The position numbers and the translations under genes were made by a program. A stretch of DNA of 63,227 bases, the filler included, from Dugesia japonica (taxonomy: Eukaryota), in NCBI GenBank assembly GCA_001938525.1. It is 5 parts of 5 records of this genome, joined end to end, with 100 filler letters (N's around TTAATTAATTAA, not from the genome) between each part and the next. Parts side by side here need not be neighbours in the genome. Positions count along the whole stretch, not along the records: positions 1 to 25,758 come from MQRL01619024.1; 4 more parts are not named here. One strand, given 5' to 3'. Shown here piece after piece: positions 1 to 63,227 of the stretch. Numbering within the stretch: position 1 is the first letter of the stretch; each line of letters opens with the position of its first letter. A model generated the notes under the pieces. That model searched no databases. It was not told the origin of the DNA and saw only the letters and a program-made list of their open reading frames with translations.

Positions 1-845
1 CCAATCAAAGAAAATAATTATAAAAGCTTTTATGACAACAAACGCAGTCAAATTATATGAAGCAAAAGATTCAAAGATTGAAGATTTCGAAACAAGATGT
101 AGAGAAGCATTTTCAGAGCTTGCAGATCTTGGTAAAGATCTAAATAATGACTTAAAATATTGTAGAATAAATGAATCCTCAATTTCATTTTTTTCAAAAG
201 TTCAAAAATTAGCAGTTGAATTCTGGCGTCACAAGTTAACAAAACAAACTCGTCAAATTCTTTTAACAAAATTCAATGGACGATAAAGAAGTTAAATAGG
301 AAATCAAAATGCGAGACATAGAAGATGTTGAAAAAATTAAAGAAGTTATAATTAAAATTAATGGATTGAAAAAGGAAATTGAACAAGAATATGGAATATC
401 AGCGTTGAAGAAAAAAGTTACATATGCAACAGTAGCGAGTGAAATTCTAAATTCAAATAATAGATTTAATAAACCAAGATTCAATGGAAATTTAAATAAA
501 AGTAAAAATTATGAACAGAAATATGATTCCAAGATATATCGAAGAAATACCGGAAATTTTATGAGAGGAAATTATGAGCCCAATTTTCAGACTTTCAGAG
601 TGAGAAAATGTTGGGCATTTGGAAAAGATGGTCACATCCGCTCACAATGTCCTAATGTTAAATGTTTGCATTGTAAGAATCCAGGACATCTTCGATTTCA
701 ATGCCATAAAATTAATCCTTTGAGAGCAGAAAGAAGACAAATCTACAACAAGCAACAAAGATTTCAAATGAATACCTATGATGATGATGATGATGCTTGT
801 CCCAGTGATGGAGTATAACAAGGAGATAATTCGGGAAATGCCTAA
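1..845 (+). pseudogene. gag: Ty3/Gypsy element 1 gag (5' truncated, internal stops)
   Basis: Two zinc knuckles, CWAFGKDGHIRSQC (degenerate) and CLHCKNPGHLRFQC, in ORF 309-818. The frame reads on to SGNA* at 843-845, directly upstream of pol motifs. Confidence 0.85.
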
Positions 846-874
846 GCTCTGATGAGGGAGGATCCAATTGGAGC
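833..874 (+). promoter_or_regulatory. Putative -1 ribosomal frameshift signal at the gag-pol junction
   Basis: G GGA AAT slippery heptamer (833-839) in gag phase, a 6-nt spacer, then stem GCTCTGAT/ATTGGAGC (846-853/867-874). The -1 frame is the same frame as the protease ORF at 1250. Confidence 0.6.
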
Positions 875-1189
875 TAGAAATCTAGGTCAGATAATAATGT
901 TTTGATCACTAATGTATGTGATATGACTGCTTGTGAATGTTTGTTTGATGTAAATAATAAAAATTTTAAAAAATTGAATGATTTAGTTTGATTGAATGAA
1001 TGTAAATATTTGCCGATTGATGATTTATTTAAAAAAACTATAGAATATAAAAATGATTATTTTATAGATAATATTTTAATTCCTAATTGTGCTTCAGCTT
1101 TAAATAAGGATTTAAATAATGCAAATTTAATAAATAATTATTAAGATAAGATTGTGTATAATAAAATGTCCGAAAGACCCTGATTAAAG

Positions 1190-4108
1190 TTAAAGTTAAA
1201 TAACGAATTAAATGTTAATTGTTTACTTGATACTGGCGCTAAGATTATTGTGATTGACCATGCAATATTTTTAAAATTAAATATTACTAAAATTAAAAGT
1301 GAATATATTAATGTTACTTGTGCTAATGAAAGTCAATTAAAAATAAAAGGTAGTATTATATTAAAAATTACACTTAATAATCAAACAGAATATATTAAGT
1401 TTTATGTTGCAGAAAATATTTCTCCCAGTGTTATTGCCGGAATTGGTTTTCTATCTAAATTTAATATCAAATTAAAAATGCTTAATTATATTGAATAAAA
1501 AATATGTGAAATAAAAACTTTGAACTTTAAAAATGAAATGAATAAAAATATTAGTGACATAATTGAATGATTTTCATAAATTTTTATGAAAGATAAATAT
1601 GATGTAGGTAAGACAACACTATTAAAACATGAATTTGTTACCCACGGTGGTCCAGTTGTAGTAAATACTAGGTGAAAACCTATACATTTAGAAGATAAAA
1701 TTAATAAGGCTATTTTAAAAATGGAAGAAAAGGGTATAATTAAACACTGTGATTCTGAGTGGAATAGTTCATTAGTTTGTGTTTGGAAGAAAGAGAAAAA
1801 AGACATTAAATATTGCTTGGATTTTAGATTATTGAATAATATAATGGAGAGACCATTGTTCCTAATACTAAATATAGGAGAAATGCTTGACATTTTGAAT
1901 GGATCAAAATATTTTACAACAATAAATTTGTGTAATGCATATTACCAGGTATAATTAGAGGAAAGTTCAAAATACAAAACGGCATTTTCTACAAAGTTTG
2001 GCCAATTTTGCTTCAACCAAATGCCATTTGGAATAGTTGCAGCACCAGCAACATTTCAAAAATTAATGACAAAAGTTTTAGGACCATTAAATTGAAAGGA
2101 AGCTATTGTTTATCTTGATGATATACTGATATTTTCNAAAANTGAGAAAGAGNATACAAAAAAATTGGAAAATGTTTTTAATCAAATCAAAAATTCAGGT
2201 TTGAAATTAAGTTCTGATAAATGTGTATATGTGAAAAGTGAGATTAGGTTTCTTGACCATATCATTTCAAAAGATGGTTTAAAAATAGATCCAGAAAATA
2301 TAAGAGCAATTAAAGAATTTGAACAATCTAAGTGTTTGAAAAATCTTCGTGGCTTTTTAGGGCTTACAAATTATTACAGAAAATTTATTAAATATTATTC
2401 AAAACAATTGAGGATATTAGAAAGTTTATGTGGAAACAAAAAAAATTAATTAATTTGGTCAGATCAATGAAAACAAAGTTTTGAAGCTTTTAAAATAGAA
2501 CAAATGAAGGCTCCTATACTTATTTATCCAGATTTATCCAAAGAATTTATACTGGATACAGATGCTAGCCTTGACACATTTGGTAGAGTTTTATCACAGT
2601 TAGATGAACAATGCAATGCACAGGTTATAGCTTATGGATCAAAATTAGGTTATTCTATAACCAGAAAAGAGCTTCTAGCAATAATTTATTTTACTGAACA
2701 TTATAAACACTATTTATAGGCGAAAAGATTTAAACTTCGAACTGATCACAAAGCCATAACTTTTATGATGAATACAAAAAACTGATTACTCCACAATTTT
2801 AGACATAGATCAATTATTTAAGTTTTTCAATGTTAAATAAATCGTGAGAATTCGAAAAAAGGGAAAATGAAAACAAAAGTCTTAGCAATTGAGCTTAAAA
2901 CAAATGGTAATAAATGGCAAAAAAACTCTGAAGAAATTAATAATATAATAGGTAACCTAAAAAATGGTGAAATGAATTCAAAATTTAAGTTTTCAAATTG
3001 TATCATAATGACTAAAAATAATAAAATTTAGATTCCTTTGGAATGCAAAAAATTATTTGTAAGAAATAAACACGAATCATTATGAAATATAAGTTCTCGA
3101 AAAATGGCAACTCATATAAGAGCAAATCATGATATAGAAGATCTAGAAGAAATATTAAAAGAGATTACTCAAAGTTGTAAAAAATGTCAATTAAGAAAAA
3201 CAGACAACTCAAACAAAAGAAAAACTATTACTGTTCCAGTTGATGACAAATCATTCTTATTGACTTTTGTGGTCCTTTAAAGAAAACATTATATGGAAAA
3301 CAATACATTTTAGCTATAAATGATAAAGTTAATAGATTCATATCTCTCAATGCAGTATCATATCAAGATGAAAATACCACTGTTTAAATATTAAAAAATA
3401 ATTGAATTTTCAAATACGGTGCACCGAGAATAATACATACAGATCGTGGGAAATCATTTGAATCAAATCTATTCCAACAATTAGCTAAGGAATTTAATTG
3501 TGAAATCCAATACTCTAGTCCATATCATCATAGTACAGTGCAGTCTTGTTAACCCGCGGTCACTGGGGTCCATGATCTACCCCCTTGGGTTAAGTCAAGT
3601 GGGAGTCATATTTGTCATTTAACAAATAAGAAAGAAAATGTACAAAACAAATAAAATACATTTATTATTAATACATATATGTAAAAATATAAGAAACAAT
3701 CACTTTTTTATCAACCCATCTATAATATTAAGTTGTTTTCTAGAAATGTTTTGAAATTTATTTAATTCCTGGAACATAGTTCTTGCTTGCAGGACTCGGG
3801 TCTGAATGCCCTTTTATTCATAAAAGTCCCTTAAAACTATGTATGTGTAAATTCGGGAGCCAAGGCAGAATTGCGGGTTAAGCAGAACTGTGGGTTAACG
3901 AGGCGCGGGTTAGTGGGACTGCATTGTAGTAATAGAATAATTGAAAAATAATTTCGATTTATATGAGATACAATTCATATTAGCTTACAAGATAAGAAAA
4001 AGCAGGACTGGATCAAAATTTTAGCAGAAAAAGAATTTATGCTGAACACCACAATTCAGAGTACGACGAATGTATATCCAGCTGAAATAGGTTTTAGGAA
4101 AAATTTAA
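1190..4108 (+). pseudogene. pol: Ty3/Gypsy element 1 pol (PR-RT-RNaseH-IN), decayed
   Basis: CLLDTGA (~1220), LDFRLLN, MPFG, YLDD (2111), FILDTDAS (~2546), RTDHKA, IHTDRGKSFES (~3432), YSSPYHH (~3511). Domain order is Gypsy-type; many stops and frameshifts. Confidence 0.93.
3536..3926. mobile_element. Tc1/mariner-superfamily (pogo/Tigger-like) MITE inserted in the Gypsy integrase
   Basis: Imperfect 23-bp TIRs (CAGTGCAGTCTTGTTAACCCGCG versus reverse complement CAATGCAGTCCCACTAACCCGCG). TA on both sides (3534-35, 3927-28). Subterminal GGGTTAA repeats. Removing the element restores HHSSN in frame. Confidence 0.85.
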
Positions 4109-4439
4109 TCGTCAAGGAGTGCTGGGCACGTTTCAAAAGCCCCAATTGGTATGATATACTCTTATGCATGTCATCTAGCCGGAACTACTGGGTGTCTTGA
4201 CTACTGCGTCACCATAAACGGTATTTACTTGAGTGTAATTACCGGAAGCACCTCATCACGTAAAAGCAATTCGCATTGGTAAATTGTTAGAATTAACTAG
4301 CCTGATCTCATGACAAAGTTTTCTTTGCTGGTTTGTCCTTACATACATGCGCATGATAGGATTCAGATATTGAAGTGCTCTTAAGTTAATTCAAACACGC
4401 ATAATAAATTCGAATGAAAAAAGGATTTTACATTGTTAA

Positions 4440-4960
4440 ATTTCGATAGCGGAGTATGATGTCAGGTATGAAAAGATCTCAAGTTTAGATATGACGAAAG
4501 ATTTCAAGTTAATTGCCATAGTTAATTGTTCAGATATGAAACAATTTCAAGTTTAGAAATGAAAAGAGATTTCAAGTTTAATTGTCATAGTTAGTTGTTC
4601 AGATACGAAAAAGGACTTCAAGATTAATTGTTTTAGTTAATTTCATGCATAATTGTTCGGATAGGTATAGGATTTAAAGTTTAACTGTTCTTAAAAAAAG
4701 AATTATCATATAAAAAAGGATTTAAATCTAATTGTGCTTATGAAGAAGGATTATCTCGTAGTTAATTTTACGCATAAGGATTAAGATTTAAAAAAATTCC
4801 ACGCTTAAACGTTCTGATAAAAAAGGGGGATTATCACGCATAATTATTTGAATATTAAAAGAATTCCAAGCTTAATTGTTCTTCTAGAAAGGAATTTTCA
4901 TAATTGATTCCACGCATAGTTGTTCAAAGATGAAAAGCAATTAATAAGATTCAAGGGCTT
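4440..4960. repeat. Degenerate tandem repeat array upstream of the element 2 gag (possibly inside its LTR or leader)
   Basis: Recurrent GATTTCAAGTT(T)AATTG, ATAGTTAATTGTTCAGATA and ACGCATA units. Confidence 0.7.
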
Positions 4961-5289
4961 CAACGAGAACGTCGAATTTGTACAAACCCGGGTGAGGAAT
5001 GAACGATAAAATTATCTTCAGGGTATGGCTAAAATAACATACTAACGGAAACCAAAAAAAAGGATACAAAAAGATAAATACTGAGGGTAAAATTGTATTG
5101 TTATATGAAAAAAAATCTTGTTACGGGTACAGAGCATTCATTGGAGAAAGCACATTCAAGCCGGAAATCGTTGCAACAAATAGGCTTTATCCAGGTATAA
5201 AACTTTACTAACTATCATTATAACTAATATCATTACTAACTATCAACTATAACCAGTTATTGCTCCAAAAGCCTGTCTAGAGATAGTGG

Positions 5290-8200
5290 GGTAAACCCTT
5301 CGACAGAAACCCGGAATATGTAGATGAATTCCTATGGAGCTACGAACATTACGCAAATTCCTATGGTTATAGTTAAAAACATAAAATTGACTTGGTAGCA
5401 CTGTAACTTAAAGAAAATGCTTTAAAAGTTTACCGACAACATAGTCAAGAAACTATTGAACCATTCAAATCATGGAAGGAAGTAGACCTACTTCTTAGAC
5501 ATAGTTTTAAAGAACAAAGAGACTTTCTACAAGCAAGAAAGGAACTCTCACAATGTCAACAACATGACGAGGAGTCATCTCAGAATTACGCCATACGATT
5601 TAGACAACGATTATTTAAAGTACCTTGGCCAAAGGAAACCGGCGATCAATGTGTGGGAATTTACATTAAAGGAATCAAAAGTAAAGAAATACAACAATTA
5701 GTTAAACTAAAAGAGCCCAAAACAATTACAGAAGCCATAACAATACATCGAGCGGAAGAAAAAGAGATACTAGGGCAGAATTACGTATCCATGCTTTGCC
5801 AGAAATGTCGCAATAAAGGTCATACAGCGACAGAATGCTTATCAAAGAAGAAGAAATGTGGAAAGTGCGGGCGCAAGGGACATAAAATGGAAGAGTGCCC
5901 AAACCCGGCACTCATTTGTCGCTATTGTCAAAAAATGGGTCACCAAATATTGAATTGACCCAAGAAAGGATGTCAAGGTAGTAGAAATAATATGGAAGAA
6001 GATGAAGAGGTACATTGTTGGAATGGAAATTGGCAAGTTTAAAAAATATTACCCAAGAATAATGAACCAGAAAGATTGTATATGCTACATATTGAATCAA
6101 AAAGGTCACCCATAAATCAAGAATTGAAGAAAGCAGAAAAAGCTAACATCAGGAAAGCAATGGAAGAAGGAGCAGTAAAAGAACAAAAAAACAAACTGAT
6201 ATGGTGACGATATAAACAACTGGAAGGAAGAAAACGAGAAAAAAATGAAACCTTTCAGGAGTTTGCAGCCGCAATAAAGAATTTGGCAAGATTAGCAGGC
6301 CTAGCAAATGAACAAATGATAGTAAGATGTTTCAGATCTGGATTACGAGACACATTGATAAGAAGTAATTTAGCTTCAAGCAAACCCCACAATTTGACTA
6401 CCGCTATATTAAAAGCGGAAGCAATGAGGGAAGTATTAGCAGAGCAACGACTAATTTTAGGAAAGGAAACTGCTAATCACGAAACAAGGTATAAACAATT
6501 TAACATGTAAAATAGATGTCAAAATTGCCAAGAACTCATCATAATACTAATCAATGTACTATTAAATATACGTATTGTAGCATCTGCTGTCGGAAAAATC
6601 ACCCTATAGATATAAATCTATGATCTCTACCAACTTCTTCCTTTTTCGTTATAGCAAGAATGCTATACAAGAAACATCTATTATCATAGTTCTGTACATT
6701 AACAATGGCTTTTTGTTGGCACAGATATTGTAGCAAATGCGGTAAAAAGGATCACCCGGAAGAGATATGTCTACTCAAGAGAATCAGAACAGAAGAAGAT
6801 CAAAGTTCAAGAGACGATAACGAAAGTAGCGAAACTCATAGCCAAAAAAGTGTGAACCAAAGTAAAGAATCAACTAAATTGCACATGCTAAGAATCAAAG
6901 TACATGATTGCCTAAGAATTAATGAGGTATTACCAAAGGCTCAGCGAGTACAAAAATGTTACAATTGCAACAAAGAAGGGCACCAAGCTAAAGATTGTCA
7001 AACAAAAAATAAAGTGTGTTACATCTGTGGAAAACAGGGCCATATCGCAAGATTATGTCTAGACAGAATAGACTTTGCAGGACCAAGGAATATAACAGAA
7101 GTCAGAAGAAGTTGTAATTAAGAAGAAAACCGTTTTCCAATTAAATATGTACAATGGTATCAAATACGACAAGATAAAGATGCTAAAAATACCAGGAATA
7201 AAGAGGTACTAGGAATCCTGTCCAAAGAAAACCATCAGTTACGTGAGCGAATGAAAAGTAATCATCAAAGAATCACTCGACTAAGAAAAGCCCTAGCCGA
7301 ACTAAAGCTCAATGGAGAAGAAAAGTCATCAGAGGAAATCATGCAAAATGAGAATAAAATAACTCCAGAAGATAAAACAAACACCGAATCTAACGAAGAG
7401 GAGCAAAACGAGCAAATAGCTGTAATAGTAACTTAAGATAGCGGATTTAGCCTTTCACTAATAGTACAAATAAACAACCAAACACTGAAAACCCTTTTAG
7501 ATACTGGAGCATCCCGATCAGTATTGAATATAAAAAATGGATCCCGAAACAAAAGAAAAGAAATAAAACCCTATACAACCAGAGCAACAGGGGTTAATTG
7601 GGAAACCATGCAGATCATTGGAACATTAGAGTACAATGCACAACTTCAAGAAAAAACGATAAAACACCAATTCCGTGTAATGAAAACCAATGTAGATGCA
7701 GTATTGGGAACAGATTTAATGCCAAAATTGTTAATTGGGACAAAATTGGATTTTAGTACATTCCAAATCGAATTGGAAAAACCAAAATCAGAAGTGATAA
7801 GCATGTTGCAAGTAAGTCAAGAAATTCCTAATCTATGAAAAGACCAAAACATTTGGGAAGACCAATATCAAAATTGTCTAACTAAGGAAACTATAAAAAT
7901 AAATACCAGAGGAATGAATAACGAATAAGAGGCAGAAAGAGATTGTGTAAATAAAGTCCAAGAGGTCATCAAAGTAATAAGTAAAAATAAACAACTGATT
8001 TCAACCAGAACAGCAGAACTCATCGGAGCTCTACATAGTTTTAAACCAATTATTAGTCAAGAACACCAAGTGTTATTAGAAGAGTTAGTATAACCAAGGT
8101 CAAAAGTTATTAGGTTTAAAACAATAATCATTTAAAACATATGTTTTATGGCTTTGCAATAAGAGAAAACTGATCATATCACGAGATTATCGCTGGTGTG

Positions 8201-10424
8201 ATATAGCGGAATTAATTGAAAATAACCGACAGACGAAAAAAGGGAAGAATTATATTTCGGTTCTACACTTATTGACAGCGAATCCATGGACTCAATACAA
8301 TTAGGAGTACTCTGGAAAAATGCTCGCATAGATATATTCGTCCAGAATAAAGGAAATGGAAGAAATAACCGACATCTGAACCGAAGAAAGGCCTCCGAGC
8401 ATTAACATTATTTAACGACCAGATAGCATCAAAGTGCCAAGAACCAAAATCGGCAATGAACAAAAAAACAAAGTATGAAAAGAACATTGAAGAAAAAGAA
8501 ATCTTGAATGCATCTAAAGACTAACTACAAACGGTAGCTATGCAACTACAAGAATTAAACAAAATAACTCACAAAGTAAATATAATGCCTGAAGAAGCAG
8601 AAGAAAAAACTGTGTTAGTAACAAGGTTACTAAAACTCGTAGAACAAGAACGGCGGATCTTTATCAGTATGCAAAAGTGCAAAATATGTAAAAAGAAGAG
8701 AGATATAAAAGAAAGTTGTTGGGCAGATAAAATATGCAAAATAGAACACATGTGGCAAAAAAGAACACATATGAAAGAATTGTAGCAATAAGCGGAAAAT
8801 GGTTAGAAAAGAAACAACCCAAAAGGTTGCCACAGTAATGAGGAACAAGAAAATATAGTGACCGACTCGATTAAACTCTGCATGCTACAGGTGGAAACTG
8901 TAGATATAATAGAACCTGATGACTTCACAGAAGTAGTATAAAAAAAGAAAAGAGAAAGGAAAAAAATTAGAGAAATGAAAACCAGAAGCCAGTTATCAGA
9001 AGTAGGCACTCTAAATATACAGAAAGCCGAAAAAAATCAAACATGTAACCAAGAACAAGTAAACTATATAACAAGGTCGAACTTAAATCAAGAGTCGAAA
9101 TTATCATCAAACAACGATCTTACCGATCAGATGGAAGAACTGTTATGGGTATTAACGTTACAACAAAAGGAGTTGGAAGAGGTAACCAATGCAGTACGGA
9201 AAGTATCGGTAGAAGCAATAGTAGAAAATGTCTTAAAATCAAGGCTATCGAATTTCAGAGAACAAGAAAAACAGACGAAATTCGCAATGTAATTGTTGTT
9301 AAAAACCTGGAATGAAACGGAAGAAAATATAATGAAACCCATGATACCAGAACAAAAAAACTATACGTGTAGTGAATGTGGTAAACGTGGTCATCTGGCA
9401 ACCTGGTGTTGGAAAAATAGATTATGTAAATATTGTGGGGAATCAGATCACCCAAAGAAACTATGTTGGAAAAAACCATGCAAATTATGTAGCAAATTAG
9501 AACATACAGAGAAACAATGTAAAAAAGAATCGGATATCGAACCTATCTTTAGAGAGAAAGGTTGCACGAGATGTGAAAAAAAGAGACCACACGATAGCTT
9601 CATGTGGGATAAAACCAAAAAATGTGGGTGCAAAGAACATACTGAAATAGTATGCCAACCGGAAAAGCAATGTACTAAGTGGAAGAGGACATCTAGCAGA
9701 ACAATTTGGTATTCCTAGATGTTTCAACTGTGGTAGAGCCGGACACATCATGAGAAGGTGCCGATTTAAAGCAAGTAATGAAGACTTAGCTATAATAATA
9801 GAAAGATCAAACAAGTTTTGTATGTTACAAGTAACCAAGGAAGAGGAATTAACGCAAACACCTGACATTTTGAATGGAAACCAATTAATGACACATGTAG
9901 AACAAGATAATTATCAGACAGTACCAGAAGACTGGCAGAAAATGCTTAATGCATACGATGGCCGGATATCCAGATTAGAGGAAGCCTTACGGTTGAGTGA
10001 AATGAAATTCCAAAATTTCAAGTTTTTAGCAGATAAAGGAATGGGAGAAAAAAGAGATGCGATAATATTAAGGGATACAGAGATGGCCCACCTACAAAGA
10101 AGAATATCATTCAACCAAAACCATAAATCCCTAGTAGAAAAGGCTTTACGTTCAAGCCAAATACAATGTCAAAACTTTAAACTATTGTCTGAGAAGACCA
10201 TGGAAGAACAGAGGGCAACCAATGGAAAATTGTTAGAAATAATTGAGGAAAGAAAACCATTCTACAAATTTTTAACGGATCAACAAAAGAACTGGAAAAC
10301 AGGAACAAACAAAAATTTAAACATGAGCAAAATCGATCAGCCTCAAACTCCAAAACCAAATGATAACGAAACCTGGAACAAAACAGCACCAACAAAGCCC
10401 ATTGCAATAATTAGCCTCATCTGA
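5290..10424 (+). pseudogene. gag: Gypsy-like element 2: expanded Gag-protease polyprotein with many zinc knuckles
   Basis: Gag N-terminus KPFD..DEFLWSYEHYA. A second capsid C-terminal-like block at 6205-6510. CX2CX4HX4C clusters at 5797-5958, 6517-7060, 8677-8830 and 9367-9761. Protease LLDTGAS at ~7494. Strongly A-rich; broken by stops and frameshifts. Confidence 0.85.
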
Positions 10425-10489
10425 CAAAACCAATCATTCAATGGACAATCAGACCACTCGATAATCTATTCAGGAGAAAGTAACGATCA

Positions 10490-12745
10490 TATAAGTAAGT
10501 GTATAATATTATCAACAGTAGATATAGACCAAGCGTATTATAAAGTCGAACTAGAAGAGAAGCTTAAAATTAAAACCGCTTTTTTACAAAGAAAGGCCAG
10601 TATTGCTATGATCGCATGCCATTCGGCCTATCAACCAATCTAGCTACGTTTCAAAAATTAATGCAAACAATTTTGTCAAATATTCTATTTAAAGGCGTTG
10701 TAGTTTTTATTGATGATGCTCTAATCTTTGCGAAAGTTGGAAGGAACATGATCGCATTCTATCAAAAGTATTTCAAAGAATTCAAACATCTGGTCTTAAA
10801 GTAAATCCAGCCACATGTAAACTGTATCAATAGAAACTAGTGTTTTTGGGTGATACAACAAATAAATTTGGATAAAAACCAAATTTGGAGAAAGTCAAGA
10901 AGATTGTTAATGCTGGAATTCCAAAATTTACTAAAGAATTGCGATGTTTTCTTGGAATGGCAAATTATTACAGGAAATTTATAAAGAATTTTTCACAACT
11001 TGCTACATCTGTATATGCTGCTCCAGAATGTCAAAAGCACGAGATAATGTAGACAAAAGAATGCGAGATGAGTTTCAGGAAAATCAAGGAAGCTCTTTGT
11101 AATTCTCAAGTATTTGGGTATCCTAATTCAGAAAGTCAATTTATTCTGGATACTTATGCCAGTTCTTCGGGACTTGGTGCTGTATTGAGCCAATCACAAA
11201 ATGGTATAGAAGTCGTTATAGCATATAGATCAAGGTTGTTGATATTGTGTGACCAGGAAGGAGTTATTGGCTCTTTATGAATTTATTCGACATTTTCTAC
11301 ATTATCTTTATGAGAAAAGTTTTGTCGCAAGAACAGATCACAAAGCTTTAGAGTTTATAAAGAATTCAGAAAACCGATTACGCCACAGTTTCAGACTTAG
11401 ATGAACGAATTATCAGAATATAATTTCGTATTGAAGTATAGAAAAGGGGAACATCATTACATAGCTGATGGTATTTCAAGATTGCCAATGTCAGACTGAA
11501 CATGAAAATGCCAAGTCTAAATCGTCTATGGTAAAATATTTAAATGTTATGAACGTTTTCAGAAGTAATTTGCACAATTACATAAAGAAATTTAAAGAAG
11601 ACGAATTATTTAAGGAAATCAAAATTTAATTGATGGACAAATATGTTAAATTATCAGAAACGTTTAAAACTTCCCAGTATTTTAAATATTTGGATAGGTT
11701 TTTAATTGAAGACGATATTCTGTTAATTGAGTCAGATGATGAGCAAAAGATAGTGGTTCCAAAAAGATGCTTAACTGATTTTATGAACAAATTTCGTAGA
11801 GATTTATGCCATGTAGGAATAAAGAAAACAACAAAATATATATCTGATTATTTCTTCTGGCCGAATATAATTAAGGATGTTTGGAATGCTATCAAAGTGC
11901 TATCATTTTTGTATGTACAGAAAGGTTAGTAGTGAGAAAGTTAAGGAAACATTTATATCAAGATACGCAGCTAACCCGATGGAACCAATCGCGATAGATG
12001 TTGCGTATATGGATAACATTAAATCCAAAAAAAAATACATTATAGTAATAATTGATCAGTTCAATAAGTTAGTTAGTCTTATTGCAACCACAAATCAAAA
12101 CGAAAACACGATCAAAAGTGCATTGTTAAACAACTGTATTTACAAATATAGATAACCTAAAACGTATTGTTTCTGAGCGAGGAAAAGTATTTGAAGGAAA
12201 TGTTTAACAATAATTGGCTTCAAGATTTCATATTTTGTGGATATTTATATCTCCCAATGAGCATAAGTCAAATGGTTTAGAAGAGCGCGCAATTAGAACT
12301 GTCAGAGATATGATAGTAACATCCTTGAAATCTGGAGGAGAGGAGAAGTGTTGGAATGAAATCCATCCAAAAGTTGAGATTTCATTTAATTGCACGATAT
12401 CAAAGGTGGTAGGATTTTCTCCGATGGAAGTTATCTATGGAAGGAAAATTAATATTCATTTAACGAAAGAATTCAAGAGTAACCGTAAAGAAGTTCTGTA
12501 AAAAGCCGAAAGTAACATAAACGAAGCTTCAAAAATAGAGATGAATCAAGAAGGAAACCGAGTTGAAAGGGAATTTAAAGTTGGATATAAAGTTCTGGTA
12601 AAGAGAGATCGGACAAAACGAAAGAAAAATGATTATATATATGATGGACCTTACAAAATTATGGAATTCCTATCACTTCATCAAGTAAGATTGCAGAATT
12701 CAGAAGTTTCGAAATACAGACGTATAGAATAACTGAAAAGGTGTT
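10490..12745 (+). pseudogene. pol: Ty3/Gypsy pol (RT lacking its N-terminus, RNaseH, integrase with GPY motif)
   Basis: STVDIDQAYY, MPFGL, FIDD, FILDTYASSSGLGAVLSQ, RTDHKAL, CHVGIKKT..FFWP, IAIDVAY, SNGLEERAIRTVRD, YDGPYKI. Confidence 0.92.
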
Positions 12746-12753
12746 AACAATCT

Positions 12754-13019
12754 GGAAGAGACGGAGGGGTTGGAAATAAATGTGACCTTGAAGTTTTGTT
12801 TGTATATTAAAATGTAAATAATAAAGATATTTTCAAAATTTAAGATGTCTGTTATTACTGATTTAACTTGTAAGATGGGATATCGATAGACAATTCCCTA
12901 AGTTTGTCGTAAATTCGTAATGATGCGAATGAGTAGATAATTAGGCTTTTAGTTCATTATTCTGAATAATTTTTTGATTGAAATTTCTTTTTCTTTTGAA
13001 TTCTACTGAAAATCGCAAC
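12754..13019 (+). repeat. Polypurine tract and probable 3' LTR
   Basis: GGAAGAGACGGAGGGG immediately after the integrase end, followed by a TTGG...GCAAC segment. LTR limits are approximate. Confidence 0.5.
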
Positions 13020-13029
13020 GATATTTATA

Positions 13030-13920
13030 CCAGTTGTCTGGTACGCCCCCGTTTTTTCTATTGGTTAATATACATCCTTAGATTTTTCTACCATGCTTAT
13101 TAGCTGGGTTATTCAATTTTTGTCACCTGAGTTCTTCTCATTAGTCAAAACTTTGGAATTCCGAAACTGATTCCTAAACTAAATTTTTGAAAACCTTGAC
13201 GTTTTCTTTACTATACTTTTCTTATCTGCCGCTTTTTACTTAATAGGAATTCTTCGTTTTCTTATATTTTATTATAAATTTAATTTCTTTTTTATAACAC
13301 ATCATTTTTTTAATTAAATTTAAAGTTTCAAAAGTCTCCATAAATTGTTTATTGATTATTACAAGTCTTTTCTTAAAAATAAAAATATGAAATAACAATT
13401 CACAAATTTCAAACAAATAACCTGAGAAATCTTAATAAAATATTTTTCAAAAATATTGGTTTTTTAAATCCCAAAATAATTACTTTTAAACCTCATTTTA
13501 GAAAATAATTTTGTAAAATTTTATAATTTAACAAAATGTAAAATTTTGACTTTAAATTAAAATACCTATGTTTTACATATATATATATTTTTTGAACCTA
13601 ATAATTTTTAAAATTTTATATTTTAAAAATTTCAAAAAACCAATCTTAATATTAAATATAAAATTTAAAAGTCTCAGACATCCGAAATTCATCAATCGAT
13701 ACTTACAATGCATGATTGATTTTATTTAATAAATTAATTATTTATTTTTCTTCTCTTCTCAATTCATTTATTAGATTTGCATTTTTTCGTTTCTAAGCTG
13801 GAATTTAATTTAATTTAGGTGTTTCTTCCAAAAATTAATTCATTTAATTTATTTTCTACCTCTTCAATTATTAATCTAATTCGATTATTTTACTTTAATT
13901 TATTAAACTTTTACACTAGC
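13030..13920 (-). repeat. Dispersed repeat family (probable LTR remnant), copy A
   Basis: Shares CTATTGG (CCAAT) motifs, TGGAATTCC and CAATTATTA..T.AAT blocks with 30790-31749. Confidence 0.4.
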
Positions 13921-14699
13921 AGTCTGAAATCGATATTGCTTGAACGTCTAGTGTGGTGATAGTTAGTCATGTCACCGCCGTTATGTGATTCATGCTGTTA
14001 AATTCATAAAAGAAATTTTATTGAAACATAATTCCTAGTTAGTTATAGTAAAAGTGTTCAAGAATTAATTCAATGACTGCAGAACATTAATAACTATCCT
14101 AATTTATTTCCTAGTGCACTAGTGTTGTGTGCCCCTTTACTGGTTCAATTGTCTGTAGGGGTGTTGAAATTGTTACCTCCACCAAATCTAGCATGTTACT
14201 AGATTTATTCTGCCAGTGCATTTTTACTAGAAGCATCATCATTTTTCTGGCGAATCTCAAATATAATAGATGATAATAGCATATTTTATGAATGAATTTA
14301 TACGTTATCCACGCCGATACACTCATGTCTACATGAGGCTAGTGCTGGTTTATATGAGGGGAAAAGCGAACATGTTTTAATATTTATTAATAGTCAATGC
14401 TGACAATCAATAGGATGTATTCACGACTAATTTTCACCGAAATGTAGTGGTTAGAAAGGAGTGTATAACGCCATTATTGTAGGTGTCAGTTTGTGAGTGA
14501 GTTAGAATTGTTGCTATATGATTAAACATACGAGTGAACGGTAGAAAAAAAATGAGTCCAAAGTAACATTTCTAGTTTATTGAATCGTAAAATAACAGTA
14601 TCTTTTACAAATAACAGATAAAAAATTAATTTTAACATGATGAAAATTAATTAAACATATTCTCACTTTTTATTGAAACTTTCTGCAACTAATGTTTTT

Positions 14700-15484
14700 C
14701 AGATAACGGTAAATTGATCATATCACAGCCCTGTTTTTCTCGATTAAAATATTGACTAAATGATTTATCACTCAAATTTTACTCAAAAAACTGACTTTCT
14801 GTTTCAATTTTCGGTAGGTTTTATTTTGCGTTTTTCATGTACACCAACTTAGTTCCTATTGGACCAATATTTTTAGAACTTTTTTAAACTTTTATTGGCT
14901 CCATTCTTATTTTTAGACTTTTTCTAACATTTCCTTTGTTTCTGGTTGGTGGTTATTTAGGGTAACCAAATGACTCCTTGGTCTTTGTTTCTACTCTATT
15001 TTATGGTACCTTATTTACTCAATCTTCTTGATTCTTTCTTGACTTTCCTGAAGGCCATACTTTTTATTTTTTGCAAAATGTTATTGCTTTTGCTGAGAGC
15101 AATCCAGTTTTTCTTATCCCATTGATTTTACGTTACCAGTAAAAAAGTTATTCATCTTTTACTTTTTTGCGTTAATGATTTTCTTTTATTTGCACTTGTT
15201 AATTAAATTATAGGTGACTAATTATTATTCTTCTCACTGCATTTAATTATTTTCGTATTATTTCCGATCTTTCTTCTGATTTCTTTCCTAATATTCTTAA
15301 TTAATTATTTGCAATTATTTTCTTTTTATTGTTTTAATAAAATTAGTATTAAATTGTGGATTGTCTATTTTTTGGGTATCTTCCTGGTATTATTTCTTAC
15401 TTCTTATCTTTTAATTAATTCATCTTCTTGGTTTTGGGCCCCTACTATTTTTTATTTCTGATACTCGGGTGTTTCACCCCAACA
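14700..15484 (-). repeat. Dispersed repeat family (probable LTR remnant), copy B
   Basis: Ends GGTGTTTCACCCCAACA, nearly identical to the end of copy C (reverse complement begins TGTTGGGG). Contains TATTGG boxes. Confidence 0.5.
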
Positions 15485-17074
15485 GATCTAAGAAATAAAA
15501 AAGAAATAAAATAACATACAAATAACTTAAAACCCAAGTAAACATAAAGATCCTATTAATTTAAATTATTTAAAGGAAACATTTAAAGATCTAGACCACC
15601 TTGGCGGGAGAGTCCAAAAGATCTAAACCGCCTTCAGTGGGTGAATATAAAAGATTTCGATGTTAGGTTATAAATGGTGGAATGATATTTGAAATATTTA
15701 AATATGATACAAATAAAAAATTAACGAAATTTATAGAAGTTNAAAATAATGGATCAATTTATTATTCAAAAACGTTAGAAATAAATATAAAAGCTACAAA
15801 TAAAAATAATAGTAACTAATAATATAAAAATAATAGGAACAATTTGTTTTTAAATTTAAAGAATTAAATCAACAATGAAATCAATCAAATGTTTCCGCCA
15901 ATAAAAAATATGTGACAAAAATGAATGAAGCTAAGCATAATGTTTCAGACAAAATAAAAGGTTGTAATCTCAACTAGAAAAAATAAAATATCATGTTGAT
16001 GAATTATGGAAGCATAGAGAAAAGGAGGTTACAGTTATTATAACATAAATAAACCAGGTAAAAAAATATTTGATGAAAAAATAAAATTATTAAATTTATT
16101 TTCAGATAAAAGTCAAACCTATTAGGAGTTAATGAAATTATTAAAAACTTTTAAATTGATATATGCAACGTTTCCTGTTGGTTACCACACAAATTCATTA
16201 AATGTAATAACTGATATTAATTGTTATGAAATGATGAGTGCAGACAACCACATCATCTAATTATACATTTAACTAAAGATTTTAATGCTATATTTATCTT
16301 AAAAGCTCAATGAAAAGCTCAATTTTATGTTGAAGGACAGCTACTTAGATATAAATATGATGAATACATTTTCATTACTAATGATATAAAATGGTGCTCC
16401 TTTGGAGTTATATTTTTCCATAAATAGCTTGAAATTATTCAATTTATATTATATGAACGAAATTGAATAGGAATTGATCAAAGTTCTTTTATTATCATAA
16501 CTTAATCAGGTGGACTTCTTTATAAATATTGCAAACTAGGAAAAATTAATGTTATTAAAAAAAGGATTGACTGCATATTATCATAAACTCGCTATGTCAA
16601 CATGTATTTAATTGAAAACTTTAGGGATATCATTAAAATTTTTGGTATGTTAATGAAACTGGTAATTCAATTTCATATTTGAGAATTTGAAATGAACCTT
16701 AACATGAACATGATGCTGTTAATTTAAAATATTTAAGAAACTTTTATAAAACATTATTTCATCCAATTGATACAACAATTGAAACATTTAAAGAACGTTT
16801 AGAAAAGTTATCAGTTAATACAAGATTTTAGGTATCTCCAACATTTAATTATTATAATGAAAAGATTTGAAGTGTAAGCCATGTGTCAGATATTAGATTT
16901 CAATTTTCTAATAATCTTATGAAATCATATTTTTGTTACGATTCGAAAAATGAAATTATTTCAACATATCATTTTAATGCAGTTTCTTACCGTAAATATG
17001 CATTCTTTATTATTTTCAATATAATATTTACATGTGATATAATATTTACAGTTGCAAAAAACCAATAACTTTGG

Positions 17075-17335
17075 TAATTTAATCGACCTTTGTCTATCAT
17101 CTGTATCTTCAAAACCAATTGCTGCAAGATAAATGTTTTTNNNNNNNNNCGTTGTAATTCAAAACAGTTTCGATCATGGCTTTTTGAATTTATGTTTCAT
17201 TACCTCCTTCAATCTTGTTATTGTTGAATGAAAGGACAACATCTTTAAACAGAGTATGAAACCCGTAGTTGCTCGGTACTACATCAGACTTACTGGATCA
17301 TGGATTTATAGAGCATGGATTTACTTAATCAGCGT
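17075..17335 (-). pseudogene. Polinton major capsid protein fragment
   Basis: Translates DVVPSNYGFHTLFKDVVLSFNNNKIEGGNET..KAMIETVLNYN; close inverted match to 18668-18756. Confidence 0.8.
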
Positions 17336-17383
17336 TTTCTAATATAAAAATGANNNNNNNNNNNNNNNNNNNNNNNNNNNNNN

Positions 17384-17535
17384 GAAAGAAATTGAAACCA
17401 CGCGATGTAATTGTTGTTGATGATTTATACCAGGAAGCTAACAAGGAAAAGGACTTTAACAATTTAATTGACAAAAATATTAAGATATTGTAATGTGACT
17501 GTGATTTTCATTACTCAAAATCTATTTCATCAAAG
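17384..17535 (+). pseudogene. Polinton packaging ATPase fragment
   Basis: KLKPRDVIVVDDLYQEA (Walker B) followed by NVTVIFITQNLFHQ; homologous to the copy at 23270-23892. Confidence 0.8.
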
Positions 17536-17574
17536 AGAATTCATACGTAAAATTTTATACGTGAATGAGCCTAA

Positions 17575-17865
17575 AAATCTAACAAACAAAAGACTAATCT
17601 CTCCTTTTGTTTCACATGGATGATGTTTTGAGCTTCAAAATACACTTCGCACCGCTTGATAAATTTCTCACTATCATCTCCTCAGCAGAACTACTTTGAC
17701 AATAACCTCTCTGTAATAGAATCGGTATTTACCGTTGTCACCATGTTAAGTAAATCTTCAAGTGGTATTTCATTTTGCAAATCATAATTAATATTTTGAA
17801 ACATCATTTATTTTACTATTACAACACATGTTTCATAATATAAATAATATTGAAATACAAGCATT
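17575..17865 (-). mobile_element. Gypsy LTR end plus gag N-terminus fragment
   Basis: MFQNINYDLQNEIPLEDL...GDDSEKFIKRCEVYFEAQ. The upstream sequence is near-identical to 35590-35700. Confidence 0.6.
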
Positions 17866-17900
17866 TNNNNNNNNNNNNNNNNNNNNNNNNNNNNNNNNNN

Positions 17901-18757
17901 GGTAAAATTGTTAATTAATAATTATTTCCTCATACAATGTATTTACTAGTTACCACTACCTGTATAAACAATAAAGAAATCAATATACGAAGTGCAAGTC
18001 GAGAATTAATCAACTTTGCTAAAGACTCAAAACTCATTTAACTTTACATTTTCGAAAAGTAAATGTCTAATCCCGATATTATTAAACTTTATATTACTAA
18101 TCAAGCTGGGGGAGAATTACCATAGTTTGTAGAAATACAGTTTGAATCTGGATAGTTGCAAACAATTATTCGATTTGCTTTGCCTATTCTTAGACAATTG
18201 AAGCTATTTGGAATGAAAACAGCAAACGATATAATAATTAATAAAGCAAATATTTTGCATTGTTTCAAAACAAATCCTATGACTGAATTCAAGGATTTTA
18301 TGTCTTCTCCAGAAGTTACAAAAATAATGCCAAAGGACAACACTACAAAATAATCTAAACTCAAAGGTGCTGGAATAAAGCTTAAGCCTTCAATTATAAA
18401 CAAACAAATGAATGGCTATGAAACTATATTTGAGAATGCTTTGCGGAAAAACTAAACTATGTATTTTTTATTGTCTAACTCTTCAAGGTGTTATTGAACA
18501 TGGATTATTTGAAGATGTGTTTCCAATGAATTCAATTTCTGAAAGTAGAAATGTNGTAGAGTTCTTTATAAATTGATCGCAAACTGATTATCTGGGTTTC
18601 AATGATACATTGTTGTATGTATAAGTAAGAGTGTTTGATAGATCTGTAAAAGACTTGAGTGAAAGATCTGATGAAGTACCGAGCAATAACGTGTTTCATA
18701 CATGTTTAAAGGTGTTGTCTTTTCATTCAACAATAACAAGATCGAAGGAGGTAATCT
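17901..18757 (+). mobile_element. Polinton copy 1 fragment: penton C-terminus, core protein, MCP N-terminus
   Basis: CINNKEINIR..INF..LTLHFRK; MSNPDII..NQAGGELP..LQTIIRFALP; GKTKLCIF..IEHGLFEDVFPMNSIS..NDTLLYV. Same gene order as copies 2 and 3. Confidence 0.8.
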
Positions 18758-18761
18758 CTAC

Positions 18762-18895
18762 ATAGATTTGATGTATGAGTATTGACAATTTAGTCATTGT
18801 TTACTGGAATATATTTTGTAAGTTTTTATAACGCATAAACACCTAACCATACTGATCCACTTTGATGCAATCCGATAAATCTGAATAGTACTATT
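18762..18895 (-). pseudogene. Adenain-like cysteine protease, N-terminal fragment
   Basis: WLGVYAL.KL..IPVN..IVNTHTSNL, matching the fuller copy at 32090-32450. Confidence 0.7.
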
Positions 18896-18959
18896 AAAAT
18901 AAAAATCATTAATATAAAGCACTTACTTTATAACATGTACCAATTACACAACATATTGT

Positions 18960-20170
18960 TTACACTAATATTGTTCCGTTTTCTTTAATCTGAATTTCTA
19001 TTTCAAATACTCCATAAATTATAACATATGCCTATGTTATTAAAGCTTTGGCAAACTTGATTTTCAATCTCAAATTTCCTTGTTGAGGTAATTGTCTTTG
19101 ATTTATATCGAAATCTGGAGCAACAAAAAATGTAAAGAAGAAATAATTATCTTTAAAATCTTGAAATGTTATTCCACAATTCTTATTCTTATCAAAATAT
19201 CCCATATTTTGTACTATAGATTGCATACATGTTGTGGCATATTTATTGTTTGCAAAATCTTAAGTATATATTTATCGATAATCACTGTTTTTCGCCAAGG
19301 AAATAGAAACTGCATCTATATTTTGAAATGCTGAACTCAAACTTTAATAGCTACCATTATATTGTTCACCACTTTGAAATGTAACCAAAATAAAGCTAGG
19401 TTATCGACTATCACCAAAGATTTGTTCCTTATAAAACGATAAACTATCTTTACTAATTGCAAAGGTAACAACTTCTTTGTTTCTTATTGGGTAAACAGAA
19501 TTTTTCTTTTATAGACCTAATTGATGTACAACTACTACTGATGGTTTAATGCGTTCACGTTTAATTATTAATTTTGCATCTAGTAATACATATCTTGGTT
19601 CATTAGCTGTAGATTCCAAACGAATCTTAGCAGGTGATTGTTTCAATCGAATATGAACATTGACACCAGGAATAAAGTATTTTGATTGATCCATGAAATT
19701 GAGTTGTAATGAACCGCATAGAGTTAATTGTTTTGATATTTTAATAGACTTTTTTTTATCTGCTTCTGATCCATTTCCTATTGCTGCAAGACAGATTTTT
19801 TTACTATCACAATTATAATTTATTATAGTTTCAATTATTGCTTTGTGAAGATAAGATCCATTTCCACCTTCAATATTGAAATTATTTAACGAAAGAATTA
19901 AATCCTTGAAAAGAGTATGCAGCATATAATTACTAGGAACTGCATTATGAGTGTCAGTGAAATCTTTACCAGCCTTATCAAATACCTTTACTTTAATATA
20001 CAATAATTCAAATCCAAATATTCTATTTGATATCCATTTATAAAAAACTCTACATCACTTTGTTATTCAGAAATTGAATTCATAGGAAAGGCATCTTCGA
20101 AAGTACCACTTTCAATTGCAGCTTGTGGAGATGGTCGATCAAAAATACATAATTCAGTTTTACTGCAAAT
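18960..20170 (-). pseudogene. Polinton major capsid protein (double jelly-roll, hexon-like)
   Basis: PSNYMLHTLFKD, KAIIETIINY, FMDQSKYFIPGVNVHIRL, FFVAPDFD..GNLRLKIKFAKAL. Confidence 0.85.
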
Positions 20171-20204
20171 CNNNNNNNNNNNNNNNNNNNNNGGCCTCTC
20201 ATTC

Positions 20205-20649
20205 GTTTGTTTATACGTGATCCATGAGAATTGTTACGTTTTCTACTATTTTGTAGTGTTTTGACTAGGTTTGATTGCACATTAGTTATTTCAAATGGTA
20301 TTTTATTAGTTATACTTTGCGGTAATATGTTTGCTATTTTTGGAATCATACTGGTTACTTTGCAAGGTAACGATAACATAACATTTCCAAGCTCAGCTAA
20401 TGCATTAGAGTTTAATGTTGGTAGTATTTTTCCATCATTAGCTAAGACATCTTGAGCTGTTTTCATACCAAAAGAACAAATAAGTTTAAAAATCGGTAAA
20501 GCAAATCTACCTATTGTTCTCAACAAAACGGATCCATACTATTTTCCAAGAAAGTAAGGTATACTTTCTTGGAAAATAGTATGGATCCGGTTGGATTCTC
20601 CCTTTGCTTGACTAGTATTATAAATTGAAAAAATATCAGGATTTATCAT
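20205..20649 (-). pseudogene. Polinton putative core/membrane-active protein between penton and MCP
   Basis: YFLGK.YGS..LRTIGRFALPIF followed by a basic tail (RINKRMRG). Homologs lie at 18063-18420 and 33745-34098. Function is inferred. Confidence 0.6.
20529..20589. repeat. Perfect 28-bp inverted repeat with a 5-nt loop
   Basis: CGGATCCATACTATTTTCCAAGAAAGTA-aggta-TACTTTCTTGGAAAATAGTATGGATCCG. Confidence 0.95.
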
Positions 20650-20654
20650 TTAGT

Positions 20655-21630
20655 TTTCTAAAATGAAAAGTTAAATAGGTTTTTGAATCTTATGGAAACT
20701 TGATTAATTTTCTGTTATCATCACGTATATTAATTTTTACATGGTTTATACATGATGTTGCAATAGGTAAATACATTGGATTATCAACCATTTTTTGTAC
20801 TTCTTTATCAGTTTCATGCTTTTCTATCCATACTGATTTCAAAAAAGGCACACTAACATCTCCTACAATTATAGGTTCAACAAGATTACTATAGACGAAC
20901 ATTTGCTGTTGTAACTTAATGATTTTTTGATTTCTATCACTTTGTATTACACTATTTTTCATATCTGCAAGGGAATAATGTTCTTTTTTTAAGCCCAATG
21001 TTTTTGACAAGACTTGATCAAATGTAAATGTTTAGATATCATCTATCAGTGAGAATTGAAATAGATTATTTGCTCAGAGAGAGATAATATTAAATAGTTC
21101 AGATCCGCTTTTTTGAAATTTTGACTTAGTTGCTTTATTTCTGTTATGTATAATTTATCCTTTAACAGTCATTATAAGTTTTACATTTTCTATTGAAAAA
21201 TCATCTTTAAATGATGTATATATAATAGAAAGCCATTTTTATCCCTGTCGTTAGATTTATATCGGAATCCAAATTTATTTGCTATTCTCTCATGTTCAAA
21301 AGTGAGTATATATTGATATTGATAACGAAGAGTTAAATGACCTCTGAAAGATATAAAAGCAATCTCATTATGCTTGGCAGTCACGTATTTTGCCATTGTG
21401 ATTAAGTGTAATAGTTATTTAATTTCTATATTTTTAGATTTCATGTATTGAATTTTAGAATTGCTATATAAAGGAACTATTTGATATACAAAGGTAAAAT
21501 CTAACAATGCTACTTCCCAACTACAATCCATATAAATTGGATTTTGAAGCTCAACAATGAATTTACTAGCATTATTTTCCGGATGAATAAGTGGACAGCT
21601 ATTAATTGGTAAAAGTGTATATTAATTACT
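20655..21630 (-). pseudogene. Polinton minor capsid protein (penton)
   Basis: TLLPINSCP..HPENNASKF..WEVALLDF at the N-terminus; MFVYSNLVEPIIVGD..P.L and INIRDDNRKLIKFP at the C-terminus. Confidence 0.8.
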
Positions 21631-21649
21631 CGATTTTATCTGAATTTTC

Positions 21650-22560
21650 TTCTTGATTGACTACGTGTGATGCTAATATTCAACTTGGTTTTTCGTATCC
21701 ATCCCACTTTACATAGTATTGTTTATTCTTTCCTGATCCTTTTGATTTGATTATTGTTTCTATTCTATATATCTATGATGATGGAATGACTTGTAATTCT
21801 TACTCATAGAACTTTCCTTGTACGGTATATTTTACATAATTTTTAAAAAAATACATGACCGGATTTAATTTTGTGTTAATTTTATGTATTTGAAACCCTT
21901 CATCACTCCAATTAATATTGAAATTCTTGATAAATAGTGAAGCTGATATTTACGAGATTCTCACATGATCGCCAACTTTATACTTTGGTTTTTATTTGCT
22001 TTTGAATGTTTACGTGATAACCATAACTTAAATTGATTGTTTGTGCTTATATCAACTGGTCTTGCTCCATTTAATTCCTTATGACCAGAATAATTATAAC
22101 TATGAATACGTTTCGGTAAAACATTTATCCAAGTCTTATTACCTACATGTACAACATACTTTTTCAATGCATCTCTCAATGTGTGATTAACTCTATCTAC
22201 ATTTGCAGCTTTATACTGAGAGAATACAATATAATGGTTTGTGGATAGATAATTAAAATGTTGTTTCACCTCGGAATTGTAAAATTCCTTACCCAAATCC
22301 GTTTGTAAATTATCTGGATGTCCATTTTAAAACATTGACTTGATTGTAGGTTCCATATCATTAGCAGATTTTGATTTAACAGGAACATCTCTTGGAAAAG
22401 TACTGAATACATCAAAATATGTCAAAATAAACTTGTAACCTTTTTTAATTTTTGAATATGGAATCATCTCCATTAGATTTATTTGCCATAAATCATCAAT
22501 ACCATATGTTTTATATGCTATTGTTGGAAATCGTTTCAACATCGGCTTGTTCAGGTTTTT
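21650..22560 (-). pseudogene. Polinton retroviral-type (RVE) integrase with C-terminal chromodomain-like region
   Basis: IDDLWQINL, YKFILTYFDVFS, LQTDLGKEFYN, KAANVDRVNHTL, VKWDGY. Confidence 0.88.
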
Positions 22561-22687
22561 TTGGATCCGTCTATTTTGTCTTTAGTTTCCCCATTAAAAC
22601 AATTCGATGCAAATTTTAAGTCAAAATTAGGCAATGATTGCAACCCACCCATTGTTTATTAATATATTGGTTAAAAGCGTAAATTGT

Positions 22688-22906
22688 TTATTTGAAATAA
22701 CTTAAGCCTAATGCAACCAATGAAATTGGTATTAATACTGCTATAAATCCACCACCTTGTTTATCTCGTACTACTTTCCTCATCAATCTTCTATTTTTGT
22801 ATTTATATGCGATAGTAAGGTTTTTTTTATGTTTTTTCAATGTTTCCTTTTTAGCTTCTTTCAAATTTACATTACCATGAACAATATTTATCATGAACAA
22901 TGACAT
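22688..22906 (-). pseudogene. Small basic Polinton protein with an adenovirus pX-like GG-F motif
   Basis: Basic stretch followed by KQGGGFIAVLIPISLVALG; homolog at 36700-37005. Confidence 0.6.
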
Positions 22907-23269
22907 ATGGTGGAAATGAGTCCGAAATTCTCATTCTCATTGATTTTGATGATTTAATCAAAGTAGTAAAAAGCGGAAACCTTCTTTCTAATTACATTTT
23001 TATTTCAATAACAAAGACATACCAGTTAATTAATTATAATGATATCCATTTTCCGTTCATCAATTCTAGTTTTTTTCAAGTACTTTTTAAAAGGTTTTTA
23101 AACTTATTCAATTTTTTTTCTTATTAACATACGTTTTCTTATGAGATTGTTTCTTTGTCTTCAAAACCAACCTTTTTTGCTGTTTAACAACATTGCCACC
23201 AGTAACTGAATCAACTACAATTTTTTTAAACTTTGCCATTTTTTATAATATCATGAAAATTACATGTTT

Positions 23270-23892
23270 TGTTTATACACTGTGATACCATTAGAGTTAA
23301 ATATATTTGTTCTCACCCTATAATCATCTGGATATTGATGTGTAAAGTCAAGAAATAGATATCTATGGGGTTGTTCTGTTGCTTCTTGAAATGGTTCAAT
23401 AAAACATTATCTGTCATTTGTATATGCTTGTCTTGCTAGGACATCAACAAAAGTCTGATCTCTAGGATTTTTGAATAAAACCAAATATTGCACGTTAAAA
23501 TTGCGAGTTCTATGACTACCTCTTTGATGAAATAAATTTTGATTAATAAATATCACAGTCNCATTACGATGTCTCGATNTCTTTGTGAATAAATTATTGA
23601 AATCTTTGTCTTTTTTGCCTTCTGATACAGATCATCAACAACAATATCATCCCCTGGTCTTAATCTTTTGCTCCAATTAGAATCAAAACCATTTATGATT
23701 TTCATTTTACTATTACAAAATTCAGATTTAGTTAGATTATTCTCTTCATCGGCATCCCCATGTCAGTATATGTTTTCAAATTTAGACTTAAATAACTTTG
23801 ATTTCCATAATTGGCATACAAACAAAGTTTTACCACTACCACTAGGTCCAATAATTTGATAGACTAATTTGATAGATAAATGGTCTCTCCAT
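23270..23892 (-). pseudogene. Polinton packaging ATPase (FtsK/A32-like)
   Basis: Walker A GPSGSGKT (23826-23849), Walker B DIVVDDL, VIFINQNLFHQ, NVQYLVLFKNPRD. A short tandem duplication of CTATCAAATTA near the start shifts the frame. Confidence 0.9.
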
Positions 23893-24129
23893 TTTTAACT
23901 TTTTCATAATTTAGATTATTGTTTATAATTGAAAGTTTCAAACCCAAATACACTGAAAATCATGCAACATGCATGAATTTTAGACTGCCCATTTCATGCT
24001 AAATATAGAGACTCCCCTCGTCCGTTGCAAAATATCATGACTGTCCCATCCCATACATACATATATATTCTTCTCAAAAAAATTAATTTAATTTAATTAA
24101 ATAATATTTAATTAAATTAAACTTAATTT

Positions 24130-24960
24130 AATTACATTAAAAAAAACTTTTTATTTCCGCAAAAAAATAACAAGACTCCCATCTACCTTCATCAAAAAAT
24201 TTGAAAACCCACCCTTCCCACTCAAAAATACTCAAAAAATACTCAAAAATACTATTACTTTCAATAAATTCATCATTTTAAGCAAAATACTCAAGATAAA
24301 GATTTCAAAAGATTATGACATCATAACCACGCAGCAGACAAAATTTCAGATAAATATTAAAAAATCTAATAATTAATTTTCTTTCCACACATATCAGTCT
24401 CCCTCTCCACAAGCCTTTTTTTGACACACTTATACTACTTACAAAAATCAACCAATCAATTTAAAGCCTTTAAAATAAAAAATCAAAGCACATTTGACAT
24501 AACAAATCTTCTCCATCAAATTACCTTTCCATAAATCTATCAACTAACAAAAACCAATTACCTCCTACAAACATAGACCCTCCCAAAAAACACGACATGA
24601 TAACTCATACCACTGTACCAGTGCGCTACCACTATTCTAGGACAAACCATCCATCCAACCTCATAAGTCCTTTAGACAATATGTAAGCAGTACTTTTGTC
24701 AANCAACANCAAAATCTAAAAACTCCAAAAAATTATTTCCAAGATCTCCAGTTCCTCCTCGATTCCAAAACCCTTCTTTCACACACACACACACAGCCAC
24801 ACATACAAACTCAACTTGACCTACTTTTTAAAAAACACCTTAGGAACCCAAACACATACAAATTTTTAAAATTAAAGATACACACACATCCCCAGGATCA
24901 AAAAAAATTTGATTTGATCACAAAAAAACCATCATAAAAAATACGGTCACAATCGTAAGC
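24130..24960 (+). mobile_element. Possible LINE 3' remnant
   Basis: Strong C/A-rich, G-poor skew. A frameshifted D..TH.LYQC at ~24595-24630 resembles the zf-RVT motif. Weak evidence. Confidence 0.3.
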
Positions 24961-25149
24961 AGTTGTCTAGCGCCCCCCCGTAAGATGGGGAGGCATCAAA
25001 TTGTGTCCTTTTTAAATTGTTAACGTGCGCCACTGTCCCACTACTGTTGCAGAACTGCTATCTGACGTATTGGTGGAGAGTTATTAAATATTATAAATTT
25101 TAATTTGATACTATAGAGTAGACAATTAAAAACTACCCTATATATTGTC

Positions 25150-25745
25150 TAAAGAATTGTTATCGAAAAATGTATGCCCTACGAGATAAAAGCATATACT
25201 GTTTATATCGAATCATAACGTGTGTCACAATGGTTTGAGCATCATGAGGCTCCAAAACATTTTCAAAAAGAAGATTTAAACCAAAAAAGATTATGTTAAC
25301 TGTTTGGCAGTACATAACCGGCCTGATACAACAAGGTTTTTTAAATTAGGGTGAAACTATGAAAGCAGAGAAATACTGCCAGCGTTTTAAAGAAATCCAT
25401 AGGCTGTATCAGCTCAGCATTGATCAACAGAAAGAGCCCAATTATGTTACACGACAATACTCGCTCGCATATTGCACAAAGAACACTGCCGAAATTCAAA
25501 AATTTTGACTACGAAATTTTGCCTCATCTCATACTCATCGGACCTCTCGCAAACAGACTTCCATTGTTTTAACCACCTGGACAACTTTTAACAGGAAATT
25601 GCTTTANNNNNNNNNNNNNNNNNNNNNNNNNNNNNNNNNNGTTCCTTGACTCCAGAAACTTAGACATTTACTCAACAGACATTTATTAACTTTTTTTTAC
25701 CTTGACAGAAATGAATCGAATCTGTTGATTTTATTTTGACTAATA
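25150..25745 (+). mobile_element. Mariner transposase remnant (Hsmar1/SETMAR-like)
   Basis: QWFEHHEAPKHFQKEDLNQKKIMLTVW, PIMLHDNTRSH, YEILPH..YSSDLSQTDFHCFNHLDNF. Confidence 0.9.
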
Positions 25746-25758
25746 AAGTTTATTTTGA

Positions 25759-25858
25759 NNNNNNNNNNNNNNNNNNNNNNNNNNNNNNNNNNNNNNNNNN
25801 NNTTAATTAATTAANNNNNNNNNNNNNNNNNNNNNNNNNNNNNNNNNNNNNNNNNNNN
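25759..25858. other. Artificial contig linker
   Basis: N44-TTAATTAATTAA-N44; the 12-mer gives stops in all six frames. Confidence 0.97.
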
Positions 25859-26425
25859 AAAAGGAGGAGATACTGAGGCTGCGAGCTCATGTTAAGCAGT
25901 TGCAAGAGCAGCTCAATGACCAGGAGAAGGATGGACAAAAACAGAACACCGCACTAGTGGATTTGTTTTCTCGTGCCTCGGACCATTTAAGACGAGCTCC
26001 AACCATCACGAATTGTCAGACGGTGCTGAAGAACAATCTCCTCACCCATAATCAGGCCGGTAGACGAATCTGGCAACAAATAGAACATGCAATGCCTGTG
26101 CTAACAGCTCATTTAGAGACGCTGGAGACGGAGGAGGTAGTGGAATCGGAAGTGTGATAATGTGTATAATATTATAAATTTTGAAAATATCGTTGTTAGC
26201 ACTAATGTGGAGTTACATAAACTGTAAATTATTTAAAATAAAAGAATTAATTAAACGATAAACGACGCAAATAAACTGTTTAAAACAAACAGGTCAAAGT
26301 AAATCGAAATATGATGAAATTAAAGAATCCACTAAGTAAAGCAGTTTTTATCGAAGCAGTCAATCGACAATAAAATATTATATTCATAGCACATATCTGC
26401 AAATTAAATTAACATACCAATTTTC

Positions 26426-26777
26426 ATGAATTATTTAGATATGTCTACCCGGATCACAAAACCTACCAGAGAAGAGTTATTGATCGAACAGCAGAATACT
26501 CGGACAGAGATCAAGAGATTAAGGAAAGAGAATCGTGAATTCCGAAAGTCAGCAGGCGAAACTAGGAAGAAGTTGTCCACATTGAAAGAAAGATTGAGTG
26601 TGAGTAGAAGAAGGGAACTCNNNNNNNNNNNNNNNNNNNNNNNNNNNNNNNNNNNNNNNNNNNNNNNNNNTGAGTGTGAGTAGAAGAAGGGAACTCACAC
26701 TCATAGCTAATAATCGGATGATGGCGGAGGTTATTAAGGATTACGCCGATCGAGAATCCACAGTGCTAGGAAATTAA
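26426..26777 (+). CDS. Unknown coiled-coil protein, possibly Polinton accessory
   Basis: Open charged ORF. The N gap is flanked by the same 26-mer, so the ORF probably reads through as ..RRRELTLIANNRMMAEVIKDYADRESTVLGN*. Convergent with pPolB. Confidence 0.4.
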
Positions 26778-26839
26778 TGACGTATTTGAAAATACTGAAA
26801 ACATTAATTAATTAAAATTTAATAATTAACAAATCGTTA

Positions 26840-27985
26840 CCTTTACACTGTCTGGATTGAATCTATGTCGTCTTTATTAGAAGGTGGTAATTGACTATGA
26901 CCGTATGGTAAACGTTTATGTAGCAAAATGTAAAACCACATCCTTATTAAGTTGAACAGCAATCAGATCATTATCCATTTTAAATGTTTTCCTAAAACTC
27001 GGTTTGGAAGTAAAGGTCACCAACGTTTTATCAGAGTTACAGAGACGGAGATTCATTCTCTTCTTCAGATTTTCAACAGTCTTACCGTAAAGACTATTAT
27101 TGAGTAGTTTATAATAATTTTTATCTAACTCACATTTACTTTCAGATCTAAATGCAGTGTGTCCATGTACATAATCCTTAAACATATAATTTTGGTTAAA
27201 TTTTACAGCCCTATGAGTTTTAGTCATTTCAACCCCAAATTGTAAATACAATTGAAGTAATCTTCAATGTGTTACATCATTTTTCTTTGAGTGATATGTA
27301 AGTAGTAATTTTTTAAATTTTTACTTGGTACTAATTGCAGCAACTTAAATAGTTATGTAAATCGTTACGAATCAACTTCAACACTATAACCATAGTACAA
27401 CAAATCTAAGTCTAAAAACCTACAATCAACAAGAATTTTTTTCAAGTCAGAATGAATCCACTCAAAGTTCTTATAAGGAAGTATTTGGCTTAAAGCCAAA
27501 CCATATAGATTATTGATATCTATGTAAAGTAACTCAGTATTTTCATTAGTCTCCACATAATGTTTATTTTCAAAAGTAAGACCTCCTCTAATACCACCTT
27601 CAAAGAAAGTGTACATCTCATTGTCAGCCAAATGTTTAATGGGTTCATCTAGAGTCATTAAGGCAGAAGCCCAACTCATTTCAGGAATTCTAAAGAAATT
27701 AAGTGGTTCTAACTTATCAGGATCTAGCCTGAAATTGCTGAAAGAAATCAGCCAAAAGAAAAACATCAAGTTTCCAATAGGCCATCATATAGTCTAAAAG
27801 ATTCTTACAACTAGAAAATTCCTATATCTCAAAAGCTTTCAAATCATTTTACTCAGTAACTCCTTCCCTAATAGGTGGCATTACTTGAGTTTCCTCTAAA
27901 ACATCTAAACTAGTTGCAAAGTTATAAGGAAAAATCCAATTAGTCTTTGTTAGGTAAGTCTTCAATTGTTAATTGGTTATTCAAN
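26840..27985 (-). pseudogene. Protein-primed family B DNA polymerase (Polinton), internally deleted
   Basis: GIRGGL, LLYIDINNLYG (motif A), YYKLLNNSLYGKTVEN (motif B), C-terminal LPYGH. YxDTDS not seen. Confidence 0.92.
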
Positions 27986-29380
27986 NNNNAACTAATATTT
28001 TTAGACATTATTTATTTTTCTAATTCAACATTTTTCTAATTTAATAAGAGAAATGATAATAATGATTTCTATTGGCTCCAAATTATTAAATGATAATTCA
28101 AATTATAATAATAAAACGACAAATAATAAAAAAGCATTATCATTAAATTAAAAAATATTTTAAAAAATTTGAATAATAATAATTCAAAAATAATAAATCA
28201 AAATGAAAATAATAATTANNNNNNNNNNNNNNNNNNNNNNNNNNNNNNNNNNNNNNNNNNNNNNNNNNNNNNNNNNNNNNNNNNNNNNNNNNNNNNNNNN
28301 NNNNNNNNNNNNNNNNNNNNNNNNNNNNNNNNNNNNNNNNNNNNNNNNNNNNNNNNNNNNNNNNNNNNNNNNNNNNNNNACGAAACTTGAGCTCTATTCA
28401 AGTTGAATATAATTAAATATCTGACTGAGTTTAATAAGGTGCGTCTCTGTTAATTAATTCGTTTGAATAAATAATAATTACTGTGATTAAAACTGAATAA
28501 ACTTTATTTCTGAACAAATAATTTTTAACAAATCTTTGGTAAATCTGCCAATTTTTACATAAAATTTTATATTTAATAATTGTGAAAGACAACTTACTCT
28601 CTATCAGTATTTATACTAATTTTTCAGCAAAAAAATACACACCAACTTGTTCAGAGAAAAAATATCAATACACACAATTAATTTTTTGGATTTCTCAAAA
28701 CTCCATTGATTACTATATAAATTTAACAACACATAAACACAAGGAGGAAATTTCATTTTGTAAACAACATTTGGATTTCCAAATAATCATTTACATACAT
28801 GCACTTTAGATTTATTTACATGTTGATTTTTATTTAAATTGAGATATTTAAACAATCAAATATTTTTGTTAATATTTATTTAAAACTTTATTAATACAAA
28901 TTTGAAGAATGAAATTTTAAGAAATTTAATAAAACATTTTTTTTAAAAAAATTATTGTATATTTAGATTTTTTTTTATAATTTATTTTTCTGTTTACCAA
29001 CAATATTAATAATCAAAATAATAATAATAATCAAAAGGATAATAATAATTGTCCCCTATATTATTTAAAGATTACATATTAAAAAATTAAAATAAACTAT
29101 ATTCAAAATTTTAATCAAAACAAATGAAATAATAATTATAGAAACCATATGAAAATTTGAAAATTTGAAAAAAATTCCAATAACTAAAAGTTTACATGTG
29201 AATAATTAAAATATTTATTAAAGAAATCATATGAACAAATTTAAATCAAAATAATAAAAATATTAATAATTTATAATAATTAAAATAATCTATAAAAAAA
29301 TTAAACATGAGAAATTTAAAAAGATTATAAAAAGTAAAAATTAAAATTAGTTGAAATTTTTAAATGCATGACTTACTTAC

Positions 29381-29606
29381 TTTTCTTACTATTCTGTGTA
29401 TGATCTGAATCATTTGGCATATTTTGGTTCATCATAAATGCTTGATTATTCATAAATGGATTGAACATGTTTTGGTTAATATTGTTCATAGTTGGATAAT
29501 TGAATATGTTTTGATTCATATTTTGATTATTTGGATAATTAAACATGTTTTGATTATTTGAATAATTGAACATGTTTTGATTCATATTTTGATTAGTATT
29601 TTGCAT
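29381..29606 (-). CDS. First coding exon of a probable host gene, N/Q/M-rich low-complexity region
   Basis: NQNMFNY repeats. GTAAGT donor at the exon end; upstream 39-nt GTAAGA..TTTTAG intron (29619-29657). Confidence 0.55.
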
Positions 29607-29680
29607 TTTGTAAATAATCTAAAATAACATATTAAAAATAAATTAAAAATGTCTTACTAATGAATGTTTTTCTTGAATTA

Positions 29681-29712
29681 TGATCAAATAAATTATGTGA
29701 TTCGTTTATATA
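29681..29712 (-). promoter_or_regulatory. TATA box and Inr-like start for the N/Q-rich gene
   Basis: TATATAAA at 29712-29705, about 31 nt upstream of TCATAAT. Confidence 0.35.
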
Positions 29713-30789
29713 CCAAATGGTTCATAATTAAGACAAAAAATTTAAATGTAAATTGAAACGATAAAACGAAATTCTTGTTGGGATTTAATTTAGGTGGGTT
29801 GATTTTTGTAATTAAGTCTAGGGTGATCGCCCTGGTAAAACCCCGCAAAGAATTTAATCTGGAGTCACCAAAAATTCAGATCTTCGGAATAGAGCCGTTG
29901 ACTCGGAATCCGAGTACACACTCGCATTCCTTTGGTTTGGGTTCATACTTCACGATAATCGCTTGATTCTCAAGACATACTTAATCCCTATTANTCCATG
30001 GTGTCNGTGCTTTACATTGTATGTCTATGTCTAATCAAAGTTTCTCTATATCTATACTCGTTATGATGAGTGGGGTATGAGCATATGATCGAGTAGTTAA
30101 AGTGATGACTCTTGTGATTAATTTTAAAAGTCATGTGCCATGTGAGCTTAGTATTATACTGCGACCCAGATTTTATAACAAAAACATCATCAATATACCC
30201 CTTGAAGTTAATTAAATATTGCCAATAAACTGTAAATTATATCATCACGACTTGTCACTAAATTCATTATTAAATAACCTCACCCATTCGCGCCAAATTT
30301 CATCATTATTTCGAGTCAATAACACTCCATGGTAGGCACTGCTTACTATAAAAGAGAAGTTATTCTAGTTGAAAAATCTCTTTTTTTATTTATCATGAGC
30401 GGAGAACGATAGTATGTTAGTTAGCTGTTCCTATTATGAACGTTTTTTATAGATAATTTTTATTATTAGTTAGTTGCTAAAAGGTGAGTTAATTTTTTCT
30501 ATAATTACTGGTGTAAGTTTAACACAAGAATTTAAATAAAAGAAAATTTCATTAAATTAAAGAAATCAGGTTATTGAAAGTTATATTATTGTTAATTCCA
30601 CCACTTACACATTAAATTAAAATTACATCAATAAAACAAAAAACTAACATGGACTGCCTCTCGATCTGGAGCAAGCACATAGGAATTGTTTCGTTTGTTG
30701 TTTCTTCAACCAATCTACTGTAGACCCTTCTGAGTCAGAAATCGTTGTAGGAATTAGTTAACGAGAGATTACCTTTAAGTAATAATTTC

Positions 30790-31749
30790 CTAGTTGAATT
30801 TGTTTTATGTTTGGTTTCAGAATTATTTTTATTCAAAAATATTTTGATTGACTTTAAGTAGCGTTTGATTTAATTTTTGCTTAAGAATTTTTTTGAGTTA
30901 TTTTCGTCTGAAATTGAAACGGTATTTTTACTGGTTTCTCTCTACAAACTGTTCTTATTGGTTACTGGGCATCGTATGATTTTTCTAACGTTTCTATTGG
31001 CTTGATCGTCATATGAGTTTTTCTTATTGGTTGATATTTTTGGAATTCCAAAATGAATGGTCAATCTTCAAAACCTTGTATTTTCTTTCTTAGTCTTGTT
31101 ATGATTTTTTAACTTGAATTTTCGAAATCCTTTTTTTTCTTGACCATAATTTTCTTAATTGATAATTTTTCAACTATCGGAAGACATCGTTTTTGCCATA
31201 TTTTTAATAAAATATTTAATTTTCTTTTAAAAATAAAGCTTTTTAATTTGTACNNNNNNNNNNNNNNNNNNNNNNNNNNNNNNNNNNNNNNNNNNNNNNN
31301 NNNNNNNNNNNNNNNNNNNNNNNNNNNNNNNNNNNNNNNNNNNNNNNNNNNNNNNNNNNNNNNNNNNNNNTCATTAATTAATTTAATTAATTCCTTTAAT
31401 TTATTTTCTCTTTCTCCAATTATTAGTTCAATATGATTTTCTTAGTTTTATCTAATAAACTAATTGTTATTCATTATTATCTTTATTCTGCTGATAGCTT
31501 TTATTACTTCTTTTCTTCTTTTTGGTTTTCTTATTTCTGAGTTATTTCTTGCTGTATATTTAGATTTTGCTGGTTCTTACATTGGCTTTAACTGCCACTC
31601 TTGATTTTTCCTTTAATTATTTCTTTCTTTCACTGAACTGTGACTTTTCTTTGCCTGGATTATTTGTTTCCTTATTTGTGACTATCTTTTCACTTTTGGC
31701 TTTAATGACCGCCATTTTTATTCTCTAATCAGGTGTTTCGCCCCAACAA
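30790..31749 (-). repeat. Dispersed repeat family (probable LTR remnant), copy C
   Basis: Ends GGTGTTTCGCCCCAACA; has three TATTGG boxes; shares blocks with copies A and B. Confidence 0.5.
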
Positions 31750-32089
31750 TATTTTTCGTATCAATTCTTAATAATTTAAATAAAACATTTAATTATTCTT
31801 TAAATCAAAATAATTTAAAATTTAATCTATATATATAATTAATTAAAATTCATTGTACTAAAACTTTACATTTAAACTTAAATCTACTATAAAATTTTAT
31901 CTAAAAATGAATGCAATTACAATAAAATATTAATTTAAATAGCTTAATAATAAAAATATTCCTAATTAAACTTTCACAGTCAAAATTATAAATTAAATAA
32001 GTAACACGATTTTATTCAATACATTTATTCAATACAAAATTTCATCCACCATGTTGATTTTTTCAGCATATTTGATACTTTTCTAAAAT

Positions 32090-32450
32090 ATTTCTTCATC
32101 CGCCATGTTGTTTTCTTAATTATAATAAGCAAAGCAAACCGCAATTCGTAGAGAGTAATTTCTGGTACTGTGTTCTATTGTAAATAATAGGTTTGGATAA
32201 ACTCGATAGTTGTGATACTAGTATTGATAGATAATAAAACCCAAATGGATCAAATACTAGGATATGTTCAGGTTTATGATAAACCGCTAACGAATGTTCA
32301 CCTCCGAGGTTAGAGCTCTATGTGTTTACCACTAGTGCTCTATTGACTGGAATATATTGAATCTTGTTTAATGGATATACGCCTAACCAATCTGATTCAA
32401 ACCATTCTTTTTTGATTTTATCGATTTTAATTGAACTAATTAAATTAATG
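32090..32450 (-). pseudogene. Adenain-like cysteine protease
   Basis: WLGVYPLN, LVVNT, GGEHSLAV (His), VFDPFG (Asp), TQYQ..STNCG (Gln/Cys). Confidence 0.85.
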
Positions 32451-32509
32451 CATTATTTGAATAATAAAATCTTACTTCATTTTCTTAAAATTTTCACGAC
32501 ATTGAGATT

Positions 32510-33720
32510 GTTTAAACCAAAGTGAATTGTTCAAAACAATATTTGTCTCTTGGCAGTAATATGAATCTCGTTTTCAAACACCCGGAAATTATTACATGTG
32601 CTGTTGCCACTAAGGGAGAATCGAATTATATATCAAGCTTGAGATTTTCCTGTATTGTTAATTGACTCTGATTTATTTCAAAGTCTGTAGCTTAATTTTT
32701 TTTCTGGTACTGTGGTCTTAAAATCTTTCAGTGTTATTCCATAATCCATATTCTTGTTTTGATATCTCATATTTCTAACCATCGATTGCATGTATGATGT
32801 ACTATAATCATTATTTTTAAAATCTTGAGAGTAAGACTCTCTATAATCCCCATTCTTAGATAATGTAATAGATTTACCATTGAAATTATCGAATAGTGAG
32901 CTTCGTATTTGATAACTTCCTTTATATCGTTCTCCATCTTGAAATGCAACGATAATAAAAGTTGGTAATCTACGATCTTCAAAGATTTGCTCCTTATAAA
33001 ATGATTAACTGTCTTTACTAATTGCATACGATACGATTTCCTTGGTTTTTATAGGATAAATAACATTTTGTTTGGTTAATTCAATTTTATGAGCTATTAG
33101 TACTGACAAATTCACTCGAACTCTTTTTATTATTAATTTTGCATTCAATAATTTATATTTTGGTTCATAAAGTTTGTATTCTAAATACATTCTTACATCC
33201 GATCTTTTCAATTGAATGTGAGCATTAACACCTGGAATGAGATATTTCGATTGATCCACGAAGTGCAGCTGCAGAGGACTACATAGAGACCATGCGTTTG
33301 ATGTTTGTTTAAATTCATCATTTCTATATCCCATTGCGTTAAGAGAAGCATCCTTTGGATCTCTATTATAATTCAAATCAGTCTCAATGAATGCTTTAGG
33401 TACATAAGTTTCATTTCCATCTTCAACTTTAATATTATTTAATTGAAGAATTGCATTCTTGAATAGACTATGCAACATGAAATTCACAGGCATAACATCG
33501 AATTTTGGTTCCAAATCCGTACCATTCTTATCTACTATCTTCACTTGAACATACAAAAGAGTATCATTCAAATCCAAAAAATCAGTTTGCAATCCATTTA
33601 TAATCCATCATTTGTACTTTCAGAAACATTATTAATTGGAAACAAATCTTCCAATACTCCATACTCAATAACGTCTTGAGGTGCTGGACGATCAAAAATG
33701 CATAATTCTGTTTTTCCACA
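32510..33720 (-). pseudogene. Polinton major capsid protein
   Basis: GKTELCIFDRPAPQDVIEYG, DLNDTLLYVQVKIVD, PVNFMLHSLF, FVDQSKYLIPGV. Confidence 0.88.
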
Positions 33721-33744
33721 AATAATTAGTCAAATATGGGTTTA

Positions 33745-34098
33745 CATCTTTTCATTCGTTTGTTTATACCCATCAAGATAGAATTCTTACGTTTTAATCC
33801 ACTTCCTTTAAGATTTTCTTCACCCTGTGGTTTTACCATCATTTTTTGAAAGTTTATCTGAATCCATAAAGTTATTGAATTTATTCATTGCATTTGTTTT
33901 GAGTGATGGTAAAATTTTTGCTTTATTATTTTTTACATCCTGTGCTGTTTTCATTCCAATTTCTCCAATACGTCAAAGAATAGGTAAAGCAAATCAACCA
34001 ATTGTTTGCAACCATCCTGATCCATACTGTTTTCCTACAAGGTATGTTAATTCTTCATCAGCTTGACTATATAAAGCTATAATATCAGGATTAGACGT
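33745..34098 (-). pseudogene. Polinton putative core protein
   Basis: SQADEELTYLVGKQYGSGWLQTIG.FALPI followed by a basic tail. Confidence 0.6.
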
Positions 34099-34099
34099 T

Positions 34100-35415
34100 T
34101 ATTTTTCTGAAATGTAATGTTAAATGAGTTTTTGCGTCTTGATTAAATCTCCGTTATCATCTCTGATGTTTATTTCTATATTGTTTATACATGAAGTAGC
34201 AAATGGTAGATACTTAGGCTTCTTGACTATTATTTGAACGAAATAACCATCTACATAACTCTCCAATCATAAAAATTTCAACAGAGGAACATTTGTATCA
34301 CCAACAATTATAGGTTCAACAATATTACTATAGATGACTAGTTGATGAGGATTGGAGTTTATTTTTGGGATTCTAACTCCTGTGAATATTTGATCTCGTT
34401 GAGGAAAATTTAGATTACTTTGGGTATATGTCTATCTATCTATTCCTAACGTTTTTGTCATGAATCTATCAAAGTTTATACTTTTAATGTGACTGCAATG
34501 AAAAATTAAATAATTTATTTTTCTTTAATGTATAAGGTTTGAATACATCTTTGAAGATGTATTTCATGAATCCATCTAATTCTTGTAAAGTTTTAATATA
34601 TAAATCATTTTTAAACTTCAAGTAACTAGTTATTCCTATACTATGCGTTAATTTAAAATGTACCTTTTCAATGTTTTTATTATTTTTTAAATCTTTAAAC
34701 GTTAAATACCTCGATTGTTCATATCATTCTTTAACTTATTGAATCCAAATCTTTTTGCAATTTCTAAATTTTCAAATTCAATAACATAATCGTGATATGT
34801 TCCTATTATTATAAAATAGTTATTATTGGGGATATAATTAATTAACAAACTAATTTAAATAATATATGTATTTATATTTATATGTATTTATATTTGTGTC
34901 ACATAATTCGCATCGTAAACTCTTCGAAAGATAATTAATATGCCATCTTATGTAATAATAAGAAATGGAAATTATTATATCATAATTTAACCTATAATAA
35001 ATGACATCATAGGTTGAGATTTGATATATATATATATATTTCGATGAATCAGAAATGATTCAAAATATATTTTGATACTTAATAAATATTTGTATTAGAT
35101 TGGTGTTGTATCTTTACCTAACAGTTACCATTAACTATTTCAATTTCTTGATCCTCACAAACTAATCTATTATCTTCTTTGAAATAAAAAAACAAGAATA
35201 TCTCTAGTTTCTGATTTTGCAGTATCTATTTTAACTATTGCTTCGCTATAAATTTGAAATGTATTATATAGAAAAGTAAAGTCAATCAATGCTACTTTCC
35301 AATTACCATTCAAGTTAATAGGATTATCAAGTTCAACTATAAATTTACTGGTTTTATTATCTGGATGAATACGTGGACAGCTATTACTAGGTAAAATTGT
35401 ATAGAAATTATTCAC
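34100..35415 (-). pseudogene. Polinton minor capsid protein (penton), interrupted by a solo LTR
   Basis: FYTILPSNSCP..HPDNKTSKF..WKVALIDF; YSNIVEPIIVGDTNVPLL; IEINIRDDNGDLI. Confidence 0.82.
34824..35123 (+). mobile_element. Probable solo LTR inside the penton gene
   Basis: TATTGGGG...CCTAACA termini, near-TSD GTTAT/GTTAC, internal AATAAA. The penton frame rejoins as VNGN|YFII. Confidence 0.55.
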
Positions 35416-35429
35416 GTTGTTTATTCTTA

Positions 35430-36636
35430 GCTAATTGAGATACAGATCTCCAAGTAGGTTTTTCGTAGCCATGCCATTTTACATATAATTGTTTATATTT
35501 ACCAGTTCCTTTTGACTTTATAAAGAAAAATAATTATTATTTAATAATTTCATCGAATAGAAATTGAGTTATCTGAATATTAATATTAAAATTCTTGTAN
35601 TTCAATATTATTTATATTATGAAAAATGTGTTGTAGTAGTAAAATAAATGATGTCTCAAAATATTAATTATTATTTGCAAAATAAATTACCAATTGAAGA
35701 ATTACCTGACAGACTTTATAATCTTTTATATTCTAAATACTGATGGTTGTTCTATAACTTGTTATTTTTNTTTCATAGAATTTTCCAACAATAATATTTT
35801 CTTCGTGATCTTTAATCACATACATGACTGGGTTCTGCTTGGTATTGTTTTTAGATATTTGAAATACTTAATCACTCCAATTTTTATGGAAATTCTTGAT
35901 GAAGCTGATATCTTTGAGATTCTTACATGGTCACCAACTTCATATTTGGGTTTCATAATTGCCTTTGGTTTTTGTTTCAATAACCATAATTTCATTGAAT
36001 TGTCAGATTCAACAATTCTTGCTCCATTTAATCTTTTATGACTTGTGTGATTATAACTGTCAATTAGTTTCGGTAATACATAAATCCATGTCTTATTACC
36101 AGTGCGTACAAAGTACTTTTTTAATGCATCTCTCAATGTTCGATTAAATCTTTCAACATATGCTGCTTTATATTGTGAAAATACTGATAATGGTTAATTT
36201 CTAGGTGATTAATAATATTCTTAACTTTTGAATTATAAAGTTTTTTCCTAAATCAATTTGTAAGTTATCCGAATGACCATTGTTAAATATTATCTTGATT
36301 GCAGCTTCCATTTCGATAGATAATTTTGATTTTATATGTACAGCTCTTGCAAATTTACTAAATACNNNNNNNNNNNNNNNNNNNNNNNNNNNNNNNNNAT
36401 TAATTCTTGAATATGGAATCATTTCCATCAAATCCATTTGCCATAAATCATCAATCCTATATGTTTTATACGATCTTGTTGGTAATCTTTTCAACATTGG
36501 CTTGTTCAGACTGTACACTAACTGGTTCGATAACCACTGTTTTATCTCGCTTTTTTGAACTTTTTGTTGCTTTCCATAGCTTTTCCACTCCTTTGAAACC
36601 TGCTGGATGTTTTGGGTCTGTCCATATTGTTTTCAT
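35430..36636 (-). pseudogene. Polinton RVE integrase (interrupted at about 35520-35815)
   Basis: WTDPKHPAGFKGVEKL, YSLNKP, IDDLWQMDL, LQIDLGK, KAAYVERFNRTL, YEVGDHVRISK, YVKWHGY. Confidence 0.9.
35525..35740 (+). mobile_element. Gypsy LTR end plus gag start nested in the Polinton integrase
   Basis: TTCAATATTATTTATATTATGAAAA..TGTGTTGTAGTAGTAAAATAAATG then MSQNINYYLQNKLPIEEL; same family as 17575-17865. Confidence 0.6.
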
Positions 36637-36699
36637 TACAACAGTTTAAGATAAATTTCAGATAAATTCGTGAAAATGACTCTAAATAACCCATTGTTT

Positions 36700-37005
36700 A
36701 TTAATAAATTTTTTAATCCTAATGCTGCTAATGCTATTGATAATAATGCAGCAATGAATCAACTCTTTTGTTTAAAGATTATTTTTCTCATTAATTTCTT
36801 TTTCTTAGTTTTAACAATTGAAAGCAACTTTTATGATGTTGTAAAATAAGTTTTTTACCTTGGTTGAGAATTACATTTCCTCGAACAATATCTCTAATAA
36901 GTCATCTATAACAATCTTTGGACATGACTGTAACATTTTCATTGTACACTTTTGTGGAGCCTTTAACAATAATTTTAAATAAGGAAGACTTTGTTGAAAT
37001 GCCAT
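36700..37005 (-). pseudogene. Small basic Polinton protein (pX-like motif)
   Basis: MAFQQSLPYLKLLLKAP...KQKS.FIAALLSIALAALG. Confidence 0.55.
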
Positions 37006-37467
37006 ATTATTTATTAATTAACACATGATTAGATTGTTTATAGTTTGAATCATTTACCAGTTGATTGAATCTTTATCTTTTCATTCTTCTTTGGCTGCTT
37101 CTCTGGCTTTTTTCTTTTCACATTCATTGTTTGATCCTTGTTCAAATCCTTTGATTGCTTCCTTGATTGTCGTTTTATTGACTTTTTTTTATGGATTTCT
37201 TTATTGTTCTCTTTATNGACTTTTTTATTGCATTCTTTATCGACTTGATATCGTTTGGAAAAATATTATCTTTATATTCATATTGATTATCCATGTGATT
37301 GCTAACCGGTTTAATTGTATGAGGATCAACTAAAACTTTAGAAAATTTAGACATTTTGTAAGAAAATTGTTAGATATAATATTTAAACATATTTGTTTAA
37401 ATATTATTGATTTATTATAATTTTAATAAACTTTGAAAATCTCTACTTTTGAATTACAAAATCTAAC

Positions 37468-37980
37468 TAGCGATCATGTAGAAGTTAGTGCCATTACTAG
37501 GCAAAGGAAAGAAGAGCGACAAAAGATTTTTGAAAATCTTTCACAAGCTATACAAGAAATTCTGATTCCGAAGCCTACATTCTTTGATGGTTCTTCAGAC
37601 ACTGCAGAAGATTGGATGCAAACCACTCAGGAATTTGCCATATTTAATCAAATGGGGATTTCTTTTGCATTTTACATGCTATTACGAGGTGATGCCTAGA
37701 AATTGTGGCAAGAAACGAACGCAAACGAGAATTTCAATTCAAATGAAAAGTGCGAAACTTGATTTCGATCAACGTTTATTAATGATAAATCTTTGGTTGA
37801 CAAAATTATAGATCTATCATCAGTTAAACAACGAATTGATGAAAAATATCGGAATTTTGAAATAAGGGTAAAAAAGCTTGTTTACGATATATTTGAAAGC
37901 AAAAGATCACCAGAGGAAATATAAAGAGTTTTTATTCTGAATGGTTTAAGAAGTTAGAAACTTAAAGAATCCTTTTCACT
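37468..37980 (+). pseudogene. gag: Gypsy gag 5' part, cut by the contig end
   Basis: PKPTFFDGSSDTAEDW..LLRGDA.KLW, LSSVKQRIDEKY, FILNGLR. TAGCGATCATG at ~37468 resembles a decayed PBS. Confidence 0.65.
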
Positions 37981-38080
37981 NNNNNNNNNNNNNNNNNNNN
38001 NNNNNNNNNNNNNNNNNNNNNNNNTTAATTAATTAANNNNNNNNNNNNNNNNNNNNNNNNNNNNNNNNNNNNNNNNNNNN
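37981..38080. other. Artificial contig linker
   Basis: N44-TTAATTAATTAA-N44. Confidence 0.97.
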
Positions 38081-38935
38081 AAATGGATTACAAAATATAC
38101 CAAACACCACAAATCTTATGTTTGCATTGATTATTTAATAGACTAACGGTTTTGGTGGGAACGTATCTACCTATTCATATTGTAAAATAAAAATATCAGT
38201 AAAATTAATTTAATAAAACAAAATTATTATTTTAAGAAATCGTATTATAAGATAAAAATATCAGTAGAATTTTTGTTCTAGAACTGAGTAATTAGGATAA
38301 TGATAAACAGTTAAACAGAGCTGTATTCCATGTCATATAAAATACATAAAAAATGAAATCAGAAATAATTAATTATGAGATCATTAAAACAAAATAAAAT
38401 AGAGATGAAGAAAAATTGCATAATAATTTAACAAAACCAAAGTGAATAGATATCATAATGATAAAGAAACAAATAAATGAAACGTGAAATGGTAATTTAC
38501 AGAAAAATATGAATAAAGAAATGATTATTTTACAATAACCAGAAAAAATCAATTAAAAAATTTTTGGCATATGCCACAAAAATATGATATTAAAGGTACC
38601 ACGGACTCACTAAAAACTCAATACTCTCAATAACAGAGCAATCATAAATAATTGAAATTTGTGAGAAGTTTGGGACTCAAAAATCTTGCGAAATAGCATA
38701 TAATTCGTGACAGTTTGGTTATCAATCATGAAAATTATTATTGAATCATCGTTAATCTGCAATAGGATTCTCAAAAGGACAATTCAAAGCAAGAATAAAG
38801 TAATTCTAAGAGATTATATGTTTATGATTAATATGGGGATCATCACCAGCCAGTCAGAAATTTAAGATGAACTATGATAATTTTAGAATTCATTTTAAAT
38901 AAATGCTTCAAACAAATTTTTTTTATTTTTTGAGA

Positions 38936-38973
38936 TTGATTCGATATTTCGACTTTGTCTTCGTCAGGAATTG
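38936..38973 (-). ncRNA. Minimal type I hammerhead ribozyme (Penelope-like pLTR)
   Basis: caattc-CTGACGA-a-gac-aaa-gtc-GAAA-tatc-gaatca. Core intact, AUC cleavage triplet, stem I attc/gaat. Confidence 0.75.
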
Positions 38974-39589
38974 AATTTTTATAATATATGAAAATTTTAA
39001 TTAAATTTTAGCTATTTTGAATTAGAATTTTAAAAACTTTGATTATTAAATATTAAGACTTATAGTTATAATTAACTCTAGTTATTTTAATTTAAAAGAT
39101 TTTATGTTGTAACCACTTTGAATTTCGACTAAATAGTTAATTTTATAGTTTGATAAAACTTTATTTTAGATCTTTTAATAAATTATTAATTGAGTAGTTA
39201 ATTTAGTAGTTGAATTTTAAATTTCAATTATTAAAATATTATTAGTTATTTTAAAGATAAGTCATAATTAAAATTATTTTAACTGGATATAATTTTTATT
39301 ATCAATTTATCTTAATAATTATATTTTATTATTTAGATCAATTTCAATATTTCAGTTTAATTACTTTAAGATTAGTGTGATAACTATATTTTAATAATCT
39401 CCTAAAAACTTAGAAATTTCAAAATTGAATTGAATTGATGAATGATTTTAAAATTATTNNNNNNNNNNNNNNNNNNNNNNNNNNNNNNNNNNGATACAAT
39501 AGATACTTAATAGAATAGTTATGAATTAGGATTTAAGTGCTTAAATTATTGATATTTTGTTAATTAGTAATTATTATTATTACTTAATT

Positions 39590-40640
39590 AAAATATGGTT
39601 ACGTGCAAACAAGAAAGTGGTTCGAGATGAAGATCATTTCTCGGGAAAATATATTGGAGCTGCATGCAATCAATGTAATTTATACAGAAAGATCAGAATA
39701 GAACTGCCTGTTGTGTTTCATAACTTTAAGCGTTATAATTCACATCATATAATCAAATATGCTCTCAATAAATTCAAGCATTGGGGGCTGAAACCATTAG
39801 CACCAACCACAGAAAAATTCCTTGCAATATTTTCAAATGTGGGTCATGTAGTCAAAATTCAATTTATTGATTCGTTCCAGTTCCTGAGCAGTTCGCTATC
39901 ATAGTTGACTGCAACTCATGTAAGCTAGCCGATTATATTAACAGAATTCCAAAAATAAAGGAATAGTTCTTTATAAGTTTGCTTTATCTTATGAGATGCT
40001 TGTCAATCAAAACGTTGCCGGAAAAAATCGAAGAAGAATATCGATTGGCAATTTTAGCATGGTCTAATCTTGGAGTAAAATTCTTTTGGAATATATGTTA
40101 TATTATATAAAACTGGATATTTATCTATTGGCGGATGTATTCCGAACATTAAGAAAAATAGTACTTGAAGAGCAATGGATTGGAACTACTTCAATTTCTA
40201 TCATTACTGGAATTGAGTNGGCCAAGTGCTCTCAAAACCATGGATAAGCCGTTTGAATTGCTCCAGGGTCCAATAATACAACGATTATTTGAATCAGGAA
40301 TAAAAGGTGACATGGCATTTATAAATACACATTACGTTTGAGCAGATGAGAATTCTTCACTGCTATATATCGATATAAATAATCTATATAATTGGGTCTT
40401 AACTCAGCCAGTGCCATATAGAGACTTTGAGTTTATAGCGGAAGATCCGTTTGAAGAAGAATATCAGAAGTTATTATTACGCTATGAAAATGAAATTGGA
40501 TACCTGTTGAAGTTGATCTGGATATACCTATCAAACATCGTGATAAGTTGTATCAATTATCTGTGGCACCAGAGCATAAAGGCCCGCGAGAATCAAAAGT
40601 GTCTTGAGTCTCTTTCAAAAGAATTTAAAATGTATTGAGT
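39590..40640 (+). pseudogene. Protein-primed PolB fragment (exonuclease region to motif A)
   Basis: VRDEDHFSGKYIGAACNQCNL, VVFHNFKRYNSH, FIDSFQFLSSSL, LLADVF, LLYIDINNLY. Confidence 0.9.
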
Positions 40641-41959
40641 ATTCATATAACAGCTGAAATTTAAACAAATTAATAGAAATAATGAGCTAAATAAGAAATG
40701 AACGGGTAACGAACAGGAAATCAATAAAGCTGAGTAAGCTAATCACATATCTCTTAATCATATATTTGATACGTATAACTAATTTAAGTCCCAAAATATT
40801 CCTAAGTATAAGTAGTATCTACTACATTTACTTTGACGATTGAGGAATCACTATAAAATAGATAGATAGGTTATATTTCTGAAATTCTTAGTTAGTATTT
40901 GTTATGAAAAGTATAGCGACTAGTAGCAACTGGTCACTCAAATTTCATGACAAATGATTACTCTATAGTTTTTTTCAGCTTATGGGTTTCAAAAGTAAGA
41001 GTTGGCATGTATCCTTTTCCACAAAAGATACATTCTTCATTACCATCTGTTTACCCTCTGCTTGTTTCTTCTTTTACTCATCTGCTTATTTGCTTGTTTC
41101 TTCTTTTCACTAGTTACCTTACAAACAGTTTGATTGGTAATAAAATCAATATACTCTTGCATGTTTTCATCTATTGACTATAACTTGTACATTATTAAAT
41201 CGTTTTCTAATTATTCTATAGCTTTTTGATACTCAAAGGTTTAAGAGTACTTAATGGTTTTCTAAGTACTCTATAGCTTTGTAGAGTTGTCTATTGTTTC
41301 ATGAGATATTTAGGGTTGTATTCAATACATTGAATATGACATGTTTAACTGATTTATTAAGAGTTTCATAAAGAAACATAGCAATGATATACAATGATAA
41401 ATAATATACACAGTATACAGCAATTTTTTCAAAGTATAATCATATTTCATAGAAATAGACTGATTTTCATTAAAACATATCAATTTTTATTAATTCATAT
41501 CAAATCACTTAAATTTAAGCAGTAATATACTAGATTCAATACAATATACGCTAATGGCTTATACCAATAAAACAAGTCATCAATTCTTGACAACAGATTA
41601 CTTAATACTTGGAGGTTATTTAGTTATATTTCAGAAATAAGCATATTATAAATGCACGTATTTATTTAATTTCAATTAAAATTATTAATCAATTGTATTA
41701 GAATATTAAATATGTCTTGTTTAAGTTATTGTTTGCCAGAAATGTAACTTTTTCAGATTTTCAATTTTTTTATTCATGTATATAAGCCAAATCTTTAAGC
41801 AATTGTTTAATATTATAAAGGAAAATGTGACAACAGTTGTATACCTTCTATTTAGACTAATACAAATCATTAAACACGATAAATTCATTAACTCAATACA
41901 TTCAATAAACGAAGTATATTTAACGAGCCTGATACATTCATTTAACCTGTAAGTTTAAA

Positions 41960-42150
41960 GTGATACAGTGGAAACATGTGATAGAGTAAGACCACGAGTA
42001 TCAATAAAGCTACTGAACACAGTAAATAAGTGCGACACAGTAAACCAATTTTTTACAAAAAACTAATGTGTAACAATGAAACCAATGAACAAAAGAAAAG
42101 CCCACGTATTTCAGTGAAACCAGAGTAATATAGTAAACTCAATGAATGCC
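41960..42150. repeat. Degenerate ~18-19 bp minisatellite
   Basis: Periodic CAGTAAA/CAGTGAAAC units; a related array lies at 43800-43990. Confidence 0.55.
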
Positions 42151-42872
42151 ACACATAACACCAAATCAAATTATTCAGGTAAATTATTCAACTTATTATT
42201 AATTTATCAATTAAACATGCATTGAGTCCAATCATCTATTAATAAATTTTAATCAGCTATATACAAATTGTCACCATCTATTGTACATTGAGTCATTAGT
42301 TTGACATTCTTTACATTTAAATTTTATTTAGATAACTTGACTTTTAAANNNNNNNNNNNNNNNNNNNNNNNNNNNNNNNNNNNNNNNNNNNNNNNNNNNN
42401 NNNNNNNNNNNNNNNNNNNNNNNNNNNNNNNNNNNNNNNNNNNNNNNNNNNNNNNNNNNNNNNNNNNNNNNNNNNNNNNNNNNNNNNNNNNNNNNNNNNN
42501 NNNNNNNNNTAAAGCTAATGAAAATTAATTAATTTCACAAAAGTTATTTAAATTTCAAAAATTTCCCCAAGTCTAAAATTTATCGAAAATAATAGGTTTA
42601 ATAGATTTATAGTTTTCATTAAATCTACTTTGATAGATTGTTTTCATATAGTTCATTGGTTATATTTAATAGTTATACTAAAATAATTAAAAATAATCGT
42701 TATAGTAAAATAATTAAAAATAATGGTTATAGTAAAAATACTAATTTTATTAAGATTTGTTAATCTTTTTACAATTGCAATTATTGCGAGAATAATTTTT
42801 GGACATAACCATTAATCATTTATCAGAATTCTTTTAAAAATAAAGCTTCGATCAAAATGGTTTTTTTATTTG

Positions 42873-42992
42873 GTATTAAATAGCAATTTGATATGTCGAA
42901 TTAGTCTTCTTCAGAAATTGACTTTTTTAATTTTTTTTAAAAGTCAATTCCTGAAGAAGACTAAGTCAAAATATCGAATTGCTATTTAATAC
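42873..42992. ncRNA. Inverted pair of minimal hammerhead motifs (Penelope-like)
   Basis: Plus strand: caattc-CTGAAGA-agactaagtc-AAAA-tatc-gaattg (42945-42981). Minus strand: caattt-CTGAAGA-agactaattc-GACA-tatc-aaattg (42884-42920). Inverted arms of about 50 bp. Confidence 0.75.
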
Positions 42993-43799
42993 TTTGAAAG
43001 TAGATCCACTAAAGCCAATGAACAACACACATTACATAACATGTAGTATTTTGTCACAATACCTTATCAAATCAGTCAATTAAAGTAAATTATTGTATTA
43101 TTTTTAGACTGCAAATAGAATCCAAACCAATATGATTTGAAATAAATCTTGTTATTTAAATTATATGTATTCATATTATTTAAATATAAATTAAATTATT
43201 TTAATGTTTCAAAATTTTATGATGCCGATTTTATTAGTAAAATCCATTCCCCAATAGCATTAATTTAAAATAATTTCAAAAATTTTATTTTAGACTATCA
43301 ATATAATCAAGCAAAAGATGCTTAAAAAGCAATTTTATTTTGAAATAAATTTTGTAACTCAAATAATAATTTTATTTTGTATTTCACTATATTTAATTAT
43401 AACTATTTTATAAATTTGAATATTTGAATTTTGCGTGTTTTTTTTATCAATAGTAATAATTAAATATTTTATCATGTTTTCAATATAATTTTATTATTTT
43501 TAGTTTTTTCTGTGTAAATAGTTTTTAAAAGTTTTAACTCTTTTCAAATGTAAATCAAAATATATATTAAAAAAATCATTAAAGTTAAAGAATTTACTAG
43601 AAAGATCATGAATAAAAATAAAATGAACAAGTTTTGAAAAATAAATTAAAATTAATACAAGGAAGCATTTCTTGCCCTATAGGTCCTTTAAGCAATGTAT
43701 AAGTAGTAGTTTATTCTGATTTATTAAATTTCTACTAATTTCCTTAATTTCTCTAAGTTTTATAAACTATATAATTATTTTATAAATTTCACAGAGTTT

Positions 43800-43990
43800 A
43801 GGAAGTGATATAGAAAACCAATAAATACAGTAAACATGTGAATATAGTAATCGAATTGGTTCAGAAGAACAATGTGTTACAGAAAACAAGTGGATTCAGT
43901 AAAACCCATGGGTTTTAATAAAGCTAATGTGAAACTGTAAATGCCACGTATATCAGTAAAGCAGTATGACACAGTATAGCCTAAGTGCAA
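43800..43990. repeat. Degenerate ~18-19 bp minisatellite
   Basis: Periodic CAGTAAA units related to 41960-42150. Confidence 0.55.
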
Positions 43991-44399
43991 AAAGGTCTAA
44001 AACATCCAGTCATGACAATATCCATCTTTTTGAAGAATATATTTTACACTATGAAGCTAAAATATTAAGTCCATAAAAAAATTCAGATTGCGTCAAAACT
44101 TTAGAAAAAGATTATGTAAAGAAATATTTATAAGGCGCATTATGGTCAAAGCAATGTTTATAGATATATTGCAAAGACTATCAGTTTGAAATATTATAAT
44201 AACTACAAAAACTTATTATCTAAGATATTTATTGTTAAAAAATATTATTTCTACTTCTTCTTTTGTGATATAATTAAATCTATAATTGTGACTATAAAGA
44301 TACTTTTTTAGAAAAAATTTAACTTAATAAAAAATAAACGAATTAATTAATTATAATATAATTTTAAAAAACAAATTGTAACACAGAGAAAATTAGTAG

Positions 44400-45309
44400 T
44401 GTAGTATTACACTCAGAAAATTAAGAATTAGATATTTTAAATATTTAAATTAATTTTGTTTAAATCATCTATTTTATTCTTCTTATTTAAATTATGTCAT
44501 TCGTTATTGACTACAATAGTGTCAGAAGCAAAGAAGAAAATTACGTTTAGGTGAAAATACCAAAATTTTTCACTAATCCGATAAATTTGTTCACACAAGT
44601 ATATATAGCTTTAGAATTTTCCAACATTTGCAATTCCAAGACAAAATATTTTCATGTGCACACTAGCTTGCCTCTAGATATTTTATAAATCATTTCCTAT
44701 GATTTAAATAAACATGGCAATGATCCTTATGAAAATCTAAAATAGCCACATTAGCGAAAACAACAACTCGGCTTACAAATTCAAAAATTAAATCTTATAA
44801 TCATCTATCTCAAAATTTATTAGAGCTTACGCAAGGCTTCAAAATTATGCAGCCTTGTAAAAATCTAGAAACTTCAAATCTTCTCATACACAGATTTATG
44901 CAGAATTGACAATCAACATTCAACATCATTTGGTACAATATCAAACTAATACTATGGATGACCTTGCATGATAAATGCTAATTTGTATGTATCAAACGTG
45001 AATTAATAAGACCACTACAGCCAGTTTATAAAGGTCTGATAACTTGGAGATATGAAGACGGCAAAGCTATTGAAGTAATGTGAAGATGACAAGCAGAACA
45101 AATTTACATAAGCAAAATTCGTCAGCCTTTATATTGAATGCTCCTCCATCTTACGGGGGTGTGATGTAGTATTACACTCAGAAAATTATGAATTAAATAT
45201 ATTAAATATTTAAATTAATTTTGTTTAAATCATCTATTTATTGAAGTATATACTTTTCAAATTACTTGGATTCTTCTCATTTAAATTATAACATTCGATA
45301 TTGATTACT
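44400..45309 (+). mobile_element. Miniature internally deleted Gypsy element with both LTRs
   Basis: LTRs at 44400-44515 and 45165-45309 (TGTAGTATTACACTCAG...). PBS-like TAGTGTCAGAAG, G-rich PPT, near-TSD AGTAG/AGTAT. Internal RPLQPVYKG resembles the integrase GPY region. Confidence 0.85.
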
Positions 45310-46450
45310 AGTATAATCTGAAAAAATACCAAAATCAATAACTTAAACCATGTTTTAATTTAATTTTTTTATTTATGTTTATCTAACATTATTTTAATTT
45401 GTCATATCAACAAAAATATGATAATAAAATTAATATTTTCATTAATATCAAATTATAACATTATTTTCATTAAAATACTCTACCAATTCTGACATTCTCT
45501 CTACAATACATTTCATATAATTTTCTCAAAAATTCATAACGTTCCTTTATTTTTTCAGAGTTCTTAGATTTTTCTCTATACTCATCTGACAATGTTTCAT
45601 CTATCTGAATAAGTTTATTTATTTTTTTTCGATATATTTTATGAATATTTTCAACACCTTCATATTCTTCTATTAGAAAGTTTTGAAATAACTCTAAAAA
45701 ATTGCTTCTTCATTAAATTTGATTTCTTTTGTAGATGTCAGATTTGATGTTGTTAATTCTAATTTTATAATATTTTTGTTTGATTTATTATTTTTAATAA
45801 TTAAATTATTTTTATTTATTTGACTTTCTCTTGATAATTTAACATTTTTATTGATATTTTTTTCATTATCGTCATCTTCATGTTGAAGTTTTAAATTTAA
45901 TCTTTATGTCAATATTAGTGATTGGTTTTTTAGCAATATCTTCAAAGATTTTGGTCCATTCCATAATCTTGATAATTTGACACAATTTCTGTATTTGCTG
46001 TGGTGATTTCTATACTAATTTTATCTTAATTATTAAAATTTAATAATTCATTCTTTGTTTATTTATCTCAAATAATATTGTTAAATTAGTAGAGTATAGA
46101 ACACAACTAATATCAATAGAAAAAGCTTTTAACCCTTAAATTGTATTATAGTGGTTTTATCTATAGCTAGCATTTAACCTTACTATTGAAATTATATTAC
46201 TTATTGTTATTTTGCCAAGATTATTAGTATTTTCTTTAGTTACCTTTTATCGCCATTACTACAATTAATACAGTCCCTATTATATAAGTACCTATTACTA
46301 TTTTTATGTCTTTTAATATTATTCCTATTGCTTACTATATCTTTTACTGAATATTATTATCACTATTATTATTAAAAATTTTATCCTTAAAACACTGTTT
46401 AAAATTTTATAAGTAAAAATTTACTATTTTTAAAGTTTAATACGTTCTTT

Positions 46451-46550
46451 NNNNNNNNNNNNNNNNNNNNNNNNNNNNNNNNNNNNNNNNNNNNTTAATT
46501 AATTAANNNNNNNNNNNNNNNNNNNNNNNNNNNNNNNNNNNNNNNNNNNN
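46451..46550. other. Artificial contig linker
   Basis: N44-TTAATTAATTAA-N44. Confidence 0.97.
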
Positions 46551-47904
46551 TCGACCTTCCCGAGCTAAAATTCAACCGTTCCAGCCTGAATTCGAAAAAT
46601 ATTTTCACATATTCGTAACGACTAGTCAAAATGCTTCCATATGAAAACAGTCAAAACACTGAAATTAGTAAAACAGTCAGCGGCAGGGGGCGGGGTTGGG
46701 GGTTGCTGTTCCAGTGCGCTAGTATCCATCTACTAATAATAATTGCCTTTATTCTTGAATCTCTTTTCTGAGTTTCTTCTGCAACTCGTGATTTTACTAT
46801 AATTTCAAGTATTAATGCTGCTAATTGAAGTTTACCACAATTTTCAGCTTTATGCTGATGTCTGATAGCGTCTTTTATTTGTTTTTCATCTTTTGTAATA
46901 GATTTGGGTTTATTGAATATTAAAAGTTTTCCTTATTCTTATTCATTATAACTCGTGATTAGTCATTAATTTTACATAAAAAGCTTAACTATAATGTTAA
47001 TTGGTTCGATATTACCAGTCTTACCATATAATAAGTGAGACGTTTTAATAATAATCTTTTACCAAATTACTTTATGTTATTAATTATTATTAGATAAACT
47101 AATTTACTTATGAAAGTTTTACTTAGAAAAGATTAGAAAAGACTTCCTTTATTATAATAACTTTATATATTAATGAACTACTATTACCATATTTGAGTTA
47201 GAGTTGATTGAAGAAATATATTTGTTTTGTCTATGATATGATACACTTTCTGAAGGATTTAAATAATTTATTGATAAAAGATACTGTACTACCTTTCATC
47301 GTGGAAAGTTTAATATTGTTTTAGGTAACAAGTATGAAGATATTGCTTATTGTGATGCTTTGCTGAGAACAGGAAAAAATAGTCTAATTTTCTCAGATGT
47401 AGTTGATAAGTGATGAAAGATATTTTAGATGAATGAATACTGATAAATACTCTCTGGACAGTCAATTGAGATATGTGGACAGTTTATATGCTGAATAACA
47501 TATTGGAATACTGGTTATCTTTTCACTTTTAGAGATAATAAAAACTTGCTTTGTTTTCAGTTCTTTTTCATAACTCACTGATGAAAAATATTTGTTTCAT
47601 GTTATCGATAACATTATTTTTCTTATTGAGTTGTTTATCACGTTTTAAAACTTATTAGGTTTTATTTGATGGTTGTGCTGCTAAATGAAGAAACTGGCAC
47701 AAAACTGCACTATAATTTAGGTAATTTTTTAAATAATGTGATTCCCGCTTATTGTGATCATGTTTGTTAACTTATAATTAATCTTATTAAATGGCTACTC
47801 TAATAACGGAAAATAAACAGTCCTTTTGAATTTGATTATATAAAGCGACCGATTTCATTAACCAATTATCACAATAAAGTCCACTTACTGTAGTTTCAAA
47901 ATAT

Positions 47905-47924
47905 ATTTATATTATTATTATTAA

Positions 47925-47977
<53 letters not shown>

Positions 47978-48040
47978 NNNNNNNNNNNNNNNNNNNNNNN
48001 NNNNNNNNNNNNNNNNNNNNNNNNNNNNNNNNNNNNNNNN

Positions 48041-48073
<33 letters not shown>

Positions 48074-48130
48074 AACATTATTATTAACATTATTATTAGC
48101 ATTATTATTAATTGTTATCATTGTTATTAT
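47905..48130. repeat. (ATT)n microsatellite, partly N
   Basis: Direct ATT repeats. Confidence 0.95.
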
Positions 48131-48155
48131 AATTTAATTCAATTTCATAAATTAG

Positions 48156-49218
48156 AATGTCCTACTCCATATTCAATTGTTTGCCCATGTCAAGGAAATC
48201 CGAGATTGAAATCCATCATACGTCATTTTTGCGTAACTGTCAATTGTAAATGCGTATGTCGCAAGATTTTTATTCCTTGTCCTTGCCACAAAATACTAAA
48301 TAAAATAAAAAAAGGATCATGTACACTAAGTACTGTTAAAACAAGAACTGTTAAAACAAGAACCGTTCAAGTATTTAAATCTGTAAATGATCAAAAAGGA
48401 TGCAGATGGGAATTATTGATATCGTATCAAGATGCTTGCAGTTTGTTAAATTTTTCATGAATATTTTTAAAAATAATAACTTTTTGTCTTCCAGAATGTG
48501 AAAATGTTTCCGTAATAAAAACTTGCCTCAAACACTCAATATATCGAACGACTACAATAAAATACTATCGCGTTAAAATTCCCGATCAATTTCCAAAGCA
48601 TATATGTGCACAATCCAAAATAGTTTCAGACAAAATAATTGGTGAGTTTTCTTAGTAATGATTTAAATAAATCGAATTTACATAAAAATTTAGAATGCAA
48701 TAAAAACTACATTTCCTATGGATATTGCAGTAATTATAGACAATCCGTAATAGAATGCGTGTACAGAAGTGTAAATTGTAGATGTGAAATGAGTTGTCAT
48801 ATAATTCGTTATCGTTGTTGTGAATTTCAAAAACTGGATTACTGCAAAACAACATGTATAAGAAATATNNNNNNNNCTATTTGTTATAAACACAAATCTG
48901 GACCATCACGATGCATTTTAGATTTCACTTCAAAGATTCCCATTGTTGAAAAATGTTCATCAGAAATAAATATTCAATGTAGAGAATCGAATTATCCAAT
49001 CAATAATTGTTATTATAAATCATGCGATAAAACATTTTACGTTTATCAAAATTGTCGGTGTGTTACACATACCCAAACAACATACACGATTATTCGAGCT
49101 CGAAAACCTACAAGACAAATACGATGCATGCATAATAGGAAAGTTGTGAAAATAACAAATTTTATCGTTAAACAAAATCGATGCCAACCATTGTATCATG
49201 AAGAGTTCATTAATATCG
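48156..49218 (+). CDS. Three internal exons of a host cysteine-rich repeat protein (48156-48440, 48495-48641, 48694-49218)
   Basis: GT-AG introns of 54 and 52 nt, all junctions phase 1. Exon lengths 285/147/525 are multiples of 3. Open Cys-rich frame with NCxC and CC motifs. Confidence 0.8.
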
Positions 49219-49309
49219 GTAATTATAACTTAAAATTAAATTGCATTATATTTTTCATAAATTAAAATAAGATTAGTTCTTTTCGTACAAAGAATTTCAT
49301 ATTTCTTAT

Positions 49310-50150
49310 TGTAGCAGGCTGGGGCCGATTAGCTTTATAATTAGCTTTCAATACTCCAAAAAACTCCTCATTAGGATTAAGCTGAGGAGAATATGCAGAG
49401 TAAACTTTAAATGATTAAATTTTCTCTAAGAAGCCCGAGCACATCTAGCCTATGATGGAATCTGCAGTTATCTATTATTAGAATCGATCCTCTGTTTCTT
49501 TAAAAATAATCAACAAGTTTTGTTTCAATGAACTGCTTGAACTTTTCTCTATCGTATGCTCCACTTACAATTTCAAAAGCAGCAACGCAAGATAAGCAAT
49601 TGCACACGTTTATCTCTTGTTTACTTCTTTATTTGCTTTAACAGTTGAGAATGCCTTTGTATTAATAAGTGAATATCCATAGCTTTGTGATGTAAGGAGA
49701 TTAAATCTTGTTTCATCTAAAAAAACAAGACGTTCAAGAGGCACAGTAATGCTCTTTGTTTACAATACATCTGATTCTTTGATTCAATGTTCTTTCTGAA
49801 ATTCTCTCGGTTGGTTTAAGGGATAATCTTTTTCTAGTAATTTCCATGCTTTGTAGTGATTTTGAAATGAAAGACTAGCTCTTGCTGACTCTACTTGTAC
49901 CTAATGCCACTGAGACTCGGCGTTGAGTCAGTTGATTGTTCTTATTAAGAAGAGCTGCAGTTTGTAAATTGATTTCTATATTTAATACTTGCTTCGTCTC
50001 TTTCTTCTTTATATTATCAGAATTTGAATGACCTAATGTTATTTTCTTAGTGATTTTTGCAGCACAGCTAACGGATATACAGTTGGAAGCTGAAACGTAA
50101 TAATTCTAAGCATTTCACCATATAGTGTAATTCTTAACGTTCTATTATTT
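49310..50150 (-). mobile_element. Tc1/IS630-like DDE transposase remnant
   Basis: FLDETRFNL, LIIDNCRFHH, AYSPQLNPNEEFF. Confidence 0.88.
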
Positions 50151-51999
50151 GAATTTTCTGTAAAAGGACTCGATTAAAAGAATTTAAGTAAATCTTTCAA
50201 TTATATATTCAATATATAAAATTTCATTATTCGTCACAAAGATATTTTCTTTAGTCAAAAAGTTTACATTTTGTAATAATAAAGTAATTAATTAATATGT
50301 TACATTTTACTAAATACTCTAAAATATTAAGACTTCCTGGAAACTATCTCAGTTGATTGCATGGGATTGTGGTGTGTTAAAATGAGACTGTGCACAAACA
50401 TGAGATCTTAAAGCTAACGATATCAAGAAGTTTGCCATTGATGGTGTGATGGTAATAAGAGAACTGGAGATTCCATTCTGGACTGGATTTATTGTCTGAG
50501 GTGTTTGATATTCACATCGATGGCAACAGTGAATAAGAAATAGAGCTTGATTCCTAGAGTCCCATATTTCTCTCTGTTTCCTTAGCGTTCTCTTCTTATA
50601 TCTTTTCTATTTTATTTTGTTTTGACAACAATCTGCTGGACTCACTAAGACATTATGACCTGGTGGAGATTGTCTTGCTTGTAAGATAATCTGTGTTTTC
50701 CACGGCGTTTCTATTCGTGTGAAATTTTAACAGTATTTTAAGACCAAAAATATACCAGGAAAAATGATAATTAATATATAACTTAATATTTTAAAATATT
50801 CTACTGATAAAATGTTTATGTATACTTCTACTTGTTTCATTGATTTTAATAAATCGATATGAATACTAATTTTTAAATCGGTAATAATATACATTAACAT
50901 ACTAAAATATAATTAGATTCTCAAATAAATCTTGAAACAAGATTATTTCACAAATAATTCATAATTGTGCTCTCAACTGTTTAGATTTATTTGAATCTTT
51001 CCATGCAGGCCTTCTCTTATCTCCTTGCTATTTGACCAACTTTCAAATAAGCGTTGGTGACTCTTCCTGGAGAATGTTTGGCGCGACCAGATTTATTTTG
51101 AATTCATTTGACTTTATAAAATTTTAAAAGGTCTGTAATCAAAATAGTATACAAATTACTTGTTTAAAAATTACAAAAATAAACATTAAACAAACTTATT
51201 ATATAACGATTTTTGTTGTTGCAACTAGAAGGCTTTCATCGTTGTGAGTAGCTCATGTTAACTTAAAGTAAGATCTGATTGATAATTCTATTGAAAAAAT
51301 TATTGCTTTTTATTTCATAGAACATTATAGTTTCGATTAATTCTTACTTAATAATGTATATTTGAACCGAAAATGCGGGAGAACATTATAGAACAAAACT
51401 GTCAAATCTACAAAAAACATGCATGAGCAGCACGAGACCTGCGGACCTTGTGCGATAAGGCTCACTTATAATTTAAATATATTTTCTCAGTGTTAAATTA
51501 GAAAAAATAAATATATTTAAAAGAAATTTGTATTTCGCAAAAGTTCTTCAAGTTAAATTAAAAAGGTTTCACTGATACATTTTTTTAAAATGTATTTTAT
51601 GTTGACAATGTAATTTATTAGTACTTGTCATTTTAATTTTTAAAACAATCGGCAGTATTTTTTAAATTTAGATATTGATTATAATCGATAACAAATTTTG
51701 TTTATCACTTGTCCAATTTTTCATCCTAAAAATGTGCTTAAAACAACCAACCAAGTAATAAATTTAGAAAACAAGACTAATTTCAGAAATAAATTTCATA
51801 ATGTAAACATTCAAAGATTTTATCAAAATTACATGATATTCGAGAGATTTTCACAATTAGTCACGTATGTGTTATTTTTCATTACGCCTGAAAATTCAAG
51901 GACTTGAAGTCTATGAATAAAATTAATGTTTAATATAAATTAATAGTTTGATAATCTGATAGAATATTTGAGATCTTGTTTTACTCATTGAGTAAATAT

Positions 52000-53700
52000 T
52001 GTTGGCACTCCATTTTTCGTTAGCTTGACTCAATCAACTGTTAAATTTTGGATTGCAGTCTTGCTGAGACCGATATCTCTTAATATGGGGACCAAGAGCA
52101 AAGACGATAGTTTGGAGAACTTCAAAGTCAAGAATATTAGATCTGATTTTTGTTTGGAGCTCTTTTTAATATTCTTCGTTTTTTTCTCTAATATTTTCTA
52201 TCCATTTTTTGAAATCGGATGGGGTTTTGATGTTTAATAGCCACAATATCTTCTAGATTGATTTAGTATTTGGATTTCAACTCGAATATTTATGATTAAG
52301 AGATCGCAGGAAGAGTTTTTGAAGACGTTGAGAAACGGTTTCTGAAAGGAGCTTTCTCAGTAATTTGTGTATATTGATAAGAAAATGCCAATTGAATTTA
52401 AACCATAGAAAAATGTGCATTTGAAACTTCGATGCAAGCATACAATAACAAAATTTACTATCATTTTCAGTTTTGCTTAAACGAGCATTTATAGGTAAAA
52501 GGTTGGTATTAATATTGCTAATAAATTTCCAAAATCAGATATGGAAAGTTTTCTTTCTGAAGAATTCTGTAGGCGGTCTGGCTCATAAAGAAAATTTTGT
52601 TGAGTAAACCACATTTTCTTTTGAGTCTAAATATTTTAATAGTTGAGACAAATAAGTTCGTGTAGCTTTACAAATGATAGTGATACTACTTCTGAAAGTA
52701 GCAGAATAGACTTTTGAAGATGGGTTTTAGAATCTTCTTTGTTGAGTTTGTCCAGAGCACGATTTTTTCTTTTCGTAACGTTTATTTGAGTCTATATATT
52801 GCGACAGTCTTGTCTGGACAAATGAACTTTCCGTGCGTTTTCTTATTGTAAGCTAGTAAACTGACTATGAAATGTATTGAGTGAATTACTTATTTTGTTG
52901 ATAGGGATTGTTTGTGTATTTAAGAAATTCTGTTAAACGCTGATTATTGCTTGACACATTTATTTGGAATTTACCAATTCGTTTATACGACTGTTCAGGT
53001 ATAAGGTTAGCAGGAAATTAATGTTGGATTCCAAACTAACATTTATTTATCAAATTTCTAAGTAACAAAATCTAGTTAATTATAACAATAATTTCCATGA
53101 TTTAGTTTGACCACCTGTCAGGCAGGAACTTAATCCTCTGTGATTGGAATTTGTCATTCTTTGAACGAATAATTCTTAAATGCATTTTTCTTAACAAAAA
53201 ATAATCTTCCTTTTAATAGAATAGTTAAAAATCTAATAAAATTATATCAGGATTATTTGGTAGATATAATAGACCTTCCTAGCTAAGTTTCACCAATTTT
53301 CCCATGTAAGCATTGCAAAGTGAGATATTGCGTTATCGTGTTACAGAATAACACTATTTGTGTTAGTCAGAACTGATCATCTGTCTTTGAATTTTTGATT
53401 TAAACAAAACAACTTGGTACANNNNNNGACGGCAGCTGTCAGGTGTGGCCTTGAGGAATAAACTATTAGTGAAATGAATATTGTTTACCTCATCAGATGA
53501 AGAGCATTTATTCCTAAATTTTAAAATTGGGCTTTTCAATAGATGGCGGCGTTTGATCAAGTAAACAATAAGCTTGTTTACATACAACATTACTGTATGC
53601 AGTCCATTTTTCTCCATCAGTAATTATACGATCAAGAAAAAAGTCATATCGCTTTCTAAACAATAAAGGAAAACTCACGATTCATACGGTTCTGCTTACT
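52000..53700 (-). mobile_element. Decayed RLE-type (R2/NeSL-like) non-LTR retrotransposon, 3' half
   Basis: LCNAYMGKL (RT domain 4-like); FWKFISN..NLLPINARL..FCYC..MHIF (CCHC-like); TIVFALG and LRDIGLSK (RLE C-terminus-like). Confidence 0.5.
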
Positions 53701-53839
53701 AAGCTTACAAGGAACTACTCTGAGAATTTCTCAATGTATTCTAAATTCTTAATACCAAATCTGCTGAGCCTTTCTTGTTCTAAAGTCAATAAAAGTTTCA
53801 TTAGTTATCTCACTAACTCTACTATTCCTGTTTGCGATA

Positions 53840-54200
53840 TGTGCCTGTCTATCATAGTCAATAAATGTTCTTTACCCATTATGCTTGGCAAATGACCCGC
53901 AATGTCAACGTGTTGAACTTTGAATCTCTTCTGGTTTGGTAGTGATTCTAAGATTGATTTTATCTTGATATTTTTAGTCTTGGCAAATGAGACATTTTCT
54001 TGTTCATCTTCTGATGTCAGATGTTAAGTTGCGCCATACATAAAATTTTTTGACCATCTATAAAGAGCTGTTAGCCCGGGAATGTGAGAAATTGTGTATT
54101 CCCTAAACTTCTTTAAATCTGAGGCAACTTGGCAATATTATTCTTTCTCGACCATAAAATATTATCATTGATATCCTAAATTGCAGGGCACAATCAATCT
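53840..54200 (-). pseudogene. Gypsy RNaseH-integrase fragment
   Basis: EYTISHIPG; QHVDIAGHLPS.MGKEHLLTMIDR. Confidence 0.5.
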
Positions 54201-54849
54201 TCCGTTTATCAACTGGTTTTTTCTTAATATTATACAACAACTCTTACTATGTTTCTAATTTGACTCAGCCACTCTGATACTTTGAAACAACATAAATTTA
54301 ATAAACATCTCCTTTGCAGATTAAATTATCAGTTATTATATTGATTGATGAACATAAACGAAATTAATTAATAACTATCAAAATACAACGTGAAAATGAG
54401 CTATCTACCAATAAATTTATCATAAAATAAATTTCTCTCATATCTTGTTAATTAGCAAGAGAAAACTGATGCTCACTAAACTAACTTCCCATTTTCCCAT
54501 TTTCATTAAAATATCAATTTTTTTTATTGAGATAAGACATTTATTTCAATAATAAAACTTATTGTAATCCATTTAAACAAATAGTCAACTGTTTTCTGTA
54601 ATTATAATTCTTAATAAAATAATAAATTTTAATAAATTACAAATGAAAATTATTTATTAAACAATGCCCTTGTTAATTTGTTTAAATTTTATTTTAAAGA
54701 TAACTCAAATGTTCGAAAAATAAAGATTAATAAATTAATAAAATTAGTTATATGAAAACTTCAATTTATTCATATTTTTATAGACAAATTTTATCTTTAA
54801 GAAAATATTAAAAAAAAATGTTTTCACTATCGATTAATTTAAATTTCAG

Positions 54850-54949
54850 NNNNNNNNNNNNNNNNNNNNNNNNNNNNNNNNNNNNNNNNNNNNTTAATTA
54901 ATTAANNNNNNNNNNNNNNNNNNNNNNNNNNNNNNNNNNNNNNNNNNNN
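54850..54949. other. Artificial contig linker
   Basis: N44-TTAATTAATTAA-N44. Confidence 0.97.
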
Positions 54950-55069
54950 TTATTATTTCATTACAATTTCTTTAATATTACTGATATAAATTATCATTAT
55001 TTATATTATAAATATTATTTTAACACTGGTTTATTATCAAAGACTTTATCTCTCTCTCCTTCTTAAAAG

Positions 55070-56511
55070 GCAATTGAATCTTTGATTGTAAGAATGATGA
55101 TATTTAGATTTATATTATTTTATAATGGCCATAGGCCAAACTAGTAATTTTTTTCACCCAAAAACGTTTATCGTCTAAGCACGAGAGTGCACATTTCTTG
55201 CTTTCTATCGTATAAATCTGATGATTTATTGACCGAAAGCTAGTTTGCTTAACTTTAATTATTTCACCAACTTGTTTTTCTTCATTTTCTTCTTCTTCAC
55301 ATATGCCATTATATTACATTTAAATAATATTAGTTGGCTTTAAACTAATACCTTTGGCTTTCATCGTTATAGTTGAATTTTTTTTATTCTTCAAACTGTA
55401 ACACTTTTGTCTCAAAAAACTCTTTCATCATAATCTTCTCATTGACCTTCATCTTTGAACAACCCGATTTTGTTGGCCATTTCAGTAGTATAGAGTGGAT
55501 GATCTTTAAGATAATTACTGGTATCGAGCAAACCATCCGATTTCATTTCCAACAAAAGTCGGTTTTTTTCAACTCCACTTCAACCTGGACTTGTACTATA
55601 AATTCAAAGTCTTTAAATGGTAAAAGCTGTGTTAAGGCCCAACCATATAAATTATTTACATCAATGTAAAGCAGTGAGGTATCCATCTCATCTGCCTGAA
55701 CGTAATGCCTATTTACAAACTTCATGCTACCTCTAATTCCTAATTCAAATAATATATACATCTCCGGATCCTGTAATAATTCCAAAGGCTTTTCCATTGT
55801 TTTGAAAGCACTTGATCAACTCAATCACGGTAATGATAAAAATCGAAGCGGTTCTAATCCATGCTCCTAAAGAGCCTTTTTTCTCAATGCTTGAAATACA
55901 TCTGCCAAAAGAAAAATGTCGAGCTTCATGTAATATAGCATATATTCTAAGAGATTCTTGCTCTGAGATTCCATCCATTTGATACTCTTGATCTGTTATT
56001 TCTTGCCATTTTTGTGGTAGAGATTTTTGATTAATGAGCATCTCATAAGATGTTGCAAACTTGTACGGGAATATTCCTTTACTCTGGTGTCCTTGCTGTG
56101 CTAATTCACTTAATGTAATCGGCCAGCTTTCAAAATTTGCAGTTAATGCTGATATTGAACTGCTCAGAAATTGAAAAGAATCAATAAACCGAATTGTGAC
56201 TGCATTACCCGCACATGCAAACATTGCAAGGAATCTTGCGGTTGTTTGCGCAATTAGTCAGAACTCCCAATGTGTGAATTTATTTATTGCATACTTTATT
56301 ATATCGTGTTAATCATAACCTTTAAAGTTGTGAAACACAACAGGCAATTCCATTCTGATTTTCTAGATAATTTGCACTGATTGCATGCAGCTCCAAGATA
56401 TTTCCCTGAGAAATGATCATGATTTCGAACTAGTGTCTTGTTTTTGTTACCACGTAAGTAGCAAAATGTGCTTTTTATAAATAAATTTTGTTCGAGTGTT
56501 GTTAATTTCAT
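55070..56511 (-). pseudogene. Protein-primed PolB, internally deleted
   Basis: VRNHDHFSGKYLGAACNQC, RFIDSFQFLSSS, KGIFPY, LLYIDVNNLYGWAL, MKAKGI, ALSCLDDKRF, SLAYGHYK. Motifs B and C not seen. Confidence 0.92.
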
Positions 56512-56639
56512 GTCTACATGACAAGGTCACGCTTGAAGTTTGAAACTTTACAATCAAAACATGAAGGTTTACCATTATAAATATATGTAATTATTGAGGC
56601 TTATCACTAGTTTTACCTGAGAACAAAATAGATGCGAAA

Positions 56640-57115
56640 GATCTTGATCTCAGGTGTGAAAGTTCATTATTTACATTAATGTGTTATAATTCATGCAGAA
56701 AAAGCCTTAAGATTGTGAAAATTGAGTATTTACATCAAGGTATGAAAATATACGCATAAAAAACATTTATATAATAACAATCTTTTTATATTGTAATCCA
56801 TGAAGCGTCATGCGCCATGCATAAAACAGAATAGGTGTGTAAAATCTAGATCTAAGGTGTGAAAGTTTATTATTTACATTAAGATGTGAAAGATCACACA
56901 TAAAAAAAACATTTAGATATTGAAAGTTCGGTGTTTACATAAAGAAACAATAAAAAAATCAATTGTTTACTTAAAGGTGTGAAAAATGGCGCCAAAGATA
57001 GGAAAGTTCAAATTTCAGGTATTAATTTCCATCGTTTGCATTAAAAGTGTAAATATTCACACCTCAATTCAATATTCACATCAATTTCAATTGTTTACTT
57101 TAAAGGCGTGAACCA
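56640..57115. repeat. Degenerate repeat array of AGGTGTGAAA and TRTTTAC motifs
   Basis: AGGTGTGAAA at 56652, 56855 and 56975 plus variants. TATTTAC/TGTTTAC at 56668, 56727, 56871, 56932, 56964 and 57092. Confidence 0.75.
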
Positions 57116-57407
57116 CTTCCAATCGTGTTCGCAAGTATCCACCTACTTTGGTTTATTATTTCTAGATAATATATTTTCCTATATTTTTATGTACATGAAG
57201 AAATCCCCGTTATTTATCCTGATTGCTATGTTTCTATAACTATTACCGATCTATTTGAAATGATAAGTAATCAAATTTTAAAAAAAGAGTCAATCAATTT
57301 AAAATAAAAAATAGAAAATGTATTATTCAAAACATTACACAATGAAAGTAATAATTTCATTAAAATAAGAAAAAGCTTCGATCAAAATATAATTTATTTG
57401 TAAAAAG

Positions 57408-57441
57408 GTTCAAATTTTCGACAATAGTTTTCTTCAGGAAC
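57408..57441 (-). ncRNA. Minimal hammerhead motif (Penelope-like), degenerate
   Basis: gttc-CTGAAGA-aaactattgtc-GAAA-attt-gaac, followed by TTTTGATCGAAGCTTT as in the 42843 copy. Confidence 0.6.
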
Positions 57442-57444
57442 ATG

Positions 57445-60185
57445 TTGGCTTCTTGAGATATTCAATACAATAGATCTCTTAACGAAAGCTATGTTTACCA
57501 ATAAGCTCTAAGTTGCGAGTGGCAAATTCTCTAAAGATTATGGTGTCAGGATTTCGTGTTCGTAGAGCATGAACAATGATTTGAATGTAATATTCATCTA
57601 TAGATGGTATCAGGCCAAGTCCACCAAGATTGGATGGTACGTACAGAAAGGCATTATTATGACTGGTATTTAGAGCCTCAATAATTTTTTAAAATCATTT
57701 TATTGATTATTTGGTCATAGCCAGGTTGACCGGTGGAACTATCAACTGGTTTATGATGAAGATTGTTGAGTTTCATATAGAGAATATTTCTATTCCTCAT
57801 TGAGTAAATAAATCTCGAATGAATGAATATTTTGTAAGCTTGGATTTTCTGAGAAGGATGAAAATCTGAGTCTGCAATCTTGGTGTAATCCTCAATGGCC
57901 TTTGATATTATTTTCTCAAGGTTACACTTTTTCTTTTCACCAACAGGTACACCTAAGTAATTGTAGAGGTTCTCCTCGTCAATGATAGGAAGTTTTTTAC
58001 CATAAATCTGAATTTCATTAAAGATGAATTACCGGTTAGAAGTAAAGTAGCCACATTTGCTGGGTCTGAATTTAAGTTGATAAATCTCAGAGAGACCAAC
58101 TATATGATTTATCATTGCAGCACTCTTCCGTTGGTTATTTGTCCTAAGTACGAGATCATCATTTTAGGCAATGATGGCTGTATTGAAGCCAGAATTTATA
58201 AACGGAAATTTTATTGCAATATCCTTGATCAAGAAGTCAATAGTAAGGCTGAATAGAGTCATTGACATAGGACATCCTTGATTTACACCTTTGCAAATTG
58301 CGATATCGCCAGTGTTAATGTCGAGACATCGGTAACTAGGATATACATCAGTGTATAGATCTCTGAGAAATTGAATAGTATCACAGTGGAGACCCATTTT
58401 CTTCAGAGTATTCCATAGTAATTCATGTGGAAGACTTCCAAAAGCATCAGCAAGATGTGAACAGCCAGCGGAGACATTGACAGCATTCTGAGTAATTGAG
58501 AAAAGGCATCCGTTCTTTATCCATTGAAGGAGACGATAGTTCATTATAATTGCAAAGATTCTGTAGGAGGTGTCTAAAATAGCAATTGGCCTTCATGATG
58601 AAGCAATGTGAGAATCGTCTTCCTTTCCAGGTTTGAGTATAAGAATTGTATGGAAGTGTATCTATTGGTTTGAGATTTCCTTTTTTATAAGAACTTTGCT
58701 AAAGAGTTCTTTAAGGAAGCTATGAATATTGTCTAGTTTGATACAGTCTAACTAGCAGATTTTGTCAAGGCCAGGAGATGATTTGTTGGCACAGCTAAAA
58801 GCATGTTCAACTTCTCTAGTAGTGATTTCGTTGTTGGTGTGGAAATCTTTAGAGGCAGACAGAATATGATTTTTGAGTAGATTAAAGTCGAGATCTTTTG
58901 TTTTAATCTGGTTAAATTCTTTGATGATGTCTTCTTTAGTTGGACATGAATCAGGTGAGGAGGAGCCAATGATTTCGTCGAAAACCGAGGATGGATTCTT
59001 AAGATATCTCGTTTGTAATTTGCATTTTGATTCCATCAAGTTTTTTCTCATATAGTGATAAGACTGCTTAGGATTTCTGTCTTTGAATTTTGTTAGGTGA
59101 AATTTTGGCTAATTCCTTTTGGATTTCAAGAAGAGATTCAGATGTTGTGATTAAACCATTTGCTAGCTTTTTAGTGATTTAAGATATGCTATCCCGGTTA
59201 CCTTCTTTGAGAGGTTATATGTTTATCGTTTTAATGTGCTTATAGATCACATCTTCTATGTTTTTTCGGTATTCTTTAACATTTGGAACAGATAAGTAGT
59301 TGTTGCTTAGGAGACATTTTGCATGATGCAGAATGAATATCCCACTGTCATTGTCATTTACCTGTATAGGGTGGTTAAATGATGCTTCCGAGTTGATAGT
59401 AGTAGTTGGGGAAAATTTTGTTCTGTTTATTCTAAAGTTGGATTTGATCAACAGAAAGGTAAGCACTACTAGGATCTAAAAGGATAGATTTGTTCCTCTT
59501 TTTTTCAACAAAGTAAAGGATCTAGTGATTGTTGTTCCAATTGTATGGAAAAACGAGAAAGTTTGCATTATGGAAATTGGTAAAAGGAAATTTTCTGTAA
59601 AATTTACCCCAGTTATTGTGAATAAGAGCATTACTGATATGTGGATCAATAAACAGCTATTTTCCATTCAGAATAATTTTTTTGAGATAAGCTTCTATGA
59701 CATGGTTACTTAGTCATAGTTGTGATGCATCTGATTCAACAAGTAGAAAGTCTCCAGTTGTTTGCAAGGGAGCTTCATTTCTTTTGTTTTTTTTGCAAGA
59801 ATCCATATGTTGAATTAAGTTTTCGAGGTTTGCACTATATTCACAATTGCAAAGGATGAGATCATCTGTATCCTTAATTTCTTTAATGAGATTGAGGTTG
59901 ATATTTTCCTTGATTTTGATGGTGTTTAGTGGATTATTAAAGGGAGAACCACATATAATAGGCCAATGCAGTAAGTATGTAGCCTTGATAGCAATGAAAA
60001 GACAAGATGAAGATACCATACGGAAAGCAATATTGTAGAAGTAGATATTAAAGTTCGGATGTCCGAGAGAAATTCAAATTGATTGTGGAAGAGCGTTTGA
60101 GTCAAAATTATTGAAAGATTTCGCAGCTGAACAATAGTGTTGAATAAACATGTAACAAAATAGCTGTTGTCATCAAAAAAACCGG
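57445..60185 (-). mobile_element. NeSL-like non-LTR retrotransposon with Ulp1 protease and RT, 3' truncated
   Basis: Ulp1: VFPYNWNNNH.ILY and PIQVNDNDSGIF. RT: SSPGLDKI, PIAILDTSYRIF, LADAFGSLPH, GVNQGCPMS, IIA.NDDL, RPSKC, YNYLGV, FLYVPSNLGGLGL. Confidence 0.85.
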
Positions 60186-60189
60186 TTTG

Positions 60190-62015
60190 ATTTTTTTTCA
60201 TTTATGGGCGATGAAATGAGTAATATTAACAATAGCGTTTGTTTTGTGCGCTATCCATTAAGTGATAAAAATTACATTAAAAAGACGTTTTTCGACTTTG
60301 TACCAGTTGCCTAAACTAACGGAGACACAGTAGCAACTGCTATTGCTAATTTATTTTCATGTCGAGGTATTGATTTAAAGCAAGCTGTTTGCTTTTCTAC
60401 AGACTGTGTTTTCAATTTTAGTGGACAAATAGCAGGGTTCACGCATTGCTAAAAAGCAGACTTTGCACTCAAACTGAACATGAAAACCGAGGTAGTCATA
60501 GACTTCAACTGGAGATTCAGAATGCATGAAATACAAATACGGTAGTGAATCGTGTAATATCTATGCTAGTCTCTTTTTACAAATCATTTTCTAAAAGTTC
60601 AAAAAGAACTGTAAAACTAAGAGATATGGACATATTGTTAGAAATTCCTATTTTGAAAACGGCAGAACAAGCAGCCATTAGCTGGCTAGAATATAAATCT
60701 TGTGTGAAAAGGATGTTTAAAATTTCTCCATCTGCTATTGTTACACTGGAATCTATTCATACTAATAGCAAAGACTACGCTTCAACCGCTGGTGGTATTC
60801 TGCTTGAGTTCAAAAATTCTTCTACTATATTTTGTTTATTTGTTATTAATGATGAACTAAAATTATTATGAGACCTTAGCTGGCTGTACCAGTATTTGTC
60901 AAGTGACCTGTTACAAGCTATTTCTCTTACCAAAACAGTTATTAATTATATGTGGTTATTGCATTGATAACAAACAATTCGATGCTGCTAGACCGACCAA
61001 AGTATTGATAATAGTGTCGCGAAAAAGGGCTGTAAATTGATAGTGAACCTAATTACTCAAAGATATGTTTTTTTTGAATTTTTTTGCCTTTTGAAATCTT
61101 TACAACAGTTTCTCAAATGCTTGTTGAAAATTCAAACATTCGCTTCAGCGATGATGCTGTAAGCTTGATAAATGCTTATCGTTTGTTTGATTACTCATTT
61201 ATAGACGGTTTTAATATAGTCAATATTGTCAAGCAACTTTTGCCGTTTATTAATCAAAGTTATGAGATAAATCAAAACTATTTTGCTGACTTGTTTCTCC
61301 TGATTCCTTCAAATCTAGTAAGAAGTTAATGATGGATTTAATTCACTGTCCAAATTCGGTTTTAATCCAATAAATTTGTAAACTAGTAACGATTTATTTA
61401 TTACTACCATTGGGAACAGCTACAATTGAACGTTCCTTTAATGTCCTCAGCAGAATTTTTTGTGCTGAACGTAATTGCATATCACTAATTCACCCAGATC
61501 ATTTGCTTTGGATTTCATTTGAAGATCCAAACGTTCCGGATGATAAATTTCTTGATAAGTTTATAATTAATGAGCTTTTAAGCCATTTCGAATATTATTG
61601 TAACTTGTAAATCATTCTTTAGGAACTTAATATTAATGTTTGTTCGATGAATTCATGTTTGAATTAGTCTGTGTAATAAATTGATACTTCACATTGGTAA
61701 GTATCCTCACCTTCGGATAGAAAAACGGATTTATTTACTTTTTCCATCAACAGTACTCAACAATATAGTATAAATTCATTTTCCATAAATGGACAATACG
61801 GACCTATTTATTTAAATGATTAATAAGCTCTTTAATCGATCAAATTATGACCTTAAGATTGCATATTTTGTTATAACCAGTCAATTTTTGGTAGAAACAA
61901 GCTGCATTTGAGTGGTTACCTGTATATCCCACTTTCAACTTCCATTAATTTTTTGAGATGCCACCCTTGATGACCTAACGTCTCCACCTTGTGTAAATTT
62001 CTGGATAAAACCCTG
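60190..62015 (+). mobile_element. hAT DNA transposon remnant (transposase and right end)
   Basis: FFSFMGDEMS, CFVRY, GIDL..CFSTD, HRLQL, SSKRTVKL, TATIERSFNVL..RN (dimerization domain). Terminal CTGGATAAAACCCTG, reverse complement CAGGG, is TIR-like. Confidence 0.85.
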
Positions 62016-62324
62016 TATACTATTATTTTTTATCTAAAATTATATATATTACTTATTAAAAACGAATATTCAAAAATTGATACTTTATATAAATTATTTA
62101 TACAAAAAAATTTATGTTAAATCTACTTTCAAGTGCTAGTAATTTATTGTAAGCAATTTATGAAATAATTTATAAGTTAATCCATAACCTTGATATTTGT
62201 TTGAAATCATAAATTTCATTAATGTAATTGTAATATTTTAACTTTTCATTTCTTAATATTTTTCGAATCAAAATGAAAATATAATTTTTATATCATAAGT
62301 TATCATCAAAATATTACCCTCTGT

Positions 62325-62340
62325 TTATAATAATAATGGA

Positions 62341-62380
<40 letters not shown>
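62325..62380. repeat. (AAT)n microsatellite
   Basis: Direct AAT repeats. Confidence 0.9.
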
Positions 62381-63227
62381 AAAATAAATGAAAATATTTT
62401 TATTTTAAGCAGTTTTATATAAGAAGATTTATTAAAATTTTTATAATATATTATAAAACATGTCAAATGAAAAATACTTCATTGATATATGGAAGTCACT
62501 TTTTTATACGTCATTTGTAAGAGAAAATTTTAAAAAATTAATATACATTTGCTAGACGATTAATTTTTCGAAAACCTTGGTTTCAACAGTAATAAAAAAT
62601 TGGAGCTATTTTTGATACTTTAGTTCGTCATTGAATACATCTCTTTGGAAAGATTAGATTTTAACTATTAGGAATATGGCAACTGTGGTTTTATTTTCAT
62701 CCATTATTTCTTTTTTAATGATATTTTCATTTTATTTGCTTATTACCATTCTGAACTGTTTATCAAAAATCTTTTTCTGCTCTCTTTTTCGTTGTTTTTT
62801 GTGTTGAAAATTCAACTTCCGGAATCAAATCTGAATTTCATTGGAGGTTATTTTGGTTGTTAATATATTCTGATCGGTGTATCCATATTTCGTTGCTAAA
62901 GAAACTAAAATCTAGTACNNNNNNNNNNNNNNNNNNNNNNNNNNNNNNNNNNNNNNNNNNNNNNNNNNNNNNNNNNNNNNNNNNNNNNNNNNNNNNNNNN
63001 NNNNNNNNNNNNNNNNNNAACTTAAGTTCCTTTTTCAAAGCTTTATGATAATATCCCACTAATACACCAGTTTCCTGATTTACATACTTTTTGGACTATT
63101 CTGCATTAATATTGATGCATTATTAGTTAAAAGTTTTTTTCTTCCTAGGCGCTTTTTAATTTCAGTGCTACCTGTATTCCCAAGTCGTGTAATAAGATCA
63201 TCGAGAGTTGAGATGCTTGGTACCATC

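What the first reader, a model, noticed from the sequence alone, without database searches (positions are those of the whole stretch)
5785..9835. Recurrent hydrophobic-x-Met-Leu/Gln motif at module boundaries, a candidate repeated protease cleavage site
Seen (Met codon position in brackets): VSMLC (5791, capsid/knuckle border), QFNM* (6505, second capsid/knuckle border), KLHMLRI (6885), VISMLQV (7803, protease C-terminus), TVAMQL (8540), KLCMLQV (8882), KFAM*LL (9287), KFCMLQV (9822). The two stops could be CAA>TAA. The motif persists although flanking sequence is unrelated. Inference: it is the recognition site of the element's own aspartic protease, cutting the polyprotein into 8 or more products. 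It also argues that pre- and post-protease parts are one element.
Basis: partly seen in the sequence, partly recalled or inferred. Interest (0 to 1): 0.7.

Follow-up and report, generated by a model that had tools for sequence, protein, structure and literature searches.

The report
Likely protease cut sites in retrotransposon
A broken jumping gene encodes an unusually long protein built from duplicated parts, and a short repeated motif near the joints of those parts is probably where its own protease cut it, a known mechanism in an unusual layout.

Summary
All 8 Met motifs are at the stated positions, in three frames of one decayed Ty3/gypsy-type element; two more were missed (6082, 8669). 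The core hydrophobic-x-M-L-x-[ILV] occurs 5 times against 0.17 expected and ranks first of 1284 patterns, but corrected for pattern choice p is only 0.02-0.03; a pattern-free test was negative. 8 of 10 sites lie within 45 codons of a zinc-knuckle array edge (background 31%). With Met as P1', six sites have hydrophobic P2 and P2', as published for Ty1 and ASPRV1 proteases. No family copies were found, so conservation and cleavage are untested. Verdict: probably the element's own protease sites (about 0.6), spread by internal duplication. The mechanism is known; the expanded Gag-protease layout, with five knuckle arrays on both sides of the protease, is the unusual part.

The parts
5305..5754 (+). 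Ty3/gypsy-type capsid domain (two stops in its first part)
   Evidence: Pfam Retrotrans_gag E 3.6e-11, Ty3_capsid E 8.1e-7; dArc2 capsid E 5e-4
5785..5799 (+). Loose-class site VSMLC, capsid/knuckle border, Met 2 codons before first Cys; candidate CA/NC cut
5797..5955 (+). Knuckle array 1 (2 complete CCHC, 1 incomplete)
6073..6093 (+).
6208..6480 (+). Second, weak capsid-C-terminal-like domain
   Evidence: Pfam Retrotrans_gag E 0.04 only; no PDB match below E 0.36; not significant against capsid 1, 167 of 1000 shuffles
6499..6510 (+). Loose-class site FNM followed by a stop, 4 codons before array 2
6517..6770 (+). Knuckle array 2, broken by frame changes (1 complete CCHC, at least 1 incomplete)
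6876..6896 (+). Tight-class site KLHMLRI between arrays 2 and 3
6957..7058 (+). Knuckle array 3 (2 complete CCHC)
7416..7427 (+). IAVI: probable protease N-terminal cut site, without Met
   Evidence: residue 1 of mature retroviral proteases aligns to model residues 6-7; hydrophobic-x-x-hydrophobic words near this column in other proteases, by eye
7437..7784 (+). Retropepsin-type aspartic protease, open frame, catalytic D-T-G at 7500
   Evidence: Pfam E 5e-7; Ddi1 E 1e-5; model pLDDT 75; Z 13.3, rmsd 2.6-2.7, 102-107 aligned to EIAV protease and DDI1
7794..7814 (+). Tight-class site VISMLQV, 7 residues beyond the aligned protease fold; candidate C-terminal cut
8444..8671 (+). Helical-looking module A, paralog of 9071-9289; contains TVAMQL (8540), which the paralog does not keep
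8663..8674 (+).
8678..8770 (+). Degenerate knuckle array 4, similar to array 5
   Evidence: 0 of 1000 shuffles
8873..8893 (+). Tight-class site KLCMLQV, 37 codons after array 4
9071..9289 (+). Helical-looking module B, paralog of 8444-8671
   Evidence: no Pfam or PDB match
9278..9292 (+). Site KFAM followed by a stop, 27 codons before array 5
9368..9762 (+). Knuckle array 5 (4 complete CCHC, frame change near 9715)
9813..9833 (+). Tight-class site KFCMLQV, 20 codons after array 5
9834..10400 (+). Unassigned module with an internal 29-residue repeat (9969-10055 and 10128-10214)
   Evidence: 0 of 1000 shuffles; no homolog
10401..10412 (+). IAII: possible pre-RT cut site, without Met
   Evidence: inference from position
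10490..12735 (+). RT (N-terminal part missing), RNase H, integrase; same element or a neighbour, unresolved
   Evidence: Pfam RT_RNaseH_2, Integrase_H2C2, rve; translations; silent-site composition differs from upstream part, p 1e-5

Best explanation
The region is the Gag-protease part of a decayed Ty3/gypsy LTR retrotransposon whose polyprotein grew by internal duplication of units made of a helical or capsid-like domain, a zinc-knuckle array and a polar linker. The motif is most likely a preferred substrate of the element's own retropepsin, read as P2 hydrophobic, P1 small or polar, cut, P1' Met, P2' Leu (sometimes Gln); the tight class adds K/R at P3, I/V at P4' and often Ser at P5. Each duplication copied a cut site with its unit, and selection for processing kept the sites while the flanks drifted. 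The protease would free the capsid, itself and several knuckle (RNA-binding) and helical proteins of roughly 70-290 residues. Met is preferred, not required: IAVI and IAII at the protease N-terminus and before RT would be cut as well. Shown: motif, positions, domains, paralogy. Inferred: cleavage, register, products.
For: Enrichment survives correction for pattern choice, p 0.02-0.03. 8 of 10 sites within 45 codons of a knuckle-array edge, background 31%, binomial p 0.002; other Met 7 of 25. 7803 lies just outside the protease fold: aligned range ends at model residue 128, Met is 135, pLDDT under 50. 5791 is at the CA/NC border, where Ty3 Gag3 is cut (PMC6525542) and PEG10 is thought to be cut (PMC7212762). 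Protein-level constraint: 17 of 24 identical residue pairs use different codons. Ser at -5 in 4 of 5 tight sites, a column not used to pick them, p 0.02-0.10 by the number of columns counted. Published rule: P2 and P2' hydrophobic in Ty1 (PMC6952103) and ASPRV1 (PMC11402058); beta-branched P2 with Gln/Glu P2' in HIV type 2 sites (PMC3185560). A distant protease-search hit, P0004, has [IV]GML before three of its tandem protease domains and INMI after the last (0.05 expected for [IV]GML).
Against: No cleavage data and no family copies. The pattern-free cluster test was negative. Sites are not independent, being partly paralogous. In the one pair put in register without the motif (8669/9287) only the Met and a hydrophobic P2 are shared, no clear excess over the 26% identity of the module. 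Three expected cut sites lack the Met motif. The position test depends on the cut-off: not significant at 15 codons (3 of 10, p 0.09), and for the tight five only at 45. The strict pattern also occurs twice off-frame within the element, and KLKML occurs inside the neighbouring element's protease (1478). Retroviral proteases have no consensus site (PMC3185560). Only 3 of 23 protease domains among the hits have such a Met word upstream, two of them in P0004, and the P0004 motif is not among its top 8 patterns in the same scan. Low pLDDT at 7803 may reflect thin alignment or the monomer model.
Confidence: 0.6

Rival explanations
1. Leftover of duplication plus chance. One or two real border sites were copied with their modules; the other matches are chance hits of a loose pattern, and most copies are no longer cut.
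For: Demonstrated paralogy; corrected p only 0.02-0.03; negative pattern-free test; the loose pattern gives 1.8 hits by chance; 8540 not kept in its paralog.
Against: Among the tight five, non-Met motif columns are 40% identical and flanks 7% (partly circular); the pairs 8882/9822 and 7803/any show no flank similarity once the motif is removed; Ser at -5.
Confidence: 0.2
2. The motif is a short binding or structural strand, not a scissile site: for example a beta-strand that docks on a partner, and at 7803 the last strand of the protease dimer sheet.
For: Alternating hydrophobic residues suit a strand (inference); P0021 has a strict-pattern match 102 residues after its catalytic Asp, versus 101 here, which a structural strand would explain as well as a cut site; related P0002 lacks it.
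Against: Structural alignments to Ddi1 and retroviral proteases end before the motif; position beside knuckle arrays matches known CA/NC processing.
Confidence: 0.1
3. The Met codons are internal translation starts, or mark splice junctions, so that modules are made as separate proteins.
For: The invariant residue is Met; the only GTAAGT in 5290-10424 (+ strand) lies at 7812, inside the 7803 motif; Cer1 makes an extra protein by splicing (PMC10309623).
Against: Residues upstream of Met are kept as amino acids with changed codons; only 1 of 5 tight sites has a purine at -3 (the purine preference is recalled, not from a call); the other nine sites have no GTAAGT.
Confidence: 0.05
4. Pure chance in an AT-rich, decayed sequence.
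For: negative; pattern and frame segments chosen after seeing the data.
Against: Searches point the same way by partly independent routes.
Confidence: 0.05

Closest known systems
Ty1 and Ty3 protease processing sites (yeast LTR retrotransposons)
   Same: Own aspartic protease cuts at domain borders, including CA/NC in Ty3 (PMC6525542); Ty1 P2 and P2' hydrophobic, mainly Val/Ile, P3 and P3' hydrophilic (PMC6952103).
   Different: Ty1 has three known sites without a fixed P1'; here up to nine Met sites plus two non-Met ones, predicted only.
ASPRV1 and PEG10 (retrotransposon-derived proteases)
   Same: ASPRV1 prefers hydrophobic P2 and P2' (PMC11402058); PEG10 self-cleaves, estimated between capsid and zinc finger (PMC7212762).
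   Different: Domesticated host genes with few sites; ASPRV1 is described as preferring non-hydrophobic P4', whereas the tight class here has I/V at P4'.
HIV-1 type 2 cleavage sites
   Same: Beta-branched P2 with Gln at P2' (PMC3185560) fits VAMQ and ISMQ.
   Different: Type 2 sites have hydrophobic P1; P1 here is mostly small or polar; retroviral proteases show no consensus.
Burro/GYPSM1 giant gypsy elements of planarians
   Same: Gypsy polyprotein enlarged with extra in-frame domains, including zinc-finger (AIR1) and Smc-like hits (PMC6431247).
   Different: Burro carries MATH, BIR, BCL2, ankyrin, env and dUTPase-like domains in about 5000 residues; none was found here; growth here is by self-duplication of Gag-like units on both sides of the protease.
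P0004 (unnamed 2296-residue protein)
   Same: Knuckles plus tandemly repeated modules whose borders carry hydrophobic-x-M-[LI].
   Different: Its repeated unit is the protease itself and it has a fusion-glycoprotein domain; 23% identity only; not a family copy.

Membership tests
Ty3/gypsy LTR retrotransposon (Metaviridae) | Ty3/Arc-type capsid followed by CCHC knuckles | tested here: met
Ty3/gypsy LTR retrotransposon (Metaviridae) | Retropepsin with D-[ST]-G | tested here: met
Ty3/gypsy LTR retrotransposon (Metaviridae) | PR-RT-RH-IN order within one element | tested here: inconclusive
   Order is right, but RT lacks its N-terminal part and silent-site A/(A+T) is 0.56 against 0.74-0.82 upstream, p 1e-5; the neighbouring element shows a similar gag/RT gap, 0.71 vs 0.54, p 0.09
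Ty3/gypsy LTR retrotransposon (Metaviridae) | Paired LTRs, primer site, target-site duplication | tested here: inconclusive
   No paired terminal repeats in self-blastn or repeat search; primer site and duplication not tested
Ty3/gypsy LTR retrotransposon (Metaviridae) | RT phylogeny places it in a named clade | not tested
   No reference RT set fetched; integrase search empty
LTR-retroelement protease cleavage sites | Hydrophobic P2 and P2' | tested here: met
   With Met as P1': P2 hydrophobic in 10 of 10 (by definition of the pattern), P2' Leu in 6, Gln in 2, unreadable in 2. The general rule is not selective: 31 of 1633 positions fit
LTR-retroelement protease cleavage sites | Located between folded domains | tested here: met
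   8 of 10 near knuckle-array edges, 7803 just past the protease fold; 8540 fails
LTR-retroelement protease cleavage sites | The same Met motif at every border known to be cut (PR N-terminus, RT N-terminus, RH/IN) | tested here: not met
   IAVI, IAII and LNVM instead; these fit the looser P2/P2' rule
LTR-retroelement protease cleavage sites | More conserved than flanks among family copies | not testable with these tools
   No copies found; only internal paralogs, with mixed result
LTR-retroelement protease cleavage sites | Cleaved by the cognate protease | not testable with these tools
   Needs an assay
Burro/GYPSM1 | MATH, BIR, BCL2, ankyrin, env or dUTPase-like domains in the polyprotein | tested here: not met
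   None in Pfam scans of three + frames of 4900-12899 at E 0.05; decay lowers sensitivity
Burro/GYPSM1 | Internal region up to 25 kb, ORF near 5000 residues | tested here: not met
   Capsid to integrase end spans about 7.4 kb against PMC6431247

The most novel reading that the evidence does not exclude
An undescribed gypsy lineage has turned Gag-Pol into a modular polyprotein of ten or more products, with five nucleocapsid-like arrays and duplicated helical proteins on both sides of the protease, held together by a protease with a real consensus (S-x-K-[LF]-x, cut, M-L-x-[IV]), tighter than reported for retroviral proteases. Two site classes would set the order of cutting, and a ready-made cut site would let any duplicated module become a new free protein. 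P0004 hints that other elements expand the same way with a similar Met site.
Probability: 0.3. Interest if true: 0.6.

Novelty: new variant of a known kind. Interest (0 to 1): 0.38.

Why it matters
Few retrotransposon proteases have mapped sites. If right, this element offers about ten natural substrates of one enzyme, a direct way to test its specificity, and shows how a polyprotein can gain new proteins by duplicating a module together with its cut site. The motif also gives domain borders for modules that match no database. It is one decayed copy, and self-processing at such borders is textbook, so the value lies in the architecture and the testable substrate set, not in a new mechanism.

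Tried and rejected
Family copies: three word-index protein searches found nothing (6690-7835, longer proteins of 670-2000 residues; 9651-10421, 141-450 residues; integrase end, 315-2000 residues). The full HMMER scan with 7380-8366 gave 21 hits, all but the repetitive P0001 confined to or starting in the protease, 23-36% identity; P0001 was dropped as a repeat artefact. Bacterial/archaeal genome contigs: none. No second copy in the window. Viral and metagenome contig collections stayed unchecked, as did the Atlas and the source names of the hits. Single-sequence fold of the protease region was useless, pLDDT 33; the 16-sequence fold worked. PDB sequence searches of three unassigned modules gave nothing below E 0.1. 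Pattern-free cluster test negative at three settings, 8 to 32 of 200 shuffles reaching the best real score. The codon test had one wrong-frame segment for the neighbouring element; one search replaces it. Protein-complex prediction was not used. TVAMQL (8540) rejected as a probable site. Literature: searches returned 0 papers; searches listed no title or abstract describing this architecture or motif; the library lacks most subscription papers and Repbase, so absence is weak. Of seven papers I saw only term-matched passages, no full text and no supplements (the Ty1 paper's S4 figure on sites was not seen).
Full report
Setting. The window is AT-rich (GC 19-35% in 2-kb blocks), gapped, has no tRNA or tmRNA gene and is full of decayed mobile elements: type B polymerase and integrase fragments and a reverse transcriptase elsewhere, and a second gypsy-type element at about 1-4190. 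A eukaryotic host is inferred; it was not identified. The finding lies in an element with a Ty3/Arc-type capsid, nine complete CCHC knuckles in five arrays, a retropepsin and, from about 10490, RT, RNase H and integrase.

Observation. They are spread over three frames; I used four frame segments (5290-6540, 6690-8366, 8459-9718, 9714-10424; 1633 codons, 24 stops), chosen by eye, and the frame between about 8090 and 8460 is uncertain. The loose pattern finds 10 sites, adding 6082 and 8669. They fall into a tight class, hydrophobic-x-M-L-x-[IV] (6082, 6885, 7803, 8882, 9822; four with K/R at -3), and a loose class (5791, 6505, 8540, 8669, 9287).

Is it more than chance? With the pattern fixed afterwards, yes: 10 vs 1.8 and 5 vs 0.08, 0 of 20,000 shuffles each. 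To correct for that choice I enumerated all patterns of the form class-gap-dipeptide-gap-class with knuckles masked. The motif ranks first of 1284 (5 seen, 0.17 expected), and the best pattern of a shuffle is as good in 21 of 629 and 15 of 729 runs. A pattern-free BLOSUM62 cluster test did not pick it out (score 84, shuffle mean 84); that score is not corrected for the Lys/Glu-rich composition, but it is a negative. One column not used in selection, -5, is Ser in 4 of 5 tight sites (p 0.02 to 0.10 by the columns counted). The statistical case is real but moderate.

Position. 8 of 10 sites lie within 45 codons of a knuckle-array edge (31% of positions do; p 0.002; other Met 7 of 25); the result holds at 30 and 60 codons (p 0.011, 0.002) but not at 15 (p 0.09). 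Three loose sites sit 2-4 codons before the first Cys; tight sites follow arrays 1, 2, 4 and 5 by 20-42 codons. Array 3 has no downstream site in the frame I used. In a 16-sequence model of the protease (pLDDT 75) the fold aligned to solved proteases spans residues 6-128; Met 7803 is residue 135, in a low-confidence tail, and residue 1 of mature retroviral proteases aligns to residues 6-7, the IAVI word. So the protease is bounded by a non-Met word in front and a Met word behind. The pre-RT (IAII) and RH/IN (LNVM) borders also lack the Met motif.

Flanks are not unrelated. 8444-8671 and 9071-9289 are paralogs (26% identity; 0 of 1000 shuffles), and their upstream flanks alone place Met 8669 and Met 9287 in exact register. 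Arrays 4 and 5, and 3 and 5, align too; 9969-10055 repeats at 10128-10214. The polyprotein therefore grew by internal duplication, and the ten sites are fewer than ten independent events. The same alignment puts TVAMQL (8540) against VLTLQQ, so 8540 is probably not a site. In that independently registered pair only Met and a hydrophobic P2 are shared, which does not show excess conservation. In contrast, 8882 and 9822 share 6 of 7 motif residues while their flanks without the motif show no significant similarity.

Protein or nucleic-acid signal? Among the five tight sites, 17 of 24 identical non-Met residue pairs use different codons, and the base at -3 is a purine in 1 of 5. This favours a peptide signal read through the Met over start codons. 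One perfect GTAAGT lies in the 7803 motif, the only one in 5290-10424 on the + strand; it does not recur at the other sites.

One element? Pre-protease, protease and post-protease parts share A-rich fourfold sites (A/(A+T) 0.74, 0.82, 0.75; pre vs post p 0.12), related knuckle arrays and, across 7803, one frame. The RT-RH-IN part differs (0.56, p 1e-5) and starts in mid-RT; but the neighbouring element shows a similar gag/RT gap (0.71 vs 0.54, p 0.09), so this does not prove a chimera. No paired LTRs were found.

Outside evidence. No family copy was found. Among 21 distant hits, P0004 has four protease-like domains; [IV]GML precedes three of them and INMI follows the last. That is an independent case of a hydrophobic-x-M-[LI] word at duplicated borders, though its copies are also paralogous, it is not among the top 8 patterns of that protein, and only 3 of 23 protease domains in the hits have such a word upstream. 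P0021 has a strict match 102 residues after its catalytic Asp (101 here), P0002 does not.

What is known (term-matched passages only). Ty1 sites have hydrophobic P2 and P2' and hydrophilic P1, P1', P3, P3' (PMC6952103). ASPRV1 prefers hydrophobic P2 and P2' (PMC11402058). Retroviral proteases have no consensus; HIV type 2 sites have beta-branched P2 and Gln/Glu P2' (PMC3185560). Ty3 Gag3 is cut into CA and NC, and Ty3/gypsy is classed as Metaviridae (PMC6525542). PEG10 self-cleaves, estimated between capsid and zinc finger (PMC7212762). Burro elements have giant multidomain polyproteins (PMC6431247); Cer1 makes an extra protein by splicing (PMC10309623). Reading Met as P1' makes the motif an ordinary member of the P2/P2' rule, with an unusually fixed P1'. 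Nine searches listed nothing that describes this architecture; the library is incomplete.

Mechanism and verdict. Most likely (0.6) these are sites of the element's own protease, copied along with duplicated modules and kept by the need to release capsid, protease and several knuckle and helical proteins; successive candidate sites are about 70-290 codons apart. Shown: motif, positions, domains, paralogy, synonymous variation. Inferred: cutting, register, products, order. Rivals: duplication leftovers plus chance (0.2), structural or binding strand (0.1), internal starts or splicing (0.05), chance (0.05). New variant of a known kind; interest 0.38.

Noticed in passing
window 7171-7191 (+), Met 7180: A strict-pattern match (KIKMLKI) about 40 codons after knuckle array 3, where the pattern predicts a site, but in a different frame from the one that runs into the protease. 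Chance or local decay; undecided.
   Followed up: no
window 1-4190 (+): A second, simpler gypsy-type element (gag, protease, RT, RH, IN); RT/RH 68-69% identical in DNA to 10533-11405. Its protease has T-rich silent sites, unlike the protease at 7437 (0.27 vs 0.82, p 3e-4).
   Followed up: partly
window about 3530-3930: Small insertion with imperfect terminal inverted repeats interrupting that element's integrase, MITE-like.
   Followed up: partly
window 4462-4612: 68-base tandem repeat, 2.2 copies, in the non-coding stretch before the capsid; possibly LTR or leader sequence.
   Followed up: no
window about 10425-10500: RT begins in mid-domain; roughly 90-110 N-terminal residues are absent compared by eye with the neighbouring element's RT. 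Deletion or junction of two elements.
   Followed up: partly
window 12740-12770: Purine-rich run after the integrase, like a polypurine tract; no matching 5' LTR found.
   Followed up: no
window 19509-22326, 26916-27784, 32678-33607, 35816-36632, 39545-39904, 55745-56257: Fragments with type B DNA polymerase and integrase matches, suggesting several decayed Polinton-like elements; the capsid-like reading of 19509 and 33005 is recalled, Pfam gave no match.
   Followed up: partly
window 57678-60073 (-): Fragments with an RVT_1 match, E 1e-7; probably a non-LTR retrotransposon.
   Followed up: partly
window 48639-49265 (+): Cysteine-rich 208-codon open frame without a Pfam match; perhaps part of a host gene.
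   Followed up: partly
window 17199-17288 and 18667-18755: Long inverted repeats, 89-94% complementary, about 1.4 kb apart; likely ends of a DNA transposon.
   Followed up: no
P0004: 2296-residue protein with knuckles, a Monjiviricetes-type fusion glycoprotein domain (E 1.7e-87) and four tandem protease-like domains; an odd architecture in its own right.
   Followed up: partly

Follow-up and report, generated by a model that had tools for sequence, protein, structure and literature searches.

Gag of Gypsy elements normally carries few zinc knuckles, and the protease leads almost straight into the reverse transcriptase (RT). As far as the accessible parts of their descriptions go, several systems resemble the locus studied here in some features. 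Burro1 / GYPSM1 of Schmidtea mediterranea, which has a very long frame and a high copy number, starts with an N-terminal retrotrans_gag domain and three CCHC knuckles and carries AIR1 and Smc motifs; MATH, BCL2-like and Env regions stand before its protease, dUTPase and then RT follow it, and the accessible text mentions no second capsid block (PMC6431247). In Juno1 and Juno2, LTR retrotransposons of bdelloid rotifers, a zinc knuckle is located downstream of the protease, inside pol; this is one extra knuckle after dUTPase, followed by RT, besides two in gag, and the accessible text reports neither knuckle arrays nor a second capsid (PMC5408684). Extra zinc-finger domains with a nucleic-acid-binding role are kept in AIR1/UMSBP Gypsy families, but in plant hosts (PMC9289625). 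Plant TR-GAG elements code for a capsid without RT or integrase, in less than 4 kb, with one gag frame, one knuckle and no conserved protease (PMC4350172). The Ty1 restriction factor p22 represents Gag's C-terminal half as a separate product, although in a Copia-type element and from an internal transcript, not from a second copy inside the polyprotein (PMC4599808). Troyka was also considered as a match and dropped, with nothing on knuckle arrays in the accessible text of PMC12440569 and no termini at the present locus to compare.

The window is the whole analysed stretch of Dugesia japonica DNA, 63,227 nucleotides long. Bases 5290-10424 on its + strand comprise a single decayed frame of ~1,700 codons, in which domains are ordered as capsid, 3 knuckles, capsid C-terminal-like block, 3 + 2 knuckles, protease, and helical spacers with 9 further knuckles. 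The Ty3/Gypsy (Metaviridae) features found in this unit are a Ty3/Arc-type capsid Gag and, following it, a retropepsin protease. It is likely that the unit is the remnant of one Gag-protease polyprotein gene from an abundant Gypsy-type retrotransposon family; the copy itself is dead and decayed. Like Burro / GYPSM1, the unit has an N-terminal retrotrans_gag with two or three CCHC behind it, and its knuckle arrays and helical spacers may correspond to the AIR1 and Smc motifs of Burro. Here the protease is reached at about residue 700, after which come at least 870 codons with spacers and knuckles. Pfam gave no match to MATH, BCL2-like or Env between capsid and protease, where ~530 codons are filled by knuckles and the second block, and no dUTPase match in 7740-10481, a segment whose broken frames at 8090-8390 could hide a very decayed one. 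Any likeness to TR-GAG would depend on the unit being non-autonomous, and its 5.1 kb coding stretch with a clear protease falls outside the TR-GAG definition. A layout of ~17 knuckles on both sides of the protease was not found in the literature searched, in which Burro was compared by description only. Features of the locus are as follows.

1-4110, + strand: neighbouring decayed ordinary Gypsy gag-pol with 1-2 knuckles, protease straight into RT, RNase H and integrase (domain searches)
4120-5289, + strand: non-coding leader, partly multicopy, that precedes the capsid and contains a 68-bp tandem repeat (4462-4612)
5290-5790, + strand: capsid domain (Retrotrans_gag / Ty3_capsid; profile matches and frame model), with stops at 5374 and 5404
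5785-5802, + strand: cut-site-like motif VSML, variant without the last V/I, at the capsid/knuckle border; putative function
5797-5958, + strand: knuckle cluster 1 with three CCHC, the last of them terminated by a stop (motif and matrix search)
6076-6093, + strand: cut-site-like motif LYMLHI (motif scan)
~6200-6470, + strand: probable second capsid C-terminal domain, without N-terminal domain (Retrotrans_gag, ESM Atlas, comparison with the first capsid)
6517-6770, + strand: knuckle cluster 2 with three CCHC; a frame change near 6529 splits the first, and an insertion interrupts the second
6613-6712, no strand assigned: T-rich insertion of 100 nt in the present copy, missing from some related contigs and 3 RNA reads
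6879-6896, + strand: cut-site-like motif LHMLRI, with LYLL at its position in the relative P0001
6957-7058, + strand: knuckle cluster 3, two intact CCHC; P0001 has three
7437-7805, + strand: retropepsin-type protease, Asp codon at 7500, ~125 aa between the hydrophobic borders IAVIVT (before) and ISMLQV (after)
7806-8790, + strand: post-protease module 1, made up of a spacer, a helical repeat at 8450-8670 and knuckles at 8678 and 8742, both decayed; several frame changes at 8090-8390
8876-8893, + strand: cut-site-like motif LCMLQV (motif scan)
9080-9761, + strand: post-protease module 2, a helical repeat and seven knuckles (knuckle matrix, duplicate comparison)
9816-9833, + strand: cut-site-like motif FCMLQV, lying in a duplicate of the sequence around the 8876 site (z 5.6)
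9834-10424, + strand: post-protease module 3, with a 40-aa helical repeat in two copies (9936-10055 and 10095-10214, 40% identical) and a stop at 10422-10424
10455-12750, + strand: neighbouring Gypsy RT without N-terminal part, RNase H and integrase (domain searches, codon use, depth)

Capsid, probable second capsid block, knuckles and spacers in one decayed reading frame

The frame model resolves ~5260-10480 into 7 segments with 20 stops and 1,734 codons, in agreement with the polyprotein of about 1700 aa proposed in the first-pass annotation, and one path with few breaks covers the whole unit, being least clear at 8090-8390. Four-fold sites are similar across its four parts (T 0.15-0.19), with a mild difference of module C from the gag and protease parts (p 0.03-0.04). 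Downstream pol has T 0.34 at such sites and differs from the unit in all four comparisons (p 0.001-0.007). A strong composition break was detected at 10399-10687 (2dLL 66.6), and none inside the unit (2dLL 12.8 vs a block-shuffle maximum of 13.9). The repeat search found no internal repeat pair, so neither of these signs points to the separate nested element that had been named as the alternative source of the post-protease knuckles. Largely uniform synonymous codon use, together with post-protease modules being internal duplicates, argues against such a second element. A second copy of the unit was not found within the window, nor were any tRNA genes.

The first capsid is recognized in Pfam by Retrotrans_gag (E 4.7e-13) and Ty3_capsid (E 1.7e-7), and all three of its matches among PDB sequences are Arc capsids (best E 5e-4). 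The second block matches only positions 58-97 of the 97 in Retrotrans_gag, with E 0.04, under the family cut-off. In ESM Atlas it scored 0.93 to the Retrotrans_gag cluster set in 10 of 30 matches (recognition 2874), and compared with the C-half of the first capsid it reached z = 2.0 only. BLASTP gave nothing significant for this block, and the PDB sequence search no capsid match. Fold searches, also without a significant result, are uninformative here because they missed the well-supported first capsid as well; single-sequence folds were poor (pLDDT 57 and 50). Profile and cluster matches thus lend moderate support to a capsid identity of the second block, which is probably a C-terminal half. 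The duplicated capsid described earlier is therefore retained as a block resembling the C-terminal domain, and not as a full duplicate, the N-terminal domain being absent.

We counted 17 knuckles, 8 before the protease and 9 after it. All four ligands are present in nine of them (5797, 5857, 6729, 6957 and 7017 before; 9368, 9425, 9479 and 9720 after), and eight are decayed and were recognized by eye (5917, 6517 and 6576 before; 8678, 8742, 9563, 9614 and ~9670 after). Strict CCHC patterns appeared in none of 300 shuffles. In the unit, 9 matches scored >=10 with a matrix trained on 857 database knuckles, whereas the reverse strand and 30 shuffles gave none. The 18-20 knuckles first estimated were a slight overcount, although their presence in numbers on both sides of the protease was correct. 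Domain searches and shuffles likewise showed the earlier observation of a capsid and flanking knuckles in one long unit to be real. A very doubtful knuckle remnant near 8800 would bring the count to 18.

Pfam revealed no match in post-protease module 1 and no known family in module 3, which had no usable ESM Atlas match either. The helical repeat of module 2 duplicates 8450-8670 (z 7.3), and internal duplicates in the unit altogether reach z 7.3, 12.4 and 5.6. Spacers are proline-poor and rich in E/K/Q/R, as would suit the coiled coils first suggested, but heptad periodicity is significant (p < 0.05) in only 2 of the 7 tested.

Protease and candidate cut sites

The protease carries the active-site motif LLDTGAS, with Pfam matches to Asp_protease_2 (E 6.2e-6) and to RVP, also above cut-off, and its best PDB matches are the Ddi1 and EIAV proteases. 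Polyproteins of this kind are cut after the protease and at the capsid/knuckle border. The motif [VILF]-x-M-L-x-[VI] occurs in five copies located where modules meet, both before and after the protease, one of them following it directly (ISMLQV). On the main path, 5 were observed vs 0.07 expected, a number reached in none of 1,000 shuffles; it is absent from downstream pol and found 4 times in 50,226 codons of the remaining + strand. The motif was chosen after being seen, and the control, in which no dipeptide reached 5 in 1,000 shuffles, covers the dipeptide and not the flank classes. Hydrophobic P1-P1' pairs are among the classes of retroviral cut site described in the accessible part of PMC3185560, which also describes retroviral proteases as having no strict consensus. 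The recurrent M-L motifs look like putative protease cut sites, a suggestion made from their sequence and position.

We propose that the gene grew by internal duplication of modules, each composed of a helical spacer, a CCHC knuckle cluster and a protease cut site. Active copies would have one uninterrupted frame, whose product would be cleaved at the hydrophobic M-L motifs by the protease that it contains. Cleavage is predicted to free the capsid and a nucleocapsid of 3 knuckles, together with a half-capsid that keeps its 3 knuckles, a piece with 2 knuckles, the protease itself, and further spacer-plus-knuckle proteins. The extra pieces may raise the nucleocapsid dose per particle and could coat, condense and chaperone the element RNA. 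The modular polyprotein yielding many nucleocapsid-like units, as first put forward, gains from the cut-site-like motifs, common codon use, internal duplications and many relatives; it has to be narrowed in that the second capsid block amounts to a C-terminal half at best and that a post-protease knuckle has a precedent in Juno1/2. If true, nucleocapsid dose would be scalable by module duplication inside a polyprotein, here with ~17 knuckles in five clusters and a repeated cut-site-like motif. Six similar candidate sites for one Gypsy protease would offer a direct route to defining its specificity. The proposal also bears on the packaging of very long or non-autonomous retrotransposon RNAs.

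Related copies and flanking elements

Public DNA runs contain very many related copies of the unit. In run X1, each of the 17 bins between 5128 and 10346 had a summed contig depth of 5,600-73,000, compared to ~9 for a single-copy contig, summed depth not being equal to copy number. Related contigs differ from the present copy at the frame change near 6529 (4,576 of 4,665 summed depth, X1), at the stops 5404 and 6508, and at the 100-nt insertion. Over the capsid part, summed depth is ~5-fold below that of the protease part. RNA support is thin: an identity of >=95% is reached by only 6 of 457 reads and 1 of 27. None of the 16 contigs listed, out of more than 21,000 pieces, is seen to bridge the protease to the later knuckles.

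An exhaustive search with 6690-10289 in one frame as a query disclosed a single family relative among the 150 matches listed, P0001, which is 155 aa long and ends before the protease; the others owed their match to generic knuckles or to a generic protease. P0010 and P0123 were rejected as relatives on account of unrelated layouts. Retrotrans_gag was absent from the 32 matches scanned, one of which carried PNMA. Homologues of the capsid segment were not found among 3,186 candidates above 725 aa or 266 below 227 aa, nor those of the post-protease segment among 187 candidates. No relative came from viral or metagenome contigs, with 0 of 25 loci showing a match to the unit outside its knuckles. 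An intact full-length relative was not seen in the homologue or exhaustive searches.

Upstream, the integrase of the outer element breaks off at ~4110-4125, where the polyprotein unit starts; its missing tail does not recur anywhere in the window, and RNA reads of relatives depart from the window sequence after 4107. A 713-nt contig spans 4634-5346 without differences. No LTR pair was found between 4100-5300 and 10300-16000 or in the window-wide repeat search, the 4120-5289 leader has no LTR partner downstream, and the copy appears truncated. It sits in or against the integrase of an outer Gypsy element and ends at ~10425-10480 at the truncated pol of a probable third one.

Rival readings

Mis-assembly of repeats, or post-protease knuckles derived from a separate nested or recombined element, could be suspected in a window densely nested with decayed elements and containing 39 N runs, where frames are unclear after the protease and depth varies several-fold along the unit. 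There are, however, no N runs inside 5290-10424, and the two sides of the protease share motif and codon use with neither a composition break nor an internal repeat pair, which makes such a patchwork very unlikely. Another suggestion, made by analogy with Ty1 p22, is that the half-capsid with its knuckles is a built-in regulator that would join capsid lattices and restrain or reshape the assembly of own or rival particles. The block has no capsid N-terminal domain, and a cut-site motif precedes it with none between it and its knuckles. Nevertheless, given the moderate capsid identity of the block, and since a one-to-one inhibitor per polyprotein is hard to reconcile with a very abundant family, we regard this regulator as quite doubtful.

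Three further readings concern the missing pol and are compatible with the modular polyprotein proposed above. In one of them, to which we give a slightly less than even chance, the unit would form the 5' part of a giant autonomous element like Burro, perhaps one already in Repbase, whose own RT was situated farther downstream and is missing from the present copy; what was annotated as AIR1 and Smc would then be the knuckle arrays and helical spacers, and annotation of what these labels hide would be improved. It is favoured by the abrupt end against a foreign-looking RT, by the additional nucleocapsid, which would suit a long RNA, and by Burro1, which as far as described starts with retrotrans_gag and three CCHC, has AIR1 and Smc, and combines a 4,873-aa frame with thousands of copies (PMC6431247), but the Burro domains expected around the protease gave no Pfam match here. 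It is possible, if somewhat unlikely, that the family is instead non-autonomous, with its own capsid, protease and nucleocapsid pieces, and borrows RT and integrase while its extra knuckles out-compete the RNA of other elements for packaging. The stop at 10422 coincides with the estimated fall in depth (~10423-10428 if depth is flat within bins), and gag-only non-autonomous elements are described in plants in the accessible text of PMC4350172. Summed depth of the RT-integrase is ~7-fold below that of the post-protease part (5,445 vs 38,097 in X1; 4,922 vs 32,105 in X6; median per contig 27 in 7 rows vs 420 in 7 rows), in rows that are the best-supported subset, five of the seven RT rows coming from the indel table, and as a sum that is no copy number. 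Simple truncation of the copy gives the same pattern, however, and no 3' LTR or purine tract was found after 10424. Taken further, to an abundant animal family without RT/integrase in which a self-cutting nucleocapsid string and a half-capsid would act as a packaging parasite of other Gypsy elements, winning particle space by RNA-binding dose, the proposal is unlikely. Rather improbable as well is that the downstream RT-RNase H-integrase is the unit's own pol, joined to it via a deletion that removed the RT N-terminus, although strand and order are as expected, the first RT piece is in the frame of the last module, no N run lies at the junction, and summed depth of the capsid part (7,561) is near that of the RT-integrase. 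Its codon use is unlike all four unit parts and close to that of the outer ordinary element (p 0.06 and 0.7); in DNA it is 68-69% identical to RT and RNase H of that element, against only 24% of residues shared between the two proteases; and the sequence that follows its integrase bears no match to the 4100-5300 leader. The RT N-terminus was sought in 10200-10455 and not found. With this part missing, codon use different and summed depth lower, downstream pol probably belongs to another element. A purine tract was seen by eye after its integrase, at ~12755-12769.

Domains, knuckles and a repeated motif

The Gag-protease frame at 5290-10424 is a real, multicopy and unusual Gypsy-type unit, known from one dead copy. 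The Gypsy-type label is given on the basis of Gag and protease; membership in Metaviridae in the strict sense would take an RT and ends of its own. The window has a high AT content and many decayed mobile elements throughout, and the unit is sandwiched on the + strand by two ordinary Gypsy pol remnants:

1-4110 (+), ordinary Gypsy remnant (outer element), stopping inside its own integrase
3536-3926, 391-bp element bounded by inverted ends and flanked on either side by TA, interrupting the outer-element integrase (by eye)
4120-5289, non-coding leader
5290-10424 (+), the unit
about 6200-6470, second capsid block
about 10455-12750 (+), downstream RT-RNase H-integrase

The 391-bp element looks like a Tc1/mariner-type MITE; a 17-bp repeat lies close to its end.

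Two domains of the unit are solidly identified: the capsid by a Retrotrans_gag match (E 4.7e-13), with Arc capsids as nearest solved sequences, and the protease by Asp_protease_2 (E 6.2e-6; Asp codon at 7500), with Ddi1/EIAV proteases nearest. All four ligands are intact in nine knuckles, five before the protease and four after it, and eight others, counted by eye, have lost a ligand or carry a stop, a frame change or an insertion. The first-pass annotation had proposed about 18-20 knuckles on both sides of the protease; the placement holds, and the count becomes 17; including one doubtful remnant close to 8800 would make it 18. Knuckles are grouped in five clusters in the order 3, 3, 2, protease, 2, 7, and strict knuckles appeared in none of 300 shuffles. 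Because Pfam finds no family in the post-protease segment 8429-9718, knuckles there are assigned by motif and matrix scan. The spacers, described as coiled coils in the same annotation, are helix-like in composition, with significant heptad periodicity in just two of seven.

Its duplicated capsid domain is reduced to a probable C-terminal half capsid. In this second block, the Retrotrans_gag match is limited to the last 40 positions (E 0.04), the ESM Atlas score to Retrotrans_gag clusters is 0.93, and alignment with the C-half of the first capsid is weak (z 2.0). Fold prediction and search were uninformative for the block, and failed in the same way with the first capsid.

Seven M-L dipeptides are found on the main path, and five of them (6082, 6885, 7803, 8882 and 9822) match [VILF]-x-M-L-x-[VI]. 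The dipeptide at the capsid/knuckle border (5791) is a near match, missing only the last motif position. The motif was defined post hoc, after being noticed, and its count of five compares with 0.07 expected; no dipeptide occurred five times in such a context in any of 1,000 shuffles. Off the main path, the downstream pol has no copy of it; the outer element, read in three frames, has two, the rest of the + strand has four in 50,226 codons, and one more lies off-frame inside the unit. One copy marks the end of the protease, whose length of about 125 residues is then normal; the remaining copies come after knuckle clusters. PMC3185560 counts hydrophobic P1-P1' pairs among the recognised types of retroviral protease site and adds that such sites follow no strict consensus. 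Judged from sequence, the M-L motifs are candidate protease cut sites.

Continuity of the frame and the missing pol

The single ORF of about 1700 aa anticipated for the unit appears in the window copy as a seven-segment path of 1,734 codons with 20 stops. The codon model learned from stop-free stretches of the unit itself, so this path is partly circular, and frame assignment is weakest at 8090-8390. Base composition shows a strong break at 10399-10687 and none exceeding shuffles within the unit. At four-fold sites, T is 0.15-0.19 in all four unit parts, whereas the downstream pol has 0.34 (p 0.001-0.007); one post-protease part is mildly unlike gag and protease (p 0.03-0.04). No repeat pair marking a nested insertion and no LTR partner for the leader were found, and with no internal composition break beyond shuffles the post-protease knuckles do not present themselves as a nested element with its own LTR. 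The post-protease part contains clear internal duplicates: the spacer at 8450-8670 recurs at 9080-9290 (z 7.3), a 40-residue repeat occurs at both 9936 and 10095 (z 12.4), and the flanks of the motif at 8876 resemble those of the motif at 9816 (z 5.6).

That the downstream pol belongs to the unit's own element is improbable: it follows on the same strand, but its RT match lacks the early part of the 199-position profile, beginning at position 111 (about 10455), and no RT-like sequence precedes it. The downstream pol is close in codon use to the outer ordinary element, and RT and RNase H of the two are 68-69% identical in DNA, while the proteases of the unit and of the outer element are 24% identical. 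A longer autonomous element, curtailed in the window copy, is a tentative explanation to which we give somewhat less than an even chance, and a family devoid of pol is rather unlikely. Among the 16 of over 21,000 contig pieces listed, none reveals sequence beyond 10424 in other copies, and none joins the protease to later knuckles.

Relatives in DNA and RNA

The 9.2-kb stretch 3900-13100 was compared with contigs of two public DNA runs at an identity of at least 82%, and matched 10,401 and 10,743 records. In one of the runs (X1), summed depth, which is no copy number and is taken only as a sign of very many relatives, was 5,600-73,000 in all 17 bins from 5128 to 10346, compared to about 9 for a single-copy contig. 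On average, summed depth in X1 was 7,561 in the capsid part, 46,315 in knuckles and protease, 38,097 in the post-protease part and 5,445 in RT-integrase. The second run (X6) gave the same pattern, the low depth of the capsid part included. The leader is variable or composite, because summed depth drops to about 210 at 4821-5127, with 5,000-8,000 in adjoining bins.

In the best-supported subset of contig differences, relatives are unlike the window copy at several breaks (frame change near 6529, stops at 5404 and 6508, 100-nt insertion), and therefore at least those lesions are no family traits. The insertion, T-rich and located within a knuckle at 6613-6712, is missing from some related contigs and from three RNA reads, all of run X16. 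About a quarter of each RNA run was covered, yielding 457 reads from X13 and 27 from X16; very few reach 95% identity, and two thirds continue into unlike sequence. Relatives are, at most, transcribed weakly.

The sole relative among the protein database matches listed (P0001; 155 aa, 47-48% identical, from a 933-bp contig) has three knuckles where the window copy has two, which shows that members of the family differ in knuckle count. A gap of 112 nt in some related contigs at 8736-8849, spanning the decayed module 1 knuckles, is a further sign of this variation.

Known systems, possible function and neighbouring elements

According to PMC6431247, Burro shares with the unit a gag and three-knuckle start, carries AIR1 and Smc motifs, and has MATH, BCL2-like and Env regions before the protease and a dUTPase after it. 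The unit showed no MATH, BCL2-like or Env region ahead of its protease and no dUTPase past it. From base composition and the likeness to Burro, a planarian host may be guessed. As far as the portions available report, Juno elements have a single knuckle downstream of the protease (PMC5408684), plant Gypsy elements carry AIR1/UMSBP domains (PMC9289625), and TR-GAG lacks a protease, unlike the unit (PMC4350172); those of PMC8532177, PMC11410931 and PMC13238120 hold nothing further on such layouts. No account of the layout turned up in the full-text literature searched, in which few subscription papers figure.

A database protein of 2,296 aa (P0123, from a 21.7-kb ENA contig) has a gag-like start, three knuckles and an in-frame Monjiviricetes-type fusion glycoprotein, followed by three or four tandem proteases and then no RT. 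Env precedes the protease as in Burro, and the proteases are repeated.

Nucleocapsids bind and chaperone RNA. In active copies, a single polyprotein would be translated, from which the protease would cut free itself, the capsid and a number of pieces that carry knuckles. Such pieces may bind and chaperone RNA, in a several-fold larger dose per Gag than usual. The half-capsid would stay attached to three knuckles, where it could link RNA to the shell, or it might act in a way analogous to Ty1 p22 (PMC4599808).

Other elements were observed in the window:

17000-24000 and 32600-36700, multi-gene element present as several diverged copies, 70-90% alike
26916-27784, 39545-40638 and 55745-56257, DNA_pol_B_2 fragments (protein-primed DNA polymerase B; E 5e-7 to 3e-4)
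47894-49265, cysteine-rich open frames with no Pfam match
57678-60073 (-), decayed retroelement (RT E 1.2e-7), non-LTR in look by eye
25759-25858, 37981-38080, 46451-46550 and 54850-54949, identical blocks of 44 N, a 12-bp palindrome and 44 N

One frame of the multi-gene element holds an integrase core (rve_3, E 0.008), and its copies together with the nearby polymerase pieces suggest what we take to be Polinton/Maverick remnants. The cysteine-rich frames are possibly host-gene exons, and the four N/palindrome blocks look like non-biological assembly or masking marks.
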